Origin: Hydractinia symbiolongicarpus
Taxonomy: Eukaryota
Length of the DNA stretch: 64,000 nucleotides
Assembly: GCF_029227915.1 (NCBI RefSeq)
Contig: NC_079879.1
Location: 27,379,095-27,443,094, forward strand
Direction: 5' to 3'
Part shown: piece after piece, positions 1 to 64,000 of the stretch
How positions within the stretch are numbered: position 1 is the first letter of the stretch
Layout of the letters: each line of letters opens with the position of its first letter
Notes under the pieces: model-generated
What the model was told of the DNA's origin: nothing
The model's input: only the letters and a program-made list of their open reading frames with translations
Database searches by the model: none
Translations under genes and position numbers: made by a program

Positions 1-879
1 ATTCTACTCTCAATAGGATGAATAAAAAAAAAAGTCCGGTCTGGTCAAAAATGTAAGATGTCCGGCGTAAATCCTGTCTGGTCGCATAAACAATTCATTG
101 TGAGTACGTATAAATATATTACAAGCCGTGGAATTAGAGATATATGTAACTATCACAGCAAACATAAAAACGTGGATAATATTAACTCCGGCTACGGACT
201 GCTTCTTTTTCCTTCCTTTGAGTGCAACGTAAGACAACTTGACGGACATACCGAACAACTAGCGCTTTCTCATATTTTATACGAAACTATAACAAGGAAA
301 TTACAAATGCAATCATACAGGTTATAAACATATATAAATTCATAGCATTAATCTACAGTGCTCTGCTTTTGACAGTGCGACGAAACTAACGTGCTTTCTA
401 ATCTACCCTAAACAACTAATTAATTTCTGCACGAGAACATCTACATTAAAATAATACCCAAAAACGTCTGTCACGCAAAACAGTACTGCAATGCGGTATA
501 AAAAGGACGCGTCACCAACTAGTTTCATTAAAAATACATTTGCTAAAAATTCGATTACTAGTAGCCCTTTAAAAAGTTGATTGACCAAAACATGCTCGCA
601 GATACGTCACAAACTTTAATATTTATAACACCATAGCGAATGTCATATTACGAACTATGAAACTTGAAAGCAAGAATAATCCTGTTTTACATTTTCACCG
701 CATTACGCATAAAAAGTGCAGAATAGTTTACGCACAGATTAAATTGCGCTGCTGCCAAAACAATTGATTGGTTGGTACTTACAAAAATTGCGCCTATGAA
801 TTGTCGAAAACAAGAACAGTAACTACATTGTCGCAAACTATAAATTCATTAAGGCGGCCGACAAATCGGGACAACACAG

Positions 880-1235
880 GTCGCAAACATTTGTTGGCCA
901 ACATGCTGTCTCAATTTGCGGTAGCTAGGAACATGTTGGCAAAAAAAAGGTACAGAATTATTTTTTTAATAAATGTTGGCCAAAATTATTGGTATGATTT
1001 GCTATACCCACCAGTATGTTGGCCAACAATTTGACAAAATTTTAAAATTTCGAACGTCTTTTCGAATACTTTATCATTTTCGAAAGTTCCTGTTTAAAAG
1101 TATATGATGTATGTGGGAAAAAAAAAGAAATATGTTGGTATGTTTACCAACATGTTCTCAATGTTTTTATACGGTATGACAAATCGTACCATGTTGGCTG
1201 ACATGTTGACAAAAATGTTGGCAAACATGTCTTGA
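880..1235. repeat. cluster of >=9 copies of TGTTGGC / palindromic (A)TGTTGGCCAACA(T) motif in 3' flank of RhoGAP gene
   Basis: Direct reading: tgttggccaacatg (891), acatgttggcaaaa (932), aatgttggccaaaa (972), atgttggccaacaa (1015), tatgttggtatg (1131), accaacatgttc (1149), ccatgttggctgacatgttgacaaaaatgttggcaaacatg (1189-1230). TGTTGGCCAACA is its own reverse complement. Confidence 0.6.
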
Positions 1236-1346
1236 TTTGCCATTGCAAAAATCGATGAATGCGATGAAACAAAACGAAACAAACCATTATCCTCAGATGT
1301 TTTACAAAACTCGAAAACCACATTTTATCGAAAAAATTTTAGTGAA

Positions 1347-2570
1347 TCAAAGCTTAGTATGCAACTCCGACACTGTTCGAGTGGTATACATTCGCACAAT
1401 ATCATCAGTGTGTGCCACGTGTACCGTGCCGTAAGATGATCTGATCTTCCGTTGATCATGCGAGAGAATAATAGCATTTTGAAAATCAATTGGACAGCAT
1501 TTCTGTAATGAATTACCTGGTTTTAATGGCTTTTTCGTTGATTCGTTAGCACTTTGTTCTTTTCGCCCGACATTGTCACCAAAAACCTTATCAAGGCTCG
1601 TGCTATTGCTGTCTTTAACAGACAAACACATCATTTTATCAAGATTATTAGTAATATCACTCAATGGTTGTTTTAAGTCATTATCAATAACCTTCTTGGA
1701 CACAGACTGCTTGGTTATATTGCAATGTTTTAAATTGAATGGTTTTCCAATGACAGGCATAGCTCGACTTTCCGACTTCATATCAAATTTTGACTTCAGG
1801 AATGTACTCCGATGTGGAGTTACAACGAAGTTCATTTCTTCGCTCTTCTTCCGAACACTTGGATATAATGTCTTTTTTATCACAGGAGTAGTTTTCTTAG
1901 GTGTATCGTTAAACGCAAAATTAACAATTCCCGAACTTTTCGCTTCTCCAAATGTGAAACTTATTGGACGATCTTTATGTCGTAATTGATTTAAATCCTT
2001 TTTGAAGTCCTTCGAGTCACATCGCAACGGACTTTCGCCTGTAAAGGACAACTTTCTAACATTATCATCATCTCCGTCAAAGGAAGTACGACGTTGTATA
2101 CTCGACAAACCTGGCGTGCTAACCGATTTTTTCAAAGCCTTTAAAGCTTTTCCACCCGGGAGGCGATAACTACGAAAAGCGTTGTGTCCTCTTTGTAAGG
2201 AACTACTGCTGTTTTTACGACTAAGTCTAGCGTCTGGTGTGCTAGGTTTCGCTTGTTTCGGTTTAAAGATTTCAACACTTCGCCTACGAAGTCTTTTGAG
2301 ACATTGCTTCATTCTAGCACCGGGAGTACTTGGTGTATTCGTCACATTACTACTGCTGCCAGATATCTCAACGCAATCATTGTTTTTTGGAGGCGTGGTA
2401 AAAGTTTTACGAGAACACTCCGGAGTGTTGAGAAACTCTCCATTATTTTGGCGTGATTTTGACATCTTGGGCGTGGACGGACACTTCCGTGAGTTTGACG
2501 CCTCTTCTGATTTTGAAGACGGAATTGGCGTCGACGGACAAAGGTGATTTCGATCTTCTTCAAGTTCTTT
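1347..2570 (-). CDS. terminal coding exon of RhoGAP (ARHGAP11A-like) gene: ~407-aa Ser/Lys-rich disordered tail with many S/T-P sites, stop at 1347-1349
   Basis: ORF-track 1347..2465 stays open upstream in frame to an AG acceptor (minus-strand ...aaactttag|AAAGAACTTGAAG, plus 2571-2573 = cta). It joins exon 2930..3094 at phase 0. A 408-codon open frame in AT-rich DNA is unlikely by chance. Confidence 0.55.
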   Translation of the reverse strand, partial: KELEEDRNHLCPSTPIPSSKSEEASNSRKCPSTPKMSKSRQNNGEFLNTPECSRKTFTTPPKNNDCVEISGSSSNVTNTPSTPGARMKQCLKRLRRRSVEIFKPKQAKPSTPDARLSRKNSSSSLQRGHNAFRSYRLPGGKALKALKKSVSTPGLSSIQRRTSFDGDDDNVRKLSFTGESPLRCDSKDFKKDLNQLRHKDRPISFTFGEAKSSGIVNFAFNDTPKKTTPVIKKTLYPSVRKKSEEMNFVVTPHRSTFLKSKFDMKSESRAMPVIGKPFNLKHCNITKQSVSKKVIDNDLKQPLSDITNNLDKMMCLSVKDSNSTSLDKVFGDNVGRKEQSANESTKKPLKPGNSLQKCCPIDFQNAIILSHDQRKIRSSYGTVHVAHTDDIVRMYTTRTVSELHTKL

Positions 2571-2929
2571 CTAAAGTTTTAAAAGCAACAAGAAATAAGA
2601 ATATTTAAAAGCTACTAAGTGGTTAATGATGTATTTTCTGTACCTTGACTGATTTTGGTACAAACAGTGGTGTTCCTGGATAACTTTGTTGAAACTAAAA
2701 CATAAAATATAAAACTCAAACCACCTAAGCGCATATTAGAAAAGAATACAATACACAAAATGAACCGCACAAGTTAAATTTATAATGATCACCTGGAAAA
2801 ACAATGTGAAATCTATCTGTTATTGATCAAACTCCAATTAATGTTAGATAATAAATAGTAATAGAATCTATTTTTAAATGTTCGCAACAGAACAAAATGT
2901 GTCACGTGAAGACAAAATAAAGTAAATAC

Positions 2930-3094
2930 TTTTTTGATAAATTCATTTTTGACAGGTCCATCTGGCATCTCCATCATCTGTGTATACAACATCATCAAAG
3001 CTTCGTTGGTATGATCTTTGGCTTCACGACGAAACTCTTTACTGTCGATTTGTTGACAAAACGTCTTCTTCATAGGAACTTCAGCGCTCTTCTC
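2930..3094 (-). CDS. internal coding exon (55 codons: EKSAEVPMKKTFCQQIDSKEFRREAKDHTNEALMMLYTQMMEMPDGPVKNEFIKK)
   Basis: Minus-strand acceptor tttgtttcctgcag|GAGAAG and donor AAAAAA|gtatttac. Both junctions are phase 0 and join in frame to the terminal exon. Confidence 0.45.
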
Positions 3095-5037
3095 CTGCAG
3101 GAAACAAAACAATTTACTTTTTTAGTACAAAAGTAGAAGAAAATAGAGAATTCAATTTTATTTTCCAATTTCCCGACCTTAACAGCATTCCTAGAGTTAC
3201 AAATTATACAGTGATGTAGGTATCAGCTGATGTCAGCAGTGTGGATCTCTCAATAAATCAAGTCATGTAAACAAACAAGACAACACATAAACAAGGAGAG
3301 GACAAAATCAATCACAGATGCAGATGAAGTACATTTATGTTGTTTACCCAAGTTAAACCAAGTTTAAAATAAATTTTAAACTTTAAAGTTACGAAATATT
3401 TTGTTTATTTAGCTAACCAGTATTTACACATCTTCAGGAAGCTAACCCTAACCCTATCCCTGTTAATACAGACGGTTTTGCTGAATATAAATATGTGTTT
3501 CTTTTGTTTTGTTATATAAAAAGCTAGACAGCCTCGTGGTTTGCTCGCACGTGTTTGTCATTTTCCTTCTCTGGAGGGAAATTGCTGTTGTCGTGGGTAA
3601 CGCACATTTTTTTTTTCAACAACTCTTTCCTTTTTTATAAAAAAAAACTTGTTCTCAAGATATAAAAAAATCAACAAGAATCAAAATAGCACCAATAACT
3701 GTAACATGAAATTGCTTGAGAAGTTGGGAAGTAGAAAATAATTTTTTAAAGGTCATCCAAAATTTACACACAAACCATTCCGCTTTTTTCTCATCGAAAT
3801 CAAGGAAAATAACTTAGGAATTGTTCACGTTTTTTTGCAATGTCACAAATCCCCGCATATTGGTGAGCAAAACAAAAGTAATCATGACAGCAAAATTCTA
3901 TTTGTAATATATTTTTTTACAGTAAAGTATACTAAGTGTTTTTGATGTTAAAACAGTTTAAACATGTTTCTTCTTCACCATACTTCTATCTATGTAACTC
4001 CAGTGATAAAACATATTTTGATGACTTCGGTAATATGCAAAGTGTTTTGGGCTTGTAAGGAATTTGTGGATTTTTCATGATATATAGCAGATATGGTTGT
4101 TTTATCTTTTGGTTACAATACCTTTCTTCTAGAATGCCAAATAGTTTTTCATTTATATTGTAAATAACATTTCGAAATCTTGGTCCTATATCAAATATTC
4201 GTAATCTGCTGAATCCTTTTTCAGTATAACCCAAAATTTCATCGTAAAAATTTCTAGAAATCGTTCTAGTTGTTATAAACAACATGTAAAAACTAATCTG
4301 AGATTTTTAGTTTATGATTTTTAAAATAATGGGTGATTTGACACATTGATACATTCACACTGTAACTCAATCTGTTCCTACAATTTGTAGGAATTAATAC
4401 CTTGTCCAATGCAATTTTGAATAAATATTCTTTCGCTTCTTCAAAAAAATCAGGAGGTATCTATAAATATCAAGGTAAAATAATACATAACGAACAATAA
4501 TAAACAACTGAAAAACCGAAATAACAAAAAACATCACAATATAAAAAGATCATCAATGTAACAAAATTTCACAACATTTTTTTCAACGTTTTTTTCAAAA
4601 AACAAAAGTATTTTCTATGAATTTTGAAATTTCCATAGCATAATACATTAAAGCAACAACACATAAAAAATCCAGACCTGAAAAACTTCTTTTGCATTCT
4701 CTATCACAAATCTTACCAAGTCGGTAAAAGGTTCAACATTTTCGGTAAATTCTGATAAGCTATCCATTGGCTAGAATACACAAATTTACACTTAGTTCTA
4801 TGCTTATAACACAGAATTTTAATGCATTTACGACTTTCGCAACATTTTTGGAACTTTTTTACATTAATTATTTAAATACATTGTATTGTTTTATTATAGC
4901 TGGGAAAATGTTATGTAGATAAAAGAGGGACTTACGTGGAATCACAAAACCAAATTTAATTTAACAGCAAAGTGCCCTAACTGATTTCATAAAATAATAA
5001 CAGAGAACACATACGTTTAATGAATTTTTCGTATTAC

Positions 5038-5234
5038 CTGTCTAGTGTAAACAATATTTGGTGCAAAAACAACCCCCAGATTGTAAGATGTCATTTTATT
5101 TGAAGTATGCTCAGCAACAACAGAAAGAAGTTCAATAAGCTCCTTTAATAACAATCGACTCAAAGGAGGTAGCAAAAGAAACAAAAACTTCAATGTCTCT
5201 ATCTTCCGGTTTTTCGCAGAAACGTTATCCATTT
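5038..5234 (-). CDS. RhoGAP-domain exon (C-terminal part: LLPPLSRLLLKELIELLSVVAEHTSNKMTSYNLGVVFAPNIVYTRQ)
   Basis: Carries the RhoGAP signature LP..N..LL..L..FL..V...S..NKM...NLA.VF.PN. Acceptor ttttttgcctttttag|AAATGG and donor CAG|gtaata. Phase 1 in and phase 0 out, consistent with the upstream exon. Very close to human ARHGAP11A ...ENKMDSSNLAVIFAPNLL. Confidence 0.7.
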
Positions 5235-6134
5235 CTAAAAAGGCAAAAAAGATGTGAAAAGTATGCACAAAACAAACTTCATTTGTCACTGAATGACTAC
5301 ACTGATTAAGCTATGCTGAATGTTGATAACATAAGATGAGTTATGGTGCAGTTAGGGTTAAATCTACTTTTTCTGTTTGTTGTTAGATTGCTTCTTTTGC
5401 TTATACAGGGTAGAACATAAAATAAGGTACAAACAACGATCACCCAGATTTTTCAAACAAGGATTCTAAATTACTAAGTTTAGCACAGGTATGATCGCCA
5501 GATTTGTAAATGTTATGATATATATGAAAACCACCTTCTTGAACTGACAAGTCGAAGGAACATTTTGACATATATCTAATGTCATATTTTGCATTCTTAA
5601 AAATGATATCGATGGCCTTCTTAAGATTGTAAAGATTTTGGACAGTTTCCATTTAGCAATTATGAAATCTGATTGATTTTTCTTTTATAAAATCCTTCTA
5701 TTTATATTTAGAAAGTGTTTCATCTATATATGGGGCACCGAAATATCAAAAAATAACAGGGTTGCCCTCACAACTGCTGGTGACAAGGGACAATAATAAT
5801 TCTTATGATCGTTCGATTTTCAAGCATAGTAAATGCACAATGTGTGAAGGTTTCTTCGGGAACATTTTTGGGTGGATGTTTTGCCAGTCAACACCTTGTT
5901 TTTTCATTACAAGTCACAATTGCAAGCAACTGTTTTTATCTTCTAATTTTCCGCATTTTATCCGCTTACTTTAATTTAACTTTGAAAGAGGCTTTACTAT
6001 ACTGTCACTGTAATTAAAAATAATTCATAAGTATTATTAATATTATAGAATTAAAAAATTAGTAGCTGATACTACCTCTTTATTTTTTTTCCAATCTAGC
6101 TAAACTACAACCACTGACTAACCTTTGAGTTTAC

Positions 6135-6350
6135 CTGCAAGTTGCTGGTAACAGTCATACAATTGTTTCGTAAGCAGTGGTTCAGGTAGTGCACCAAAAA
6201 ATTGTTTTAAGATACCAGAGATGTCATGTGGATTGTATGTTGAGTCGTCACAATTCAAGTTAAGCTTACCACCTTTATTGAGAATGTGTTTTAATTCTTC
6301 CTGTCGTTTTTTATTTCCAGAAATACGAAATAGTCCCTCTGTTCCAGCAT
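6135..6350 (-). CDS. RhoGAP-domain exon (HAGTEGLFRISGNKKRQEELKHILNKGG...HDISGILKQFFGALPEPLLTKQLYDCYQQLAG)
   Basis: Minus-strand translation contains GLFRISG (arginine-finger region) and LKQFFxxLPEPLL, the core RhoGAP motifs. Compare ARHGAP11A HTEGLFRKSG...DIAGLLKQFFRELPEPIL. Acceptor tttttttcatttag|ATGCTGG and donor GCAG|gtaaac. 216 bp, phase 1 in and phase 1 out. Confidence 0.75.
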
Positions 6351-6452
6351 CTAAATGAAAAAAACATTTCGTAAAACAATTTAAACAAGAATTTTAAAGT
6401 CCTTCTTAAATCTAATAAAAATTGTATATAAATTGTAAGGTAGTTGACATAC

Positions 6453-6533
6453 GTAATTTCAAATGATTAATCAGCTGGATAACAAATTCAACAGTACTTT
6501 CAGATATCATTTGTCCAAAGACATGTGGTGTTT
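6453..6533 (-). CDS. RhoGAP-domain first exon fragment (TPHVFGQMISESTVEFVIQLINHLKL)
   Basis: Acceptor gattttag|AAACACC and donor TTAC|gtatgtca. The out-phase of 1 fits the next exon (c+at = His before AGTEGLFR). VFG... is the usual start of a RhoGAP domain. Confidence 0.45.
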
Positions 6534-6660
6534 CTAAAATCAAAATAGAAACAGACCTAGAATTCATAGAGGTCATTTATGCTTGCATTAAAGACAAGTT
6601 TTTTGAGGAATATTTGAGTAGTTGCGTGATGATTCACACGTTCAAATCAAGTAACGCATG

Positions 6661-7640
6661 CAATGTAAAACGCACGTACAAAGGATGTTACACGTGCGAT
6701 ACGGGCTCCGAGGTTAATCTTTGTTGCCCATTTATTTTGCGGTAGAAAAGCGGGGGACGTTTTAAATCGTGAACCCCAAATACAATGATCGAGCGTCTAT
6801 GTACAGGCCATTTCGGTGGAGGCGTGCGTTTGAACGTGCACGGCCCCACACACGTGTAGTTTTGTTTAGGAGTGCGATTCATCGCACGCGCAAAACGTGT
6901 CTGTAATTAAAAATTATTGTATTTATAACAAGAACATTTATTAAATAAACCTTAAAAATAAACGATCATTCTTTTACTGAACTCTAAAAATAAACAATCA
7001 TTCTTTTACTGAACTCACAATAGATCGCACAATTTAATTGCTACCATTTACCAGCTACCAGGCTATATTAAGGCTTTCCGAGTTTTATTTTAATGATTTT
7101 ATAAAAAAATGCAACAGTATTTTAATCTTTGTAAGGTCGCCTTTTGAAGAATTTAAAAGAAATTCAGCATTATTTAAGTTAAAATAACTAAAAGATAATA
7201 TCATTAATAAGAAAAAAAACTTCTTTAATAACGAAATATTCTTTTAGATAATAATTTTTATGATTCATCGAAGGTTTATTAAATATTATTATTAGCGGCC
7301 GTTCGACTTTCCGTAATTTAATTTAATTTAAATATCTGTTTGCCCCACAAGTAATAACAATAAATAACAAGTAATAATAATGCTTACGACTTCTTCGTAT
7401 TCGGGTTGAAATTCCTTGCCGTACATTGTTGGAACTTGCACTTTGTATGTTCCTTACGCCAAAACAGCAGCCCCTGTGCAGTGTACAGGGGTAAAGGAAA
7501 TGTTTTTGTAAAAAATTTTTTTTTTGATCGCACGCGCAGAATTTTTGAGGCGTGTGATCTACCGCACGCCTGCCTAAATTCTTACGAAATGGCCTGTATG
7601 TATAGCGACTCCCTCAATCTTAACTTCCTTTTCTACATGT
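6661..7640. repeat. foldback structure: GC-rich ~120-bp repeat copies in inverted orientation (6788..6900 vs 7520..7640) around an AT-rich core; member of the GGCC..TTTC..G MITE-like family
   Basis: gagcgtctatgtacaggccatttcgg...gcgtgcg (6790-) matches the reverse complement of cgcacgcctgcctaaattcttacgaaatggcctgtatgtatagcgactc (7570-7635). Shared gatcgcacgcg / gcgtgcgat motifs. A near-palindrome cccctgtgcagtgtacagggg lies at 7461. Confidence 0.45.
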
Positions 7641-8827
7641 CCGAAATAGTATGCATGACTATACTGTCATTTTCATAAATTTATTGTTTATTTTTCATGT
7701 CATCACAAGCAAATAGTCAAATATATGCTTCGCTTGGGTTTCGTTTTTAAAATTGTTTGAACAAAAATAAAACTTAAATTAAATTTGGACCTGCTATGGT
7801 TTTTAATTGTTTTGTGAAATGAAGAATTAAAGAACAATTAAATCCATGATAAAATGTCTGTTCCGCCTGTAAGTGCAGCTTTGCAAACTTGCTTTATCTG
7901 TGCTCCGTCGGCGTTCACCTCCACATTAGTTAAGAACCGCATGGCCGGGTTTCTTATGTAAGACCTGGTTACCAACGACGAAGGGGTCAGGCAAGAGAGA
8001 TATTTATGTCTACGTAGTTCTTTTAACTAATTCAGAAGTCGGTGAATTAGATAGGACGGTTATGAATAGGCTTGCTCTTCGATTAAAAGGACCAGAACTA
8101 TTCAATAATTCTGAGATTTAAATGTCCAACCAAGGCGGGAATGTGGCGGACATTTTGTCTGAAGAGTCTCCAAAAATTATTTTAAGGACTTCTATCGCAT
8201 GCTACAAAATGGATTTTATAGGATGATTTTCAAAACTCAATATTTATTTTCAGGCTTATTTAATCACGCCTGAAACGATTTAGGCGTGTGCGTGCGATTG
8301 CACATCCTACTGAAAAGGCCCGTAAAGACAGTAAGGATCCCTTAAAATGCAAACATTGGATAGGGGACTCTTTATAGTATTTTTTTTAAATGTTTTCTAA
8401 TTAAATTTAGGAAATGTTTTTCCTAATATTCTTTAAAATGAGAATAAACTATTGGTAAACAGTTAGGCTTCAATTATAGATTTATATTTATCGTTATGAA
8501 CATTAATTTTTCAAATTTCCATGGAAAAAGGGGTACCGTTTGATGCCATAAAAGTGTAAATCAAGATACCTGACTAAATAAATTATGGCACAAAACTGGC
8601 ACAGTCTTGAGTAATTTGGAGACATTTTCCCAAAAATGTTAAAATTTATGATGTCATGTTTACGATGGCACCGAAGGGTCACACTTCCATACAAAAAAAT
8701 TGAGACTTCTATTCAAAAAATTTAGACTTCTGTTTAAAAAAAAAAAATAAAAACTTCTATAAAAATAATTGAAATACCTATCATTGAAAAAAATGCAAAC
8801 TTTCATTCATAATAATTCCTGAAATAC

Positions 8828-9169
8828 TTGTCATCAGATGAAAGTCAATTGGTGACAGAAACTATTGGTAAAAACGAAGGCAAGAATGTTATACACAGTG
8901 ATGAATTTGCTGAAATTTTGGAACAATTTAAATGTAAAACTGTAGTAACAGAATCAAATGTGAAATCAGTTATCATTGAGATAGCTTGCCAAGAACTTGT
9001 ACAGAAAAGTCACATTATAGCCTCATGTTGGGAAGTTGCCTTTTCAGAGCTTAAAAAGAAGCCAGAATTTTCATCCATGGAGAATATTCAACCACAAAAA
9101 ACGTTGAAGCCTTGTTCAAAAATGTCCATACAAGTACCAGTGCTGAACAAGACTAATTCAATTATTTAA
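8828..9169 (+). CDS. 113-aa ORF of unknown function (possible exon or remnant) ending immediately at the LINE 5' boundary
   Basis: Open reading frame only. No recognisable domain and only a weak splice context (tacttgtcatcag|). Confidence 0.2.
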   Translation: MSSDESQLVTETIGKNEGKNVIHSDEFAEILEQFKCKTVVTESNVKSVIIEIACQELVQKSHIIASCWEVAFSELKKKPEFSSMENIQPQKTLKPCSKMSIQVPVLNKTNSII

Positions 9170-9541
9170 ACGGTATGGGTGAAGGGTCTCCTTTGGGTGA
9201 AGGGTCTCCTTAAGAGACAAGAGAGGAGTTGAATGTCCTCCACCATACCTTAGTTTAAAGGGGCGATTGTGGAAGTCCCATGAAATGCCACATAGTGATG
9301 GTGTCACTTTAAAAAACACCCAGTCCGGTCTGTGAACGGTTGGCGCTAGGAAGGGCATCCAGCTGTAAAACAATGCCAAAACTCTTTATTAATAGCCGTA
9401 AGAATAGTTAATCAGACAAACTGCGTAAACGGGGCTGGAACTCTAAGGAGTGAAGGTGTCGCGCACGGTAGGACAGATGTCAGATGTGAGCATCGTCAGA
9501 CCGTTAGCCAGCTATCACATCACAAGGTAGATAACACTAGG

Positions 9542-12500
9542 TTGAGGATGGCTAGTGTAAATGTTGGTACTCTGAGAGGTAGAGCAGGTGAAGTAGTTGA
9601 AATGTTAGAATGTAGATTTGTTGACATGTGTTGTGTTCAGGAAGTTAGGTGGAGAGGAGCTTCAGTGAGATTTATGGAAGGTAGGAAGGCAAGGTATAAG
9701 CTTTTTTGGATTGGTAATAGTGATGGATATGGAGGAGTTGGCATATTCGTTGCAGAGAAGTGGGTAGAAAAAGTAATAGATGTTATGCGTGTTAATAGTC
9801 GTATTATAGTGATAAAGTTTTTGATAGGTAATAGGATTGTCACTTTTTTGTCAGTTTATGCTCCACAGTGTGGACTCAGTGAGGAAGATAAAGATAAGTT
9901 TTATGATGAGTTAATAGCAGTCACATCAAAGTTTGGAGACACTGAACTTGTCATGGTGGGCGGCGACTTTAATGGTCATGTTGGGAAGTCATCTGAAGGT
10001 TATAGAGGTGTGCATGGAGGCTATGGATTTGGGAGCAGAAATAAGGAAGGGGAGAGATTGCTTGAGTTTGGAATGGCAACGGACATGGTGGTTTGCAACA
10101 CATCATTCAGTAAGAGACAGAGTAGGCTGATAACATATGAGTCAGGTGGTTGTAAGACACAGATAGATTACTTTTTGGTTAGAAAGTCAGACAAGAAAGT
10201 GGTGAAGGACGTGAAAGTTATATCGGGGGAAGAGTGTGTTTCCCAGCATAGGTTGCTGGTTTGTGATATTATCTTGAAGAGTGTCAGAGAAGCCAAGGGA
10301 AAGTAAAGGCCCCGTCGAAAAGTCTGGAAGCTGAAGGAAGAGATTGTAGCAAGACAATTTAGTGCAAAAGTTCAGCAGTTAGCCTACAATAGTCAATGTG
10401 ATAGTGACAATGTTGAAAGTACTTGGACTACTTTGAAGAATTGTCTTCTAGAAGCTTCTGATGATACCTGTGGGTGGACAAAAGGACCAGCTAGACATAG
10501 ACAGACCTGGTGGTGGAATAATGAGGTTGACCAGTGTATAAAGGAAAAGAGGAAACTTTGGAAAGAGTGGAAGTCAGGTGGTAGTAAAAATATTTACTTA
10601 GAAGCTAAGCGTCGAGCTCGTACAGCAGTGTGTAAGGCAAAATCAGAAGCAGAGAGAAACAGATTTGCAGATGTGTTAAGAAGGGAAGACCAGCGCAATG
10701 AGGTATTCAAGATAGCAAAGCAAATGAAGAAGACTAATCAAGATATTGTAGGTGAGAAGTGTATACGTAATGATGAAGGTGTTTTGGCTAGCACAGAGGA
10801 GGAGAAAAGGGTAGCTTGGAAGAATCATTATCAGAGGTTGCTTAACACTGAGTTTGATTGGGACGAGGGTAATTTGTCTGATGATGATGTCGTAGAAGGG
10901 CCAGCCATGCAGATCAAGACAGAATGGGTAGTGGAGGCTATTAGGAAAATGAAGATTGGCAAGGCTGCAGGAGTATCAGGTATTGTTGCAGAGATGGTAA
11001 AAGCATCTGGATATATTGGAGTTAAGCTTATTACAAGTCTTGCTAACCAGATTATAAGGGATGGTGCTATTCCGAGTGAGTGGCAGTCGAGTGTAATAGT
11101 GAATTGTTTCAAGGGCAAGGGTGATGCATTAGAAAGGGGTAACTATAGAGGTTTGAAGTTGGTTGATCAAGTAATGAAAGTTATTGAAAGAGTGATTGAT
11201 AAGTTACTTAGAGAAAGAATTGATATAGATAAGATGCAATTTGGTTTTGTTCCAGGGCGTGGCACTACAGATGCAATATTTTTACTCAGACAGCTTCAGG
11301 AAAAGTATTTAGGAAAGAAAAAGAATCTCTATTTTGCCTTTGTAGATTTAGAGAAGCTTTTGATAGAGTACCACGTAAAGTTATTTGGTGGGCTATGAGA
11401 AAAATAGGTGTGGATGAGTGGCTAGTTACGATGGTTCAGTCTATGTACAGCAATGCTAGAAGTCGTGTCAGGATTAACGATTCACTTATCACTTAGTGAT
11501 GAATTTAGTGTAAATGTTGGTGTACATCAGGGTTCTGTACTTAGTCCTTTGTTGTTTATTCTAGTCTTAGAAGCGCTGTCGATGAATTTCAGAACAGGTT
11601 GTCCATGGGAGTTATTGTATGCAGATGATTTGGTTCTCATAGCAGAGTCGATGGAAGAATTAGTTGAAAAGTTTGAGAAGTGGAAGAAAGGACTAGAAGA
11701 AAAAGGGCTGAAGGTAAACACAGCAAAGTCTAAAGTCATGATAAGTAGCATTGCAGCCAAGTGTGACCTTGTAGTTGGAAAGTGGCCTTGTGGAGTTTGC
11801 AGGAAAGGGGTTGGTAGTAACTCAATTTTTTGTCAGACTTGCAAGCATTGGGTACATAAGAAGTGCAGTAGTATTAGTGGAAGGTTAAGAGCTGGCATAC
11901 AGTTTGTATGCAAACGTTGCAAAGGTGAGATTATAGAGAATGAAGTATTTCCAGCTTTAATGATGTACAACAGTGGCTCGTTAGAGATAGTTAAGAACTT
12001 CTGTTACTTAGGTGATATGTTGGGCAGTGAAGGGGGTGTTGGAAGAAGTGTTACTTGCAGGATAGGTTCTGCTTGGAAAAAGTTTAGAGAGTTACTTCCT
12101 TTATTGACTAGCAGAGTCCTGTCAATTGAGGTAAAAGGTAGGTTGTATGAGGCCTGTGTAAGAAGTGTTATGTTGTACGGTAGTGAGACATGGGCAGTGA
12201 AGCAGGAAGATCTTGACCGTTTAGAAAGGAATGATATGAGAATGGTTAGGTGGATGTGTAATGCCAGTCTGAGAGACAGAAAGAGTTCAGATGAGCTAAG
12301 AAGCAGGCTAAGTCTCTGTAGAATTAAAGATGTTATCCAGATAAGAAGATTGAATTGGCTGGGGCACTTGGAAAGAATGGAGGAGGATAATTGGGTAAGA
12401 AAGTGTAGAGACTTGATAGTTCCTGGGGCAAAGCCCAGAGGCAGACCGAGAAAGACTTGGCAGGAGGTTATAAGGACAGACTTGATAGAGAGGAAGTTGA

Positions 12501-12589
12501 GTTTAGATCTAACACAGTCTAGATCAGATTGGAAGAGGGTCATTAATATACCCCGTCCAACCCATGCTAGCATGGAAAACGGACGTTAA
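9542..12589 (+). pseudogene. LINE APE-RT ORF, all three ORF-track pieces in the same frame; interrupted by one in-frame TAA (10304) and a compensating -1/+7 indel pair near 11310-11490
   Basis: 9542, 10433 and 11453 are all equal to 2 mod 3. Compared with the 37110 copy, there is a 1-bp deletion (gagaagcttttg vs gagaaagcttttg) and a 7-bp duplication (cacttatcacttagtga). Confidence 0.8.
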
Positions 12590-12595
12590 GCCGAG

Positions 12596-12626
12596 AATGA
12601 TGATGATGATGATGATGATGATATGT
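12596..12626 (+). repeat. (ATG)n microsatellite tail of the LINE
   Basis: aatgatgatgatgatgatgatgatgatatg immediately after the ORF stop. Confidence 0.9.
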
Positions 12627-13758
12627 GAGAGGTTTGGAAACCATTATGTTGAAAAAAATTATGAAGTTCATAACAGGCTCAGATAAAATGGTTGTTGATA
12701 CAGTAGAAAAAATTTTCATGCGACCAGAATTGAATTTTACTTGTAGACCAGTAACTCACACATGCACACCAAGCTTAGAACTTCCTTCAACTTATAATAA
12801 TTACTGCGAACTCAGTCAAGAATTCAGCAATATATTGCAGTCATCTGAATGGGAGATGGACATCATTTAAACTGATTTTGGATTCTTTCTATTTATTTAT
12901 TATTTATTTATTTAAAAATATTTATACAGGATGAGGACTTCAGTAATTTGCAAATTTGTACATAAATACAAAAAAACTGCTATCAATGTCCGTCCTGTCT
13001 GACAATAAAAATGGAAAAAAGCAGTAAAAACAGTAAAAACAGCAAAAACAATAAAAACAAACAAAAAATTGATCAACTAGAAATGCAACAGTATGCATAC
13101 AAGGTGTGAAGTGACTTCACATGGGAGCTAAATAAGACATAGGCATAGTTCAAAACATTATTCCCACTTAGCTAAACTTGAAGCAGACTGGACGGCACAG
13201 TGACTAAGATAGAAGCTGAGAGTGCACATCGCCCAATAGCTGGTATCGTCTATTAAGAGAGGTACCCTCTGAGCGCATTCATAAAAAAAGAGACATTTTA
13301 TCGATTTTTCGAATTTCAATTGGCAGTGAATTATACAGTTTACCCCCTGCAAAATAGAAACTCTGCCGGGCGATTTCTAGTTTAACACGAGGTAACCTGA
13401 CAATGCAGCCGTTATTTCGTGTGTCATTGTCATGGCTGACAAAATAATTGTCAAAATGTTCAGAGGTTAGTTCATTTAGTAGATTCTTGTTTTGTTGTTA
13501 TATTTGAACTGACAGACAATAGAGTTTCCAGTATTCTGTTTTGTTAACACTTTTTTTATACAATTTTGGAGAGGGATTTTAGGTGCAATAAAAAACTTTG
13601 TATCGATTTATTTTTATTGTGTTTTTTTATCAATTGTATGAATATCTAGGAAAATTGAAGAATGCCTAAAATTATGAAGGGGTCTGTTTCATACTTTGAT
13701 ATTAAACAGGTAATACTAAATTTGGATTAAAAAAAACATTTAAACAGTTAACTATGTT

Positions 13759-14870
13759 CTATGAATACTGTTCGATCTTTGATTGTAAGTACATGTAGAG
13801 ACGTAACGCATCTGAAACAACATTAGGAAAGTCCCATCCATTTTGTTGCATCAAAGTTTGTGTAAACTCCTTGAACTTGGGGGAAACATGTTCAACTGTG
13901 TTGTGGGTAACGCAGGGATAAAATTGTTCAATCCTATCAGCATCTACGTTTATTAGGCAATCAGTGGCATGATACAAATGTGGCAAGTAATACATTACAT
14001 CTGGTCTTCCACGAGGGCCAGAATTCCTACTCTTAGAAATAATGTGTGAATTCCACTCATCTTGAACAGTCTGCAACTCCTTGCAGATCAACGGCGTATG
14101 CGATCGACTAACACAGGATCCGAACTTGTAAAAACATTTAGGTTGGTCATATATCTGAAAAATGATTTCCACCAACCAATGCGATCACGCTGTAAGGTAG
14201 ACAAGTAGGACTCAATTTCTTTGATTTTCTGGGGAAGAGATAATACTAAAAAAGCCCAAGCTGTTTTGACTGTCAGTTGAACTATGTAAATAAACATGAA
14301 TTGGCTCAATCAAAGAATGTTTGGTACTGTCATCTCCCTTGATCTGACTTGGTATGCCTTCCAATTCCTTGATTGAGTCTAAATAAAATTTTGCTATGAT
14401 TTACAGGAGTTTATTGGAGGATCCCACTTCAAGCCAGTTTAATTTTCTCAAGAAGCCATCAATACAACCGTAGATCGAAACCCAAGAGGTTTCAATTTGT
14501 CATGACCGTCAATGTGCCATGCGTAATTGGGCCCTTCGCGAAACATATTTGCGTCTGTGAAGTCGTCGCTTTTTTCGAAGAAACACTCCTTCGGGGTTTA
14601 ACGATTTTATTATCAATCTTACGTCTTCGTGACGACAAATAATTGACCAGACAACACTGTTGCTCACATTCTACGATAACCTAAGATCGAACCACTACCA
14701 TACATCTCCTGCTGGATTGCTTGACCAAGTTCCTGATTTGAATTACGCTTTTCCTCTACAGCTCTACGTTTCAAGCCATGCTGTCTGAGTTTTCGTTTAA
14801 GATTCGATTAACTAATTTCAATCCTACGAACGTGTTTCAACAACCCAATTATTTCAGAATATGAAAAGCC
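13759..14870 (-). pseudogene. decayed copy of the HTH + rve integrase family found intact at 49668..51201 (multiple stops and frameshifts)
   Basis: Minus-strand translation gives ...GPNYAWHIDGHDKLKPLGF (compare [30 protein letters not shown]), QRDRIGWWKSF (compare NQRIERLWRDL) and SDPVLVDRIRRIPLICKELQTVQDEWNSH (compare LDPVNDVDLYALHSVFLPRINRACEKFVKQWNNH). Upstream, SLKRKLRQHGLKRR resembles the HTH segment. Confidence 0.5.
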
Positions 14871-15049
14871 TTTTACAAAATAGTCTCGGATGACATCCAT
14901 CCTTCCTCTTCAGCTCTTACTCAGATCATCTCTATTTGGCTTGATCAAGAATTTTCAAGTTTCAAGAACTGTAGATAGTTTCAAATATTTATGAAAAAAA
15001 TAAAATGTGTTATAAAAGTTCCAAAAACAATTTGAAGAAGTTTTTATAA

Positions 15050-15195
15050 GTTTTTATAGAAGTTTCAAAATTTTTTGTAGAAGTTCCAAAAACGTTTCTA
15101 AAACCTTAAGAGATTTTATAAAAGTTTTAATTTTTTGTATGGAAGTTTCAATTTTTTGTATAGAAGTTTCAATTTTTTGTATGGAAGTGTTCTCC
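15050..15195. repeat. minisatellite, ~22-bp unit (gaagtttcaattttttgtatRg) x ~5
   Basis: Direct reading of tandem copies at 15058-15190. Confidence 0.6.
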
Positions 15196-17889
15196 TTTAC
15201 ACAAGGGCTTACAAAAGTCAGAAAAATTATATAGCTTAGCAAATGTGACATAACATAAATTATCGTTACATATTTCTTAAAGGAAGAAAAACAAATCTAT
15301 ACACGGCCTGTCACAGTCAAACAGAATATATTGCATTATATAGATGAAACAACTTTTCCAAATTGGAATTCCATTAATAAAATAACCAGACAATTACCTT
15401 TTCTTGATAAAAACTTGAACAATTTTTTAACTTGACTGTGACTTGTACTTCTATGGTTCTGCTTTCCAGCTTTATAACTTCCAAAAACCTTTAGTGATTG
15501 CTCTTCTAGCTCAACATTTTGTGCAACATATGCACAGTCTCCAAGGACCCGTAAGTCCTCCAAACTACTAAGTTCTAACAATCTTGTTAAACGCCTGACA
15601 CACAAGGTAGAAAGAGGGTCTTCAGTCATCTTTGTTTTCTCTAAAAATGGTATCAAATATTTTGAGCAAGGGGTTGTTTTTTAGGAGAATTTAACCTATA
15701 CAACCAGTAAGAACTTTAAAACTCTGAATACGTGCTTTCTGTAACACATGCAAACATCTCCCTTAGAATAATAGAATGTGTTGTTATTCAATCTAACATT
15801 ATACTTTAGGCAGGTCAAAACCTGCAATAACATTAGCCTTCAACCCAAAGCAGTTTCAAAAGTAATTAATTATCAAACTTGAGAATCTGAGAACATGAAT
15901 AGCTCCCCAAATAAAGTATGCTACCAGGAGCTGATTCAGGTCAATTTGGACATCAGTATACTGATTTTGGAGGCATTTAATTTGGGCGCTAAAAGAGACA
16001 CGTAATTTTAATCAGCTTGAGAATTGCTTTATTTCTTATTATAATCACACAGAAGATATATTTTCTTGAAGAAACTTTGTTCTATGCTAAAAAAGAAGAC
16101 AATGCATATGCTAAAACCATGCATTTTTGTTTTCCTATTATTGTAAATACAATGCTCTGCAATTCAAAATCATTGTTATCAGAAATACAACAGACACACA
16201 AACAAAACAACTAAACCATCCACATAGATACATATGTAGCCTGTTTATTTTACGGAACTGGAACAACATGCAAACAAATTTTGTTTTGAAAAAAAGAAAA
16301 AGAAACTTCGAACCAACTTAACAGAAAGCAAAATCGGTAATTAAAAGTTTTAAAAAATCACAAATTTTTTTGTGAGAAAAAAAAATACGTCTTCAAAGTG
16401 AAATCCTTTGAGGTGCATTATTTTTAAAGTTGTACACAATCTCATTTAATTGTTTATCCATGGTGCCATCGTTCATAAATTTTTTATTTTGACTAGGAAT
16501 TATCAACAGTCTTATAGACACATTTTGAATTTCCAATTTCCAGGTAAGGCTGTTTAAGCCAATCTGGAGACCCCTGCAAAGTCTTGAAAAAAATTTCAAG
16601 GGCTATGGAAACCCAAAACTTTTTACTGATCTCACTGTATAATGTTACAACTTTTTACTACTCACTATATATAAGATAATAATAATATACATTTACCAAC
16701 AATCTACAGTTACGAGTATCCCGTAAATATATAAAGCCTAGAAATATTAAGTCATTTATATTTATACAATATATATACTATATGTTAACTATATCTGAGT
16801 ATGTTGGAGGGAGGCTACCAAAATAGCTAGAAGCTAGGGTTATGATAGTCACTGTGGACAAAAACAAACAGGGACAGGCCTAGGGAAACGCTGGGTTACA
16901 CAGACAAAGACAAAAAAAGTAGAGTGTGGTACAAACCATGTGACTATATATAGCAGGTTGCAAGAATATGTTTTTGGAAACTCTCTTTGAGCATAATAAA
17001 TGAGGCATCAAAGATATTATTATGAGGCATATGAGTTTGGAGGGTGTTCCATGAAATAATAGGTTGATGGCGATTTGATTTAGTATATAATTTACATAGT
17101 ATTTTTATCTCAGGAGGATATATAAAATGCAGAACTTAGTAATTAGCATATGCACACAAATATTTAAATAAACAAAAAAAAAACAAGATCAAAGAAAAAG
17201 CAGGTGACACAAGCAACTTTGACAATAAAATCAACAAAGTATATGTACCTTTCAAACATTAAAATTATTTGAAAAAATAAAATGCTTTTATTGTCACCTT
17301 TTTAATCCCAAGTGGTGTAAAAAAGAAAAAACATTTAAAGAGAATATGCACAACAAATCTGCACAATTGATTGATCAAAAATACACAATAATTGTCATTT
17401 GTGATGCATTAATGTAAGATCAAAAATATCATTTATCCAGACAGTCTTAATGAATATATACTGTCAACACAGAAACACTGGAAACGATGCTTGGGGTACA
17501 GGTGGGGTGTGTCTCTCTGAGCCTGCAGGATAACACACTTGTGCACGCCCTTGACATGTAAAACTGGATTTATCGTCCCTGGGTTCAATGGTCTTAGTTT
17601 TGTCAGGAAATACAAATAGCTACTCTTTTGTCCTGCAAATAGCTACTCTTTTGTCCTGCAAATATCCATTAAAGAGGAGCGTAATCTTAGAGAAGCTTAT
17701 TAATCTTTGTGCAAGTTTTTAAACTTAAATTGGTATACGTTTGTTTACATTTTTGCATCATAAGTCCAATTTTGTTGTTGGATATTCCAGTGAATCTAGC
17801 TAGCTGTTGGTACACCTAAAAGTAGATAGATGTGTATATTCTACATTGCTACCCTCACATACATTGAAAGATATACACTGTCTATTGCT

Positions 17890-17945
17890 TTGCAAGGGGC
17901 CATGGCTTAGATGGGGAGTCCTAGAGTATTCAATGCTTGTTATTA
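17890..17945 (-). mobile_element. short fragment of the tRNA-derived SINE family
   Basis: ggggccatggcttagatggggagtcctagagtattcaatgc matches the SINE body in reverse orientation. Confidence 0.4.
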
Positions 17946-18286
17946 GTTACGCAGAAAGTGATACCACATAGTAAAGTGAGAAACAATGAAAGAAATAAAA
18001 AAAAACAGGTTTTGGTTTGAAATTGCCCTGACATAAGCAATTAAGCCTTTTTAAGGCTATTTCACACCACCCCCCAAAAAATCCTAAATTCGCCCCTGGG
18101 GCAGTGAGCTGAGTAGATTCCTCTTAAGTACACCTATACCCTCCTAAAACCCATGTGGACACACATGTGCAGCAAGCAATGGAAAATAAAATAAGTTAAA
18201 AAAAACAATCCAATAAAAAATATTGGTTGATGGATTCCAGCGTGACCATATTTGTTTACTTTTCAACGGTAAGATCCTTGGTTCTG

Positions 18287-18540
18287 GCATTTGCGTAGCA
18301 GGAAAAAGTAAAAAGAGGTCTTTTATTGTGGATTTCTTCTAACGAAAACATTGTTGGGGGTTATAAACTATAATCGAGTATAGTCAACGCCTTCTGATTT
18401 ATTTAAATTCATTAAATGTCCTAAGAATGTCTTTGTGTGGACTGATAATTACTTTGCTTCACCTACACCACCCCATCTTTTTTCCTGCCAAGCAATTGCC
18501 AAAGCCGAAAGAGCTTACCGCTGAAAACGTAAACAACAGA
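18287..18540. mobile_element. MITE-like short dispersed repeat (GCATTTGCGTAGCAGGAAA ... TTTCCTGCCAAGCAATTGC ends); related copies 18880..18950 (partial) and 55189..55410
   Basis: Ends are inverted relative to each other. About 85% identity to the 55189..55410 copy, including the ...agcttaccRctgaaaaSgtaaaca extension. Confidence 0.4.
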
Positions 18541-19651
18541 ATTTATCTATGAGATGAGATTGCCAGTGGAATGGAAAATGATGGAAATAGCAGAGAATTA
18601 TCATTCACATAACTGCTTCTTAGACTCTCACCCTTGTGAGTCAATTAAATCCATGAAGTAAAGTGTGACAATAGCCCTTTTTAAATATTTACATTTTCCG
18701 CAGTAAGTCCTTCTGGCTCTAAGAACTGCGTGGCAGGTAGAAAGATTGAGAAGCTGGCTAAAGAAAGGTGTTTTTCAGCCTATCCGAGTGTAGATGGATA
18801 ACTTCTGATTGACATATATTTATATAAAGTCATAATAATACCTTAACAGACTAAAAGGAACCTCACTTCACCTAGCACCCACATCTTTTTGCCTGTCACG
18901 CCATTGTTAAAAGCGAAAAGGGCTTACAGCGGAAAATGTAAACATTAAAAAAGGTCTATAGGTTTTGCCCCCAACCTCTCTATAAAAAGTGGTACTTAAT
19001 GGTTGTTTAGGCTGTTTGACATTGCAGTCTGGTGTTACCTAAAAATGTACACAAGTCAAATTCACCTGCCCTTATTAAACAACGGAGACAAAACGGGACA
19101 GGTTGAATGGCTAAGGTATACGTTAAAATATCAGTGTTCATAATTCCTACTTAGAAAGGTATCAAAAATCTCGTACTATACTTTCAGAATAAAATATACT
19201 AATAGTTATACTATTATTTTAAACCTTGTTTGATAAAGCAGAAGATGCCAACGCCACTCAACATTTCTACTCCATTTCCGTTTTTATCAGAATTAAAAAT
19301 TCGCGCGCCTCGTACTTCGTTGGATCCAAACTGTCTGAGATATGCATTTATGTAAATACAATCCAGGGAGTCCGGTAAAACCACATAAACAACAACACGC
19401 TTTCACATGGCGTTCTGCACAAAATCAAGCTTTGATACAAAGTCTGGCAGCCTGTTTCTACTGCCGCACTTTAAAAAGATTTCCCCTACTAAGGTCATAA
19501 TTAACGCAGGTTATTATCTTTATACAATTTGATCAACAACATTCGAAATTGAATTTAATTCTTTTATAATTGCCTCAAAGAAGAGAGGGATATGTGAATA
19601 TTTAACATGGCTAGCCTAACAAATATCGTCAGATATAATCTATTACTTCCG

Positions 19652-19812
19652 GGAGGCATAGTTCCGATGAGGAGTCCTAGAGTCTTTAATGCTCATTTGA
19701 AGCTACCAGACCCAATTAAGTTCCGCAATTTACCAGACAACATCCAACGGCGCATACAGTGTACCATCTCCCCAATTTCCCTCACATGGCATGGGTTTGG
19801 GGCTGCACGTTT
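19652..19812 (-). mobile_element. internal fragment of the tRNA-derived SINE in inverted orientation, abutting full copy 19912..20283
   Basis: ggaggcatagttccgatgaggagtcctagagtctttaatgctcatttgaagct...ccaacggcgcatacagtgtaccatctcc is the reverse complement of SINE positions ~120-290. Confidence 0.5.
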
Positions 19813-19911
19813 TTCTTTTTTTTATAAGAAACGTGGCGAAGGGCCTAGTTCTAAAAGTTTCTTATTTTTAGGCTGAAATTCTTTGTTTTAGTTTCTTATT
19901 TAGTTTCTTGT

Positions 19912-20283
19912 GGCGCCGTAGATTAGTGGTTATAACTCTCGTACTCTGTGCGGTAGACCGGGGTTCAATTCCTCTTGACGGCGGTTCAACATGGCGAGTG
20001 AATGTTACCATAGCCCAGGGTTAACCCAAGCCATGTGAGGGAAATTAGGAAGATGGCACACTGTGTGGGCCGTTGGATGTTGCCGGGCGTTGTCTATTAA
20101 TAGAGCGCGGGCTCTAATTGGGTCTGCGTAGCTCAAAATGGGTCTGCGTAGCTCAAAATGAGCATTAAATACTCTAGGACTCTCCATCTACGACATGGCC
20201 CCTCCTGGAAATAATAGACAGGGTATATCCCTCGATATTTGTGAGGCTAGCCATGTAAAATATGCACATCTATCTATCTATCT
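19912..20283 (+). mobile_element. tRNA-derived SINE, full-length copy with (ATCT)n tail and internal 20-bp tandem duplication
   Basis: The head GGCGCCGTAGATTAGTGGTTATAACTCTCG...CCGGGGTTCAATTCC has A-box- and B-box-like motifs. The body is shared with copies at 27284 and 43226. The tail is catctatctatctatc. The duplication is gggtctgcgtagctcaaaat x2 (20121-20160). Confidence 0.8.
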
Positions 20284-20440
20284 TAATTTTCCTAGCAAAA
20301 TTAGGATTTTTTATGTCAAATAAATAGCTAGTTCTAAATGTTTCTTTAATTTTTGGACTAGTTGGTTTCAAAATAAAAAATATAAGCACACAACAGCACA
20401 AAATATAAACATACAACTCAAGAATATCAAAAACATAACC

Positions 20441-22183
20441 CTAGTCCACTAAAATCACGTCCATACTATTGAAGTCATCCAGTTTGAGGTAATCTTCTGA
20501 TTTGTCTGTGAAGAGGACACGGCACTCGTCCAATTTTGTGTTATACCATGTAATGTTTCCAACGTGCATCATAACAAACGGAGGCAATTCTGTTGACAAG
20601 TGGATGTTCACTGGTTTGGTCAACAGCAAGATCTACTCTCTCCTCTGGTATTGTTTCGAGTTCTTCAAGCTCACTCGTATTTTCGTCACCATCTTGTAGT
20701 TCAGCAGCTGGAGTTGGAATAACGGGATCCATTTCAACATGGATTGGTAATGGTGGGGTAACAACGTAGTTTGTTAATCCTTTAGGGCTTATTTTATCAT
20801 CTTCCGACCCATCCGCAGTGATTAGGCATCCTGTTTTCTTAAAACAACGGTATCTTTTTTTTGAATATTCATCACCAATTCGTTGTTTATAAGCATTACC
20901 AACCCAATGTGTAATGAGGATTCTTCGCTGCTTTACATCGAGCTTCTATCGCTGTTTCCTGTCCAGAGATCTATGTTTTCGTCTTCCTCTAGCCATTGTA
21001 CCTTCAAGCTACTGATTATCGTCTGCAACATCTTTCCAAACCCATTGTTAACAGGCTCCCGGCTCTCCAAACCAAACAATACCATTTATGGCACGAACTT
21101 CTCCCAGGAAGTCTTCGCTGATTGCACTTAAACTTTGGGGAGACGATGCGATTTTTTCATCCGCATGCAATGCGATTTTGTTGCATTGCACGCGGATAAA
21201 AAAATCGCATCGTGGAGCCGGGTAAAATGATGGGATTTTTTTCGTGCAATACTAAATTCTAAAACTAAAATCTATTTCATTCTTCTTTCTTCCTCATCTT
21301 CCTCGTCAAGTAAGAACGCAATGATAGCTGCTCTTTGCACAGCCATATCGAGTTAGTGAGTGAAGAAAGTGATAACTTTGTTGCATATAAATTGTTGCAC
21401 AGATGGCGAGACGAGAGCGACTTTATGATAAGCTTTTAGCTCATCATCGGTGATTCTTTTGCCCTTTCCATGGAATATAATGGCAATCTTTGTATTACCC
21501 GGCGAAAAACATATTTGTAAAGTACACTGTCTTTTATCAAGACCAGAACCAGGAGTTCTTACCTATGCTCTGTAGTCCCTTCGTTTAGAAGTAGGGCAGG
21601 GAGATCGTATGTTATACTTTTGTCAATTGCAAAAGGCAGTGGTCCTTTATAACATTTGCCGTCTGTCTGGTAGGAATCGACCCTATTTCGAATTATAGGT
21701 TGTTGAATTGCTCCTAGATTTAATAAGGCCCTCTCGGAATGTACTATGTCATGTCATGAATATAAGTAGGTACGCTGCCTTGTCAACTTTTTTTTTTTTT
21801 CGTTGAACTCTCCTTAATTTTATTCCATATTTACGAATAAAAGCGGTAATGGCACTTTTTGGCAAAGGTTTAGCATCTTTGTACGATTCTTTATTGAATT
21901 TGTTGGATACGGCCATGCAAATGAGATTCGAAAACCCTTTCTTCTCGCAGTTTCAAGTTTACGGTAAAGTTTTTCCGGATACAGCATCATGCTTTTTACT
22001 TGGTCGAATTTTTTTCAGAATCTTCAGACTGATTTGAACTGAGGCATCGCATATTTTAATATCTTGTTTCTTCCATTTTGAGACAAGCGATTTGTCTATG
22101 GAAAATTGAATAGCAATGTCCTGATCGGTGACTCTCTTTCTTTGCACGAATTGATCACACTCATCTTGAAACTGTTGTCGCAT
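20441..22183 (-). pseudogene. decayed pogo/Tigger-like (Tc1/mariner superfamily) transposase remnant
   Basis: The N-terminal CENP-B/psq-type HTH is RKRVTDQDIAIQFSIDKSLVSKWKKQDIKI (22183..21959). The middle is frame-broken and includes ...LPKSAITAFIRKYGIKLRRVQRKKK. The C-terminus has an acidic tail DPVIPTPAAELQDGDENTSELEELETIPEE, typical of pogo transposases. There are several stops and frameshifts. Confidence 0.45.
21143..21213. repeat. inverted repeat, ~31-bp arms with 9-bp spacer (potential hairpin)
   Basis: acgatgcgattttttcatccgcatgcaatgc / gattttgtt / gcattgcacgcggataaaaaaatcgcatcgt. Confidence 0.6.
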
Positions 22184-22873
22184 GACTGTCTTTCAGCAGC
22201 TCCTCTCCTTTTCTTTAATGTTGATAGTTTATAGATGGGGGTTCTTTTGTCACGTCATCCAAAACAATTTGGACTACTTTTTCAATTGGTTTTGTTTCAG
22301 TGAAACTTGTAGTTATGATTTTCTTACCATTGCAATTTTTATCGGTTGAAACCATCATTTTACACCAGGCTTTGTGCATAGTTAATCCTGCTTTTGTTTT
22401 GAAGTGTTTTTAGCAAATACATAAATAAATAGAACGCTTTTCTTCCGTAAACGAAGGTTCAGAAAGTTGAACACTATTACCACGATGTTTAACGTTTTTG
22501 GTAAGTCCAAACTTGAAGAGAGTAGCTTGCTTTATTTTCGCTAAAAATATCTGTTTTGAATGAAGTATGTAACAAATTTCCCGCCCACGATTGTCAAAAT
22601 AAAAACAAACATATGAACGAATTTGAATTCAACTCTGGTGTGTATTATTCCCATTGGGAACTTAGGTACAGTAACGTATAAAAACTAATTACTCCCTAGT
22701 GATGATTGTAACATCTTCCTCAATCAATTGTAAAAATTAATAAGAAACAAGTTTCTTATTTCAGAAATAGACATAGAATATAGTAGTAAACGATTCTTAA
22801 TTTTTAAAGATTCTACATGTAGGTTTCTTATAAACATGTTTCTTATAAAAAAAACAAAAAACGTGTATGTTAA

Positions 22874-22988
22874 CATTCACTCGCCAATATTAAATCGCCG
22901 TCCATATTAAATCGCCGTCAATATTAAATCGCCGTCAAGGGGAATCGAGGCCCGGTTTCCCGCACAAAGTTGAGAGAGCTACGGCGCT
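22874..22988 (-). mobile_element. 5' (tRNA-like head) fragment of the SINE with 17-bp triplication
   Basis: cattcactcgcc...(atattaaatcgccgtc)x3...aaggggaatcgaggcccggtttcccgcacaaagttgagagagctacggcgc. Confidence 0.45.
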
Positions 22989-24206
22989 TATTATTATTTG
23001 ATTTGTTAACTAGCAACAAAAACAATCAATTGGTTTTTTTTTTTCGGTTCGCTGATGAACCTTCCTGATTATGAATTGAACCTCCACCAAAAGAATTTTT
23101 AAAAATTGTTAAAAATAACATCTGTAGCATTAAATTATGAAACAATGAAAAACGATTTCTGCCATCAAAGTCTTCACGAAATGATTACAAATGTTGCATC
23201 ACGAGGTCAAGTGACAACAAGACAACACCACATAGATTGAAATTTGATTTTATTTTCGAGAATTTGAAATATCAAAAAAGTTAGTTAGTTAAGAACTCTT
23301 TAAATAAGGTGTCTTTTAACCCCTTTCGGTATCAATTAATGTTGTTTACAGCAAAGAAACACCTTAAACCTAAAATTGTATTCTATAAGAGCTGTACTTA
23401 ACTTTCGAAACCATCTTTTTTATTAACTATACATGTGTTTTGGTGAGCACTCTTGTCTTTAGGACTTCTTAATTTTAATATATTATGAAAAACCAACTCT
23501 TTTGTCTCTGCACTGCAAAATGCAAATTGTCAGAACTTTCGGTATGTAAATCCGTTAGCTAAAAACAAAAAAAGTCCTGGGAACAAAGTTGGGGAGAGAG
23601 CCTTGACCCTCGTCGTACATATGACGAAGTTGACCGGTGATGGGGGGTTAAGAAGTAGTGTGAGAATGCACAACGCCATGTAAAAGCAGTGTATATAAAC
23701 ATAGTCATAAGAAAAAATATGCCTTATTCCATGAAATTAACGCGGTTTTTTTAAATTTGCGTTCATTTAACGACCGTTAATTAAATACAGTGTTAATTTA
23801 AAGATTGTTATTCTACGACTCGTTAATTATTATAATACTGTTATTGGCGACTTTTTTTAAAAAAAATTTATAAAAGCCTAAAAAACATAAAAATACAATT
23901 TTTCTTAAAAAAATTTCTAATATTTCCTTTTCATAGGACGATAACTCAACGATGTTCTCTTTTTCACCGATCTTTTTTTAAAAAGCTTTTCTATCATCAT
24001 CATACTCTGATCCAAGTGGTAAATTAACTAAAAGCACTTTTTCTTTCAAATTTTTTGAATGTTTAACATTGTCTTTCCAAACAACGAAAACTTTCATTGA
24101 TTTTAGCCAGCGAAGGCGGAATCTTTAAAATCGCCTGAGGAGATAGATATAGAGATAGAGAGACAGATAGAGACAGCGCAGCTAGGCTGGACGCCCAAAA
24201 CTTATT

Positions 24207-25690
24207 TTTTTTTTTTTTTTTTAATTTATTTTGCCGTTGTAGAATATACAGTTTTCCGTAAGAATAAAATACAAATCTTAAGCTATTATATCGTGTAATC
24301 TAAAGATAGGATTGCATATGCTAAAAATATTAGCTAGAGAGGTAAAAAATGGCAGGAGCGAGAAGAAGGCTATAATAGCCTTTTCACCAAGCCCCCAACC
24401 TATATAAAAGGTTAGCATTGAAGATGATGAGGAGTTGTGTTATATGTGTCGTACGTTGTAACTGTCGTGTGTTCTAAAATAAACATAGATTGTCAGTAGT
24501 CAATAGTTTATGTTTTAGTTTATGTTTGAATTCGTTAAGTGATGTAATAGTTTTCATGTCGTTATCAAGAAATGTATTCCACAATTTAGGTCCTCTGCTA
24601 GTTATAGAGAACTTTGTGATTGTATAATTAATTCTAGGTTGAAAAAAACTGTTAATTGAAAATCTGGATGGATATTTATGTTGTATCTTCTGAAACATAT
24701 CATTAAATACTCTTGGTAACACATTGTTTTCAAGCTTAAACATAAAAATAAGAGTTTGATAAATGTTTAGTTGGTATAAATTCAGTACACTGATCTTTTT
24801 GAATAACTCTCTGGAGTGAGTGTACCTGTCAACATTTAAAATAATTCTGATTGCATGTTTTTGTTTATTTTGTAATTTTGTCAATTTTGTAGCGTTGGTG
24901 CTGCACCACGCAATATTTGCATAATTTAGATAGCAATGAATGAAAGAAGAATATATGTTTTTTAAACAATTCTGATCTAGAACAAATTTTGCTTTAAATA
25001 GGATGCCAATATTCTTTGCGACCTTTTCTTCTAAAATATTTATATGTTCTCTCCAAGTAACATTTTCATCAAGAATAACTCCTAAAAATTTCATGGATTG
25101 TGCTCTTTTTATACTTATATTATTAATAGATAAATCAGGAAACTTCAATGGCATATCATCTTTTTTATTGTGCCTGTGAAAAAGTGTGTACTTTGTTTTA
25201 GAAATATTTAGGGACAGTGTGTTTGCCTTAAACCATTCTGATGTTTTTACATCTTTATGTGCATAAAACAGATTTGTATCATCTGCAAATAAAATTGAAT
25301 GTAAAATATTCGAAGCTTTGTTTAAATAATTTACATATATAAGGAATAAGAGTGGTCCTAATATGGAACCTTGTGGAACTCCACAGATGATTGTTTTGTA
25401 GTTTGTACTTCCACCGTCAAAGGAAATGTACTGTTTTCTATTGGATAAATAACTTTCAAACCAGCGAATGTTGGAATTGCGGATACCGTAGTTTTTGAGT
25501 TTTTCTAGTAGAATTTTGTGATCTACGGTGTCAAATGCTTTGCTTAGATCTATAAAAATTCCTAGCATGTACTTGTTTTCGTCAAACGCCTTTGATATTT
25601 CATTAACAAGTTTAACTATTGCATGATCAGTAGAATGGCCTGCTTGAAAGCCAAATTGTTCATCAATTTTCAGGTTTATTATTTTTCTTT
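24207..25690 (-). mobile_element. 5'-truncated non-LTR retrotransposon (RT domains + C-terminal region; FADD box; poly(A) tail) of the Jockey/CR1/L2 type
   Basis: Minus-strand translation runs from FGFQAGHSTDHAIVKLVNEISKAFDENKYMLGIFIDLSKAFDTVDH... through PQGSILGPLLF and ILFADDTNLF to NIAWCST. A 3' UTR follows, then A26 (plus-strand T-run 24207-24232). Confidence 0.7.
24474..25680 (-). CDS. reverse-transcriptase fragment ORF of the truncated LINE (ORF-track 24474..25568 extended upstream in a second frame)
   Basis: RT motifs as listed for the parent element. The frame breaks near 25568. Confidence 0.6.
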
Positions 25691-26362
25691 TAAAATTATT
25701 CTTATAGAAAAATGAAGTTTATGTAAATTAAGTTAGCTATGATTTACAGTTTCATAATAATCAAAAATTGAATTTTAAAATTTTAGAATATTCAATGATT
25801 TTGTTTCCCCATATTACTCATTCCTCTTTAAAGTTCAGATTATTGCTAATGCCGGAAATCTTTAAGCCACAGGGCTTCTTGTTTTGATTTTCAAGCCGCC
25901 TTGTAATAGAGGAGACCGCTTCATTACCGTGAATTCGACTGTTGCCGTGTGATATTGCATATTCTCAAATTCGCGTTAATTAAATGCATTTTTGAAAACA
26001 ACGTTGTTCAATCGCGTTAATTAAATGCTTTTTCAAAATAATTTCATTGAAGCACGTTAATTTCATGACCGTTAATTTAATTCGCGTTAATTTCATCACC
26101 GTTAATTTAATTCGCGTTAATTTCTTTACTCGTTAATTTTATGGAAAAAGGTAAGCGCTCAAATATTTTTAAAATTTATTCAAAAATTTTTATAGCAGGT
26201 GAGACACACCTGTTAAAAATGTAAAAAAACTAGCCGGTAATAATTCCTCCTTGGGATGAGGCAACAACAGAACTTTTCCTCATTCTTGTCCCCAGAGCTA
26301 TTCGAGATTAAAACCTCGAAAGTAGATGCAGTGAACATAGATCTTTAATAATAGGCCAATCG

Positions 26363-26420
26363 GTAGCTTTGGACCCGTCTGGTCACGTGGTTGAACGTGA
26401 CCAGACGGGTCCAGAGCTAC
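26363..26420. repeat. strong palindrome: perfect 17-bp stem ggacccgtctggtcacg / cgtgaccagacgggtcc with 8-nt loop, flanked by imperfect gtagct...agctac extension
   Basis: Direct reading at 26371-26412. The stem-loop junction contains the CACGTG E-box. Confidence 0.7.
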
Positions 26421-27283
26421 TTTTAAGGTTTATCTCTAAGAGCTCAGGGGCCGATAATGCTAGCTACTTAACTTAGTTCACTTTGAAGGATATTAGCTAC
26501 GTTCCTAGATTATGTATTGTCTCAACAAATATTTCTTTTCTGAACGAGAATAGTTTGATAATCCCAAAAATTTTTGCCTCCGTAGTCTGATCAGTTCTGT
26601 CCTACTTAGGATACGAGTAAAACTTTGCACAGTTGTCCTATTTTGGGTGGAAACAAAATGTTTTTTCGTGTAAAGCGAAAGTATAAATTTTCTTCTCTCT
26701 TATTAACTTAACTGCAAAATGGTGAAGCATTTTCTAAAAGTTGGGACAAATCAAGTGATTTGTTGGTGAACAGAAGCGTTTAAATTAAGTAAAGCTAGCT
26801 AACTACAGCTAGCTAGCTAGCTTATTTGTATTACATTGTTCAGTTTTACAGACAGATATTTGTATTAAGTTTCGTGCACTGTCTTGTCAAAATCATTTAC
26901 TTCTATTCTTAGTCCCTGCCTCAATGTTTAATTCATAATGTTTGTCATTTTATATATCCCAATCAGCCTTTTATATTTTGTGGTTCAATTTTCAGGAGGG
27001 ATTCTGACCTACAAAACCTTAGGCATGATGGAGTTGAGGTTGTAGACAAAAGACAAAAGAAGATCCATACTCAAGAAAATATATTGCATGCCTAGATAAT
27101 TTAGGCTGCTGAAAAGTACTGCAATACTACCTTGAGGACAAAAATTGTTGTTGATTGAATTTATTGCAATTTGAAGGTAAAGAATTGATTTTGCATGTAT
27201 GTACATCCTTGCAACTTCCCGGTTTTGCATTTTTTTGGTCTTTTCCAGTATATAGTAGGTAAAATCAACTTCTGGACTCCAAA

Positions 27284-27644
27284 CGCTGTTGTAGATTAGT
27301 GGTTATAGCTCTCGTATTCTGTACGGGAGACCGGGGTTCGATTCCTCTTGACAGCGATTCAACATGGGCGAGTGAATGTTACCATAGCCCAGGGTTAACC
27401 CAAGCCATGTCAGGGAAATTGGGGAGATGGCTCCATGTGTGGGCCGTTGGATGTTGTCGGGAGTTGTCTAGTAGAGCGTGGGCCCTAATTGGGTCTGTGT
27501 AGCTCAAATTGAGCATTAAATACTCTAGGACTCTCCATCTAAGCCATGGCCCCTCCTGGAAAAAATAGACAAGGTATATCCCTCGATATTAGTGAGGCTA
27601 GCCATTGTATATAAAATATGCACATCTATCTATCTATCTATCTA
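27284..27644 (+). mobile_element. tRNA-derived SINE, full-length copy with (ATCT)n tail
   Basis: gtagattagtggttatagctctcgtattctgtacgggagaccggggttcgattcc... The body is ~90% identical to the 19912 copy. The tail is atctatctatctatctatcta. Confidence 0.8.
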
Positions 27645-28273
27645 AACTTCTTGTCTGTCTGATAAATCGTTGTCATCTCTCGAGTAGCCTATCAATTAAA
27701 ACTCTGAAGGTAAATGACATCTATGTATAGATATTGTGGGAAGAACTGAATTTTTATTTTACTCCAGCATCATTGGCGCAATGTCATTGAATAAGTCTTT
27801 GAGTTTACTGCTGCAGTACGCAAATATAATTATATATTACAGAAGATTCTAAACACCAAAAATTGCAGCAGATATTGTTTTTATGAGTCTGATAATCCTT
27901 TTTATGTCTTCGCAATCACAGTGTGTAAGAAGGAAAAAGGGAGCCAGTTGGTCATTTACTGAGGAAAAATGTGAACAAGAAAGTTTTTTATAGTTAAAGG
28001 AGCAACTATTAAAGCCATTCTAACAATTCATAATAATCTGACACTTGTATCAATATCCTTCCTGTAACACAATCCCAAAAAATGATAGAGTACACATCCA
28101 CAGAGCCAGAGATAAAGAGATTTTGGGCTTTTTCTAAATATTGAACAAGACAAGAAAAAAATAATGATAACACATGTAATATTAGCCAAAACAAAAGGGA
28201 GAAAATATTGACGAAAAAGAAAAAAGTGAAACAAAACATATTTGTAATGATTAACAAAATAAAAATAAAAAAC

Positions 28274-28473
28274 AGGCCTTTTCAGGAAAATTTTAATACG
28301 TGTGTGCCAAAAAGCACGCCTCAAGTATTTTAGGTGTGTTTTTGGGTGTGCTGCACTGGTTAACTTCTTATAAAATTTGTCATTTTGCAGGTGCTATCAA
28401 TAGCACGCCTAAGCCATTTTGCGTGTGTGTGGAGGTGTGCGCGTGCTATTGCACGCCTCTCCTGAAAAGGCCT
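28274..28473. mobile_element. 200-bp MITE with 13-bp TIR AGGCCTTTTCAGG; a partial relative is at 8270..8325 and related arms at 6788..6900 and 7520..7640
   Basis: Starts aggccttttcaggaaaa and ends ctcctgaaaaggcct. The interior is GC-rich, rich in gcgtg/cacgc, and non-coding. Confidence 0.55.
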
Positions 28474-31166
28474 GAAAAAAGCACCGATAAAGAGATTGAC
28501 TGAAAATGTATGGACAATAAATATAATTTGGCTTTATTTTCCACAAATTTATTGGAATGTTTATTTCCATGAAATACCAACAACTTCGGAAAATTTTGAC
28601 CTCAAAGTGTATACATTTCGCAACATTATTGTGTTTTAAAAATAATTTATTGATTTTGTGGCACTAATTATTGCAATTTTATTAATTTCCATCAACATTT
28701 TTGTCGTTTTTTCTCAAAAAAAAAATCTTTCATGACTACCCCTGCATTTTTTGTATATTGAAATTTTAAATTTAACAATTTACAGTTGACATTAAATATG
28801 TTCACATTGATAGCACTTTTATATTTTTTGAAACATTATATAATTATTGCATTTTGACATGGTTTTATGATTTTTCATATTAATTATTGCCATTTTAACA
28901 ACAACCGAAATAATATGTATGTCCACAAAGATTTATGCCACAACAATTTATGTTGTCAACAATTTATATGTCCTTAATGATTATTGTCAGCATGACAAAT
29001 AGGCTTTGCTTTCGCTCGGCTCGCTGGCTTGGGTCCGCAAACAGTTAAGGAAAAATAAGAGCTCAAAGAAATGGAACTAATAGCATGTGTTCTTTGATTT
29101 TTTTTTCTTTAGAAAATAAACAGGGAAAACCAAAATTTAGCCTGTAATAGCACAGTTCATTTTTTCTTAAATTTTCACCCTTTGATATTGACTGTATATA
29201 GTTATGAAGTTCTTCATATTCTTCACGTCTTACTATATCTTTCTATGTTTTTTTTCAAATTTAAAGTTGTTCATTGTTTACTTATACAGCAACAATATTT
29301 TTTCATAGTTTTCAATATAGTTATCAATGTTTTGTTCCAATTCTGTCGGTATGAATGATAAATGTCATACTTACTTCTTCAATACACCTTTTACGATAAT
29401 TCAATTGTACATGCGTTCCTATGGCTCTTCATTGTTTTACAATATCGGAAGAAAGGAGGTAAAAAAGTTTGATAGAGACGAAAACGTGTTTTCTCCAGTT
29501 TTTTAACTTTCTTCTTATCAATTTCTTTCAAATTTTCAGGAAACGTTAATAATAATAAAATACAACTTATGTATACTTTTCGTTAAAAACAAAGCATGGC
29601 AAGAAAAGCTATCACGAAAGAACCTGTTTTCTCCTTAAGCTTAAGGGAAATTTTTTTAAAAAAAATTTTTTTTGCTTATGAAAAAAAAACAGATTTTTTT
29701 AATGGTGAAATTTTTATGCTTAAATTGTTTCTGGAAGTATTTTTATTCATAAATAAACAATGTTTACTCATTAATAATTTTTGGATTGAAGTATGATCTA
29801 TACCAATGAATGTTTTCGATTCAGTGTCCCTACTCTTTAATGGGTCAATCATGTCACAAAACAAATGGGGACCAATTGAGAAAAGTTGTCTAAGTTTTTG
29901 TTTTCAGTCATATTCACTTATAAAATCTAAACAGGTGCACAGAAGAAAAAAATATTTGAATGAAGTTCATTACCATTCTCAAAATAAAACCTGCAAGCAG
30001 CGTGCCTAAACTGATTGTTACTATGGTGACTTAGCGAAGTCATGCGGCAAGTTGTTTATCATTGAAAATTTGTAAAGCTCTTTTTCTTGTGTTCATTTTT
30101 TCGCGTAGTAGTCATACTTACATTTTGACTTTCTTTTGCATAACCAGAAAACTTTGCGTAGGAGAGTGGGTTTAAAATCCAGCTAAATAATATATCCCAA
30201 ATGGTTTTTCGATTTTTTTTATTTTGATAACTCTGACGAAAGTTAATTGTCTTGGTAACTCAGTAAAAACACACTTATTAAAAGAGAATATTGTATTATG
30301 ACACAATTTTTTGCATACAACATCATTCACAAGAAACGCAATTTGTAAATTCGGGATGCCGGATGATAAATAATCAAAGTAGGCAGGACAGATAACACAA
30401 GTTGCCAATAATCATAACAAGGTAATCACACCAAAATGCTTGCCCACGGCAAAGAGGGTAATTACCCAAGGGTATGCACGTTATGGTTGCCCTTCACAAT
30501 ATTATGTCCTCATTGATCATGTGTTGTGAATGGTTTCCAAGGCATGACCCAAATCTCTTCATGCAAGAATTACATTCTCATTTTCTCCATTCACGAGGTA
30601 CATTACACTACTGATACATTCATTTATCTATTACTACTAATTGTTAACTTCATTATTTATTTACTTTGTTAATTATTTGCTATGTTTATTTATTGTCATG
30701 CATGAAGGATATTTATTTCTCTTTCTTCTTCAATCATGAAGGTACACTTTCACTTCACTCTAAACAGATAATAACACATGGTGCATTTCTGCACCCAATA
30801 AACATGTGCTATCAAATAATCATGAACTAAAGGTAGCATGTCCAAGTTGGTCCGGTATTGCCGCAGCGTGCGTTACCACATAATATAATATAAGGATTCA
30901 TAAAATGGTGTGCCTCGCGGTAATGATAATAAATGATAATAATATCAAGTAATAATAAGATACACAAGCCAGCCTTGCACATGCATTTGTCCAAATTTTT
31001 CACATTCAACTTTTCACATTCTTCTGTAAGTGTTGAAAATCGTAATGTTTTGTTCATAAGGTTTTATTCTATAGCGACTTTCGAATACTGCATAGAATAT
31101 ATATGTTTTTAGACTGGACTATTTTGAATTTAAGTGTGTTAACAAAAGTAGTGAATTATATTATTA

Positions 31167-32475
31167 CAGTACCGCTATCAGGAAGCCTAACATCGTGATC
31201 GTGTATCATGCGCGACACCCACGATCCACGATCCTATCGTGTCTGTCATGATTATAAAAATATTAGATAATAGATCCCGAAACTATTGTGGTGATCATGT
31301 TCATCGCGATGGATCATGAAAACCACGATAGTTTCGCGATGGAAATCACGATTCATTTATGCAAATTTCTGTTTTTCTTTGATTTGCAAAAGCTCTCCTA
31401 AATTATTAGAGTTGCGAAATACGAATAATATAAGAAGGCTAACACAAATGTTTTTTTAGAAGCCTATTTAATTGATTTGTTTTTACTTATGGCTGCACTA
31501 ATTATTATAGATATGGTTAAAGGAATACGGCGAATTTATATCTTGCGCTCAGTAGCTTTTTAGTACCTTTAAAATTCAAGCTTTTTAACTTTAAGCTTTT
31601 TATAGTCGTTTTTTGAAAAATTAAACTTGAAAAAATAACTAAAACAAAATAATTAAAACATAAAAAAATCATTAACAAAACAGAATATTATTTTCAGTAA
31701 TGATTTTCATGATCCATTGCTAGCGTTGTTATCAGCCACCGTTCAACTTCGTAACTTTATTTACATTAAATATTTTTAGTTGCACAAGTAGTAACAAAGT
31801 TTAATAACTTAAATACTAAAACACTCAAGATTTTTCGGACAAGTGTTTTAATTCCCGGCCGTGAACGTGAACATTGATAGAACATACCCTTCAAGTGTTC
31901 CCCACGCTGAAATTAACAATTTCTGTGGGGTGTACAGGAGTTTTTTTTTTTTAAAGTTCTAAGATTTTAAAGATTTAAGATCGCACGCGTGGTAACTTTG
32001 ATTTTTCGCCTGCGTAAAATTTTAATTTCCCGCTTAAATTTTTTTCTCTTTAAAATGGCTATAAGCATTTAATAATTTTTGTTTTGAAAAAATATAGTTT
32101 CTACAAGTGAATGAAAACTAGTCAAGAATAAAACCTATCGCGGACATATATTTTGATTGAGATTTTTAAGATGTGAAGAGGTCGTTAAACTTCAGCAAAT
32201 GTAAACTGACTAAAAAGAGAATACGGTGATCTTTTTTTAATTGCTTTTGATTTAAATTGTTATTAAAGCAATAAAAATTATATAGCATTTCAGTGAAACA
32301 ATTGCATCGTGACGAACACGATTTTATTTTTTATATGATCGTTAAACTCATGATGCATCGTGACACGATAGATCGCATCTCCCACTATGGCATTATTTCA
32401 TCTTTGAGCACAAAGATCGTGGGTGTCGCGCATGATAGACAATACACGATGTTAGGTTTCCTGATAGCGGTACTG
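31167..32475. mobile_element. 1.3-kb non-autonomous Tc1/mariner(pogo)-type DNA transposon: ~66-bp TIRs starting CAGTACCGC, flanked by TA
   Basis: Left end ta|CAGTACCGCTATCAGGAAGCCTAACATCGTG...ATCATGCGCGACACCCACGATC. Right end ...GATCGTGGGTGTCGCGCATGAT...CACGATGTTAGGTTTCCTGATAGCGGTACTG|ta. Subterminal CACGAT/ATCGTG repeats. No long ORF. Confidence 0.6.
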
Positions 32476-32877
32476 TACTAGTATTTAGGCCCGTGGAAAA
32501 ATCCATTATAGATACCGAATAAAAAAACAGCGAAATTCATTGTTCTTTTCGTCAATGTGTTTTGTTGTTAATTTCATTCAAGGGAGAATAAATAAAACCA
32601 ATATGTTTTTCATATAACAGTAGACAATAGACACAGGTTTAAGCGAATATTAAAAATTAATTAGCCATGACTTTTGTGTAATAAATAATAAATACATTAT
32701 TGCACAAAGGTTTTTATGAGAACAATAAAATAAATTAACCATGACTTTTTTAAAACACAAATTTTGATTCAATTTGAAAAGAACACAAAAGACAGAATAA
32801 AAATAAAAGTTTAGCAAAAGTGACATTCTGTTGCGGCTGATTCTTAAGAAAAAACAACACATCCACTTTGCCTGTTG

Positions 32878-32878
32878 C

Positions 32879-32923
<45 letters not shown>

Positions 32924-32926
32924 CAC
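32878..32926. repeat. (CAGA)n microsatellite, ~11 units
   Basis: cagacagacagaca... read directly. Confidence 0.9.
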
Positions 32927-33507
32927 TTAGCGTATTATTATATAGATAAGAACACCAAATCAAAATTATTATTTTTTATCTTTAACTTATTTTAGACAGT
33001 TAACAAATGCAATAACAACTGATTACCCCATGCTGTACTAAAAATATTGCCCTCAGACATTGCGCTGACCTCACAAGCTCATTCAACACTTAGGCCTTGG
33101 GCGATACCTTCCAGTACATAATCGGTTATTATTGTATTAATCCTACTTCTTATTAATCCTGCTATCTTTTTATCACAACAACTTTGCTACCATTGACAAA
33201 CATCAATTTCCTATTCATATAACATAAAGCCTTCTGTGTCTATACGCTATAAAGAAAATATGATCCTTATGAACAAACTCAATATTGAATAAAAGTGTTG
33301 AAATTTGAGTAAAAAAAGCACTTTTTTTTCTCTAATTTATAATTAGCTCTATGAGGGACTAATACTTTATGTACTGGCATAATTATGCTATACCCGCTAA
33401 CTTTTTCTGTACTACAGGCTATAATTTGCCTTCCCTGACTGAAAAAGGTGTAGCAAAAGAAATTTTTCTTTACACCCAAATTTATATTTTTTAGCCCTTA
33501 GAGAATA

Positions 33508-33689
33508 ATGAATGAATCAGATGATGAAGATCTCTTCGCACCACAATTTTTACAAAACCATAAAAAAGTTATAAACGAAAAATCAAAGATTTCTTTGGCA
33601 TCTTTATTAAACGAGAAGAACAAAGAAAGCAGTATAAAAAAAGCATCTGAGGATATTCTTCACTTGGAAAATCAATTTGGAGGTAAAAC
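33508..33689 (+). CDS. first coding exon of plus-strand multi-exon gene (MNESDDEDLFAPQ...ENQFGG)
   Basis: ATG at 33508, donor GAG|gtaaaa, phase 1 out. Chains in frame to the following exons. Confidence 0.5.
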
Positions 33690-35041
33690 ATTAAAGTGGT
33701 TAGCAAATTAGCAACTTGAAAAGTCAAACCTTAATGTCATTTTTATTAATTGATTACAAAGAGAAATGTTGACTACCATGTCATCAATTAGGAATTTCCC
33801 TTATCAATGTTTGAGAGACTAATGTTTTCCTTTTTTCTTGATTATTGCTGTAAAATAAAAGTAAAAAAAAAAATAAGTATTTAAAACAGATCTTAAGAAG
33901 CTTAAATATACATTAACTTTAGTTACATAAGTTGATTATCTGCGTTCTCTGGTATTTCTGTGCCACTGACACCCAGTCAAAAATGTGTTGCAAATCGATT
34001 ATGTATTTCTAATACAAGCTCTGGTATATAGAACTGTTTTGTTATAGCAAGCCAGATGTATCCAGCAATACGCAATAGTACTTGTTTTCACAATGTGGTA
34101 GCTAGGCAATAAATTTATAATTTGCGAGTACATGTGTGAGTACAAGTTGAAAAACGAAAATCTATTGCCACATTATGAACAGCTCCATGGCATATTTTTT
34201 CGTGAAGTTACTTATTTATAAGTATCTTATAAATTAATGTATTGAAAGTGTGGGAAGAATGATTCTAAAGGTGTTGTGCTAATAATGGTTTAGAAGGTTG
34301 ATAAATTTGCACGTATATACCTTGAACAAATTTTTTGTTACTTTTTTATTATTTTAGAGCCGCTAATTGTAAATAGATTTATATTGATAAGACTATTGAC
34401 ACAAAACTTTGTGTAAAAACATATATACAAGCAAATTTAGAAAATGGAAATAATATGGTAAAATTGTAACAACACAAAATTCCTTTACTTGTTACGTTTT
34501 TGTCACTTTCAAACCATTTTAAATACAAATTTTGTTTAAAAGTACCTTTGATAGTAACAACATTCACAAACTAAATTGTTACCTCTTATCATTAAAGGCT
34601 CATACAACCATGAAAATCAGTATTTATATCAGTATCAGTAAGATGCCCTTTTCCCCCAATGTTTCCTAAACTGGTGAGGCATAATAAGAGCACAGGGAGC
34701 ATTTGTATCATTTTTGATTTTTACATCCATAGCTTTTTTACAATTCTATCACTAAAGGATATTTATAGTCTTCGTGTTGCCTATTAAGTATCTTTAGAAG
34801 GATCTCAGCATTGTGTATGTGAAGAAAAAAAAACTTGACAAAAGACGACTAATCAAGTAACTCATGATTTAAATGTCAAAAATGTCAAGAAAATGGCGTA
34901 TTATGTTACATCGAGACCTTTTACCCATGTGCTAAAAACTGTATTAAAAACATGTTGTTAAACATTTAATTTGTAATATTTTTTTAACCGTCTGAAAAAT
35001 GTATTCCTTTTAATCAAAATTGTGTGCATATTCAATCGTAG

Positions 35042-35196
35042 AAGCAGATCTACTTAACCTGGAACGAGAAATAGAGGATGATGCAAACATTCTTGAAGCT
35101 TCCCAGATATCGCAGGATCTTGATTACTCACAAGATGTACCAGAAGAAAACGTTTTCCAAAACTTTGATGATAAACAAGAAAGCAATTTAAAACAG
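35042..35196 (+). CDS. coding exon 2 (EADLLNLEREIEDDANILEASQ...ESNLKQ)
   Basis: Acceptor ttcaatcgtag|, donor AAACAG|gtatca. Phase 1 in and phase 0 out. Confidence 0.55.
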
Positions 35197-35261
35197 GTAT
35201 CAGTGGTGTGAATTTTCTTAACTTAGTGTAAACACACTACTAGTAAATCTTTTAACTTTAG

Positions 35262-35457
35262 TTGACGTCACAATTTCAAAATGATTTTCCAGACACATTT
35301 CCTGGTGTAAAGATCTTTGTTTATCCAGTAGAATCATTTGAATTAAAGTCTTATGTTAATGTGATAGTTAAATTTGTAATGGGCCCAGAAGAACTGGAGG
35401 ATGCTGAAATTGAAGAAATGGATAATCCAAATTTTCTTTATGATATTCTCAATGCTT
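35262..35457 (+). CDS. coding exon 3 (LTSQFQNDFPDTFPGVKIFVYPVESFELKSYVNVIVKFVMGPEELEDAEIEEMDNPNFLYDILNA)
   Basis: Acceptor ttttaactttag|, donor GCTT|gtgagt. Phase 0 in and phase 1 out. Confidence 0.55.
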
Positions 35458-36661
35458 GTGAGTGTAATAGTTTTTTTATTAAATCTATGTTGATACACTG
35501 GTGTTTAAAACAATAGTAGCTATCATCCAAGTTATGGAAAGGAGGCACCAGAAAAAAAGTAAAATGTTGGATGACACATTGAAGATTTCAGCAGTATCAG
35601 GGTTCGATATAAAGTGATTCGTGTTAAGTTTTTGAAATATAGGTGTCTAGATTGGCGGAAAATGCATTGTGGCCAATTTATGTTGGTGTTGGATTTATTG
35701 AAAAAAACCCTATTTTTGCAGTGTTATATTCTTTTTCGTTTATGTTCAATAGCTAGTTGAAGCTGGCATTGAGGTTACATGCTAACACTTTAAGCCCTGA
35801 CGTTTCGTTGATTTACGATCAAATCAGCATCCCCATTTGGAACTATGCCACAGGAACCTGACACCCCGAAGAGCCAGACAAGTCTAAACGGATTCGCATT
35901 ATATTCAACTAAACTGCGGGAAAGTGCGCACCAACGCAACTATATATGATAGCCAGAACGAGGGAGAACCTCAATTGCCTTATGACAAAGTCGTAACTTT
36001 CAAGCGAACTCTCCTTCTTTTGAAGAAACAAATAAACAAACCAATGTCACTTCTGAGAAATGATTTTCAAGTAATTGTTAAGTACTGAAAACAAGATACA
36101 ACAGGATCTATTCAAAGTTCGTTGGATTGGAATGATGAAACACAAAAAAATCGTTTAAAAGATGTTAACCTAATATTCCCTTGAGAATGTTTTAAAAATA
36201 AATCATCGTTTAAATTTATTAGTTTGTTGTTAAACATTATACAAAAATTATACACAAATTAGACAAGTATCGTAATACATCACATTTCACCTGCAAAATC
36301 ACATCTAGCACATAGTTTTCTTTAGCTTGTGGCTGGTGTAACAAAACATCCAGCAATTACTCTTTTGTCAAAAATTGAAAAATGGCTGCTCAAATAATTT
36401 TAGTTTGTTTGTTGAGAAATGATGATCATCTGTTGTTTTAAGACATAATTCCACATTCTGGAAGATGCATTAAAAAGCAAGTGTCACTAAGTCAATAACG
36501 TTTTGTCGAAATTTTTTGTAAATATCAATTTTTTAATTTTAACTTTTGGAAAGTTGTGATTAAAATCAAAAATCTGTTGCATCTGCAACAGTGAGATGCT
36601 GAAACATACAAGTGTTTATGTTCGTTATGTTTTTATCTTTTAAATTTTCTAATCACTACAG

Positions 36662-36789
36662 GTGTACCTGTTAATGGAAAATTTTCAAGTGAAGTTTGCA
36701 AGTGTTTTTGGAAAGTTACGTATGGTTGTAATGACTATAAAACATCCCAGAGTGCACTTCGTGTTTTAACAAATTATCTCTTGAATAAT
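36662..36789 (+). CDS. coding exon 4 (CVPVNGKFSSEVCKCFWKVTYGCNDYKTSQSALRVLTNYLLNN)
   Basis: Acceptor aatcactacag|, donor AAT|gtaagt. The phase 1 junction completes TGT with the previous exon and is open only in that phase. Confidence 0.55.
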
Positions 36790-37109
36790 GTAAGTTCTAT
36801 CATTTTTCATGTTATTATTTTGTCCATCATCAAATAGTTTTATACTTTTTAACATTTATTACTGACATGTGTTAAGATTTATTTTTATGCTTGTCCACCT
36901 GCAAACTATGTCCTTAAACAAAAAAAGGCACTGCTACCTCTAACAGCGGGTTGTGGGAGGGACCAAAGTGGCATTATCTCTAAAATAATAGCCATTGTTT
37001 GGGTTTTCCTGAGACTCTCTGCACATATGAAAGTATTTTTTTGAAGTTTTTTTACAAAACAATTTTTAGTGTTCCTCACACTAAACATTTTTTAAACATT
37101 TTGCCATGT

Positions 37110-37895
37110 TGGTTGATCAAGTAATGAAAGTTATTGAAAGAGTGATTGATAAGTTACTTAGAGAAACAATTGATATAGATAAGATGCAATTTGGTTTTGT
37201 TCCAGGGCGTGGCACTACAGATCCAATATTTTTACTCAGACAACTTCAGGAAAAGTATTTAGGAAAGAGAAAGAATTTCTATTTTGCCTTTGTAGATTTA
37301 GAGAAAGCTTTTGATAGAGTGCCACGTAAAGTTATTTGGTGGGCTATGAAAAAATTAGGTGTGGATGAGTGGCTAGTTACGATGGTACAGTCTATGTACA
37401 GCAATGCTAGAAGTCGTGTCAGGATTAACGATTCACTTAGTGATGAATTTAGTGTGAATGTTGGTGTACATCAGGGTTCTGTACTTAGTCCTTTGTTGTT
37501 TGTTCTAGTCTTAGAAGCGCTGTCGATGAATTTCAGAACAGGTTGTCCATGGGAGTTATTGTATGCAGATGATTTGGTTCTCATAGCAGAGTCGATGGAA
37601 GAATTAGTTGAAAAGTTTGAGAAGTGGAAGAAAGGACTAGAAGAGCTAAGGGTGAACACATCAAAGTCTAAAGTCATGATTAGTAGCATTGCAGCCAAGT
37701 GTGACCTTGTAGTTGGAAAGTGGCCTTGTGGAGTTTGCAGGAAAGGGGTTGGTAGTAACTAAATTTTTTGTCAGACTTGCAAGCATTGGGTACATAAGAA
37801 GTGCAGTAGTATTGGTGGAAGGTTAGGACCAGACATCCAGTTTGTATGCAATGTGCAAAGGTGAGATTATAGAGAATGAAGTATTTCCAGCATTT
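37110..37895 (+). mobile_element. internal 0.8-kb fragment (RT core) of the same LINE family as 9175..12628, inside an intron of the plus-strand gene
   Basis: ~95% nucleotide identity to 11166..11955. Its ORF (37106..37762) keeps FGFVPGRGTTDPIF and YADDLVLIA. Truncated at both ends. Confidence 0.85.
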
Positions 37896-37937
37896 CATTG
37901 CAAAGCGACCTGCAAATGCTCACTGTTGTGTTTCAGA

Positions 37938-38334
37938 ATGATCCTGATATTTGGCTACCTTCATTTCAAGATTTTATTGATGTTTTGTTATTCTTTGGAG
38001 CTGATGTCACTGTTTTAATTCCTGAAACCTCACCACCTCATCTCCTCACCTACAGAACAGTTAAAAAAAACAATCAAGAAAATATATCTGTTCACTCTAA
38101 CACGACTAGAAAATCTTTCAACACCAACTTGCATAATTTCACGTCGTTTGTGAAACTGCTCACAATATACATTCAGACATTCCCATTGCGTTACGGTATT
38201 GATGAATTGAATTCTATGCTTCTTCTGAGTTTTCTTTTCAATGTCGAAAAAGTTTTGCAAGTTGCATTGTGGGATATAAAAGTTTTAATTGGTGCATTGT
38301 TGGATGCATACAGTGCAACGCAATGGAAGGAAGA
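37938..38334 (+). CDS. coding exon 5 (NDPDIWLPSFQDFIDVLLFFGADVTVLIPETSPPHLL...LLDAYSATQWKEE)
   Basis: Acceptor ctcactgttgtgtttcag|AATGAT in phase 0, matching exon 4. 132 codons open. Candidate donor GAAGAG|gtgatt. Confidence 0.45.
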
Positions 38335-41300
38335 GGTGATTTTATTTATTTATTTTGTTATAGTTTTATTCTTGTTGTTAATCATCATTGCGTTTCTTCT
38401 GTCTCTCAATTTTAAAATTTCTTGTACATGTCTCTACCCGAACAAGAAACTACTTTTTAAAGAGTGTTGTCATAAAATGCTTTTAATTTTATATCGAATG
38501 ATATAAAAAAACTCATTTTAAAAATTATTGAATTAAACTTAATTTTAAAAACTTTGCAAGACTTAAATCAGTCTTGAAAAACCTGGAAAAACACCCACAA
38601 AAGCTTACTTCTTTAAAATCAAGATGGATGTTTTTGTCTTTTTAATGTCAAATTGACATTTCTGGTAAACCATCAAACCGGTTTACAAATAACTACTTGT
38701 GTTTTTCCCTTTTCATTTTTTTTATGACTTCTTATGATCTTATACTTGCACCTTGATGTTTTGTTATTAGTTAATTAGCTTTATTTTCCCAGGAGAATAT
38801 AAAGTGTTGCCATGACAATCTTTTTTTCAAGTTGATTGAAATTTTGCAGGATATTTTCCTCTTTTAAAAACAATTATACCTTATATTTCTTTTTGTAAAT
38901 TATGATGTCATATTAAGAAATAGTAAATATCACTTATTTTAGAACTGTTACGTGACATTCAATTTTTATCAATCTGTACGTAATATAGACATGAATTCCA
39001 TGTAACAATCGTTTGATAGTCCCAGGCCTCCTAAATGTTGCGCTTTGGTATGTAACTAAATATTAAGGGTAGTTCTGTATAGGCCTTATATACGTACTCG
39101 CAAAATTTTATTAAAAACTGTTGTTTAGGTCCCAAGTTAGGGTTCGAGAAAAAAAATAGGGAGCCTACGACGAGAAAATGAGTGCCAGCACAGTTCTAAA
39201 ATATCTGGTAATATCTCGGTCTTCTTATGAAGAAGCTCTTATGAAAATACTTATGCATGCTTTAATGAAGAACAATTGTAAAAGTTTTTTGAATTCTAAA
39301 CAAATAAAAAGTTTGTGTTATAGATGCATGCTATATGTACATCTGTTTCATCTATGGATATACATCACAGAAACTTGTTGCAAATTGTGGAAGCTATACC
39401 TCCGACACGTCGTGGTGTACATTTTCAACAACAGCTGGCCTACCTTCTTGTGAATTTGATCCTCAAAAAAACTACGATAGAGGCTGCAGAAATTATCTTA
39501 GTAAGTGTTAACCAAATTCACTGAGGCTCTTAAAAAGTTCTGGAACAAATTTTGATCCAAATTTTTGTCATTTATTCATCTCAAGCAGCTACACGATTTT
39601 TATCCTCATCCCCAACTTTGATTCCCGATTCTGCTATTTTAATTACTTTCGTGCGCAATAATTTGTGTCAAAGAACAAGTTAGAGGCTTTTTACCCTACC
39701 GAAAAAAATACCTAATACCGAAATACTGAATATGTATTAAATATATATTAAAAAATGCAAAATCGGTTTTTTTCTTTGTAAAATCTTGTGATTGATTACA
39801 TGTTTAAGTCAGTTATGCATTTTTAGCCTCGTCACGTGATGTCATTACTGCAGTATATTCGTATAGATGAAAACACAGATTATTTTGAGTTATTTTCTGC
39901 GTGCTCTATGCTGTCAAGTGTTTTGTGTGTTGATGATGTGGCGTCATCAGAAAAGGTTTGTAATTTTCTGTCATTCAACATCGGCATCGAAATACTTGGT
40001 CAATAGGCTGTTAAGCGAACTTACACTCATTTGATAGTTTAAAGTTGCTTAGAGAACCATTTGCGCAGGATGCTCTAAATTAATCAACTGACAGCGGTAA
40101 CAGTTCAAATTTCGGTCCTGCAGATATCATCGCTTTTGGTAGCCATTGCTCTTGACTCAGGGGCGTAGACAGAAAAAAATAACCTTAGTCGAACCATAGA
40201 CCCGCAGGGTCAACATCGCACCACAGCTGCGGTAATAACCAACTGGGTGTTTGAGGGGCGTTGTGAGCCTCCCAACGGGTCCGGAAGCCAACGCTTTTTT
40301 ACGCCCTTTAAGCACTGAAACGCTATAAAACCGACTCTCTGACGTACGCGATAGACGTTAAGTATTGATCAAATTGATCGAAGAAGGGGAATAAATGAAA
40401 ACATAAAATACATTAAAATCTTTATCATCAAGGGTGTAATCAAACCAGCAATAAGACAACGCAACACCATCATAATGTTTTTAATAGATTGAAAGTTATT
40501 AAAGCAATAATTAAAATGTTCATTCTTCTTTTTCATATTTAGCACCAAAATAAAGTTTTCTGCAGATTAGAAGTCACCATGCATGATTACCTCATAAACG
40601 CTAGTACTCCTTACTCTCACTACCTATATCATCTGGAAGTTTTTTGTCAACATATTAATTTCAGGGAATCATTTTAATTTAGACGAATTTATCCAACATT
40701 GCTTCAAAACTAGGAAGCCTTCATGCGAGCATAAAAGAATGTCAAGGTCGTTATCTTGATAGAACTAAGGTAATGTTGATCAGTACGTATGTTTTTATAA
40801 TTATGTAGGTAACCTAGGGCAGAATATTTGAAAAGATGCATAAATCACTTTTTTGTTATGCGATAAAGATCAAATATTTGTTCACACGTAATCATCTTGG
40901 TTATTAATTTTTGCTACTCAATTATGTTCAAGGTTATAAATGATAGCCGACTCAAAGAGGAAAATGATTTTTGTATGTAGTTAAAAGATTCTTTTGAAGT
41001 TTTTTATTTTCTTTTTCTTTTTTGTCTTCCAAGTTTTTAGATCAATGTCTTGTGATCACAAAAAAGCAAACAGCAAACTTGAGAAATTTGTAGTTTTGTA
41101 AAAGAGATCGCATTTGTAGAAGAGGGGTCATTTTTTTTTCGTGTCTATTAAACCTTCAAATTTTATTTTTTCTTAATAATTTTTATAGCATTATATAGGT
41201 AATCATATAGGCTTTCTAAAAATATCTACATTAATATATCAAAATAAAGTTTTGGTGAATTAAAAGCATTTTAAAATATCACACCTTTTTTGTATACTCA

Positions 41301-43225
41301 CGCCTTAATCCAGACAAAACCTGCTCTCTTGTTATAAAATATAATCTAATAGCTGAAATATCTAATAGTAAAAGGTCTTAAAGATAATTAACTCCTATAT
41401 ATACGGTGGCACCCGAGGGCCAAAATATGCTGATATCAGCAGCAAATATCTGAAAATCATAAGGCAAAGCCACATTTTTTCAAAATTACCCAGAGTTCCT
41501 CGACGTTGTCCGTCATTTTGGCTAGCGCTGAAACTTGTGACTGAGACGCGGTTGCTTGAAACTAAAGACATGCAAAGAAATGCCATGAGTAGTGCAAGGG
41601 AAAGAAGAGGAATTCTTAAGTAATTTTTTTTCATTAGATTTGCAAGAATTTGGGGTACCCCACAATGAGAAGTAAAGAATAGAAACGCCTTTCCGATGTC
41701 TGATGATGAGGGATGGTCACATCTGGATAATATTTATTTTGTGATTTTAAGCTACCTAGCCAGTACCATGCCAGCACTCCAGGGCACATTTGTTATTAAA
41801 TAATTAAGTGATAAAGTACAAGAGCTAAATATATTACTTTAATGTAGCTAGCTACACAAAAGGTTTTTCAAGACATTTTGTCATTTTAAATAAAAATAGC
41901 TAGGTAGTTATTTGGACCTCCCATAGCAGTGAACATTCAAGACTTGAGTATATAGCTAGTTAGGTATGCAAGACATTGCATGTTGATAAACATGTTTCCA
42001 CAACAAATTGAAACCTATATTTCATAAATAAATTTCTGCATATATAAATAATTTTGTAGATTTTCAGTTTTCTTTTATGAAATAACAAAATTTGGGAGAG
42101 TATAGCCAAAAGTAATATTTGCTTGGGAAGACCTGGGAAGACCTAAAGTCTTCAGGTTAAGACTTAGCGTAAACTGTTTCACATGGAGGACACTTATTGT
42201 AATGTATTACAAATCCAGTGGAGCGCTTATAGCATTAAGGGTATACTATCTTTTTCATAAACCAACATTGACAGGACTTATGATAAAGATAAAGCCTATT
42301 GTTGCTTCTGCAAAGCAGTTGTTTAGCATTTTTCATTTTGCATAAAAAGTTCCTGTGAATATTCAAAAATTAATTGTGAGTGGCACCAGACTGGGCGATT
42401 AGTGCAAAGTAAACGTGTGGCAGATCCAGGTAGACAAAAAAAAAACTTTCTAACCACTTTGTATTTACACGGCATAAAATTTACATTGTGTAATTTGTGT
42501 AGCTGGATAAGGTATTTGGTCCTAAACCTGGGACACATTTTATCTGTTTGAATTATTTTTAATCCTGAGAATCACTTAGATTATTTTCTATACACATGGC
42601 TTGTCAAAATTAATATGCTGTCAAAAAAAGTTTATCGGCTTCTCCAAAAATGGCTAAAATTCTCAGAAACTATGAAAAAATTTTGGGTTCATATCATCAA
42701 ACAGGTCTAAAACATATAATACTAAGTTTCAAGTCATTATTTCAATTTTTACTGAAGTAGTAGGTCTTTTAGTATAGTTTTAGCATAGTTTTTCATACCG
42801 CTGACACCAAAATGGCTACATATTTTAATAACAAACTTTTTCTCTTGATGTGTTTTTATTTTCCTGCAAAAGTTGTTGCATAGCTTATGTATTAACATTA
42901 GGATAAGGACGAAAAAGTTACTGTGAGACATGGGTTTTAAACCTTAAAAATTTCCAGCGAGAAATTTGAAAACTAATGAATGACAAAATCGCAAAAGTTT
43001 ATCTTCAAATTTTTATTTTTTGTTAATGTAAAAGTCATCCACATGAAAAAAGTTTCTGATGCTTTTTATGAAGAAATTTTCCATATTAGCCATATGGGGT
43101 AACTTGATGAACAATGCATTTTCCTGCAGGTGTTCTTAAATATGTGTAGTAAAATCCTAAAAAATGTGATGTAATTTTCCTCTTTAAGTTTTGACTTTAA
43201 ACCCAGCTAAAAAGCTCAGCATTGA

Positions 43226-43574
43226 AATAGATAGATAGATGTGCATATTTTACATGGCTAGCCTCACTAATATCGAGGGATATACCCTGTCTATTATTTC
43301 CAGGAGGGGCCATGGCTTAGATGGAGAGTCATAGAGTATTTAATATTCGTTTTGAACTACGCAGAACCAATTAGGGACCGCGCTCTACTAGACAAATCCC
43401 GGCAACAGCCAACGGCCCACACATGGAGCCATCTCCCCAATTTTCCTCACATGGCTTGGGTTTACCCAAGGCTATGGTAAAATTTCACTTGCTCATGTTG
43501 AATCGCCGTCAAGAGGAATCGAACCCCAGTCTCCCGCACAGAGTACGAGAGCTTAACCACTAATCTACGGCACC
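43226..43574 (-). mobile_element. tRNA-derived SINE, full-length copy (reverse orientation)
   Basis: The reverse complement gives ggtgccgtagattagtggttaagctctcgtactctgtgcgggagactggggttcgattcc... and ends in (atct)n. Plus-strand tagatagatagat is at 43226. Confidence 0.8.
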
Positions 43575-44122
43575 ACTTATCCTTTTATGCTTAGTCTAGC
43601 TAGCTATAGCGAAAAAGTTTAATATTCAAACTTGACCTATTTTACTGAGTATTAAGTAATAAATGCTAGTTTAATCCTAAATCTAGCTATAAGGTAGCTA
43701 AACTACCTGTAAGAACAACATCAAAAAACATCGAGGTTGTTCTCTTTTGTAAACAAACCCATTGGTATTTTTGTAATAAGTACCAAATTTTATGTGTTCA
43801 TTTCTTGCGCTTATGAGTGTATTCAAAGTGCTCTGTACGTAAGTCCTAAAAGTATATGTCATTGGCTCACTCTTTACGAATGACACCACGTAACAAAGGA
43901 AAAGCATGCTTTGCTATTTCCCGTAACCTATACCGAGATTTGGTTGTGATATCAGAATTATTTGTCTTTAAGATGTTCACTTGCGCTGCTTTTTGTAATT
44001 AGCTCATTTTGATACTTGCTCTACACTGAAAAGAACTCAGACATCTTGAAATGAGGCACCGTGTATTTCTCTCTGTTCTTAAGTCATGTCTTAGTGTTTT
44101 AAATGGAAATTTTATTTTTTAG

Positions 44123-44188
44123 GTGAAAGGTGTGTTACTTCGACTTGTGAGCAAGTATACATTCGCTGCACAGAACTTGCAAACGCAG
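44123..44188 (+). CDS. short coding exon (VKGVLLRLVSKYTFAAQNLQTQ), probable penultimate exon of the plus-strand gene
   Basis: Acceptor attttattttttag|, donor ACGCAG|gtgatt. 22 codons, phase 0. Confidence 0.35.
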
Positions 44189-44489
44189 GTGATTATTAAT
44201 GTTTGTACTAAACTCGATTTTTCCAACGTGGCTGATTGTTTCTGGCTGAGTTCAGTAAGAAAGTTGAAAGTTCAATGTGGAACTTGTGAATGTAAATTGA
44301 CTACCAGCAGATCACTACTTTTAATACCTCGATTTTTGTTCACATGTTCAAAACAGTGTGTGGAGATTTTCTGTGGAGTAAATCAGAAATTGATAATTGA
44401 ATGTCGAGAAAAGGGAAATAAACATTTTTGCAGATTTCTGATAATGTGCGTTGTAAAACTTTGAATTTCAATTAAAGCATTTTTTTTAG

Positions 44490-44636
44490 AGCCATTTAGA
44501 CACTTATTTCGAAAAGGCAGATTCTGATATCAAAATCGAAAATCTTAAACAATCCTTAGAAAGTGAAGATGACGGCGATAGTGATGACAGTTCGAATGAT
44601 AACAGTACCTTGCCAAAGAAATCCATAGGCAGATAA
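44490..44636 (+). CDS. terminal coding exon with acidic tail (SHLDTYFEKADSDIKIENLKQSLESEDDGDSDDSSNDNSTLPKKSIGR*)
   Basis: Acceptor gcattttttttag|, phase 0, stop TAA at 44634-44636. Confidence 0.4.
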   Translation, partial: SHLDTYFEKADSDIKIENLKQSLESEDDGDSDDSSNDNSTLPKKSIGR

Positions 44637-46279
44637 ATAGCAAGAAAATTGGACTGAGGAAAGATCAACACAAAGCCCGAATACTTAGGATAATAATAAT
44701 CATAGAAAATTGGCGAAATTCAATGTGGCAATAAGGAAATTAAAAAGTTTTCAATTTCACAGATCGTCTGAAGTCATGCATGCGTTACTGTTTAAAAACA
44801 TGTCTGAACTCGACAGACAATATTATACCGTGTGAGACCACCGAGTTTGTGTTAGCTTCCGTAAGACAATGTTGGAAAAAAGCAAGGAACACGACAAACT
44901 TTGAAATACTCAATTAGTGTGACAGAGAACGAGCTATAGTAAATTTTGTACAAATGTATTATATATGTAAAGTTCTACTGACTAAATGTACGCCCTTATT
45001 TGCAAATTTAGTGTCGATAAAGTGTCAGCAATGCCTTTTCTTGCGCCACCAATTATGTCCTCTGTTGTAGATGCCAAAGTGAAAAATGCATATTATTTTT
45101 TCGACTGCAATGAACATACTCCTGGTTATGTATTTTTCAAATTTTCTTTTTATATAATTCTGTTTTTTATTTTGCGCCTTTTTTACGCTTAACATGGTTA
45201 AAATCTAAACTTGTTTATTTTGAAGTGTATATTTTTTCGCGGTATTTTCTCGGTATTATTCTGTTTTTTTTGTATAAAGTTAAATTTTGGTCCTAACCTT
45301 CGGTGGCATTTGATCTTTTGTTTTCTCCAGGCCAAAACAACGGTACTCTTGGGATTGGGAAAATCATTTTCACTCTAATCGCACTTGTCAAGTTCTCTTG
45401 TAAATATTTACAGTGGACAGTAGAATGTTAGGTTAAATGGTTTGATACATATAGTTTCAAAAAAACAAACTGTTGATAACGTCAGCATGACCAGTTTTCT
45501 CACATTTAGGGACGAATGTAGACCCCGACGTGGATTATTTTGTGGAACAGACGGGTTGACTATTATTTTTAATGCTCTCTATGTAACCTACGCGTCTCTG
45601 CAGAGGATTCTAAGTTTATGTTTTCCAACTTTGCAAAATGTCGAAAAGGTGCCATTGTGTCAATAAAGCTATTTTTGAAAATTACTTTCAGAAATTAGTG
45701 GAAATTGTTACAGCCTCAATTTTTTTTAAAAATACTTAATTCCGTTAATGTACTGATAATGGCTTTTACAAGAAAGTAGAACTATATTTAAAGGAGAGGC
45801 GAACAAGGAATTATTTTGTGGCAGCCAGAAAAGAAATTTTAAGCGAGAGAAAAATATATAGAGATTTCTAAATCCTAAAATCTGCTAATCTACTATAATA
45901 CCAATTAAAAAACTATATTTCACGACTAGCTATCTTTCTAACAACATTTTTACAGAAATTCCATGGCTGTACGGGGTGAAAATAAGTAGGTTTTAAATGT
46001 ACTTTTTAAAAACCATCAAAAATAACAGCTTTGACTTGAGATAACCAAGAATATTTTACGTACTATAGTAGTGACAGCTTTTTATAACCTTCGTTTAAAC
46101 TTCTTTGAACTAAAGAAATATCTGTCATAACCAACAACAATATTTTTTCATGTTTGAATCCCTTTTCCACAACATGCTACCAACTTCGAAGGATAAAGTT
46201 TTTTATCATGAAATGGCGCCAAATTTGAATAAACTAGTTGTTAACCCGTGGAAATTCCACGTGTACGCCCGTCCTTTTT

Positions 46280-46705
46280 ATACTGTATTGCGTGCTTCTC
46301 GGTATTGCGCAGCTAAGCTGCCATTTTGCGTGAGAGACGGACAGACGTATACGGGCATTATAATATAGACTAGTCGTTGCCCGTGGAAAAATACACGGGT
46401 TCGTCCGTCCATTATATTTACCCGTCGCAACAAAGTGGATAAAAATGTATCGTATTTGATATTCGTGTTTCCGTAACATCATTTTCTAACTCAGCGGGGG
46501 GTCCGCGCAGAGACAGACAGACGACGGCTATTATTATAGGGACTAGCCGTTAGCCCGTGGAAAAATCCACGGGGTCGCCAGTCCTTCAACTTTACCCGTC
46601 GCAACAAAGTGGATAAAGATATATCGCATTTGATATTCGTGTTTCCGTAACATCATTTTATAACTCAGCGGGGGTCCGCGCAGAGACAGACAGACGGAAT
46701 ACGGC
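46280..46705. repeat. ~167-bp tandem repeat, ~2.5 copies, each containing palindrome CCGTGGAAAAATCCACGG and gagacagacagac
   Basis: 46364..46535 and 46536..46705 are ~85% identical. A partial unit at 46280..46363 shares the ...gagacggacagacgtatacgggcattataatatag end. Confidence 0.7.
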
Positions 46706-47192
46706 TATTATTAAAGATATATACAGACCTTCAATAACAAATCGAACGTGCAATATGGTGGCTTCATATTTCTTCTTTGGTTTTTTACTTTCTTTATCTT
46801 TACTCGCTATTTTATTCGCAAGTTAAGTAGTACAAAATAATAAAGATATGTTCTTTACATTTTGTTTAAGGATACGGTAACACCCTGAGACACATACTCA
46901 GTATATTTAAAATATCCCCTCTGTGCGCTATATTAACCCTAGCAAATATATGTTCTGAAAGCCAAATAAATTATCTATAGAATGATGATCCAAAAAGTAG
47001 AAAAAATATTATATACAAAAATTCACCGTTCCAGTTCATTTTGTCTAACACTTCCCTCAGTAAAATTTTTGTTCGTCGAAAAAAATATCATTGCGAAGCT
47101 CTTATTCACCTTTAAAAAATTTTGCTTTTTTTACTCAAAACAACACGTGGTTCCAAAAATATAGCATATTTTGTGTCACAATAGCTGTTTTA

Positions 47193-47225
47193 TATGGCGC
47201 GCCTGAGGGGACAAAATTAAAAAAA
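47193..47225 (+). repeat. left terminal inverted repeat (33 bp)
   Basis: Exact reverse-complement match to 51456..51488. Confidence 0.9.
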
Positions 47226-47516
47226 TATTTTGTTATTTAAAAAAAGAATATTTTTGTAAAAAAACAGTTTTTTTGAAGAAAATACTTATTTTTTGAAATT
47301 TTTAAAAAATAATAATGAAAAAACAACAACGAATAAACAAAAAGATATAAAAACAATTTGATTTATTTTATTGTTCATTTTTTTGAAAAAAAATGAAAAA
47401 CAGTTGGAGAACATTTTTGTCCGACGGCCAGGCTCTATCAATCAATCATTTTTGTTCGACAGCGTAACCTGTTCTGCAAATTATTACTTTGTTCGCCCTC
47501 CTGTGGCACTCCTAAA

Positions 47517-47679
47517 ATGGCGCAGAAAGAAAACAACATGAGCTCTGCACTTGAAGGCCTCAGCAACCTTGTTCGTGCTTTGGAACAGCACAAAAAGAAG
47601 CCCGAGCAGAACAGCGAATCAAACAATGTTGAAGAAGCTGTACATTTACTCTTCCGTCCAAATAGACAAGAGAAAAATG
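47517..47679 (+). CDS. exon 1 of transposon-borne HECT-like gene (MAQKENNMSSALEGLSNLVRALEQHKKKPEQNSESNNVEEAVHLLFRPNRQEKN)
   Basis: ATG in good context (ctaaaATGG), donor G|gtaaaaag at 47680, phase 1. Confidence 0.5.
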
Positions 47680-47866
47680 GTAAAAAGCTACGTTATTTTG
47701 TTTCACAAACCACTTTCAGTTTTTTGGTTTTGTGACTTATATAGCTAGTAGCAATCTAGCTAAAAACCAAGTTGCAATGACTACAATATATATTTTTCCC
47801 GAAAGAGCTGGTATGGGTAACAGCTATTTTTGTGACCTTTGTAATGTCATTTTTGAATTATTTTAG

Positions 47867-48745
47867 AACACGCAGATCGGAACACTCTCAGCAGACGATT
47901 ACCATCTTCCACCAAGAGACCTTTTACTAATACCAATAGTAATACTTCTAAGCGAAGGAAATCTGCAACATTCATGAAAGATCTTGTGTTAATTCCTTCA
48001 CCAAAGATTAAAGTTATACCGAAAGGTGAATTGAAGGAACATTTACAATCATCAGGATTTATTGTTAATGCCTTCGAAGTTTTACTTGAAGCTCAGGAGG
48101 AGGAAATCAGAGAAACGATTTTTGAAAAGTTCCAAGATAAACTTCCAAGCAAGAATCAATTTTCATTTATGAAACCTGTACATAAAAAATTAATGAATCC
48201 TTCAGGCATAAATAACATAAATGGAAAAGTTTTAAAGCATTTGTCTTCTCCTGGTATAAACGGGTGCATATATATCAGGTCTTTAATTGACATAACTAAA
48301 AGTTATTTTAGTGCATTCATCAATTGCTATGAAGAAGAAGAAAAGGTTAAATCTGACAGTGACGATGGATTATTAGAAACGCCAGCATTTGGATTAATTA
48401 AAGATGTAAATAACTATACTTCAACAGGCCAAATTGAGTCATCATCTCAAAGTTCATCAAAGGATCTTGTGCTTGAACAATCAGAAAAAAAACTTGGCTG
48501 CAGTACAGAATTTGTGATGAAGAATTTGGTTGATATTCGTACAATTCATGCGGCAACAGGGAACAAACAAAAAATTTCAATCAACAGGTCAGATACATAT
48601 TTAAAAACCACTTTAATTCAACATAAACGTGGTCAAATTGACATATCTTACTTCCCAGAAGTAACCTTCGAAAATGGAGAAGAAGGCATGGATGCAGATG
48701 GTCCAAAAAGGGAATATTTTTACATATTACTTGATCGATTGATAC
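47867..48745 (+). CDS. exon 2 of HECT-like gene; ends with the HECT N-lobe start motif ...ISYFPEVTFENGEEGMDADGPKREYFYILLDRLI (3' junction uncertain: candidate donors at 48746, 48761, 48763; ORF runs to stop at 48795)
   Basis: Acceptor ttattttag| at 47866 restores frame with exon 1 (G+AA = Glu). GEEGMDADGPKREYFYILL matches the HECT consensus GEEGIDAGGLTREFFTLL. Confidence 0.5.
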
Positions 48746-48901
48746 GTGGAGAAGGAATATGTGTCATCATTCTACTTTACATTTTTACTTTCTAGAAAAT
48801 TTTTCCAATTTTTTATAGGACTATAATTTGTATTTTTAATATTGTTTGCAAGTTGATGTATTTCTTATGGGTGTAAAATTTGCAGCTTCTTTTTATTTTA
48901 G

Positions 48902-49122
48902 CTATCACAACAAAAGACCTATTAGTATTTCGTTGCTCTTCGCCAGTTCCTTTAGAAAATGGCGTTACTCTAAAGTTCAACAGGAGAGGTAAACCATTGC
49001 CTGATGCAGATACGTGTCTTTCGATACTTTCGATTCCAATTTGTCATGATGCATATAACGATTTCAAAAAGGCAATTGATGCTACCTTACGATTACAAGG
49101 ACAGGGTTTTGGACGTTTGTGA
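48902..49122 (+). CDS. last exon of HECT-like gene: HECT C-lobe end with catalytic Cys (...FRCSSPVPLENGVTLKFNRRGKPLPDADTCLSILSIPICHDAYNDFKKAIDATLRLQGQGFGRL*)
   Basis: Matches HECT C-terminal consensus ...VTGSSRVPLxGF...LPxAHTCFNxLxLPxYxSxExLxxxLxxAIxxxxGFGxx. The Cys lies ~35 residues from the C-terminus. Candidate acceptors are cag| at 48885 and ttttag| at 48901. Stop at 49120-49122. Confidence 0.55.
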
Positions 49123-49667
49123 GTTTTTAATATATATATACATGGTTTTTTTTCTTTTTGCCGTCCTAAAACGTCCAAAGTTATACAAACCTGGAAGTTT
49201 AAAAAGATTATTATATAAGATTATTATATATTATATAAAAAGATTGTTATATTATATGTTGACATTATTTTTTATTTTGCATTTCTGCAGTTTTTCTTTA
49301 CTTTTCGTTATATAAAAAGGAGACTTATTGACTTAACTAATTTTCATAATGCTAATAACAATAAAAGGCCTGAAAGTTTTTTACGTTAGTGAAAAATATA
49401 TGTGTAGGATACTATGTTTTGTTAGTGATTACTAAAGTTTTTGTTATTTAATACGAGTAAATGTGAACTTCTGATTAAAGTATTTCTTTGATACACTAAA
49501 ATACATTTTTGTCTCTGTTAAAAATTAACAACTTTTTAACTTTACATACTCCTACTATCAAGTGCCAAATAAACGCCAACCCACCAACCGAATTAATTTT
49601 TTGACCCTTATGTTTCATCGCGAGAGCTTAAAATCGTTTGTTTGTTATTCGACCGTACATCAGCTTA

Positions 49668-50439
49668 TCATAGCGCATGTACCAATAATTCACGAGTTTG
49701 AATGTACAAGTTTATTCCGTGATTGTGGTCTTCAGAAAGCGGGTCAATATTTTGCATAAAATTGTCTGGTAAATTCAGAGCTATCTCAGGAACATTTACG
49801 TTGTTGATCGAATCTATTAAAGGAGCTGGACCGTCAAGTTCGACTCCATGTGTACCAATGTTTTCATTTTCCTCCATTATCTGTCTCAAACCGTTATCAG
49901 AAGAATGCCAGTTCATATACATGCCTTGAGTCCACAGCTGATACGGCGTTCTATTGCCTTCAGTTGATAAAGGATGATTATTCCACTGCTTCACAAATTT
50001 CTCGCAAGCACGATTAATTCTAGGCAAAAACACGCTATGCAATGCGTACAAATCTACATCATTTACGGGGTCTAACATTTCTTGCTGCTCCATGAAATAA
50101 AAAATGCCTTTAAAATAATCAACCACCTGTATGACTAAGTCGCGCCAAAGCCTTTCGATTCTTTGATTATGCACTGATAGTCCAGTTATGACAGGCTTAC
50201 TGGCCACACCAAAGTGTCCCAGCATCCATCGTGCCACTTCAATATTTTCTGTACCGTGGTCAGTGCGAATTCTCCTAGGGACATTGTATTTATTGATGGC
50301 TTCCAGAAATAGATCTAATACGGTAGTGCTTCTGTTATTTGAATTACATCTGAGAAATGTTACTAATCTTGAATAACCATCTATACATCCGTGAAACACA
50401 ATGCGCCATCTAATTAACTTATGATGACCATCCATATGC
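49668..50439 (-). CDS. integrase exon 2: rve (retroviral-type integrase) catalytic core, D-D-E intact (HMDGHHKL ... IRTDHGTEN ... NQRIERLW)
   Basis: A 73-bp GT-AG intron (plus 50440..50512; minus gtaagtaag...attcttttag) joins ...SLW to HMDGHHKL in frame. D1-D2 spacing is 56 aa and D2-E spacing is 35 aa, typical of rve domains. Stop at 49668-49670. Confidence 0.7.
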
Positions 50440-50512
50440 CTAAAAGAATATTTTAAGAAATGGATATGGGCATAACGCAAACACCGTTTGTTAATTAGGG
50501 AAACTTACTTAC

Positions 50513-51201
50513 CACAGCGAATTTGGAGATTTCACATTGTACCTCCTTCTTTGTATACAATTCCTTCGTCTCATCACCCTGCTCAACGCGTCTACCCTCA
50601 TGATTGATTGTCGCAATCTTTCTCTTTTCACCTTAATATGTTTGCTGGTAATTGCACCTATTACCATTCTTTCGCCGCAATTTGGGAGTATCAAAAGCAC
50701 TTCTCGAACTATTTCATCGAGTTGTTGATCAGTTATGTCTGAATATTCTGCTTCTCCAAAAGGTAAATCAAATTCTTTACGACGACGACGGAGTGTTTTG
50801 ATACTAATACCAAGCATTTGAGCAATGTCCTTCCATTGATATCCGATCTTTTTCAAGCTAATGACTTGTTCCTTTGGCACTTCATACTTTGGTCTGCCAA
50901 CCTCACCAGTCACAGCTCTAGGACTAATGTAAGCATTGCTTTTATCACCACCTCGACAACGATGTTTCACTAGTTCTTCATAAAAATTTTGTAGTGACCT
51001 AATAACTTTTGGTATACGATCACTTATATCAGGCACTTGTAAGTACTCTAAGTATATTGATGCTAAATTCCATATAATTTCGTCAAACTGAATGTTGTAA
51101 ATTTCCTGCCCGATTTCATTCAAGGGCAAAAACCTGTTTCTTTCTAAACCATTTAGAAACGTAATTGCAGCTGTAACATGTGGAACATATACCGCCATCA
51201 T
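50513..51201 (-). CDS. integrase exon 1: N-terminal region with helix-turn-helix (ISLKKIGYQWKDIAQMLGISIKTLRRRRKEF) up to ...RRRYNVKSPNSLW
   Basis: ATG ATG at plus 51201/51198 on the minus strand. The exon ends ...ctgtg|gtaagtaag (phase 2), which splits the Trp codon. Confidence 0.65.
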
Positions 51202-51455
51202 TGTTTTTCTAACATCTTCATTTTTGCGCAAAATTTTAAATAAAATGCCGAACAGTCATACTTGTCGAAATTTTGATTGATTGATTGACAGGTGCCACAA
51301 AAAAAGAAAAAAACATTTTTTGAAAAAAGTAATAATTTTTTTCAACTAAAAAGAAAAAAAATTGCGAAAAAAAATTTTTTTTCGTATTTTTTAATATATT
51401 TTAATATCAAAAATGTTTTTTTCTTGGAAAAAAGTTTTTTTGTTTATTTTTTGGG

Positions 51456-51488
51456 TTTTTTTAATTTTGTCCCCTCAGGCGCGCCATA
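51456..51488 (-). repeat. right terminal inverted repeat (33 bp)
   Basis: Exact reverse-complement match to 47193..47225. Confidence 0.9.
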
Positions 51489-53187
51489 GTTTTATGACAG
51501 ATTTATCATTTTATGCATGATAGATCAATAACTCGATATTTCCTCACTTTCTGCGTTAAAAAAAGCAAAGCTTTGTAGCCAAAGATATAATTGTCGCAAC
51601 AAACTTGTTTTCGTACAATTTCGACAAGATGGAGGGGAGTGTTCGACAAAAATATATACCGTTACGACTGAAAATTTTATTTCGAGAAAAAGCAAATCAA
51701 AGATCTTTGCTTTTACCTGCAAGAATCATAGTTACACACACTTAAACGTGAATATTTTATTTCAAATTAAAGGCAAAGTATTTTCGCAGAACTTTGGGTC
51801 TAGTTATTGTTAAACAGACAACACGATAACATAACATAACAGAATAAAAACGAAAAAAATAAAGAAATAAATTAAAAAGGTATAGATGATAAATAACAAT
51901 ATATTTGTATAGATTATTAAAGTGTTAATGTTTCCTATGTTATATGTAGGGATGCAATTTTTTATTCGTTCTGCATAACTCTTTTTAATTATTATACAGA
52001 TTAAATATATTTAAGGAATTTTAAACTTTGAGCACACTTTTGAAAACACTAAAAAATAAAGAAGATTTTTCTTCATTTTATCACTCTTAACAATAAATAT
52101 TTTTGATTCTTTTTTAAAAAATATCAGGAAATTATACCAAAGAATCAAAATTAAAAAAAATATTTTTTTTAAAAAAATGACCCTGAAGGGGGTTACCGTA
52201 TCCTTAATACTTTTGCCATTTTGATCTTTAACTTTTTTTATTAAATCATATGTACATTGACCCCATGACAATAACAATAAAAATTGTTTTTTAATTTAGC
52301 CACCCGTTTGACAAACGAGTAAAAGTACTCAATTATAAATAATTCAGCACTCACAAAAATGTAAACAATATGATGTGTGGTTTATAGTTATAGTTTATAG
52401 AGCAGGCGAGAAAGGCAATCAGTCTGGTCCTTAAAATCAACGCTTATCATAAACTTTTATTCAGCAGCCGTGCAGCAGCGCAGTTCGCCTCTTCTTTAAA
52501 ATATAGAATAGCCTACGTGATTATGGCGGCGAACTTCGAACTTCAAAATGAGCTGTCTTGTTTCAATATATTTTGTCCATTAAACTTAAGCTTTCTTTAA
52601 GGATATCAAAATGTAGTTTCTCGCATACGAAAGTTTAGACGTAAGGCTCGAATTCAAGTCAACCAATAGCAAACCAATTTTGCGAAAAAAAACATAATTC
52701 AAATAAATTAATTAGCACAACGCTTAACTTCAACACTAAATCCGCGAAAATAAATTCTCTTATTTCCCACGAAATCCCAGAGAGAAAAAAACCCGGAAAG
52801 CCCAGGGGTTCAGCGGAAGCAATATTATTCCATACAAAAAGCAAGGAAATTGAGAATTTAAAACAAACGAACTTATTAAGGAGAGCTTAATTCTCTCAAA
52901 ATGTTTTAAAACTATTGAAAACAAAAATAATAATAAGAAAAAGATATTGGGTATGTGGTTGAACGAAAGTTGTAAGAAATACAGGACCAATAGGATTTGG
53001 AAATCAAACAAATACTCTTCGCATAGCGCCGGAAATAGCATAAACGTTTGTATTAATATATTAATATTTGTAAAGGATTCTTCTAGCAACAAGACCATGG
53101 TAAAAAGAAAGATAAAAAATGATTTAAGATAAATTCTCACAAGGTCGAAATTCGTAAATTAATTCTACAAAGATTCAGAAATCTGTT

Positions 53188-54138
53188 TCATGTCAAAGGC
53201 TTGTCTGCATATCCCAAGTATGTTTTTTTTGCAAAAAAATACATTTTTGGTATAGGACGATAAACTATGGACGCCGTCAATCCTTTAAAACCGAAACTTC
53301 CAATGACTTTATCAGTATTTCGCGTGACATTACAATTCGATCGCAAAGCTGCCCACGTATCATTCATTGTTTCTTGTGCATACCTCGTCCAGGTTCCACG
53401 CTCTGCAGCAATATGTTCTTTGAAGTAGAATCGACCTCCTGGCTTCAAAACTCTCATGATTTCATTTAAAGCTTTGGTTTGGTCTTGAACACAACAAAGC
53501 AAGAGCGAGCTTACTACACAACTGCATGAGTTATCAGCAATTAATCCACTCATATCTTCAACATTTCCAATCAAATATTTCTCCAACGTAACATGCTTAT
53601 TTTTCTCTAAACTTTCGTTTAAATAGGACTTGAAATTCTCATTCAAGTCAATTGTCATTAACCTAACACCTTTAGGGTAGTGTTCCAAGTTAGCGCAACT
53701 ACCAGCTCCAAGTTCCAGCACTGGTCCTCCTCCTACCTGTTCAATCACTTCCTCCATGCTACTGAATAACTCCTGATTCATTTTCTGGATGTCTTTTTGT
53801 TGGGCTTTATTCTTAGCCAAGCGACTGGTATCCCATGCTAAAAACTTTTTAAGTAGGCTTTTCGCTATTGACTGCACAAAAGCTAGCTTGAACAGGAAAT
53901 AAATTGTAAGAGCGAGGATAAAAAACCAGATTAGAAGCGAATAAACAAGTGACATGATGCTTCTAAATGTGAAGAAAAGAAAAATTAACATGTGTAATCG
54001 TTTAGCATGAATGATGAAAACATATAAAAGTGCCATGCCGACTGTTCGCCATGCGATAGGCCAGGTTTCAAAAATAATTAGCTGAGTTACAAAAATAATT
54101 GAGGTTAATCCTGAATCAATAGTAGAAACTGGCTTCAT
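53188..54138 (-). CDS. intronless 316-aa membrane-anchored SAM-dependent methyltransferase, METTL7/TMT1 (thiol methyltransferase)-like
   Basis: N-terminal hydrophobic helices. Motif I VLELGAGSCANLEHYP, then ...CVVSSLLLCCVQDQTKALNEIMRVLKPGGRFYFKEHIAAERGTW, closely paralleling METTL7B VLEVGCGTGANFQFYP...[43 protein letters not shown]. Confidence 0.8.
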   Translation of the reverse strand: MKPVSTIDSGLTSIIFVTQLIIFETWPIAWRTVGMALLYVFIIHAKRLHMLIFLFFTFRSIMSLVYSLLIWFFILALTIYFLFKLAFVQSIAKSLLKKFLAWDTSRLAKNKAQQKDIQKMNQELFSSMEEVIEQVGGGPVLELGAGSCANLEHYPKGVRLMTIDLNENFKSYLNESLEKNKHVTLEKYLIGNVEDMSGLIADNSCSCVVSSLLLCCVQDQTKALNEIMRVLKPGGRFYFKEHIAAERGTWTRYAQETMNDTWAALRSNCNVTRNTDKVIGSFGFKGLTASIVYRPIPKMYFFAKKTYLGYADKPLT

Positions 54139-54861
54139 AAGTAAGGCCAGTCAGGAGATTAAATTTAGCTAGTTTGGAAGAATCCCAAAGCAACATGGAA
54201 AAAAACTTTCACTTGTATCTGTTATCCAAACAATCAAAGATATATAATTGTAATTTCTAGAATCTGATTGGTTAATAAAATTATTAAGTTGAAATCATTC
54301 TCACTTGTTAAAGAAAAAAAGGATAATTTTCAGATATTTAATCACATTAATGCTAATAAAGATTTTTTAACCCAATTCAGTCACTTTTTTCTGACATATT
54401 GATATAGTTTTGTTTAGAAATGCAATGCAAGTTGGTGCCAATCCAATCTGATAGTGATCTTAAATAAGAGCTCGTGCATAAGCAGCAAATACATTGTGGT
54501 AATTTGACGTAATCACGTTTGTTAGAAAAATGATCGAAATTTAATTATATAATAGACTCTTTTTGTATAAATTCTAGTAAAACTTTGTGTTTTGAAGTTT
54601 AATTTGATAGCTAAATACATAATTAAGTTGTGGGAAACACAAACACCAACAGTTGTGAAACCCCTATAATTTAGACGTTTGCCCATGCCAAATAATGTCA
54701 TGATGTCATCAGACACTTTTTGTTGGTTTAACTATGAGAGAGCAGGGTTTCAAAGTCCAATTTGCTCCACTGCAAAAAAAAAACTAGTAATTTTTCAATT
54801 CCAAAATCGAAAAGAAAGAAATGTGAACATTTTGCATGCTTCACAAATATCAAGGAATATT

Positions 54862-55105
54862 TCCTGTCTATTATTTCAAGGAGGGGCCATAGTTTAGATG
54901 AGAAGTCCTAGAGTATTAAATGGTCATTTTCAGCTTTTCAGAGCCAATTAAAGTCTGTGCTCCACCAGACAACTCTTTGTTGCAACCTCCAACGGGCCAT
55001 AATGTTCTATTTACCAAACTTTCCTCACATAGATTGGGTTAACCTGGGGCCATGGTAAAATTTACTCACCCCATATTGAATCGCTGTCAAGGGAAGGGAT
55101 CTTTG
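54862..55105 (-). mobile_element. divergent partial copy of the tRNA-derived SINE (lacks tail)
   Basis: cctgtctattatttcaaggaggggccatagtttagatg...ccatggtaaaatttactcaccccatattgaatcgctgtcaagggaaggg aligns to the SINE body in reverse orientation. Confidence 0.5.
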
Positions 55106-55188
55106 TGCTAAACTACAGAGTATAAAAAATATAGTTATATAGATGAATTCTGTTGTTTACATTTTCAGTGGGAAGCTCTTTTGGCTTT

Positions 55189-55410
55189 GCATTTGCGTTG
55201 CAGGAAAAAAAGATGACGCTAGGTCAGTTTATTTCTTCACACAACGGCATTCTTTTAGGACTTTAAATGAGATCAAATAAATCAGAAGACATCCGTTTAG
55301 CTACACTTGACAATAGATAATAGAAATTCACAGTAAAAGACCTCTTTTGACGAAATCGTAGCATCTCTTTCCTGCCACGCAAATGCCAGAGCCAAGAAGC
55401 TTACCACTGA
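55189..55410. mobile_element. MITE-like short repeat, copy of 18287..18540 family (gcatttgcgttgcaggaaa ... tttcctgccacgcaaatgc)
   Basis: Terminal 19-bp inverted repeat, ~85% identical to the 18287 copy. Confidence 0.4.
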
Positions 55411-56914
55411 AAAGTAAACAAATAACGTCACAATGGCATCTATCCATCTATATTTTCTTAAATACTGATGTTGTATGAGTGTTTTGAAATTAGGTTGTTT
55501 TGGATTGGGAGGAAACTTTATATTAAAACATTTTTCTTTGTTCCTTATGGTTTGTTCTGTTGTTGTTGTTTTGTTTTTAGCTTTGTCCAGTTCCACCTTC
55601 CCCTGACTGTTAACTAGACATTTGACAATATTTGGAATACTAATATTTTTCCTGACACATTGGACACCGCACCCTACATGACATTCATTTTTTACAAATA
55701 AATAAAACAACTACAGCAGCAAATAAAAACAATCTTACCAAAAACGTTTTTCCACGTGTATACTGTGTTCCAACCGGTGTGTGGTAGAATATTCTGCCCC
55801 CCTAGAATATTCTGCCCCCCCCGTAGTTGTGACTAATTACTTTAAGTATCAAATATTTGTCCGGCTATTGCGTTAAAGATGGCGGAGTTCGCTGTGCTGA
55901 CTGTACACAAAGCTATTATAGGGATATAGGTTAGTGAAAATGTATATATTACAGCCACATATTTGTTCACATTTAGCTTAGTGACAATGTATTACAATAC
56001 ATATTATATTTGTTGACTTACAGCCCCCTTGATTGTGTTTTATATACTCCATATTCATATTAAAACAAAATTCTTTCAGAACATATTAGCTAGCTATAAT
56101 TGACTAAAATACGAACTTTTTCGTTGCATATTACTACATCATCAAGTAAAATGAATTACTAAAACTGTATTACGATTATATACATTAAAAATTACAAACA
56201 TGTCCCGAAAGACGTAAAACTAATAGATGAATTCTGTTGTTTACGTTTTTAGCAGTAGCTAAGCTCTTTCGAAACTTGACACTTGTGAATCATGCCAAAG
56301 AAACATTGGGGCTACTGTCTCATTTCTGAGCAGCTTAAGATTTACTATATATACATCCAAACAAGTCAGTTCTAGTGTCTGCCCAATGCATAGTTTTTAG
56401 TGTTTGTGTTAAACTCTGCTCAGATGACAATAGCCTTAATCAATGAAAGGGTCAAAAAAAAGGAGTCTAATGTAAGGACTTGTTGTGCATGCCTCACCCC
56501 AGGTTTGTTTGAAGAATTATCGGAACATTAATTTCTGTCTTCAATGCCATGAAGTATGGCAAGTCACATTATATAAGTCTTTGGAAAGAGATAACAACCT
56601 AGGACTTAAGGTAGGCCATGGAGAGTTTTGATTTTTTCTGTCAGAATTTTCTATTAAGGATGTACAATGGTGGCTCAAAGTGGCTCAGTTTACCAGACCT
56701 ATACATTTGCCTAAAATTAATCTAATTTTATCCTTCGATGTTATGTATGTTCTTCAGGGTTAGGTGGTACTGGTAGAAACTTTTAAATAGGTGGACGTTG
56801 GTCTGAGGGAGAATTGCCACAGAGCATATCAATACACTTCAGAGTTGTTGGTTGCATTTTTTGCACTCAATATCTTCTTAAAAATCATTCAATATAGACA
56901 TTTTCAATTAAGAT

Positions 56915-59900
56915 TCGAAAAAATCAGGTATGGATGCCTGAATTATTCTGTACCCCCTACAGTTCTGGGCGTACAAATATCTGGCAACGCCATGGGGGGT
57001 ACAGAAAAAATCACGTATGGATGCCTGAATTATTCTGTACCCCCCTACAGTTCTGGGCGTACAAATATCTGGGTACGCCATGGGGGGTACAGAAAAAATC
57101 AGGTATGGATGCCTGAATTATTCTGTACCCCCCTGCAGTTCTAGGCGTACAGTATCCGGCAACGCCATAGGGGGTACAGAAAAAATCAGGTATGAATGCC
57201 TGAATTATTCTGTACCCCCCTACAGTTCTGGGCGTGCAAATATCTGGCTACGCCATAGGGGGTACAGAAAACGTCAGTTATTAATGCCTGAATTATTCTG
57301 TACCCCCCAACAGTTCTAGGCGTACAATATCTGGCAACGCGATAGGGGGTACAGAAAAAATCAGGTATGAATGCCTGAATTATTCTGAACCCCCTACAGT
57401 TCTGGGCGTACAAATATCTGGGTACGCCATGGGGGGTACAGAAAAAATCAGGTATGGATGCCTGAATTATTCTGTACCCCCCTACAGTTCTAGACGTACA
57501 ATATCAGGCAACGCCATAGGGGGTACAGAAAAAATCAGGTATTAATGCCTGAATTATTCTGTACCCCCCCACAGTTCTAGGCGTACAATATCTGGCAACG
57601 CCATAGGGGGTACAGAAAAAATCAGGTATGTATGCCTGAATTATTCTGTACCCCCTACAGTTCTGGGCGTGTCAATCTCTGGCAACGCCATAGGGGGTAC
57701 AGAAAAAATCAGGTATGAATGCCTGAATTATTCTGTACCCCCTACAGTTCTGGGCGTACAAATATCTGGGTACGCCATGGGGGGTACAGAAAAAATCAGG
57801 TATGGATGCCTGAATTATTCTGTACCCCCTACAGTTCTGGGCGTGCAAATATCTGGCAACGCCATAGGGGGTACAGAAAAAATCAGGTATGAATGCCTGA
57901 TTTATTCTGTACCCCCTACAGTTCTGGGCGTGCAAATATCTGGCAACGCCATAGGGGGTACAGAAAAAATCAGGTATGTATGCCTGAATTATTCTGTACC
58001 CCCTACAGTTCTGGGCGTGCAAATATCTGGCAACGCCATAGAGGGTACAGAAAAAATCAGGTATTAATGCCTGAATTATTCTGTACCTCCCCTACAGTTC
58101 TAGGCGTACACTATCCGGCAACGCCATAGGGGGTACAGAAAAAATCCGGTATGAATGCCTGAATTATTCTGTACCCTACAGTTCTGGGCGTGCAAATATC
58201 TGGCAACGCCATAGGGGTACAGAAAAAATCAGGTATGGATGCCTGAATTATTCTGTACCCCCCTACAGTTCTGGGCGTACAAATATCTGGGTACGCCATG
58301 GGGGGTACAGAAAAAATCAGGTATGGATGCCTGAATTATTCTGTACCCCCTACAGTTCTGGGCGTACAAATATCTGGCAACGCCATGGGGGGTACAGAAA
58401 AAATCACGTATGGATGCCTGAATTATTCTGTACCCCCCTACAGTTCTGGGCGTACAAATATCTGGGTACGCCATGGGGGGTACAGAAAAAATCAGGTATG
58501 GATGCCTGAATTATTCTGTACCCCCCTGCAGTTCTAGGCGTACAGTATCCGGCAACGCCATAGGGGGTACAGAAAAAATCAGGTATGAATGCCTGAATTA
58601 TTCTGTACCCCCCTACAGTTCTGGGCGTGCAAATATCTGGCTACGCCATAGGGGGTACAGAAAACGTCAGTTATTAATGCCTGAATTATTCTGTACCCCC
58701 CAACAGTTCTAGGCGTACAATATCTGGCTACGCCATAGGGGGTACAGAAAACGTCAGGTATTAATGCCTGAATTATTCTGTACCCCCCTGCAGTTCTGGG
58801 CGTACAAATATCTGGTAACGCCATAGGGGGTACAGAAGGCGTCAGGTATTAATGTCTGAATTATTCTGTACCCCCCTGCAGTTCTAGGCGTACACTATCC
58901 GGCAACGCCATAGGGGGTACAGAAAAAATCACGTATGAATGCCTGAATTATTCTGTACCCCCTACAGTTCCGGGCGTGTAAATCTCTGGCAACGCCATAG
59001 GGGGTACAGAAAAAATCAGGTATGGATGCCTGAATTATTCTGTACCCCCCTACAGTTCTGGGCGTACAAATATCTGTGTACGCCATGGGGGGTACAGAAA
59101 AAATCAGGTATGGATGCCTGAATTATTCTGTACCCCCCTGCAGTTCTAGGCGTACACTATCCGGCAACGCCATAGGGGGTACAGAAAAAATCAGGTATGA
59201 ATGCCTGAATTATTCTGTACCCCCTACAGTTCTGGACGTGCAAATATCTGGCAACGCGATAGGGGTTACAGAAAAAATCAGGTATTAATGCTTGAATTAT
59301 TCTGTACCCCCCAACAGTTCTAGGCGTACAATATCTGGCAACGCGATAAAGGGTACAGAAAAAATCAGGTATGAATGCCTGAATTATTCTGTACCCCCTA
59401 CAGTTCTGGGCGTGCAAATATCTGGCAACGCCATAGTGGGTACAGAAAAAATCAGGTATGTATGCCTGAATTATTCTGTACCCCCTACAGTTCTGGGCGT
59501 GCAAATATCTGGCAACGCCATAGGGGTACAGAAAAAATCAGGTATGGATGCCTGAATTATTCTGTACCCCCCTACAGTTCTGGGCGTACAAATATCTGGG
59601 TACGCCATGGGGGGTACAGAAAAAATCAGGTATGGATGCCTGAATTATTCTGTACCCCCTACAGTTCTGGGCGTACAAATATCTGGCAACGCCATGGGGG
59701 GTACAGAAAAAATCACGTATGGATGCCTGAATTATTCTGTACCCCCCTACAGTTCTGGGCGTACAAATATCTGGGTACGCCATGGGGGGTACAGAAAAAA
59801 TCAGGTATGGATGCCTGAATTATTCTGTACCCCCCTGCAGTTCTAGGCGTACAGTATCCGGCAACGCCATAGGGGGTACAGAAAAAATCAGGTATGAATG

Positions 59901-62900
59901 CCTGAATTATTCTGTACCCCCCTACAGTTCTGGGCGTGCAAATATCTGGCTACGCCATAGGGGGTACAGAAAACGTCAGTTATTAATGCCTGAATTATTC
60001 TGTACCCCCCAACAGTTCTAGGCGTACAATATCTGGCAACGCGATAGGGGGTACAGAAAAAATCAGGTATGAATGCCTGAATTATTCTGAACCCCCTACA
60101 GTTCTGGGCGTACAAATATCTGGGTACGCCATGGGGGGTACAGAAAAAATCAGGTATGGATGCCTGAATTATTCTGTACCCCCCTACAGTTCTAGACGTA
60201 CAATATCAGGCAACGCCATAGGGGGTACAGAAAAAATCAGGTATTAATGCCTGAATTATTCTGTACCCCCCTACAGTTCTAGGCGTACAATATCTGGCAA
60301 CGCCATAGGGGGTACAGAAAAAATCAGGTATGTATGCCTGAATTATTCTGTACCCCCTACAGTTCTGGGCGTGTCAATCTCTGGCAACGCCATAGGGGGT
60401 ACAGAAAAAATCAGGTATGAATGCCTGAATTATTCTGTACCCCCTACAGTTCTGGGCGTACAAATATCTGGGTACGCCATGGGGGGTACAGAAAAAATCA
60501 GGTATGGATGCCTGAATTATTCTGTACCCCCTACAGTTCTGGGCGTGCAAATATCTGGCAACGCCATAGGGGGTACAGAAAAAATCAGGTATGAATGCCT
60601 GATTTATTCTGTACCCCCTACAGTTCTGGGCGTGCAAATATCTGGCAACGCCATAGGGAGTACAGAAAAAATCAGGTATGTATGCCTGAATTATTCTGTA
60701 CCCCCTACAGTTCTGGGCGTGCAAATATCTGGCAACGCCATAGAGGGTACAGAAAAAATCAGGTATGGATGCCTGAATTATTCTGTACCCCCTTACAGTT
60801 CTGGGCGTACAAATATCTGGGTACGCCATGGGGGGTACAGAAAAAATCAGGTATGGATGCCTGAATTATTCTGTACCCCCCTACAGTTCTAGACGTACAA
60901 TATATGGCAACGCCATAGGTGGTACAGAAAAAATCAGGTATTAATGCCTGAATTATTCTGTACCCCCCTACAGTTCTAGGCGTACAATATCTGGCAACGC
61001 CATAGGGGGTACAGATAAAATCAGGTATGTATGCCTGAATTATTCTGTACCCCTCACAGTTCCGGGCGTGTAAATCTCTGGCAACGCCATAGGGGGTACA
61101 GAAAAAATCAGGTATGGATGCCTGAATTATTCTGTACCTCCCTACAGTTCTGGGCGTACAAATATCTGGGTACGCCATGGGAGGTACAGAAAAAATCAGG
61201 TATGGATGCCTGAATTATTCTGTACCCCCCTACAGTTCTAGGCGTACAATATCTGGCAACGCCACAGGGGGTACAGAAAAAATCAGGTATGAATGCCTGA
61301 ATTATTCTGTACCCCCCTACAGTTCTGGGCGTGCAAATATCTGGCAACGCCATAGAGGGTACAAAAAAAATCAGGTATTAATGCCTGAATTATTCAGTAC
61401 CCCCCTACAGTTCTAGGCGTACAATATCTGGCAACGCCATAGGGGGTACATAAAGCGTCAGGTATTAATGCCTGAATTATTCTGTACCCCCCTGCAGTTC
61501 TAGGCGTACACTATCCGGCAACGCCATAGGGGGTACAGAAAAAATCAGGTATGAATGCCTGAATTATTCTGTACCCCCTACAGTTCTGGGCGTGCAAATA
61601 TCAGGCAACGCGATAGGGGGTACAGAAAAAATCAGGTATTAATGCTTGAATTTTTCTATACCCCCCAACAGTTCTGGGCGCACAATATCTGGCAACGGGA
61701 TAGGGGGTACAGAGAAAATCAGGTATGAATGCCTGAATTATTCTGTACCCCCTACAGTTCTGGGCGTGCAAATATCTGGCAACGCCATGGGGGGTACAGA
61801 AAAAATCAGGTATGGATGCCTGAATTATTCTGTACCCCCCTGCAGTTCTGGGCGTACAAATATCTGGGTACGGCATGGGGGGTACAGAAAAAATCAGGTA
61901 TGGATGCCTGAATTATTCTGTACCCCCCTACAGTTTTAGGCGTACAATATCTGGCAACGCCACAGAGGGTACAGAAAAAATCAGGTATGAATGCCTGAAT
62001 TATTCTGTACCCCCCTACAGTTCTGGGCGTACAAATATCTGGGTACGCCATGGGGGTTACAGAAAAAATCAGGTATGTATGCCTGAATTATTCTGTACCC
62101 CCTACAGTTCTGGGCGTGTCAATCTCTGGCAACGCCATACGGGGTACAAAAAAAATCAGGTATGGATGCCTGAATTATTCTGTACCCCCCTGCAATTCTG
62201 GGCGTACAAATATCTGGGTACGCCATTGGGGGTACAGAAAAAATCAGGTATGGATGCCTGAACTATTCTGTACCCCCTACAGTTTTAGGCGTACAATATC
62301 TGGCAACGCCACAGGGGGTACAGAAAAAATCAGGTATGAATGCCTGAATTATTCTGTACCCCCCTACAGTTCTGGGCGTGCAAATATCTGGGAACGCCAT
62401 AGCGGGTACAGAAAAAATCAGGTATTAATGCCTGAAATATTCTGTACCCCCCTACAGTTCTAGGCGTACAATATCTGGCAACGCCATAGGGGGTACAGAA
62501 AAAATCAGGTATGTATGCCTGAATTATTCTGTACCCCTTACAGTTCTGGGCGTACAAATATCTGGCAACGCCATAGGGGATACAGAAAAAATCACGTATG
62601 GATGCCTGAATTATTCTGTACCCCCTTACAGTTCTGGGCGTACAAATATCTGGGTACGCCATGGGGGGTACAGAAAAAATCAGGTATGGATGCCTGAATT
62701 ATTCTGTACCCCCTTGCAGTTCTAGGCGTACAGTATCCGGCAACGCCAGAGGGGGTACAGAAAAAATCAGGTATGAATGCCTGAATTATTCTGTACCCCC
62801 CTACAGTTCTGGGCGTGCAAGTATCTGGCTACGCCATAGGGGGTACAGAAAACGTCAGGTATTAATGCCTGAATTATTCTGTACCCCCTACAGTTCTGGG

Positions 62901-64000
62901 CGTGCAAACATCTGGCTACGCCATAGGGGGTACAGAAAACGTCAGGTATTAATGCCTGAATTATTCTGTACCCCCCAACAGTTCTAGGCGTACAATATCT
63001 GGCAACGCGATAGGGGGTACAGAAAAAATCAGGTATGAATGCCTGAATTATTCTGTACCCCCTACAGTTCTGGGCGTACAAATATCTGGGTACGCCATGG
63101 GGGGTACAGAAAAAATCAGGTATGGATGCCTGAATTATTCTGTACCCCCCTACAGTTCTAGACGTACAATATCAGGCGACGCCATAGGGGGTACAGAAAA
63201 AATCAGGTATTAATGCCTAAATTATTCTGTACCCCCCTACAGTTCTAGGCGTACAATATCTGGCAACGCCATAGGGGGTACAGAAAAAATCAGGTATGTT
63301 TGCCTGAATTATTCTGTACCCCCTACAGTTTTGGGCGTGCAAATATCTGGCACCGCCACAGGGGGTACAGAAAAAATCAGGTATGGATGCCTGAATTTTT
63401 CTGTACCCCCCTACAGTTCTGGGCGTGCAAATATCTGGCGACGCCATAGAGGGTACAGAAAAAATCAGGTATGAATGCCTGAATTATTCTGTACCCCCCT
63501 ACAGTTCTGGGCGTACAAATATCTGGTAACGCCATAGGGGGTACAGAAAGCGTCAGGTATTAATGCCTGAGTTATTCTGTACCCCCCTGCAGTTCTAGGC
63601 GTACACTATCCGGCAACGCCATAGGGGGTACAGAAAAAATCAGGTATGAATGCCTGAATTATTCTGTACCCCCTACAGTTCTGGGCGTGCAAATATCTGG
63701 CAACGCGATAGGGGGTACAGAAAAAATCAGGTATTAATGCTTGATATATTCTGTACCCCCCAACAGTTCTAGGCGTACAATATCTGGCAACGCGATAGGG
63801 GGTACAGAAAAAATCAGGTATGAATGCCTGAATTATTCTGTACCCCTTACAGTTCTGGGCGTGCAAATATCTGGCAACACCATAGGGGGTACAGAAAAAA
63901 TCAGGTATGTATGCCTGAATTATTCTGTACCCCCTACAGTTCTGGGCGTGCAAATATCTGGCAACGCCATAGGGGGTACAGAAAAAATCAGGTATGGATG
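56915..64000. repeat. tandem satellite, 87-88-bp monomer (~81 copies in window, array continues beyond window end), with higher-order repeat structure
   Basis: Consensus-like monomer atcaggtatgRatgcctgaattattctgtaccccc(c)tacagttctgggcgtacaaatatctggcaacgccatagggggtacagaaaaa. Monomer subtypes tgcagttctaggcgtacagtatccgg and aacagttctaggcgtacaatatctgg recur with period. All long ORFs on both strands here are repeat artefacts. Confidence 0.95.

Follow-up and report, generated by a model that had tools for sequence, protein, structure and literature searches.

The window, the whole 64,000-nucleotide stretch of the Hydractinia symbiolongicarpus genome analysed here (NC_079879.1:27379095-27443094), contains a transposon unit of 4,296 bp at positions 47193-51488. 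Two target-site duplications (TSDs) and two terminal inverted repeats (TIRs) enclose convergent genes for an integrase-type transposase and a HECT-like protein (ORF2), arranged as follows:

47187-47192, no strand: left TSD, GTTTTA, read directly; the same hexamer is found at 51489-51494
47193-47225, plus strand: left TIR, TATGGCGCGCCTGAGGGGACAAAATTAAAAAAA, with a TAYGG terminus; 33/33 positions complementary to 51456-51488
47517-47679, plus strand: ORF2 exon 1, with an ATG at 47517 and the donor G/GTAAAA
47867-48757, plus strand: ORF2 exon 2 as far as the junction of the deletion; collinear with a second Hydractinia copy (L001) until 48757 and divergent beyond
48758-48901, plus strand: deletion scar and remnant of intron 2, with the acceptor TTTTAG at 48901/48902
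48902-49122, plus strand: ORF2 exon 3, encoding the HECT C-lobe, the catalytic Cys and a C-terminal GFGRL; matches the C-terminus of protein P0127
49668-50439, minus strand: transposase exon 2, encoding the catalytic core and including the stop codon; Pfam rva_4 and rve
50440-50512, minus strand: transposase intron, 73 nt, GTAAGT...TTTTAG; splicing yields exactly XP_057307868.1
50513-51201, minus strand: transposase exon 1, encoding the N-terminal region with the helix-turn-helix (HTH), with an ATG at 51201
51456-51488, minus strand: right TIR, with a CCATA terminus; pairs with the left arm
51489-51494, no strand: right TSD, GTTTTA, read directly; abuts the right TIR

The TIR arms are 33 nt each and 100% complementary, and the first 26 nt of the repeat occur at only two sites in the window, one in each arm (0 expected from shuffles). 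The GTTTTA copies directly abut both TIRs, a hexamer match with a chance probability of ~4e-4 at the local base composition. The exact 33-bp repeats bounding 4296 bp and the duplication outside both ends, as described in the original prediction, were thus confirmed. That prediction also raised the concern that the TIRs might belong to a larger repeat, but inspection of the flanks revealed no continuation of the inverted repeat past the outer ends, so they do not. The terminal motif TATGG.GCGCC...GACAA.ATT is common to this element and two related ones (L007 and L003).

The transposase gene (51201 to 50513 joined to 50439 to 49668, minus strand, GT..AG intron) encodes an intact 486-aa protein of the DD35E integrase type, with the retroviral-integrase fold, and the spliced model is identical to RefSeq XP_057307868.1. 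The rve profile, proposed beforehand as a check on the translated integrase, was matched with E=2e-9, and rva_4 with E=9.6e-83. The HTH, at about aa 110-150 (window 50752-50874), was recognised through matches to HTH_23, HTH_8 and HTH_28, all sub-threshold, and the Pfam scan gave no zinc-finger match corresponding to an HHCC finger. The predicted intron-containing gene for an HTH and rve DDE integrase is therefore present. Its catalytic triad, D233 (50430-50432), D290 (50259-50261) and E325 (50154-50156), is unchanged across 13 homologues, which come from cnidarians, fish and insects as well as from one sponge and one fungus; similarity to the IS481 and IS3 transposase models is weak and sub-threshold. 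Homologues of the transposase (n=3,133) come from taxa including Hydra relatives, Nematostella, corals, fish and the fungus Rhizophagus. These taxa are those from which IS3EU/GingerRoot elements are reported.

The translation of ORF2 exons 1 and 2 equals RefSeq XP_057307869.1 exactly (363 aa), so that both predicted convergent genes have GT..AG introns and models identical to RefSeq. Exon 2 encodes a conserved N-terminal domain of ~110 aa (from MKDLVLIPSP...) together with the opening ~40 aa of the HECT N-lobe (..FENGEEGMDADGPKREYFYILLDRLIRGEG). At 48757/48758, the focal copy lacks ~654 bp that full-length copies have, or 218 codons of the HECT N-lobe, and L001 has 666 bp in place of the window's 221 bp. 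Past the junction, the reading frame ends at the stop codon 48793-48795, as in the 363-aa RefSeq model, and exon 3, with its own stop at 49120-49122, is stranded by the upstream deletion. This exon carries the predicted catalytic Cys codon at 49015-49017 (..LPDADTCLSIL..), corresponding to ~C609 in full-length numbering. Two proteins of full length, P0127 (643 aa) and P0132 (641 aa), retain the lost segment. As claimed, the only HECT parts in the window copy are the beginning and the catalytic end, but the gene looks fragmentary because ~654 bp were lost from that copy alone.

No Pfam HECT match was obtained for either the window protein or the full-length-equivalent protein. In a phmmer search of the PDB with the latter, all 18 matches (18/18) were HECT ligases, at weak significance (best E=0.006). 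Among 658 relatives of ORF2, the closest full-length ones pass the Pfam HECT cut-off (E down to 6e-34), and the profile of the family, ORF2 included, aligns with 75 solved HECT chains over the whole domain (best E=1.6e-32). The HECT profile check suggested in the original prediction was therefore negative for the protein itself and positive for its closest full-length relatives. The C-terminus of ORF2 aligns with the LPxAxTC...GFG end of solved HECT domains, with its Cys in the catalytic column of AREL1. Hydractinia, L003, L007 and L008 all retain this Cys, which lies ~35 residues before the C-terminus, and the LP.A.TC context, the C-terminal GFG and a hydrophobic residue at -4 are common to the cnidarian, fish and L007 elements. 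Identity between the HECT domain of ORF2 and those of its relatives is 19-27%. On this transitive and profile evidence, we accept ORF2 as homologous to the HECT domain.

The ~110-aa N-terminal domain of ORF2 is common to more than 18 relatives and had no sequence match in Pfam or the PDB; the AlphaFold model of the Hydractinia protein has a pLDDT of 41.5, too low to use. The nearest relatives, from Clytia, Aurelia, Lineus, Amphiura, hemichordates and fish, are annotated as G2E3-like, a label that is the product of automatic annotation. G2E3 proper has N-terminal PHD/RING-type zinc fingers before the HECT domain. The Pfam scan of ORF2 gave no PHD or RING match, and ORF2 was rejected as a G2E3 orthologue.

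Hydractinia symbiolongicarpus has at least six integrase loci and at least six ORF2 loci, forming five pairs with near-adjacent gene numbers on four chromosomes. Three chromosomes other than that of the window hold at least four of these pairs, which are ~99% identical to the focal one. Between integrase copies there are 4-6 differences in 486 aa. At the DNA level, L001 is 98.9-99.6% identical to the window element, and its HECT-like gene is frameshifted. Flanking sequence differs between copies and samples. As to the possibility, raised in the original prediction, that other copies lack the HECT-like gene, at least four other pairs keep the linkage. As part of an overall explanation that we consider highly probable, the focal element is a young, recently inserted and nearly intact copy. 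The family had been described as mobile on the grounds that 13759-14870 is a decayed copy of the same integrase. Near-identical copies in other parts of the genome do show mobility, but this remnant does not: it is indeed a decayed integrase (rva_4 pseudogene, Pfam E=6.5e-15), but only ~22% identical to the focal integrase, which excludes it as a decayed copy and places it in a different, distant rva_4 family. It therefore bears no witness to movement of the focal family.

The pairing of the two genes extends well beyond Hydractinia. A eukaryotic contig (L007) contains a complete element with 106-nt TIRs of the TA..TA type, the TSD CGCTCT, a convergent HECT-like gene and an integrase 46% identical to the focal one. 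The grouper Epinephelus coioides, a teleost, has another (L008), with 95-nt TIRs, likewise TA..TA, the TSD GATATG and the same layout. The proteins of these two elements are only ~30-45% identical to those of Hydractinia. The layout of an integrase and a convergent HECT-like gene recurs in L003-L006, and partial versions of the pairing are found in L002, L011 and L012, the last of these from Apostichopus; in L002, both genes are on one strand and no TIRs were found around the pair. The fungal integrase relative from Rhizophagus (L010) has no HECT gene beside it, and the accessory gene is therefore clade-specific rather than universal.

Two alternatives can be weighed against these comparisons. 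According to the first, an rve-type transposon recently took up a host HECT fragment in the Hydractinia lineage, as non-functional cargo, in the manner of Pack-MULEs or of the GingerRoot elements of Selaginella, which do carry acquired gene fragments (PMC6839031). The window copy, with only the start and end of a HECT domain and an ORF2 lacking a Pfam match, would be consistent with such an event, but the truncation is a deletion specific to that copy, and full-length copies code for a complete 643-aa protein. Moreover, the same pair is bounded by TIRs and TSDs in L007 and the fish element at ~30-45% identity, which implies long co-inheritance, and the catalytic Cys and C-terminal motif are conserved across these elements. 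Recent capture is thus largely refuted and very improbable, and the "captured passenger" of the original prediction must be abandoned, given also the four or more further Hydractinia pairs. According to the second alternative, a host or domesticated gene pair (including, for example, a G2E3-like ligase) is adjacent by chance, with inverted repeats that are incidental. The spliceosomal introns of both genes would be consistent with this reading, but the exact TIRs and their TSD, the presence on four chromosomes of several copies ~99% identical to one another, flanks varying among copies and samples, and the lack in ORF2 of the PHD/RING fingers typical of G2E3 all argue against it. The three independent complete elements also have three different 6-bp TSDs (GTTTTA, CGCTCT and GATATG), and we regard chance adjacency as very improbable. 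Judging from the sequences compared, the HECT-like gene is instead a conserved partner in related elements, whose hosts range from cnidarians to fish. The literature searched contained no report of a conserved HECT partner in such elements or of a HECT ligase carried by a DNA transposon.

By analogy with IS3/IS481 and integrase enzymes, whose transposition chemistry it would share, the transposase would bind the TATGG-type inverted termini, then cut the element and join it into a staggered 6-bp target; this staggered joining would generate the GTTTTA duplication. The second gene is the conserved accessory gene of the lineage, and its 643-aa product has the family-specific N-terminal domain and, after it, a complete HECT domain with the catalytic Cys retained. 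Loss of ~654 bp, comprising most of the HECT N-lobe, would leave the focal copy transposase-competent but accessory-defective. The intact protein may be an active E3. The function that we favour, at roughly even odds, is ubiquitination of a host factor, or of the transposase itself, which would promote transposition or help the element to evade silencing or repair surveillance. It is possible, although less likely, that the protein lacks catalytic activity and serves as a scaffold, or that it regulates or inhibits transposition, instead of acting on host factors as an active E3. Its HECT domain has diverged strongly (it has no direct Pfam match and 19-27% identity to relatives), and the persistence of deletion derivatives such as the focal copy, and of the frameshifted L001, suggests that the gene is dispensable in cis. 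Nevertheless, the Cys, LP.A.TC, GFG and hydrophobic -4 residues are conserved in cnidarian, fish and L007 elements, the pattern expected from purifying selection on catalysis, which argues against this alternative.

The same overall explanation, with the same high probability, assigns the focal element to the IS3EU/GingerRoot DNA transposons (2019; Kojima 2023, 2025), by match to published hallmarks. These hallmarks are TA..TA termini (TAYGG..CCRTA) and TIRs >30 bp (PMC10045372, PMC12730594), together with a 6-bp TSD and the lack of an HHCC finger (PMC10045372, PMC12730594, PMC6839031). The focal element has TATGG...CCATA termini of this type, TIRs longer than 30 bp, a 6-bp TSD, a DDE enzyme without HHCC, and two genes; it also shares the integrase/IS3-IS481-type enzyme with an N-terminal HTH-like region, and occurrence in cnidarians and fish, but is itself an internally deleted derivative. 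According to PMC8232023, members of the superfamily code for two proteins, and the second protein of animal IS3EU was not named in the literature searched. As here, fungal IS3EU elements have a second gene opposite to the transposase, but they carry an alpha-kinase and TET/JBP rather than a HECT-type protein with a novel N-terminal domain.

The statement that the element fits neither Ginger1/2 nor Polinton cleanly holds, but a described superfamily, IS3EU/GingerRoot, does fit. Ginger1, Ginger2/TDD and Polinton all have a DDE enzyme with the retroviral-integrase fold, and Polinton and some Ginger2 share the 6-bp TSD. Polintons are large self-synthesising elements, 15-20 kb long, with genes for a protein-primed DNA polymerase, for capsid proteins and for other virus-like functions. 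Polinton/Maverick, with AG..TC termini (PMC6839031), was rejected for an element of 4.3 kb with two genes, no polymerase and TA..TA termini. Ginger elements have TG..CA ends, and Ginger1 combines a 4-bp TSD with an HHCC finger (PMC6839031); Ginger1 and Ginger2 (TDD) were rejected on the basis of the TA..TA termini, the 6-bp TSD and the absence of an HHCC finger.

The ORF2 family resembles the HECT ligases AREL1, WWP1/2, ITCH, NEDD4 and E6AP in its profile, which spans the whole domain with the catalytic Cys and the terminal GFG. ORF2 itself is transposon-encoded, falls below the Pfam HECT threshold, and has an uncharacterised ~110-aa N-terminal domain instead of WW, C2 or PHD/RING targeting domains. 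Other DNA transposons carry enzymes of the ubiquitin/SUMO pathway or of chromatin; plant MULE/CACTA elements, for example, have Ulp1-like proteases. The TET/JBP and alpha-kinase enzymes of fungal IS3EU are presumed to manipulate host regulation (PMC12730594). In all these carriers, as in the elements described here, an accessory enzyme gene is inherited stably with the transposase, but a HECT ligase would write ubiquitin marks, unlike the Ulp1-like protease or the DNA-modifying TET/JBP.

The element at 47193-51488 (4,296 bp) is a two-gene unit bounded by terminal inverted repeats (TIRs) and inserted with a 6-bp staggered target-site duplication (TSD). Its TIRs, TSD and two genes, which together occupy 47187-51494, are as the original prediction described them. 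Its features, in window coordinates, are as follows.

47193-47225 and 51456-51488: TIR arms, 33 nt, 100% complementary.
47187-47192 and 51489-51494: TSD GTTTTA, adjoining both TIRs.
51201-50513 and 50439-49668, minus strand: transposase gene, two exons, product of 486 aa.
Between exons 51201-50513 and 50439-49668, minus strand: transposase intron, 73 nt, GTAAGT..TTTTAG.
47517 to ~48757, plus strand: ORF2, with an intron at 47680-47866.
48902-49122, plus strand: separate HECT-like C-terminal exon.

The probability of a random match of the TSD hexamer was ~4e-4, given the base composition of the window, and the first 26 nt of the TIR had no further occurrence in the 64-kb window (0 expected from shuffled sequence). 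The inverted repeat ends at the TA termini and the sequences flanking the element are unrelated to each other. This rules out that the inverted repeat forms the margin of a larger one, a possibility raised together with the original prediction.

The transposase matched the Pfam integrase-core models PF24764 (rva_4, E=9.6e-83) and rve (E=2e-9), with weak helix-turn-helix (HTH) matches at residues 110-150, and no zinc finger was found with Pfam. Matches to NCBIfam models were all below threshold (IS481, E=2.5e-16; IS3, E=1.9e-9). Residues D233, D290 and E325 make up a DD35E triad and show no variation across 13 homologues (cnidarians, fish, insects, a sponge, a nemertean, an echinoderm, a hemichordate and a fungus). 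As expected for this enzyme family, the HTH region would bind the conserved TATGG-type termini, and the DDE core would cut and then transfer the 3'-OH ends into target DNA at positions 6 bp apart. Movement of IS3EU elements may proceed by cut-and-paste or via a circular intermediate, the latter as in bacterial IS3.

In complete IS3EU families, the termini are always TA..TA and TSDs mostly measure 6 bp; the HHCC finger is absent from both IS3EU and GingerRoot, which belong to one clade (PMC10045372). Fungal IS3EU have TIRs >30 bp with the ends TAYGG..CCRTA (PMC12730594), and GingerRoot elements have TA termini and 6-bp TSDs, with relatives in fish and cnidarians (PMC6839031). Compared by description, the focal element agrees with the published accounts of IS3EU/GingerRoot in every structural respect. 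On these structural criteria, it is an IS3EU/GingerRoot transposon, constituting a new family within a known superfamily. Ginger1, Ginger2 and Polinton were correctly set aside in the original prediction, as they are ruled out by termini, TSD length, HHCC finger and gene content.

The top integrase match was a Hydractinia symbiolongicarpus RefSeq protein (99% identity). The spliced integrase model is identical to XP_057307868.1 and the ORF2 read-through model to XP_057307869.1; the element thus corresponds to locus LOC130645787/LOC130645788, on a 35-Mb chromosome. Clustering at 90% gave at least six integrase loci and at least six ORF2 loci in Hydractinia, with five integrase/ORF2 pairs of near-adjacent gene number on four chromosomes. 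Between integrase copies, 4-6 of the 486 residues are different, and a Logan contig carrying the element (L001) had 98.9-99.6% DNA identity to the window copy. Identical TIRs, an intact TSD and a divergence of ~1% among copies are indicative of recent activity. With its intact transposase ORFs and copies ~99% identical, the Hydractinia family looks recently active, and it offers a potential IS3EU model for experiments in a tractable cnidarian.

A stretch of 221 bp in the window corresponds to 666 bp in L001, and the segment absent from the window ORF2 is present in full-length RefSeq proteins (643 and 641 aa). About 654 bp, corresponding to 218 aa of the HECT N-lobe, have been lost from the window copy at 48757/48758. 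In the deleted copy, the reading frame runs on into what used to be an intron, reaching a stop at 48795, and the C-lobe exon with the catalytic cysteine (49015-49017) is left stranded. Judged from these alignments, the window copy is an internally deleted derivative with an intact transposase and a defective accessory gene. The description of the second gene as having only the beginning and the catalytic end of a HECT domain is thus accurate for this copy, but not for the family.

A direct Pfam scan of ORF2, in its window version and as a 643-aa composite, gave no HECT match, and a phmmer search against the PDB returned 18 matches, all to HECT ligases and all weak (best E=0.006). A word-indexed homologue search recovered just one or two ORF2 relatives; when 1.84 billion representatives were scanned exhaustively with HMMER, 658 were recovered. 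The closest full-length relatives exceed the Pfam HECT threshold (63 bits in one case, cut-off 23.9). A profile built from ORF2 and 17 relatives matched 75 solved HECT chains, the best being AREL1 (E=1.6e-32), in an alignment spanning the N-lobe, the catalytic cysteine and the terminal GFG motif. On the strength of these profile matches, we accept the HECT homology of the ORF2 family.

In the ORF2 family, the HECT domain is preceded by a conserved domain of ~110 aa (KDVxLLPSP...GQGPIYIR), the profile of which had no significant sequence match in the PDB or Pfam. An AlphaFold2 model of one family member (P0001), based on a three-sequence alignment, was too poor for use (pLDDT 41.5, pTM 0.31). 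Many relatives (P0203, P0207, P0227, P0261, P0275, P0281 and others) have a CPxCx(11)HAxxC motif between the N-terminal and HECT domains, which matches zf_UBZ, a zinc finger that binds ubiquitin, below threshold (best E=6.6e-4). The motif is missing from the Hydractinia protein. In some close HECT relatives (P0147, P0149, P0150, P0155, P0157 and P0165), found for instance in the hemichordate Glandiceps, fibronectin type III repeats replace the transposon-type N-terminal domain before the HECT domain. These fibronectin-bearing relatives may be host derivatives or members of a different lineage.

The original prediction held that the HECT-like gene had been captured. We examined the gene pairing at comparison loci that had been reached through one gene alone, the partner gene being looked for only afterwards. 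A eukaryotic contig from ENA (L007) contains a complete element with an integrase 46% identical to the focal one, 106-nt TIRs starting with TATGGGGCGCCGATGCTGACAAAATT, a 6-bp TSD (CGCTCT) and a multi-exon HECT-like gene convergent with the integrase. Four further loci (L003-L006) have an integrase with 50% identity and the same layout and TIR type, with flanks that differ between L003 and L004. In L003, a metagenome contig, the segments outside the TIRs (1-220 and 8215-8434) are reverse complements of each other. These inverted identical flanks are probably an assembly artefact, arising from TIRs longer than the k-mer, and as such they cannot be used for scoring a TSD. A HECT-like protein from the grouper Epinephelus coioides led to a third case (L008). 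There, between 95-nt TIRs (99% identity) starting with TATGAGGGGCC and flanked by the TSD GATATG, lies a convergent rva_4 integrase (43% identity), and the catalytic cysteine sits on an unannotated C-lobe exon.

The remaining loci were less complete. The pairing is partial at three of them: in L002 the two genes share a strand, L011 retains just a remnant of the C-lobe, and in Apostichopus japonicus (L012) a HECT N-lobe fragment lies 8 kb away. A search for TIRs around these three pairs found none, and the loci therefore provide only partial support. A HECT neighbour was absent from the integrase locus of Rhizophagus. Both genes lie inside three independent TIR/TSD-bounded elements, with protein identities of 30-50%, which excludes a recent capture in Hydractinia. 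Rather than a captured passenger, the HECT-like gene is, on this comparative evidence, a long-standing conserved accessory gene of an animal IS3EU lineage. More tentatively, these elements may form a metazoan-wide IS3EU clade that has had its own HECT-type ligase since before the cnidarian-vertebrate split, or that has spread it among these animals horizontally. On this reading, the ligase would include a private N-terminal domain, plus a UBZ-like zinc finger in some lineages. If this is correct, cut-and-paste transposons would have yielded their first known example of a ubiquitin E3 ligase serving as a core accessory gene.

The catalytic cysteine and the C-terminal motif of the HECT-like protein are kept across phyla, a pattern that points to selection for catalysis. 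We have moderate confidence that the putative ligase would ubiquitinate a host factor (for instance one acting in silencing, repair or checkpoints) or the transposase itself, the likeliest of its roles. It could instead be a non-catalytic regulator, which we consider rather unlikely.

The neighbourhood of the element is transposon-rich. A second integrase sequence, at 13600-15000 on the minus strand, is a pseudogene with frameshifts and many stops (Pfam rva_4, E=6.5e-15). The original prediction regarded this remnant (13759-14870) as a decayed copy of the focal integrase. This assignment was rejected, as the identity of the remnant (13.7-14.9 kb) to the focal transposase is ~22%; no TIRs were detected at 13600-15000, and the remnant represents a different, older IS3EU-type family. 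Retrotransposon debris lies at 8800-12600 (plus), 24477-25568 (minus) and 37106-37759 (plus), and comprises non-LTR endonuclease/reverse transcriptase (RT) ORFs, one with a PHD finger after the RT, and two further RT fragments. A 21-nt inverted repeat, TTAAGGATACGGTAACACCCT at 46866-46886 and AGGGGGTTACCGTATCCTTAA at 52187-52207 (95% complementary), lies on either side of the IS3EU copy; without that copy, the bounded unit would measure 1,040 bp and have TTAA at each end. This unit, present once within the window, is possibly a non-autonomous transposon of small size that received the IS3EU insertion. A 174-bp tandem repeat (46333-46696; 2.1 copies, 87% match) lies ~500 bp upstream from the element. 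An intronless ORF of 316 aa with a class I SAM-dependent methyltransferase domain (53191-54138, minus; Methyltransf_11, E=2.5e-16) lies 1.7 kb off its right end. From 56917 to 64000, and continuing past the window end, there is a satellite array with an 87-bp unit (~81 copies, 90% match) and a GC content of ~46% versus ~33% elsewhere; it may match one of the abundant tandem repeats that PMC11934779 describes for Hydractinia. A single tRNA match was obtained at 27285-27356 (plus; Rfam RF00005, 36 bits).

IS3EU-like repeats are already on record for the Hydractinia genome (PMC11934779) and, as a transposon, the element is an ordinary member of a catalogued superfamily; the point of interest is its accessory ligase gene. 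The literature searched contained no link between IS3EU/GingerRoot and HECT, although Repbase entries or Kojima 2019 may already name the second protein, and no paper tying "G2E3-like" genes to transposons. The 20 "G2E3" copies of a hadal sea cucumber have been interpreted as an adaptive expansion (PMC9700323). Before "G2E3-like" expansions of marine invertebrates and fish are read as host adaptations, they should be examined for TIRs and an adjacent rva_4 integrase.

The IS3EU elements described encode two proteins (PMC8232023). Fungal IS3EU have an alpha-kinase as their second gene, oriented opposite to the transposase. For animal IS3EU, our comparisons indicate a second gene that encodes a conserved HECT-type E3 ligase, which has retained its catalytic cysteine and been inherited together with the transposase across phyla. 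If active, the ligase would offer an example, concrete and open to test, of a DNA transposon manipulating the host ubiquitin system, much as viruses do.

Follow-up and report, generated by a model that had tools for sequence, protein, structure and literature searches.

An internal deletion in the HECT-type accessory gene of a young IS3EU/GingerRoot-like transposon copy of Hydractinia symbiolongicarpus

Introduction

The locus LOC130645788 of Hydractinia symbiolongicarpus codes for two blocks of a HECT domain, the beginning of its N-lobe and the final 73 residues of its C-lobe with the catalytic cysteine, while the middle of the domain is missing. The locus lies in a stretch of 64,000 nucleotides (here called the window; contig NC_079879.1, positions 27,379,095 to 27,443,094 of the forward strand). 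A first-pass annotation read the gene as a minimised HECT-like protein, which could be a host fragment captured by a transposon, as in Pack-MULEs, or a functional decoy or adaptor. The question raised by the locus is whether the two HECT blocks form a protein in their own right, or are what remains of a larger one. IS3EU elements make up 4.19% of the H. symbiolongicarpus genome, and their structure and function have been called largely unexplored (PMC11934779). The results below indicate that the gene very probably belongs to a young IS3EU/GingerRoot copy, in which the HECT accessory gene was broken by one internal deletion.

Results

The gene lies within a DNA transposon

The first-pass annotation placed the gene within a transposon, and this was borne out by the bounds of the element. 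This 4.3-kb DNA transposon (47193-51488) is bounded by 33-bp inverted repeats that match perfectly and have TATGG..CCATA termini, and it is flanked on both sides by a duplicated 6-bp target site, GTTTTA. Its two genes are convergent, the HECT gene being on the plus strand and the transposase gene on the minus strand. The features of the element, with the basis for each, are as follows.

47187..47192, no strand: left target-site duplication GTTTTA, read directly; identical 6-mer at 51489-51494
47193..47225, plus strand: left terminal inverted repeat TATGGCGCGCCTGAGGGGACAAAATTAAAAAAA, beginning TATGG; over all 33 nt the complement of 51456-51488
47517..47679, plus strand: exon 1 of the accessory gene (ubiquitin-like domain and HECT), aa 1-54 plus 1 nt; ATG at 47517
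47680..47866, plus strand: intron 1 of the accessory HECT gene, GT..AG; spliced contigs
47867..48757, plus strand: exon 2 of the accessory HECT gene, truncated; homology (aa 55-351) ends at 48757; tblastn of the paralogue P0002 and blastn of contigs L001-L004
47968..48285, plus strand: N-terminal domain with a predicted ubiquitin-like (beta-grasp) fold, intact in the window copy; conserved motif KDLVLIPSP..IPKG...IYIR
48496..48756, plus strand: first ~87 HECT N-lobe residues (aa 265-351), including GEEGMDADGPKREYF; P0002 model, and the HECT domains of AREL1 and ITCH as aligned by phmmer
48758..48901, plus strand: probable remainder of intron 2, or filler, after the deletion; reading on in frame from exon 2 leads to TAG at 48793-48795
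48902..49122, plus strand: coding sequence of the last exon, aa 571-643, all but the first third of the HECT C-lobe; tblastn and Pfam HECT
49123..49317, plus strand: 3' UTR of the accessory HECT gene; transcript contig L002 aligned to 48900-49317
49668..50439, minus strand: transposase exon 2 with the rva_4/rve integrase core (DD35E), down to and including the stop codon; Pfam rva_4 1.2e-76
50440..50512, minus strand: transposase intron, GTAAGT..TAG; reconstruction
50513..51201, minus strand: transposase exon 1, N-terminal region with helix-turn-helix; weak HTH_23/HTH_8 Pfam matches
51456..51488, minus strand: right terminal inverted repeat, terminus ..CCATA; complementarity to the left repeat
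51489..51494, no strand: right target-site duplication GTTTTA, read directly

The transposase is intact (486 aa) and of the HTH plus DD35E integrase type. Its reconstruction is identical to XP_057307868.1/LOC130645787. Besides rva_4, Pfam detected rve (1.2e-06), and the D..D-35-E residues could be read from the sequence in WHMDG, RTDHG and RIERLW. The N-terminus gave the weak HTH matches and no HHCC zinc finger. Homologues at E<=1e-20 numbered 3084 and come from cnidarians, fish and insects as well as from Rhizophagus and a sponge, a spread consistent with the host range reported for IS3EU/GingerRoot.

A TAYGG terminus is a hallmark of IS3EU (PMC12730594, PMC10045372), and the form TAYGG..CCRTA is reported for fungal IS3EU. 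The wider set of IS3EU/GingerRoot hallmarks (PMC10045372, PMC12730594, PMC6839031) is also shared by the window element, namely TA..TA termini, a 6-bp target-site duplication (TSD), terminal inverted repeats (TIRs) of more than 30 bp, and an IS3-like DDE (DD35E) transposase with an N-terminal HTH and without an HHCC zinc finger. By its termini, its 6-bp duplication and its transposase type, the element matches IS3EU/GingerRoot at the level of sequence hallmarks. It appears to be young, since its TIRs are perfect and its TSD is intact. For elements described under these names, no HECT or ubiquitin-like accessory gene is mentioned in the published descriptions consulted (PMC6839031, PMC10045372, PMC11934779).

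Splicing and annotated products of the HECT gene

The coding sequence of exon 2 includes ...EVTFENGEEGMDADGPKREYFYILLDRL, and the last ORF terminates in ...LPDADTCLSILSIPICHDAYNDFKKAIDATLRLQGQGFGRL, with its stop at 49122. Exons 1 and 2 join in phase at 47679/47867 (G + AA = Glu), as had been proposed, and this junction is present in the spliced RNA-derived contigs L002 and L003. A catalytic cysteine had been placed about 35 residues from the stop; it is present (codon 49015-49017, context LPDADTC) and lies 34 residues before the C-terminus. The C-terminal GFGRL is intact in the window copy as well.

The join between exon 2 and the last exon had been regarded as uncertain. NCBI isoform X1 reads through to the stop at 48793-48795, giving a protein of 363 aa with the tail ICVIILLYIFTF, and never reaches the last exon. 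Isoform X2 uses a 48587/48902 splice (donor CAG/GTCAGA, phase 2), which is out of frame and yields 324 aa. The C-lobe is encoded by neither isoform, and in both of them the catalytic cysteine is out of frame with the upstream exons.

Two phase-1 GT sites, at 48745 (TAC/GTGGAG) and 48760 (TAT/GTGTCA), would permit in-frame joins to the last exon, with products of 420-425 aa. These sites, and the intact catalytic cysteine and GFGRL, would favour a true mini-HECT of ~420 aa, spliced in frame and acting as a decoy or adaptor, but this is considered very unlikely. As donors, the two sites are weaker than the out-of-frame one of isoform X2. The Pfam gathering score for HECT (PF00632) is 23.9 bits, and of the two conceptual in-frame joins the better scored 16.0 bits and the other gave no match; neither sequence is present in a collection of 15 billion proteins. 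The C-terminal piece (80 aa) scored 14.6 bits (profile positions 233-304 of 306), also below the gathering score, and a Pfam search with the N-terminal 363 aa of the gene gave no match. The possibility that profile searches would fail on the remaining HECT pieces had been foreseen by the first-pass annotation. The bilobal arrangement of a HECT domain, with a complete N-lobe including its E2-binding subdomain, a hinge and a complete C-lobe, is not found in the window copy.

Full-length paralogues retain the missing segment

The cluster of P0001 consists of Hydractinia proteins, and P0003 and P0004 are exact matches to the window locus. Two full-length paralogues, P0002 (643 aa) and P0007 (641 aa), are ~99% identical and retain the 219 residues that the window gene lacks. 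In tblastn searches, aa 1-54, 55-351 and 571-643 of P0002 mapped to the window at 98-99% identity, far beyond chance; the N-lobe start and C-lobe end recognised in the first pass are genuine. Residues 352-570 were found nowhere in the window, which bears out the earlier statement that the gene lacks the middle and, with it, the E2-binding part. The sizes given for the gap needed correction: 219 aa are missing (~230 had been claimed), and the spacer before the last exon is 144 nt (48758-48901), not ~110.

The left breakpoint is visible in the sequence, as the window reads GGAGAAGGAA/TATGTG where the full-length copies read GGAGAAGGAA/GCATTC. The spliced contigs L002-L004, derived from RNA-seq runs SRR9332376, SRR9332377 and SRR9332379, contain the 655-nt middle and the end of exon 2, GTTGATGAAG/CTATCAC. 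At the 3' end of 48758-48901 stands the acceptor of the full-length transcripts (...ttttattttag), and from this shared acceptor only we infer the right breakpoint and the intron-2 nature of the segment. Besides the deletion, the sole differences between the window copy and P0002 are K52E, S130A, E216K and C581R, the last of which (at 48931-48933) is copy-specific. Logan contig L001, in which intron 1 is retained, was considered as a genomic full-length copy and rejected, because at its 3' end it is aberrantly joined to the interior of the last exon and so yields no intron-2 sequence.

Compared with its paralogues, the window gene shows a copy-specific 219-aa deletion of a full-length gene. The description as a minimised protein is not upheld, as the ~99%-identical paralogues are full length (641-643 aa) and score 35.6 bits with Pfam HECT. 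In the P0002 model the deleted residues 352-570 cover the helices and strands from 363 to 561, which make up the greater part of the N-lobe together with the opening helix of the C-lobe. This also argues against a mini-HECT: with 219 residues gone, including the first ~45 of the C-lobe, neither lobe would be foldable as in the P0002 model, and comparison with the full-length paralogues marks the gap as a deletion and not a design.

The deletion is known from one assembly, and no second copy with the same deletion was present among the members of the P0001 cluster. The family holds several ~99%-identical copies, a setting prone to assembler error, and the aberrant join in L001 is an example of a faulty junction; a collapse of near-identical copies during assembly is nevertheless a highly improbable source of the deletion. 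At the junction the gene gives way to unique non-coding sequence that closes with the correct acceptor, and not to some other stretch of the gene. The element has unique flanks, and its TIRs and TSD are intact. The assembly is described as being at chromosome level, and its authors report that a repeat consensus was checked against raw HiFi reads (PMC11934779).

The full-length protein has a HECT fold

The score of P0002 with Pfam HECT exceeds the gathering score and extends over profile positions 13-303 of 306. Its AF2 model has a pLDDT of ~90 across aa 265-640. A Foldseek search with this model gave 99 PDB matches at E<=1e-3; the 50 that are listed, with ~410 aligned columns, are without exception HECT domains or HECT ligases. 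The catalytic cysteine, Cys609, is invariant in 20 of 20 family members (alignment A1). By profile score, modelled fold and conserved cysteine, full-length P0002 is a HECT-domain protein, and ligase activity is predicted for it.

The N-terminal domain of the P0002 family is predicted to be ubiquitin-like; Pfam detected nothing for it, either in the window protein or among ten relatives. Weak zf_UBZ matches in two relatives fall outside this domain. In P0002 itself, Pfam detected HECT only and no PHD/RING-type zinc fingers. With word-index searches the deleted conceptual protein returned one cluster and alignment A1 two, and an exhaustive representative search was required to reveal the family.

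The HECT gene accompanies the transposase in other species

Adjacent LOC numbers pair HECT genes with transposase genes at four Hydractinia loci; full-length copies carry the numbers LOC130649267 and LOC130647217. HECT and rva_4 genes were also found together within TIRs with TATGG-type termini in a Clytia sequence (L006, TSD AAAAGG), in an ENA assembly (L009, TSD CGCTCT), in a fish-labelled assembly (L010, terminus TATGA, TSD CTTTTG) and in a further ENA sequence that has no matching TSD (L005). In L008 a C-terminal HECT remnant adjoins the transposase, and no TIR was detected there. Identity to the window genes across species is 27-38% for HECT and ~45% for the transposase.

Because the transposase and the ubiquitin-like/HECT gene are paired within inverted repeats elsewhere, the HECT gene is regarded as a resident accessory gene and not as a Pack-MULE-like capture. 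The first-pass annotation had suggested transduplication, in which fragments of a host HECT gene are taken up by a non-autonomous element. Host-type relatives do exist, namely tandem fn3-HECT genes of Ptychodera without a transposase nearby, and Selaginella GingerRoot elements carry gene fragments (PMC6839031). As in a Pack-MULE, host-like coding sequence lies between TIRs, but sibling and cross-species elements hold a whole conserved gene and the window element is of autonomous type. The intact transposase within the window element, the complete gene in sibling copies, which stand next to transposase genes elsewhere in Hydractinia, and the diverged pair within TIRs in the Clytia, fish-labelled and ENA assemblies make such a capture extremely improbable. 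As the HECT gene and a diverged transposase are paired within TIRs across species, any capture would have been ancient and of the whole gene.

Literature searches within one library of papers, combining HECT, G2E3 or E3 ligase with IS3EU, GingerRoot or transposon, returned no description of HECT-carrying IS3EU elements. A fish repeat left unclassified was noted earlier for its blastx match to G2E3 (PMC5638112).

Discussion

In the proposed explanation, the element family carries an HTH plus DD35E transposase gene and an accessory gene for a protein of ~643 aa with a ubiquitin-like fold and a complete HECT domain. A single deletion in the window copy took codons 352-570 together with the splice donor of exon 2 and, probably, the 5' part of intron 2. 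With those codons went the bulk of the N-lobe, its E2-binding subdomain, the hinge and ~45 residues at the front of the C-lobe, and the two HECT blocks of the window are the stumps on either side. No HECT ligase can come from this locus, the predicted products being the 363-aa read-through, composed of the ubiquitin-like domain and an N-lobe stub, or the 324-aa frame-shifted protein. Abortive gap repair is a common source of internally deleted DNA-transposon copies, and the deletion may have arisen in such a way during or after transposition.

Internally deleted P elements encode KP-type repressors. By analogy, the 363-aa read-through product might be made and compete with the full-length transposon ligase, whether in a dominant-negative or in a regulatory way. 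Everything as far as the end of the ubiquitin-like domain is intact, exon 1, intron 1 and the promoter side included, only three substitutions are found in 351 aa, and NCBI modelled two isoforms at the locus. Near-identity is expected from youth alone, however, given the perfect TIRs and intact TSD, and is silent on selection; the hydrophobic tail ICVIILLYIFTF derives from non-coding sequence, and the absence of the deletion from all other members of the P0001 cluster also argues against this role. A competitor role of this kind is considered unlikely, and a decoy or adaptor role for the window product is likewise of low probability.

Ac/Ds and P-element KP are internally deleted copies of autonomous DNA transposons, and the window element resembles them in having one internal deletion in an intact, TIR-bounded young copy from which a truncated protein is possible. 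Unlike in these systems, the deletion strikes the accessory gene and spares the transposase, so the copy may still supply transposase.

The accessory gene itself can be compared with G2E3. The nearest relatives in Clytia, Glandiceps and Saccoglossus are labelled in their source as 'G2/M phase-specific E3 ubiquitin-protein ligase-like', and the hemichordate relatives are tandem fn3-HECT host genes. The G2E3-like proteins and the transposon protein share the HECT signature VxFxxExAxDxGGPxREFF ... LPxAxTC ... GFG. Vertebrate G2E3 has PHD/RING-type zinc fingers, whereas the transposon protein has an N-terminal domain with a ubiquitin-like fold and no such fingers detectable by Pfam.

Genes for TET/JBP dioxygenases and alpha-kinases are carried by fungal IS3EU and other DNA transposons (PMC12730594). 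In fungal IS3EU, as in the present family, a conserved enzyme gene lies beside the transposase in opposite orientation within the TIRs (PMC12730594). The accessory enzyme there is thought to act on the host and not in DNA cleavage, and the same may hold here. The families differ in that the enzyme of the present one has a ubiquitin-like domain and a HECT domain, and in that its hosts are animals (hydrozoans and a fish-labelled assembly). By analogy with the TET/JBP genes, the full-length protein may be an active E3 used by the element against, or together with, host factors.

As one of several copies of the gene, and a decayed one, the window copy is itself ordinary; it serves as a caution that the two ends of a deletion can pass for a designed mini-protein. 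The noteworthy part is the transposon family that carries a HECT ligase gene. A broader proposal, held with slightly less than even confidence, is that a widespread animal clade of IS3EU/GingerRoot encodes a conserved ubiquitin-like/HECT E3 with an intact catalytic cysteine, which would serve to manipulate host proteins concerned with silencing, chromatin or repair, or the transposase itself. Many multicopy 'G2E3-like' or 'HECT domain-containing' genes of cnidarians, fish and other marine animals would then be transposon genes and not host expansions, and deleted copies like that in the window may encode ligase-dead competitors. If true, the transposon-borne HECT ligase would be an animal counterpart of the TET/JBP enzymes of fungal transposons, and a concrete, testable case of a transposon with its own host-manipulating enzyme. 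For annotation, this would mean that multicopy genes labelled 'uncharacterized' or 'G2E3-like' in cnidarians and fish are possible transposon genes, to be masked ahead of any analysis of gene families.

Gene and carrier element

The window is AT-rich eukaryotic DNA, assigned to Hydractinia symbiolongicarpus by exact protein matches. The start, exon 1, intron, exon-2 frame and terminal ORF described in the first-pass annotation for the HECT-like gene (LOC130645788) were all found, and the proposed exon 1/2 junction is present in two spliced contigs from public runs (L002, L003). Read-through at the locus gives isoform X1 (XP_057307869.1, 363 aa), and isoform X2 has 324 aa.

Features of the gene and its carrier element
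47517, plus strand: ATG of the HECT-like gene, read from sequence
47679, plus strand: end of exon 1, read from sequence
to 47866, plus strand: intron 1 (GT..AG), junction phase-consistent
exon-2 open frame, plus strand: reaches ...EVTFENGEEGMDADGPKREYFYILLDRL, read from sequence
terminal ORF, plus strand: C-terminus ...LPDADTCLSILSIPICHDAYNDFKKAIDATLRLQGQGFGRL, stop at 49122, read from sequence
47193-47225 and 51456-51488: perfect 33-bp inverted repeats bracketing the gene, by sequence comparison
element termini: TATGG..CCATA, with GTTTTA flanking both ends, read from sequence
51201-50513 and 50439-49668, minus strand: two-exon transposase gene, flanked by the HECT gene on one side and the right repeat on the other

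The transposase (486 aa) has a weak HTH match, a strong rva_4 integrase core (1.2e-76) and the catalytic residues D..D-35-E, and its reconstruction is identical to XP_057307868.1 (LOC130645787). Hallmarks of IS3EU/GingerRoot elements are TA..TA termini (TAYGG..CCRTA), 6-bp duplications, TIRs exceeding 30 bp and a transposase of the IS3/integrase-like type that lacks the HHCC finger (PMC10045372, PMC12730594, PMC6839031); IS3EU-like elements reportedly account for 4.19% of the H. symbiolongicarpus genome (PMC11934779). The element carrying the HECT gene represents a variant within this known superfamily. Its transposase and ends are intact, and its insertion is young, to judge from the perfect repeats and the undamaged duplication.

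Transposable elements are abundant in the window. A LINE-like retrotransposon remnant (9542-12589, plus strand; endonuclease Exo_endo_phos, reverse transcriptase spread over two ORFs, PHD finger) lies where the GC skew is strongly positive (8-14 kb). Two more reverse-transcriptase ORFs lie at 24474-25568 (minus) and 37106-37762 (plus; RVT_1 4e-20 and 9.7e-27), the latter directly followed by an ORF that matches the CANIN (coiled-coil and Nse-interacting) domain (37898-38506, plus, 7.7e-08). Two tandem repeat copies of ~176-204 bp (46333-46713, 86.6% identical) lie ~0.5 kb to the left of the transposon, and ~1.7 kb beyond its right end an ORF of 316 aa contains a class I SAM-dependent methyltransferase domain (53188-54138, minus; Methyltransf_11, 2.5e-16). 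The sole Rfam match in the window is a tRNA (27285-27356, plus; RF00005, 36 bits). GC content reaches 0.40-0.47 at 56000-64000 versus ~0.33 elsewhere, and overlapping ORFs on both strands (60371-60892, 60374-60829) have a weak Mu-transposase C-terminal match.

Comparison with full-length paralogues

The 90%-identity protein cluster of the locus includes two Hydractinia paralogues, P0002 (643 aa, LOC130649267) and P0007 (641 aa, LOC130647217), which share ~99% identity with the window protein and contain, between ...LIRGEG and AITTKDLL..., an additional segment (SIQLFEGDINHK...NGNEDTVDE). By tblastn, P0002 residues 1-54, 55-351 and 571-643 map to the window at 98-99% identity, and residues 352-570 have no match anywhere in the 64 kb. 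The 655-nt middle is present in the spliced contigs L002-L004, where the normal exon 2 ends GTTGATGAAG and is joined in phase 1 to CTATCAC (window 48902). Homology of the window to the full-length gene stops at 48757 (GGAGAAGGAA/TATGTG versus GGAGAAGGAA/GCATTC in full-length copies), and the following 144 nt finish with the normal acceptor. A single deletion has thus cost this copy 219 codons, along with the exon-2 donor and 5' sequence of intron 2. Other differences from P0002 are K52E, S130A, E216K and the copy-specific C581R.

Contigs L002-L004 derive from a paralogue without the 35 nt at window 48121-48155, and this loss splits its reading frame into 295 + 315 aa, indicating that expressed family copies are themselves often defective. 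In P0005 and P0006, also of this family, the frameshift is a different, C-terminal one. In a Logan contig (L001, 1369-2319), intron 1 is kept and exon 2 (..GATGAAG) is followed by TTCCTTTAGAAAA and, after it, by window sequence from 48979 on, so that intron 2 and parts of the last exon are missing; this represents an aberrant copy, alternative splicing or mis-assembly.

Without its donor, exon 2 is read in frame into the following sequence as far as TAG at 48793-48795, giving X1. The X2 donor (CAG/GTCAGA, last exon base 48587) is good and in phase 2, and X2 enters the last exon out of frame, giving SYHNKRPISISLL.... A minor isoform joining both blocks in frame is unlikely: two phase-compatible GT sites exist, at 48745 (TAC/GTGGAG) and 48760 (TAT/GTGTCA), both poor donors, and the resulting 420- and 425-aa conceptual sequences are absent from ~15 billion public protein sequences.

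Intact and remnant HECT domains

P0002 exceeds the Pfam HECT gathering score (35.6 vs 23.9 bits, profile positions 13-303 of 306), and its GEEGMDADGPKREYF aligns by phmmer with the corresponding motif in the HECT domains of AREL1 and ITCH. Cys609 is invariant in the 20-sequence family alignment, from which an AlphaFold2 model of P0002 was built (pLDDT ~90 across residues 265-640). Foldseek returned 99 PDB matches to this model at E<=1e-3, and all 50 listed, with ~410 aligned columns, are HECT domains or ligases (Rsp5, AREL1, NEDD4, WWP1/2, HUWE1, Smurf and others).

The window copy keeps only the first ~87 N-lobe residues and the last 73 of the C-lobe. By the P0002 model, the deleted block holds the remaining N-lobe with its E2-binding part, as well as the hinge and the first helix of the C-lobe, in agreement with the missing middle proposed earlier. 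The C-terminal piece scored 14.6 bits against the same gathering score, the N-terminal 363 aa gave no Pfam HECT match, and the two conceptual joins gave 16.0 bits and no score. Thus the intact gene is a true HECT whereas the window remnant is not, and this copy is unable to encode a HECT ligase. The features reported in the first-pass annotation stand and its interpretation holds in part; the "minimised HECT", however, is an ordinary deletion derivative, with neither piece nor join reaching the Pfam threshold.

Origin and role of the ligase gene

Loci were sampled from two directions, HECT relatives and transposase relatives (45-50% identity). On the HECT side, the Clytia hemisphaerica locus (L006, 9491-27721) has TIRs of 171 bp, with TATGG termini, flanked by a perfect AAAAGG duplication and enclosing a 798-aa HECT gene convergent with an rva_4 gene. 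Also reached from HECT relatives, an ENA contig (L005, 7503-17022) carries 648-aa HECT and HTH plus rva_4 genes within ~260-bp TIRs starting TATGGCGCGCC, the same 11 bases as the window element; an extra HECT-like fragment (5104-5517, similar to P0002 residues 256-392) lies outside the TIR-bounded element. From the transposase side, a second ENA locus (L009, 9683-16536) has its transposase gene facing an N-domain plus HECT gene in convergent orientation (222-bp TIRs, TATGGGGCGCC; TSD CGCTCT), an arrangement repeated in an assembly labelled Oreochromis niloticus (L010, GCA_947598445.1, ~9609-17567; terminus TATGAGG, TSD CTTTTG). All four are complete IS3EU-type elements with a ubiquitin-like plus HECT gene beside the transposase, three of them with perfect 6-bp target duplications. 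At L008, another locus reached from transposase relatives, only a HECT C-terminal remnant lies beside the transposase. The Cys motif is retained in the L005, L006, L008 and L009 proteins.

In Hydractinia, HECT and transposase genes are paired by adjacent LOC numbers on the same chromosomes at four loci. This pairing, with that inside the TIRs, indicates that the ligase gene is a long-standing component of the transposon clade. A Pack-MULE-like capture of a host fragment, as first suggested, does not fit the four elements carrying both genes within TIRs; any capture from a host gene was ancient and took in the gene as a whole. Two tandem fn3-HECT genes of the same HECT family in Ptychodera flava (P0015 and P0021; L007, CM083784.1, 10001-28563), with no transposase nearby, look like host-type relatives of the ligase carried by the transposon.

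The deletion would be of the ordinary kind of internal loss suffered by DNA transposons. Fungal IS3EU elements carry TET/JBP and kinase genes (PMC12730594), and by analogy the protein encoded by the intact gene is probably an active E3, used by the element on host or transposon proteins. Interference of the truncated 363-aa product with the full-length protein has a low probability.

A literature search found no paper in which "IS3EU" and "HECT" occur together, and none describing a HECT gene borne by a transposon; Repbase may already have such a two-gene consensus, and one paper notes in passing a fish repeat, unclassified, that gave a blastx match to G2E3 (PMC5638112). The undescribed part is the conserved ubiquitin-like plus HECT accessory gene of the carrier element.

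Follow-up and report, generated by a model that had tools for sequence, protein, structure and literature searches.

The 64,000-nt window of Hydractinia symbiolongicarpus DNA analysed here carries, at positions 47193-51488, one complete insertion of 4296 bp with TATGG...CCATA termini and two genes, which is very probably a DNA transposon of the cut-and-paste type, belonging to the IS3EU/GingerRoot superfamily and carrying a spliced transposase gene. The placement is based on structural hallmarks and Pfam matches rather than on phylogeny, and IS3EU and GingerRoot are handled as one group. The superfamily is already known, its source reportedly being Repbase, with Kapitonov, Bao and Jurka in 2012; the window element is a well-preserved, newly recognised copy. 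Its outer parts are the following:

47187-47192, no strand: left target-site duplication (TSD), GTTTTA, abutting the terminal inverted repeat (TIR)
47193-47225, plus strand: left TIR, 33 nt, TATGGCGCGCCTGAGGGGACAAAATTAAAAAAA; its TATGG terminus fits the IS3EU consensus TAYGG
51295-51454, no strand: A/T-rich subterminal imperfect palindrome with 84-nt arms, 70% complementary (blastn self-match)
51456-51488, minus strand: right TIR, 33 nt, ending ...GGCGCGCCATA
51489-51494, no strand: right TSD, GTTTTA, abutting the TIR

An earlier, sequence-only reading of this DNA had described the TIRs as perfect, and this is borne out by the two arms, which are 100% complementary over 33 nt and show no similarity further inward. 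Two copies of the repeat are present in the window, where none is expected by chance (100 shuffles). The same hexamer lies immediately outside both TIRs; according to our own calculation from the local base composition, such a match would arise by chance at a given position with a probability of about 4e-4. The pre-insertion (empty) site reads ...CACAATAGCTGTTTTATGACAGATTT.... The subterminal palindrome is located in the interval from the transposase start to the right TIR, and may constitute a promoter or a transposase-binding region. A scan for sigma-70 promoters and terminators, which is unsuited to a eukaryote, gave no enrichment. Outside the element, a 21-nt inverted repeat is observed at 46866/52207; when it was considered as a possible host MITE serving as the insertion site, its similarity was found to end at 21 nt, with no other copies in the window.

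The transposase gene occupies the minus strand and consists of two exons:

51201-50513, minus strand: transposase exon 1, 689 nt from the ATG at 51201, encoding the N-terminal helical region and a helix-turn-helix (HTH); family profile E=1.2e-67, ending ...KSPNSLW(TG)
50512-50440, minus strand: transposase intron, 73 bp, phase 2, GTAAGT...polypyrimidine...TTTTAG
50439-49668, minus strand: transposase exon 2, with the TGA stop at 49670-49668, encoding the catalytic core (D233, D290, E325) and the C-terminal domain; family profile E=2.6e-131

On the minus-strand reading of the interval 49000-52200 of the window, exon 1 ends in ...AATTCGCTGTG at 50513, the intron runs GTAAGTAAGT...ATTCTTTTAG, and exon 2 begins with GCATATGGATGG at 50439. 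The two open reading frames at 50509-51231 and 49668-50480 had been proposed in the sequence-only reading to form one gene, split by a 73-bp phase-2 GT-AG intron within a Trp codon. Both proposals agree with the data: the spliced 486-aa product is byte-identical to RefSeq XP_057307868.1 (LOC130645787, Hydractinia symbiolongicarpus), and the Trp230 codon is interrupted after its second base (TG/G, the slash marking the junction). Furthermore, the Pfam rva_4 alignment is uninterrupted over residue 230, and all 18 aligned homologues are continuous across the junction as ...PNSLWHxDGxHKL.... The spliced coding sequence comprises 1461 nt, corresponding to 486 codons plus TGA, and a check for premature stops after splicing found none. 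In the unspliced frame, TGG is followed immediately by TAA, which gives a 230-aa product. The region contains 19 open-frame GT..AG pairs, and only 50512/50440 combines the consensus GTAAGT donor with the conserved ...PNSLWHxDG... motif. This pair, with the context TG/GTAAGT ... TTCTTTTAG/G and a pyrimidine-rich TTTTAG/G acceptor, is also the sole one among the 19 that keeps both the conserved W and the conserved H. Because XP_057307868.1 is identical to the spliced product, the NCBI pipeline evidently chose the same 73-bp intron; the intron is already annotated there, hence the exon structure is not new. The same junction is present in at least five paralogous RefSeq models, which are identical in length. 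Taking into account the consensus signals, the homology and the NCBI model, we strongly infer that the 73-bp intron is spliced. The exact transposase products (P0001 and P0121) have no record in the contig index.

Comparison of the homologous sequences indicates that the intron is lineage-specific and not ancient within the family, because the Nematostella homologue lacks an intron at that position and many homologues are intronless. In Nematostella the introns are found at other positions and GPNSLWHLDGNHKLIR lies within a single exon, and intronless homologues are common (e.g., P0006 in L003-L005). The position of the 73-bp intron, shortly ahead of the codon for the first catalytic Asp, appears to be peculiar to the lineage of the window element, in contrast to IS3EU at large. 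The intron lies three codons upstream of this Asp, and the stop follows directly after. By analogy with the P-element repressor, a transcript retaining the intron could encode a regulator of transposition, namely a 230-aa protein consisting of the HTH portion only, a reading weaker than the one given below for the HECT-like gene.

At the protein level, the catalytic residues are D233 (HMDGHH), D290 (RTDHGTEN) and E325 (NQRIERLW), with 56 and 34 intervening residues. For the spacing D-56-D-35-E given in the earlier reading, the 56 therefore stands, while the 35 represents a positional offset. The DDE triad is intact, as had been claimed: all three residues are invariant in the alignment of 18 homologues, which share 36-44% identity and come from teleosts, a sturgeon, corals, a sea anemone, a sponge, a hemichordate, a nemertean, beetles and the fungus Rhizophagus; the number of transposase homologues found is 3133. 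A conservation check against Pfam, which had been suggested earlier, gives matches to rva_4 'integrase core' at E=9.6e-83 (residues 221-408, one stretch) and to rve at 2e-9. The N-terminal HTH that had been noticed corresponds to KIGYQWKDIAQMLGISIKTLRRRRKEF (residues 118-144), and is consistent with sub-threshold Pfam matches to HTH_23/HTH_8 and with three helices predicted by AlphaFold at residues 110-119, 123-130 and 134-144. No Pfam match at E<=0.1 is obtained for an HHCC zinc finger or for any other integrase N- or C-terminal domain. The protein thus presents an integrase-like core with no HHCC, YPYY or GPY, as is characteristic of the DDE transposases of IS3EU/GingerRoot.

The AlphaFold model, which was built on the alignment, has a mean pLDDT of 73.8, with values of 80-94 over residues 230-400. 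The modelled core follows the order b1(230-235)-b2-b3-a1-b4(287-289)-a2-b5-a(319-348), and is predicted to adopt an RNase H-like fold, in which the three acidic residues occupy the expected places. The best solved structures retrieved by Foldseek are the RSV, MMTV and STLV intasome integrases, the HTLV-2 catalytic core and the IstA, TnsB and MuA transposases, and a profile search of PDB sequences shows weak agreement with an integrase-like core. With the retroviral and LTR-retrotransposon integrases (RSV, MMTV, STLV, HTLV-2), the transposase has in common the RNase H-like core and the DDE arrangement; unlike them, the window element has no HHCC N-terminal domain, no SH3-like C-terminal match, no LTRs and no reverse transcriptase, and would move as DNA. 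The designation of the gene as an integrase gene in the sequence-only reading gives way to that of an IS3EU/GingerRoot DNA-transposon transposase.

The assignment to IS3EU/GingerRoot follows from the 6-bp TSD GTTTTA, the TA..TA termini and the TIR of more than 30 bp, because these equal the published hallmarks. IS3EU elements have TA..TA termini, usually a 6-bp TSD and no HHCC (PMC10045372); in fungi, their termini are TAYGG..CCRTA and their TIRs exceed 30 bp, with 6-bp TSDs as a criterion there as well (PMC12730594). GingerRoot, for which relatives are known from fish, coral and sea anemone, likewise shows 6-bp TSDs and TA..TA termini (Cerbin et al. 2019, PMC6839031). The window element resembles both in its integrase/IS3/IS481-type DDE transposase, its N-terminal HTH and the host range, which includes cnidarians and fish. 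The taxa in which homologues are found (fish, corals, sea anemone, fungi) are those reported for GingerRoot/IS3EU (PMC6839031). A further likeness to IS3EU is a second gene opposite to the transposase, as with the alpha-kinase gene in fungal IS3EU. By contrast, the TIR of the window element measures 33 nt, and that of Selaginella GingerRoot 100-150 bp.

Among prokaryotic elements, IS481 and IS3 are the published closest relatives of IS3EU, and the top NCBIfam matches of the transposase agree with this (IS481 E=2.5e-16, IS3 E=1.9e-9). Both matches extend over the HTH and the first two catalytic Asp and are sub-threshold, with scores far short of the family cutoffs (IS481, 60 vs 224 bits; IS3, 37 vs 160 bits). 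Moreover, IS3 elements have TSDs of 3-5 bp and TG..CA termini, whereas the window element has a 6-bp TSD, TA..TA termini and a eukaryotic, intron-bearing gene.

One contig of assembly GCA_949826985.1 contains two elements whose transposases are homologous to that of the window element, at about 46% identity or more distantly:

Element L003-A (GCA_949826985.1), 7.6 kb: 245-nt TIRs; TATGGGGCGCC...CCCCATA, TATGG..CCATA; TSD GTTATG
Element L003-B (GCA_949826985.1), 5.8 kb: TACGG...CCGTA; TSD AGGATT

The terminal 11 nt of L003-A are nearly identical to those of the window element. Since the ends are almost the same despite a transposase identity of about 46%, the end-recognition sequence is suggested to be conserved between L003-A and the Hydractinia element. 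Within the H. symbiolongicarpus genome, IS3EU accounts for 4.19% of the sequence, most of it an old centromeric derivative (PMC11934779). This derivative, HSymIS3EUlR, is centromere-enriched, with 1,384 copies, a Kimura divergence of 20.6% and internal 182-bp tandem repeats (PMC11934779). It shares the genome and the superfamily label with the window element; going by its description, it is set apart as an old derivative from the young, low-copy window family. The preprint on medusozoan transposable elements makes no mention of IS3EU.

Other explanations of the locus deserve consideration. If the 73 bp were a disabling insertion in a once-intronless gene, the locus would be a pseudogene or would encode a 230-aa HTH fragment, with the GT-AG borders arising by coincidence. 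The abundance of intronless homologues, the absence of an intron at that position in Nematostella and the immediate stop in the unspliced frame are compatible with such an event. It is nonetheless improbable, because the donor TG/GTAAGT is perfect, the TTTTAG/G acceptor is pyrimidine-rich, excision restores PNSLWHxDG with no residues gained or lost, and the remaining frame is stop-free over 486 codons. The same junction recurs in at least five paralogous RefSeq models of identical length, and the 73 bp were therefore present in the copy that amplified. Considerably less likely still is a domesticated, host-co-opted gene derived from an integrase and no longer part of a mobile element, the least probable of the readings considered. 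The RefSeq entry is an ordinary 'uncharacterized protein' with an intact frame, as such a gene would have; the gene, however, lies between perfect TIRs bordered by a 6-bp TSD, exists in at least seven near-identical copies on several chromosome-scale records, and is enclosed by termini conserved with elements of another organism.

The resemblance of the catalytic core to retroviral integrases also raises the question of another integrase-bearing class, namely Ginger2/TDD, Ginger1, Polinton/Maverick or a solo LTR-retrotransposon fragment. In favor of this, 6-bp TSDs occur in Polintons as well, and the first Repbase match of GingerRoot was Ginger2-1_HM (PMC6839031). We nevertheless consider it very unlikely, though slightly less so than domestication. 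The TA..TA termini differ from the TG..CA of Ginger and LTR elements and from the AG..TC of Polintons (PMC6839031), and the TSDs of Ginger1 (4 bp) and Ginger2 (4-5 bp) are shorter (PMC10045372). Neither an HHCC zinc finger nor another integrase N- or C-terminal Pfam domain is found; the repeats are TIRs and not LTRs, and the 4.3 kb with two genes contain no polymerase, capsid, protease or reverse transcriptase. When tried as candidates in their own right, Ginger1 and Ginger2/TDD (TG..CA; HHCC, YPYY and GPY in Ginger1) were rejected on the TA..TA termini, the 6-bp TSD and the lack of an HHCC match, and Polinton/Maverick on the 4296-bp length and the two genes, the 6-bp TSD being the only shared feature. 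Polintons/Mavericks measure 15-20 kb and carry genes for a protein-primed DNA polymerase, capsid, protease and ATPase.

The IS3EU/GingerRoot transposon is represented elsewhere in the genome. In a 90% protein cluster, six distinct RefSeq proteins are found at no fewer than seven loci on several chromosome-scale records; the members are 98-100% identical to the window transposase, and two loci share an identical protein. Near-identical copies, perfect TIRs, an intact TSD and an open frame together suggest recent amplification, which makes the earlier description of the element as recently active plausible. The family of the window element is young, low-copy and coding-competent, and on the same sequence features the element itself may still be mobile.

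In the mechanism proposed for this element, the transposase gene (minus strand, 51201-49668) would be transcribed and its 73-bp spliceosomal intron removed, giving a 486-aa product with an N-terminal HTH DNA-binding region and a retroviral-integrase-like core of RNase H fold. Judged by the DDE transposases and integrases that have been characterised, binding of the TATGGCGCGCC... ends would fall to the HTH region, whereas excision of the element and joining of its 3' ends to the target, with a 6-bp stagger, would fall to the DDE site. Repair of this stagger would then produce the GTTTTA duplication.

The second gene of the element is located on the plus strand, in the interval bounded by the left TIR and the stop codon of the transposase, and is convergent with the transposase. 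Its predicted structure is as follows:

47517-47679, plus strand: gene 2 exon 1 (predicted), with ATG, then a GTAAAA donor; joins exon 2 via a GAA codon
47867-48760, plus strand: gene 2 exon 2 (predicted), ending ...DGPKREYFYILLDRLIRGEG, the start of the HECT domain
48758-48944, plus strand: rearrangement breakpoint region, 187 bp where the sister copy L001 has about 655 bp coding for the HECT N-lobe (blastn)
48902-49122, plus strand: gene 2 exon 3 (predicted), HECT C-lobe end ...LLVFRCSSPVPLENG...LPDADTCLSILSIP...GFGRL and stop, with a putative catalytic Cys

The predicted three-exon product comprises 425 aa. For both the long open reading frame and the three-exon model, no direct Pfam match is obtained even at E<=10, and the window gene accordingly shows no PF00632 match across the N-lobe and C-lobe. 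A word-indexed homology search retrieved a single cluster, that of P0126 (99% identity; Logan contig, SRR18218884), and the gene-2 product cluster has no NCBI-sourced member. Over 261 aa, exon 2 shares 99% identity with P0126, and it matches a profile of gene-2 relatives at E=8.6e-40 (positions 65-317 of 591). Exon 3 matches the profile at E=6.6e-8 (positions 524-588 of 591), and by tblastn corresponds to residues 469-538 of P0128, an independent HECT relative. The C-termini of P0126 and of window gene 2 are non-homologous and were mis-aligned by MAFFT; a joint profile was therefore dropped. An exhaustive phmmer search with P0126 returned 658 relatives. Because Pfam HECT (PF00632) is above threshold in the aligned region of eight of the ten long relatives tested, gene 2 is classified as a divergent HECT-type gene, by homology that is transitive via these relatives.

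Compared with HECT E3 ubiquitin ligases, gene 2 keeps ...DGPKREYF... and a C-terminal ...TC...L.IP... with the putative catalytic Cys, and differs from them in the lack of a direct Pfam match, in the loss of most of the N-lobe and in its location inside a transposon. In HECT ligases, the catalytic Cys lies about 35 residues from the C-terminus. For the putative catalytic Cys of gene 2 (...LPDADTCLSILSIP...), the distance to the C-terminus is 39 residues, and a custom profile aligns its segment to the C-lobe end of the HECT relatives. Approximately 205-212 N-lobe residues are missing from the window gene, corresponding to about 257-468 of P0128 and to profile positions of about 318-523, and the 187 bases at the breakpoint are unrelated to the L001 sequence. 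The sister contig has a defect of its own, a 23-bp frameshift upstream of the C-lobe. The sequence-only reading had allowed for a still autonomous element; autonomy of the window copy cannot be claimed, because the HECT-like gene is internally deleted. If gene 2 is required for transposition, this copy would be non-autonomous.

The pairing of a transposase with a HECT-like gene within TIRs recurs in four further elements, which come from three other organisms. Both GCA_949826985.1 elements contain the convergent pair, one with a precomputed PF00632 match and the other with a tblastn match to P0126 (33% identity, E=3e-18). It is also seen in the octocoral Dendronephthya, where the HECT-like profile matches at E=3.5e-13, and in the sturgeon Acipenser ruthenus, where a precomputed HECT match is available and long TIRs surround both genes. 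Beside the Nematostella and Ptychodera copies, no HECT-like partner was seen. A HECT-like gene is additionally observed in a decayed second element at 12.6-14.9 kb of the window. In fungal IS3EU, the opposite-strand partner is an alpha-kinase gene, sometimes together with a TET/JBP gene (PMC12730594). The window element differs in that its partner is HECT-like in place of alpha-kinase or TET/JBP.

Judging from these sequence comparisons, the HECT-like gene has been conserved alongside the transposase, as its partner, in the lineage of the window element, the window copy of the gene having lost its N-lobe. A broader reading, in which it represents an anciently conserved functional module of an animal IS3EU lineage and not a chance passenger, is put forward tentatively, as somewhat short of an even chance. 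The ubiquitin-ligase-like protein encoded by the transposon would presumably act, during transposition, on a protein of the host or of the transposon, which it would modify or destroy. Literature linking IS3EU/GingerRoot with HECT was not found in the literature searched, which lay apart from Repbase Reports, and the pairing is possibly undescribed so far.

Hydractinia is a model for stem cells and regeneration. In its annotation, the RefSeq 'uncharacterized protein' of LOC130645787 and at least six paralogues correspond to the transposase of a young transposon, and should be masked or relabelled. The complete copy, with an intact 486-aa transposase, 33-nt ends and an empty site, offers a practical start for activity tests or for the development of tools. 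Finally, the HECT-like partner, if functional and previously undescribed, would represent a new case of a host-manipulating enzyme encoded by a DNA transposon.

Besides the main IS3EU/GingerRoot transposon (47193-51488), the window contains, at 12625-14897, what looks from its sequence like a second IS3EU-like element, decayed and of a different lineage. The features considered here are the following.

Features of the window, in window positions
11453-12589, plus strand: 378-aa ORF with reverse-transcriptase motifs, read by eye
12625-12870, plus strand: ORF encoding a HECT C-lobe (custom profile, E=1.9e-7)
13780-14897, minus strand: transposase pseudogene (tblastn E=8e-31 against the transposase of L003-B, an IS3EU-like element in assembly GCA_949826985.1)
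46866-46886 and 52187-52207: 21-nt inverted repeat, TTAAGGATACGGTAAC(A/C)CCCT, flanking the main element
51295-51454: A/T-rich imperfect palindrome in the stretch from the 5' end of the transposase to the right TIR (84-nt arms, 70% complementary)
53188-54138, minus strand: 316-aa single-exon ORF with the motifs ...VLELGAGSCANLEHYP...VLKPGGRFYF...
about 56790-59820, both strands: long ORFs of repeated peptide units (...IRYGCLNYSVPPTVLGVQISGNA...)

The pseudogene carries several stops and frame breaks in the tblastn alignment with the L003-B transposase. The HECT C-lobe ORF, which retains the motifs ...FITGS...THTC...LELPSTY..., is convergent with it, and no TIRs were found for this decayed element. 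Directly upstream of the C-lobe ORF lies the 378-aa ORF; its motifs (...LSPLLFILVLEAL...YADDLVLIAES...), judged by eye, suggest that it is probably a fragment of a non-LTR retrotransposon that interrupted the older element.

With regard to its surroundings, the main element is flanked by the two arms of the 21-nt inverted repeat, located 327 bp to its left and 699 bp to its right. The flanks of these arms share no likeness past the 21 nt, and no further copies of the repeat occur within the window. The IS3EU copy may have inserted within a MITE-like element of roughly 1 kb. Downstream, the 316-aa ORF, whose motifs are characteristic of class I SAM-dependent methyltransferases, is probably the closest host gene. 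Because the long ORFs farther on are built of repeated peptide units on both strands, they indicate a tandem or satellite-like DNA repeat array.

Inside the main element, the palindrome has no counterpart in the left subterminal region. A short upstream ORF, ATGAAGATGTTAGAAAAACAATGA (MKMLEKQ*; 51221-51198, minus strand), has a stop codon that shares bases with the start codon of the transposase (ATGA overlap), and could be relevant to translational control if the transcript begins upstream.

The lesions of the HECT-like gene differ between two copies of the same family, the window copy (compared at 48758-48982) and L001, a Logan SRR18218884 contig: the former shows an N-lobe replacement or deletion, and the latter a 23-bp deletion that shifts the reading frame of the C-lobe. 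In its protein cluster, the gene is not represented by any NCBI protein model. This accessory gene may be decaying in the Hydractinia family of the main element while the transposase remains intact.

What the first reader, a model, noticed from the sequence alone, without database searches (positions are those of the whole stretch)
56915..64000. Large 87-88-bp satellite array with higher-order repeat organisation
At least 7 kb of head-to-tail monomers run to the window edge. Identical ~240-bp stretches recur at offsets of 1393 bp and then 1309 bp. Examples are the ORF-track endpoints 57144/58537/59846 and 57319/58712/60021. This is 16 and 15 monomers, a higher-order repeat signature typical of centromeric or pericentromeric satellites. 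Monomer subtypes differ at defined positions: ctgggcgtacaaatatctggg versus ctaggcgtacagtatccgg versus aacagttctaggcgtacaatatctgg.
Basis: seen in the sequence. Interest (0 to 1): 0.6.

Follow-up and report, generated by a model that had tools for sequence, protein, structure and literature searches.

The report
Ordinary hydroid satellite DNA, no regular HOR
This is a real but ordinary non-coding satellite of 87-88-bp units in the hydroid Hydractinia symbiolongicarpus; its long identical stretches come from a few recent block duplications, not from the regular higher-order repeat typical of centromeres.

Summary
An 87/88-bp tandem array (81.2 copies, 90% matches) runs from 56917 to the window end. 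The quoted identical stretches at offsets of 1393 and 1309 bp exist, as exact runs of 419 and 555 bp.

Mean monomer identity is about 0.91 at every offset. The only multi-monomer peaks (15, 16 and 31 monomers) come from one 13-monomer block copied at 99.66% plus a nested 5-6-monomer copy. They disappear once that segment is collapsed and are absent in monomers 45-81. Monomer subtypes do follow a non-random order (every D follows a B; ABDAC recurs 6-7 times), but at irregular spacing.

The window comes from Hydractinia symbiolongicarpus. In that genome tandem arrays cover about 16% of the assembly, and the published putative centromeric repeat is a different, 182-bp IS3EU-like unit. The array starts abruptly, no more than 2.8 kb from an annotated gene.

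Each monomer carries a near-palindrome of about 50 bp, which hints at an origin from a TIR or foldback element. I found no coding or RNA-gene signal.

Chromosome position and genome-wide copy number could not be tested. Low interest.

The parts
56917..64000 (.). Tandem array of 87/88-bp satellite monomers: 81 full monomers plus a 20-bp partial, cut off by the window end. GC is 46%, against about 33% in the flank.
   Evidence: TRF; monomer segmentation; composition
56916..56917 (.). Sharp left boundary of the array. Unique sequence ...TTAAGATTC is followed directly by GAAAAAATCAGG, which is the middle of the right inverted-repeat arm. The first monomer is 97% identical to the consensus, and no degenerate monomers lie to the left.
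   Evidence: Sequence; blastn of a consensus trimer against 1-56916 finds nothing; identity along the array
56917..58087 (.). Block copy 1 (monomers 1-13), 1171 bp, 99.66% identical to 59619-60789 at an offset of 2702 bp (31 monomers).
   Evidence: Self-blastn; monomer matrix
59619..60789 (.). Block copy 2 (monomers 32-44) of the 1171-bp duplication.
58174..58787 (.). Nested partial copy (monomers ~16-21). It is 614 bp at 99.0% to 59483-60096 (offset 1309 = 15 monomers). Its part at 58310-58787 is 98.7% identical to 56917-57394 (offset 1393 = 16 monomers).
56994..57045 (.). Example of the per-monomer near-palindrome: GGGGGGTACAGAAAAAATCACGTAT / ATGCCTGAATTATTCTGTACCCCCC, with 25-nt arms, 84% complementary and 2 nt apart. 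It recurs once per monomer, and the same arms also bracket the 38-bp core of each monomer.
   Evidence: the repeat finder I8 and I2; DNA folding z = -5.6, with 0 of 200 shuffles folding as well

Best explanation
This is a non-coding satellite DNA array in the nuclear genome of the hydrozoan Hydractinia symbiolongicarpus.

The 87/88-bp monomer has four parts: a left inverted-repeat arm (CCTGAATTATTCTGTACCCCC), a 38-bp core with a small GGCGT...ACGCC dyad, a right arm (GGGGGTACAGAAAAAATCAGG) and an 8-nt spacer (TATGAATG). Every monomer junction is therefore a near-palindrome of about 50 bp.

The array evolves like other satellites. Point mutations create monomer variants. Unequal exchange, or replication-associated duplication or conversion of multi-monomer blocks, then spreads them locally. 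One recent event copied a 13-monomer block 31 monomers away, and a 5-6-monomer piece was copied in between. Older events of the same kind left a recurring but irregularly spaced subtype order (B-D, A-B-D-A-C).

Shown: the array, its anatomy, the block duplications, the non-random subtype order, the absence of a fixed period, and the absence of coding or known-RNA signal.

Inferred: the recombinational mechanism, and the idea that the palindromic arms (hairpin or cruciform potential) favour slippage and expansion. Also inferred, at roughly 30% likelihood, is that the founder monomer came from a short TIR-bearing (MITE or foldback-like) element.

No cellular function is indicated. It is most likely neutral or selfish repetitive DNA at the edge of a gene-bearing region.
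For: Array and period. Monomer lengths and a flat identity profile (about 0.91 at k = 1-49).

Block duplications at 99.66%, 99.0% and 98.7%. Subtype order non-random (0 of 20,000 shuffles reach the observed BD or ABDAC counts, and it also holds in the second half). No fixed period after collapsing duplicates.

Dyad symmetry.

Non-coding: 87 = 3 x 29 keeps frames open by construction. The plus-strand ORF has no homolog among 5.8 billion proteins. The minus-strand ORF gives only weak hits to unrelated repeat translations among 1.84 billion representatives, and the best of these is unrelated at the DNA level.

Not a known RNA gene.

Organism: the flanking ORF is 100% identical to XP_057307871/2 of H. 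symbiolongicarpus.

Context: tandem arrays cover 15.7% of this species' assembly (PMC11067881).
Against: Only 7.1 kb of an array of unknown total length is visible, so a regular HOR could exist further in.

The arms are not significantly better conserved than the loops (minor-allele frequency 0.032 vs 0.082, p = 0.18). C-run and G-run lengths do not co-vary. So nothing shows that the palindrome matters functionally.

No solo or dispersed copy of the unit occurs in the other 57 kb of the window, so the TE-origin idea has no direct support.

Genome-wide copy number, chromosome position and chromatin state are unknown.
Confidence: 0.8

Rival explanations
1. This is the first reader's view: a centromeric or pericentromeric satellite organised in regular 15-16-monomer higher-order repeats.
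For: There are multi-monomer identity peaks at k = 15, 16 and 31. The subtype order is non-random. Strong dyad symmetry is a feature reported to be enriched at many centromeres (PMC5889037). An intact IS3EU element lies 5.4 kb away, and IS3EU-like derivatives mark the putative centromeres in this species (PMC11934779).
Against: The peaks come from a single triplicated segment and vanish when it is collapsed (p = 0.20) and in monomers 45-81 (p = 0.09). Monomer classes differ by only about 5%. An annotated gene lies no more than 2.8 kb from the array edge. The published putative centromeric repeat has a 182-bp unit, not 87-88 bp. One IS3EU copy is not an accumulation.
Confidence: 0.06
2. The array is a copy of one of the already published mega-families, most plausibly the subtelomeric HSymSR (15.9% of the genome). 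In that case it is already known.
For: HSymSR and HSymSHlR together make up most of the tandem DNA in this genome, so the prior is high. Divergence from consensus here is 5.8%, and the reported Kimura level of HSymSR is 5.85%. The reported median HSymSR copy length of 209 bp equals about 2.4 of our monomers.
Against: The published unit lengths are about 150 bp, 372 bp and 182 bp, and none is 87-88 bp or a multiple of it. HSymSR arrays are described as starting at the end of HSymSHlR arrays and far from genes. Here the array directly abuts unique gene-bearing DNA, and TRF finds no 372-bp array in the flank.
Confidence: 0.12
3. The array is the expanded internal tandem-repeat region of a mobile element (Helitron, foldback or MITE-type), moved or seeded here by transposition rather than grown in place.
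For: The monomer has TIR-like 21-25-nt inverted arms around a short core, with an 8-nt spacer. The left boundary is abrupt, and the bases just before the first monomer are TC. Helitron-derived tandem arrays are prominent in this genome (PMC11934779). There are precedents for satellites born from foldback or MITE elements (PMC4079207, PMC6947457, PMC9659126).
Against: No transposase or Rep/helicase ORF, element terminus or TSD could be defined. The array edge falls inside an arm, not at a unit boundary. No canonical Helitron 3' hairpin plus CTRR is evident. There are no solo copies in the window. The right end is not visible.
Confidence: 0.12
4. This is a tandem array of small-RNA genes or hairpin-RNA (miRNA- or piRNA-like) precursors.
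For: Hydractinia has tandem arrays of 5S, tRNA, U5 and SRP RNA genes (PMC11067881). The monomer is of tRNA or pre-miRNA size and folds well.
Against: There are no tRNA or Rfam hits at gathering score. In E-value mode only generic miRNA-hairpin models match, at up to 33 bits against thresholds of 39-117 bits, and on both strands, as expected for any palindrome. There is no compensatory variation.
Confidence: 0.03
5. The near-identical kilobase blocks are an assembly artefact (mis-collapse or mis-expansion within a repeat) rather than real duplications.
For: Satellite arrays are error-prone in assemblies, and the blocks are 99-99.7% identical.
Against: The blocks differ by a few substitutions and have different neighbours. 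The older 96-98% blocks show the same kind of event at greater age. This cannot be tested without reads.
Confidence: 0.05

Closest known systems
Generic animal satellite DNA with local segmental (multi-monomer) duplications
   Same: Head-to-tail non-coding monomers. About 6% divergence from the consensus. Variants spread in blocks. An A-tract and a higher GC content than the flank. An abrupt array edge.
   Different: The monomer of 87-88 bp is about half the common 170-180-bp size. More than half of it is a palindrome.
Higher-order-repeat satellites (e.g. primate alpha satellite)
   Same: There are distinct monomer types in a non-random order, and some multi-monomer blocks are nearly identical.
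   Different: There is no constant period. The types differ by only about 5% more between than within. High-identity blocks cover one triplicated segment only.
Published H. symbiolongicarpus repeat families HSymSR, HSymSHlR and HSymIS3EUlR (Kon, Kon-Nanjo & Simakov 2025, PMC11934779)
   Same: Same genome, tandem organisation, and a divergence level similar to HSymSR.
   Different: Unit lengths are about 150, 372 and 182 bp, against 87-88 bp here. Those families are far from genes and sit at chromosome ends or centres. Sequence comparison was not possible.
Satellites derived from TIR or foldback elements (e.g. Tetris-derived satellite of Drosophila virilis, PMC4079207; reviews PMC6947457, PMC9659126)
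   Same: The monomer contains terminal-inverted-repeat-like arms, which suggests a unit made of a short TIR element plus a spacer.
   Different: No parent element, solo copies or TSDs were found. This is a resemblance only.
Dyad-symmetric (non-B-DNA-prone) centromeric satellites (Kasinathan & Henikoff 2018, PMC5889037)
   Same: Strong dyad symmetry in every monomer, predicted to fold well as single-stranded DNA (z = -5.6).
   Different: There is no evidence of centromere location or CENP-A association, and the dyads here are much longer than the <10-bp ones described there.

Membership tests
Satellite DNA | Many head-to-tail copies of one monomer forming a long array | tested here: met
   81.2 copies over at least 7084 bp, cut off by the window end
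Satellite DNA | Non-coding | tested here: met
   The ORFs are a by-product of 87 = 3 x 29. There are no protein homologs for either strand
Satellite DNA | High genome-wide copy number or multiple arrays | not testable with these tools
   No eukaryotic genome search is available. The monomer is absent from the rest of the window and from metagenome and prokaryote contigs
Higher-order-repeat (HOR) satellite | A constant multi-monomer period across the array | tested here: not met
   Identity is about 0.91 at all offsets. The peaks at 15, 16 and 31 come from one triplicated segment. Family-wise p = 0.20 after collapsing it and 0.09 in monomers 45-81
Higher-order-repeat (HOR) satellite | HOR copies are far more similar to each other than the constituent monomers are | tested here: not met
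   Within-class identity is 0.95-0.97 and between-class identity 0.90. Only one block pair reaches 99.7%
Higher-order-repeat (HOR) satellite | Ordered arrangement of distinct monomer types | tested here: inconclusive
   The order is non-random (all 12 D follow a B; ABDAC occurs 6 times; 0 of 20,000 shuffles reach the BD or ABDAC counts). The spacing is irregular, at 16, 7, 8, 16, 12 and 5 monomers
Centromeric or pericentromeric satellite | Location at the centromere, or CENP-A association | not testable with these tools
   Chromosome coordinates could not be retrieved, and there are no chromatin data
Centromeric or pericentromeric satellite | Matches the repeat reported at the putative centromeres of this species (HSymIS3EUlR, 182-bp unit) | tested here: not met
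   The period is 87-88 bp, not 182 bp.
HSymSR / HSymSHlR subtelomeric repeats | Unit of about 150 bp (HSymSR) or 372 bp (HSymSHlR); HSymSR follows an HSymSHlR array; far from genes | tested here: not met
   The period is 87-88 bp. There is no 372-bp array in the 57-kb flank. A gene lies no more than 2.8 kb away. Sequence identity could not be tested
MITE- or foldback-derived satellite | Monomer contains the element's terminal inverted repeats | tested here: met
   Arms of 21-25 nt, 84-90% complementary
MITE- or foldback-derived satellite | A parent element or solo copies with target-site duplications exist in the genome | not testable with these tools
Helitron-derived tandem repeat | 5'-TC and 3'-CTRR termini, a tight GC-rich hairpin 10-12 nt before the 3' end, and A|T insertion | tested here: inconclusive
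   TC precedes the first monomer. The only GC dyad (GGCGT...ACGCC) has a 14-nt loop and is followed by ATAG rather than CTRR. The right end is not visible
Tandem ncRNA gene array (tRNA, 5S, snRNA) | Monomer matches an RNA family model | tested here: not met
   ARAGORN and Rfam at gathering score find nothing in the array. There are only sub-threshold hairpin hits

The most novel reading that the evidence does not exclude
The 87-88-bp palindrome-rich satellite could be a previously undescribed, possibly chromosome-specific repeat family of Hydractinia that was born from a short TIR or foldback element. It could mark a heterochromatin or (peri)centromere boundary next to active genes, which would give a cnidarian example of TE-to-satellite conversion with non-B-DNA potential.
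Probability: 0.1. Interest if true: 0.45.

Novelty: new member of a known kind. Interest (0 to 1): 0.2.

Why it matters
It matters little by itself. Tandem arrays make up about 16% of this genome, and irregular block duplication is standard satellite behaviour.

It would gain modest value if genome-wide analysis showed either of two things. One is that it is a distinct family missed by the published three-family description of Hydractinia repeats. The other is that its palindromic monomer derives from a mobile element or sits at centromere boundaries. Cnidarian centromeres and satellite biology are almost uncharacterised.

Tried and rejected
1. Ungapped autocorrelation was blurred by the mix of 87- and 88-bp monomers, so I replaced it with a monomer-level identity matrix.

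2. I used translated satellite ORFs as a handle to find other copies.
- The plus-strand ORF had no hit at all.
- The minus-strand ORF gave 10 weak hits to other repeat translations.
- The best hit, P0030, is an 84-bp x4 repeat on an ENA contig. At the DNA level it is no more similar than shuffles (score 15 vs mean 14.9). Rejected.

3. Exact 22-mer scans of the metagenome and prokaryote genome collections found 0 hits.

4. I tried to get chromosome coordinates by exact protein look-up. This failed for two annotated isoforms and four window ORFs.

5. The perfect 18-bp x2 motif at 55785, which resembles the left arm, scores 26. Several unrelated windows score the same, so it is chance-level.

6. 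Selection on the hairpin: the difference in conservation between arms and loops is not significant, and there is no C-run/G-run covariation.

7. RNA-gene derivation: rejected.

8. A literature search for monomer substrings found only irrelevant papers. No paper pairs Hydractinia with satellite DNA in a relevant way. The Podocoryna genome preprint does not mention satellites or centromeres. No supplementary files with repeat consensus sequences are held.
Full report
OBSERVATION. Tandem Repeats Finder reports a single array at 56917-64000 with period 87, 81.2 copies, 90% matches and 1% indels. It runs off the window end. I cut it into 81 monomers: 56 of 87 bp, 22 of 88 bp, 2 of 86 bp and 1 of 84 bp. 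The array is 46% GC against about 33% in the rest of the window. A 22-nt core of the monomer occurs 48 times at up to 3 mismatches, all inside the array, with 0 expected by chance. A sensitive blastn of the consensus against the other 56.9 kb finds nothing. 57144/58537/59846 and 57319/58712/60021 lie in exact runs of 419 bp (offset 1393), 555 bp (offset 1309) and 653 bp (offset 2702).

IS IT A HIGHER-ORDER REPEAT? Mean identity between monomers k apart is 0.905-0.92 for nearly every k from 1 to 49. The only clear excess is at k = 31 (0.933, with 11 identical pairs), and there are small excesses of identical pairs at k = 15 and 16. The identical pairs are monomers 1-13 = 32-44, 1-5 = 17-21 and 16-21 = 31-36.

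- At the DNA level these are a 1171-bp block (56917-58087 = 59619-60789, 99.66%), a 614-bp block (58174-58787 = 59483-60096, 99.0%) and a 478-bp block (56917-57394 = 58310-58787, 98.7%).
- In a permutation test the k = 31 peak is highly significant (z = 5.4). After collapsing the duplicated monomers no period is significant (family-wise p = 0.20), and none is significant in monomers 45-81 (p = 0.09).
- Monomer classes are only weakly differentiated, at 0.95-0.97 within and 0.90 between.

This is not the regular HOR of a homogenised centromeric satellite.

There is nevertheless real higher-order structure of a looser kind. Variation is concentrated at about 10 positions with discrete states. 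Clustering gives the string ABDACBDCABAAACABABDACFEABDACAABABDACBDCABAAABDCABDACEAGABDBABDACABDAFCBDCAAAEACAA. All 12 D monomers follow a B, and ABDAC occurs 6 times. None of 20,000 shuffles reaches either count, and the effect persists in the second half, which has no 99% copies. The motif recurs at spacings of 16, 7, 8, 16, 12 and 5 monomers. Many 200-510-bp blocks of 96-98% identity lie at irregular offsets. This is the footprint of repeated multi-monomer duplications of different ages.

ANATOMY OF THE MONOMER. The consensus is GAAAAAATCAGG TATGAATG CCTGAATTATTCTGTACCCCCC TACAG...CATA GGGGGTACA. The arm CCTGAATTATTCTGTACCCCC and the arm GGGGGTACAGAAAAAATCAGG are reverse complements with 2 mismatches in 21.

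- Each monomer junction therefore forms a near-palindrome of about 50 bp. The repeat finder I8 gives 25-nt arms, 84% complementary and 2 nt apart.
- The same arms also bracket a 38-bp core that holds a small GGCGT...ACGCC dyad.
- As single-stranded DNA the unit folds at -20.4 kcal/mol, against -7.6 +/- 2.3 for shuffles (z = -5.6, 0 of 200 as good).
- The arms vary less than the spacer and core (0.032 vs 0.082), but not significantly (p = 0.18). C-run and G-run lengths do not co-vary.

So the palindrome looks like an inherited property of the founder sequence, not something demonstrably maintained by selection.

NOT CODING, NOT A KNOWN RNA. Because 87 = 3 x 29, reading frames stay open over several monomers on both strands. 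The 173-aa plus-strand ORF has no homolog among 5.8 billion proteins. The 151-aa minus-strand ORF gives only 10 weak hits among 1.84 billion representatives, all translations of other tandem repeats. The best hit is an 84-bp x4 repeat whose DNA is no more similar to the monomer than shuffled sequence. ARAGORN and Rfam find nothing in the array at curated thresholds. In E-value mode only generic miRNA-hairpin models match, on both strands and far below threshold.

ORGANISM AND CONTEXT. The ORF at 53188-54138 (minus strand) is a class-I methyltransferase. It is 100% identical to the TMT1A-like protein isoforms XP_057307871.1/XP_057307872.1 of Hydractinia symbiolongicarpus, on a 35,016,489-bp record. 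The array starts no more than 2.8 kb from this gene. Its left edge is abrupt. Unique sequence is followed directly by a monomer that is 97% identical to the consensus, and the edge falls inside an arm rather than at a unit boundary. The rest of the window is TE-rich, with LINE endonuclease/RT fragments and an intact IS3EU transposon.

COMPARISON WITH WHAT IS PUBLISHED. Schnitzler et al. 2024 report that TRF-defined arrays cover 15.7% of the H. symbiolongicarpus assembly (PMC11067881). Kon, Kon-Nanjo & Simakov 2025 describe three dominant families (PMC11934779):

- HSymSHlR: 372-bp unit, subtelomeric, Helitron-like.
- HSymSR: about 150-bp unit, median copy 209 bp, 15.9% of the genome. It runs from the HSymSHlR arrays to the chromosome ends.
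- HSymIS3EUlR: 182-bp unit, at the putative centromeres.

All three are far from genes. No period matches 87-88 bp, and the described layout does not match this locus. Their consensus sequences are not in the text or in held supplements, so sequence identity could not be tested. Our 5.8% divergence from consensus is similar to HSymSR's Kimura level of 5.85%, which keeps a modest probability (about 0.12) that this is a variant of that family. I found no paper describing an 87-88-bp Hydractinia satellite.

MECHANISM. The best-supported account is ordinary satellite turnover. Point mutations generate variants. Unequal exchange, or replication-linked duplication of multi-monomer blocks, spreads them locally. 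The duplications themselves are shown, and the process behind them is inferred. The palindromic junctions could promote hairpin extrusion and slippage, which is also inferred. The arm-core-arm-spacer layout resembles a short TIR element plus spacer, as in satellites derived from foldback or MITE elements (PMC4079207, PMC6947457, PMC9659126). No parent element or solo copy was found, so this origin is only a lead, at about 30%.

VERDICT. It is a new, apparently undescribed member of a very well-known kind, in a genome already known to be full of tandem arrays. Interest is low (0.2).

Noticed in passing
window 47193-51488: An apparently intact 4.3-kb DNA transposon. It has perfect 33-bp TIRs (TATGGCGCGCCTGAGGGGACAAAATTAAAAAAA), TA..TA termini and a 6-bp TSD (GTTTTA). 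Its ORFs carry HTH (50509-51231, minus) and rva_4/rve integrase-core (49668-50480, minus) domains, and there is an unassigned 273-aa ORF (47974-48795, plus). These features match the IS3EU superfamily as described in PMC10045372. Perfect TIRs suggest a recent insertion, possibly of an active element. IS3EU-like derivatives mark the putative centromeres in this species (PMC11934779).
   Followed up: partly
window 46333-46696: A 174-bp tandem repeat of 2.1 copies at 87% matches, relatively GC-rich, about 500 bp outside the left TIR of the IS3EU element. It is unrelated to the 87-bp satellite. It might relate to the published 182-bp unit of HSymIS3EUlR, but this was not tested.
   Followed up: no
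window 53188-54138 (minus strand): A single-exon-like ORF for a TMT1A-like methyltransferase, 100% identical to H. symbiolongicarpus XP_057307871.1/XP_057307872.1. This identifies the organism. Isoform X1 starts MGSIMS..., while the genomic ORF reads ...FRSIMS.... That implies a small upstream 5' exon lying even closer to the satellite.
   Followed up: partly
window 55126-55456 and 56223-56252: A foldback or MITE-like inverted repeat of about 330 bp. The arms are 55162-55207 / 55368-55413 (46 nt, 80% complementary) and 55126-55145 / 55437-55456. A third copy of its terminal 30 bp (93% identical) lies 1084 bp downstream, between the gene and the array.
   Followed up: partly
window 55785-55820: A perfect 18-bp x2 direct repeat, TAGAATATTCTGCCCCCC, that superficially resembles the satellite's left arm (GAATTATTCTGTACCCCCC). 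The similarity score is at chance level compared with other windows.
   Followed up: yes
window 8000-14000: A degenerate LINE-like retrotransposon on the plus strand. It has frameshifted ORFs with endonuclease (9542-10306), RT (10433-12589) and a PHD finger. The region has strikingly strong GC skew, up to +0.43. Further RT fragments lie at 24474-25568 (minus) and 37106-37762 (plus).
   Followed up: no
window 27284-27357 (plus strand): A single tRNA-Arg(TCT) gene, found by both ARAGORN and Rfam. It is isolated, not part of the tRNA tandem arrays reported for Hydractinia.
   Followed up: no
L001 5180-5515 (ENA contig ERZ21930224:ctg29069l): An unrelated 84-bp x4 tandem repeat at 99% matches. Its translation mimics the satellite's 29-aa repeat (FxCTPxGxxxYLxxxxCxGxR) closely enough to give a phmmer E-value of 3e-14. 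It is a useful caution that repeat translations can produce spurious protein hits.
   Followed up: yes
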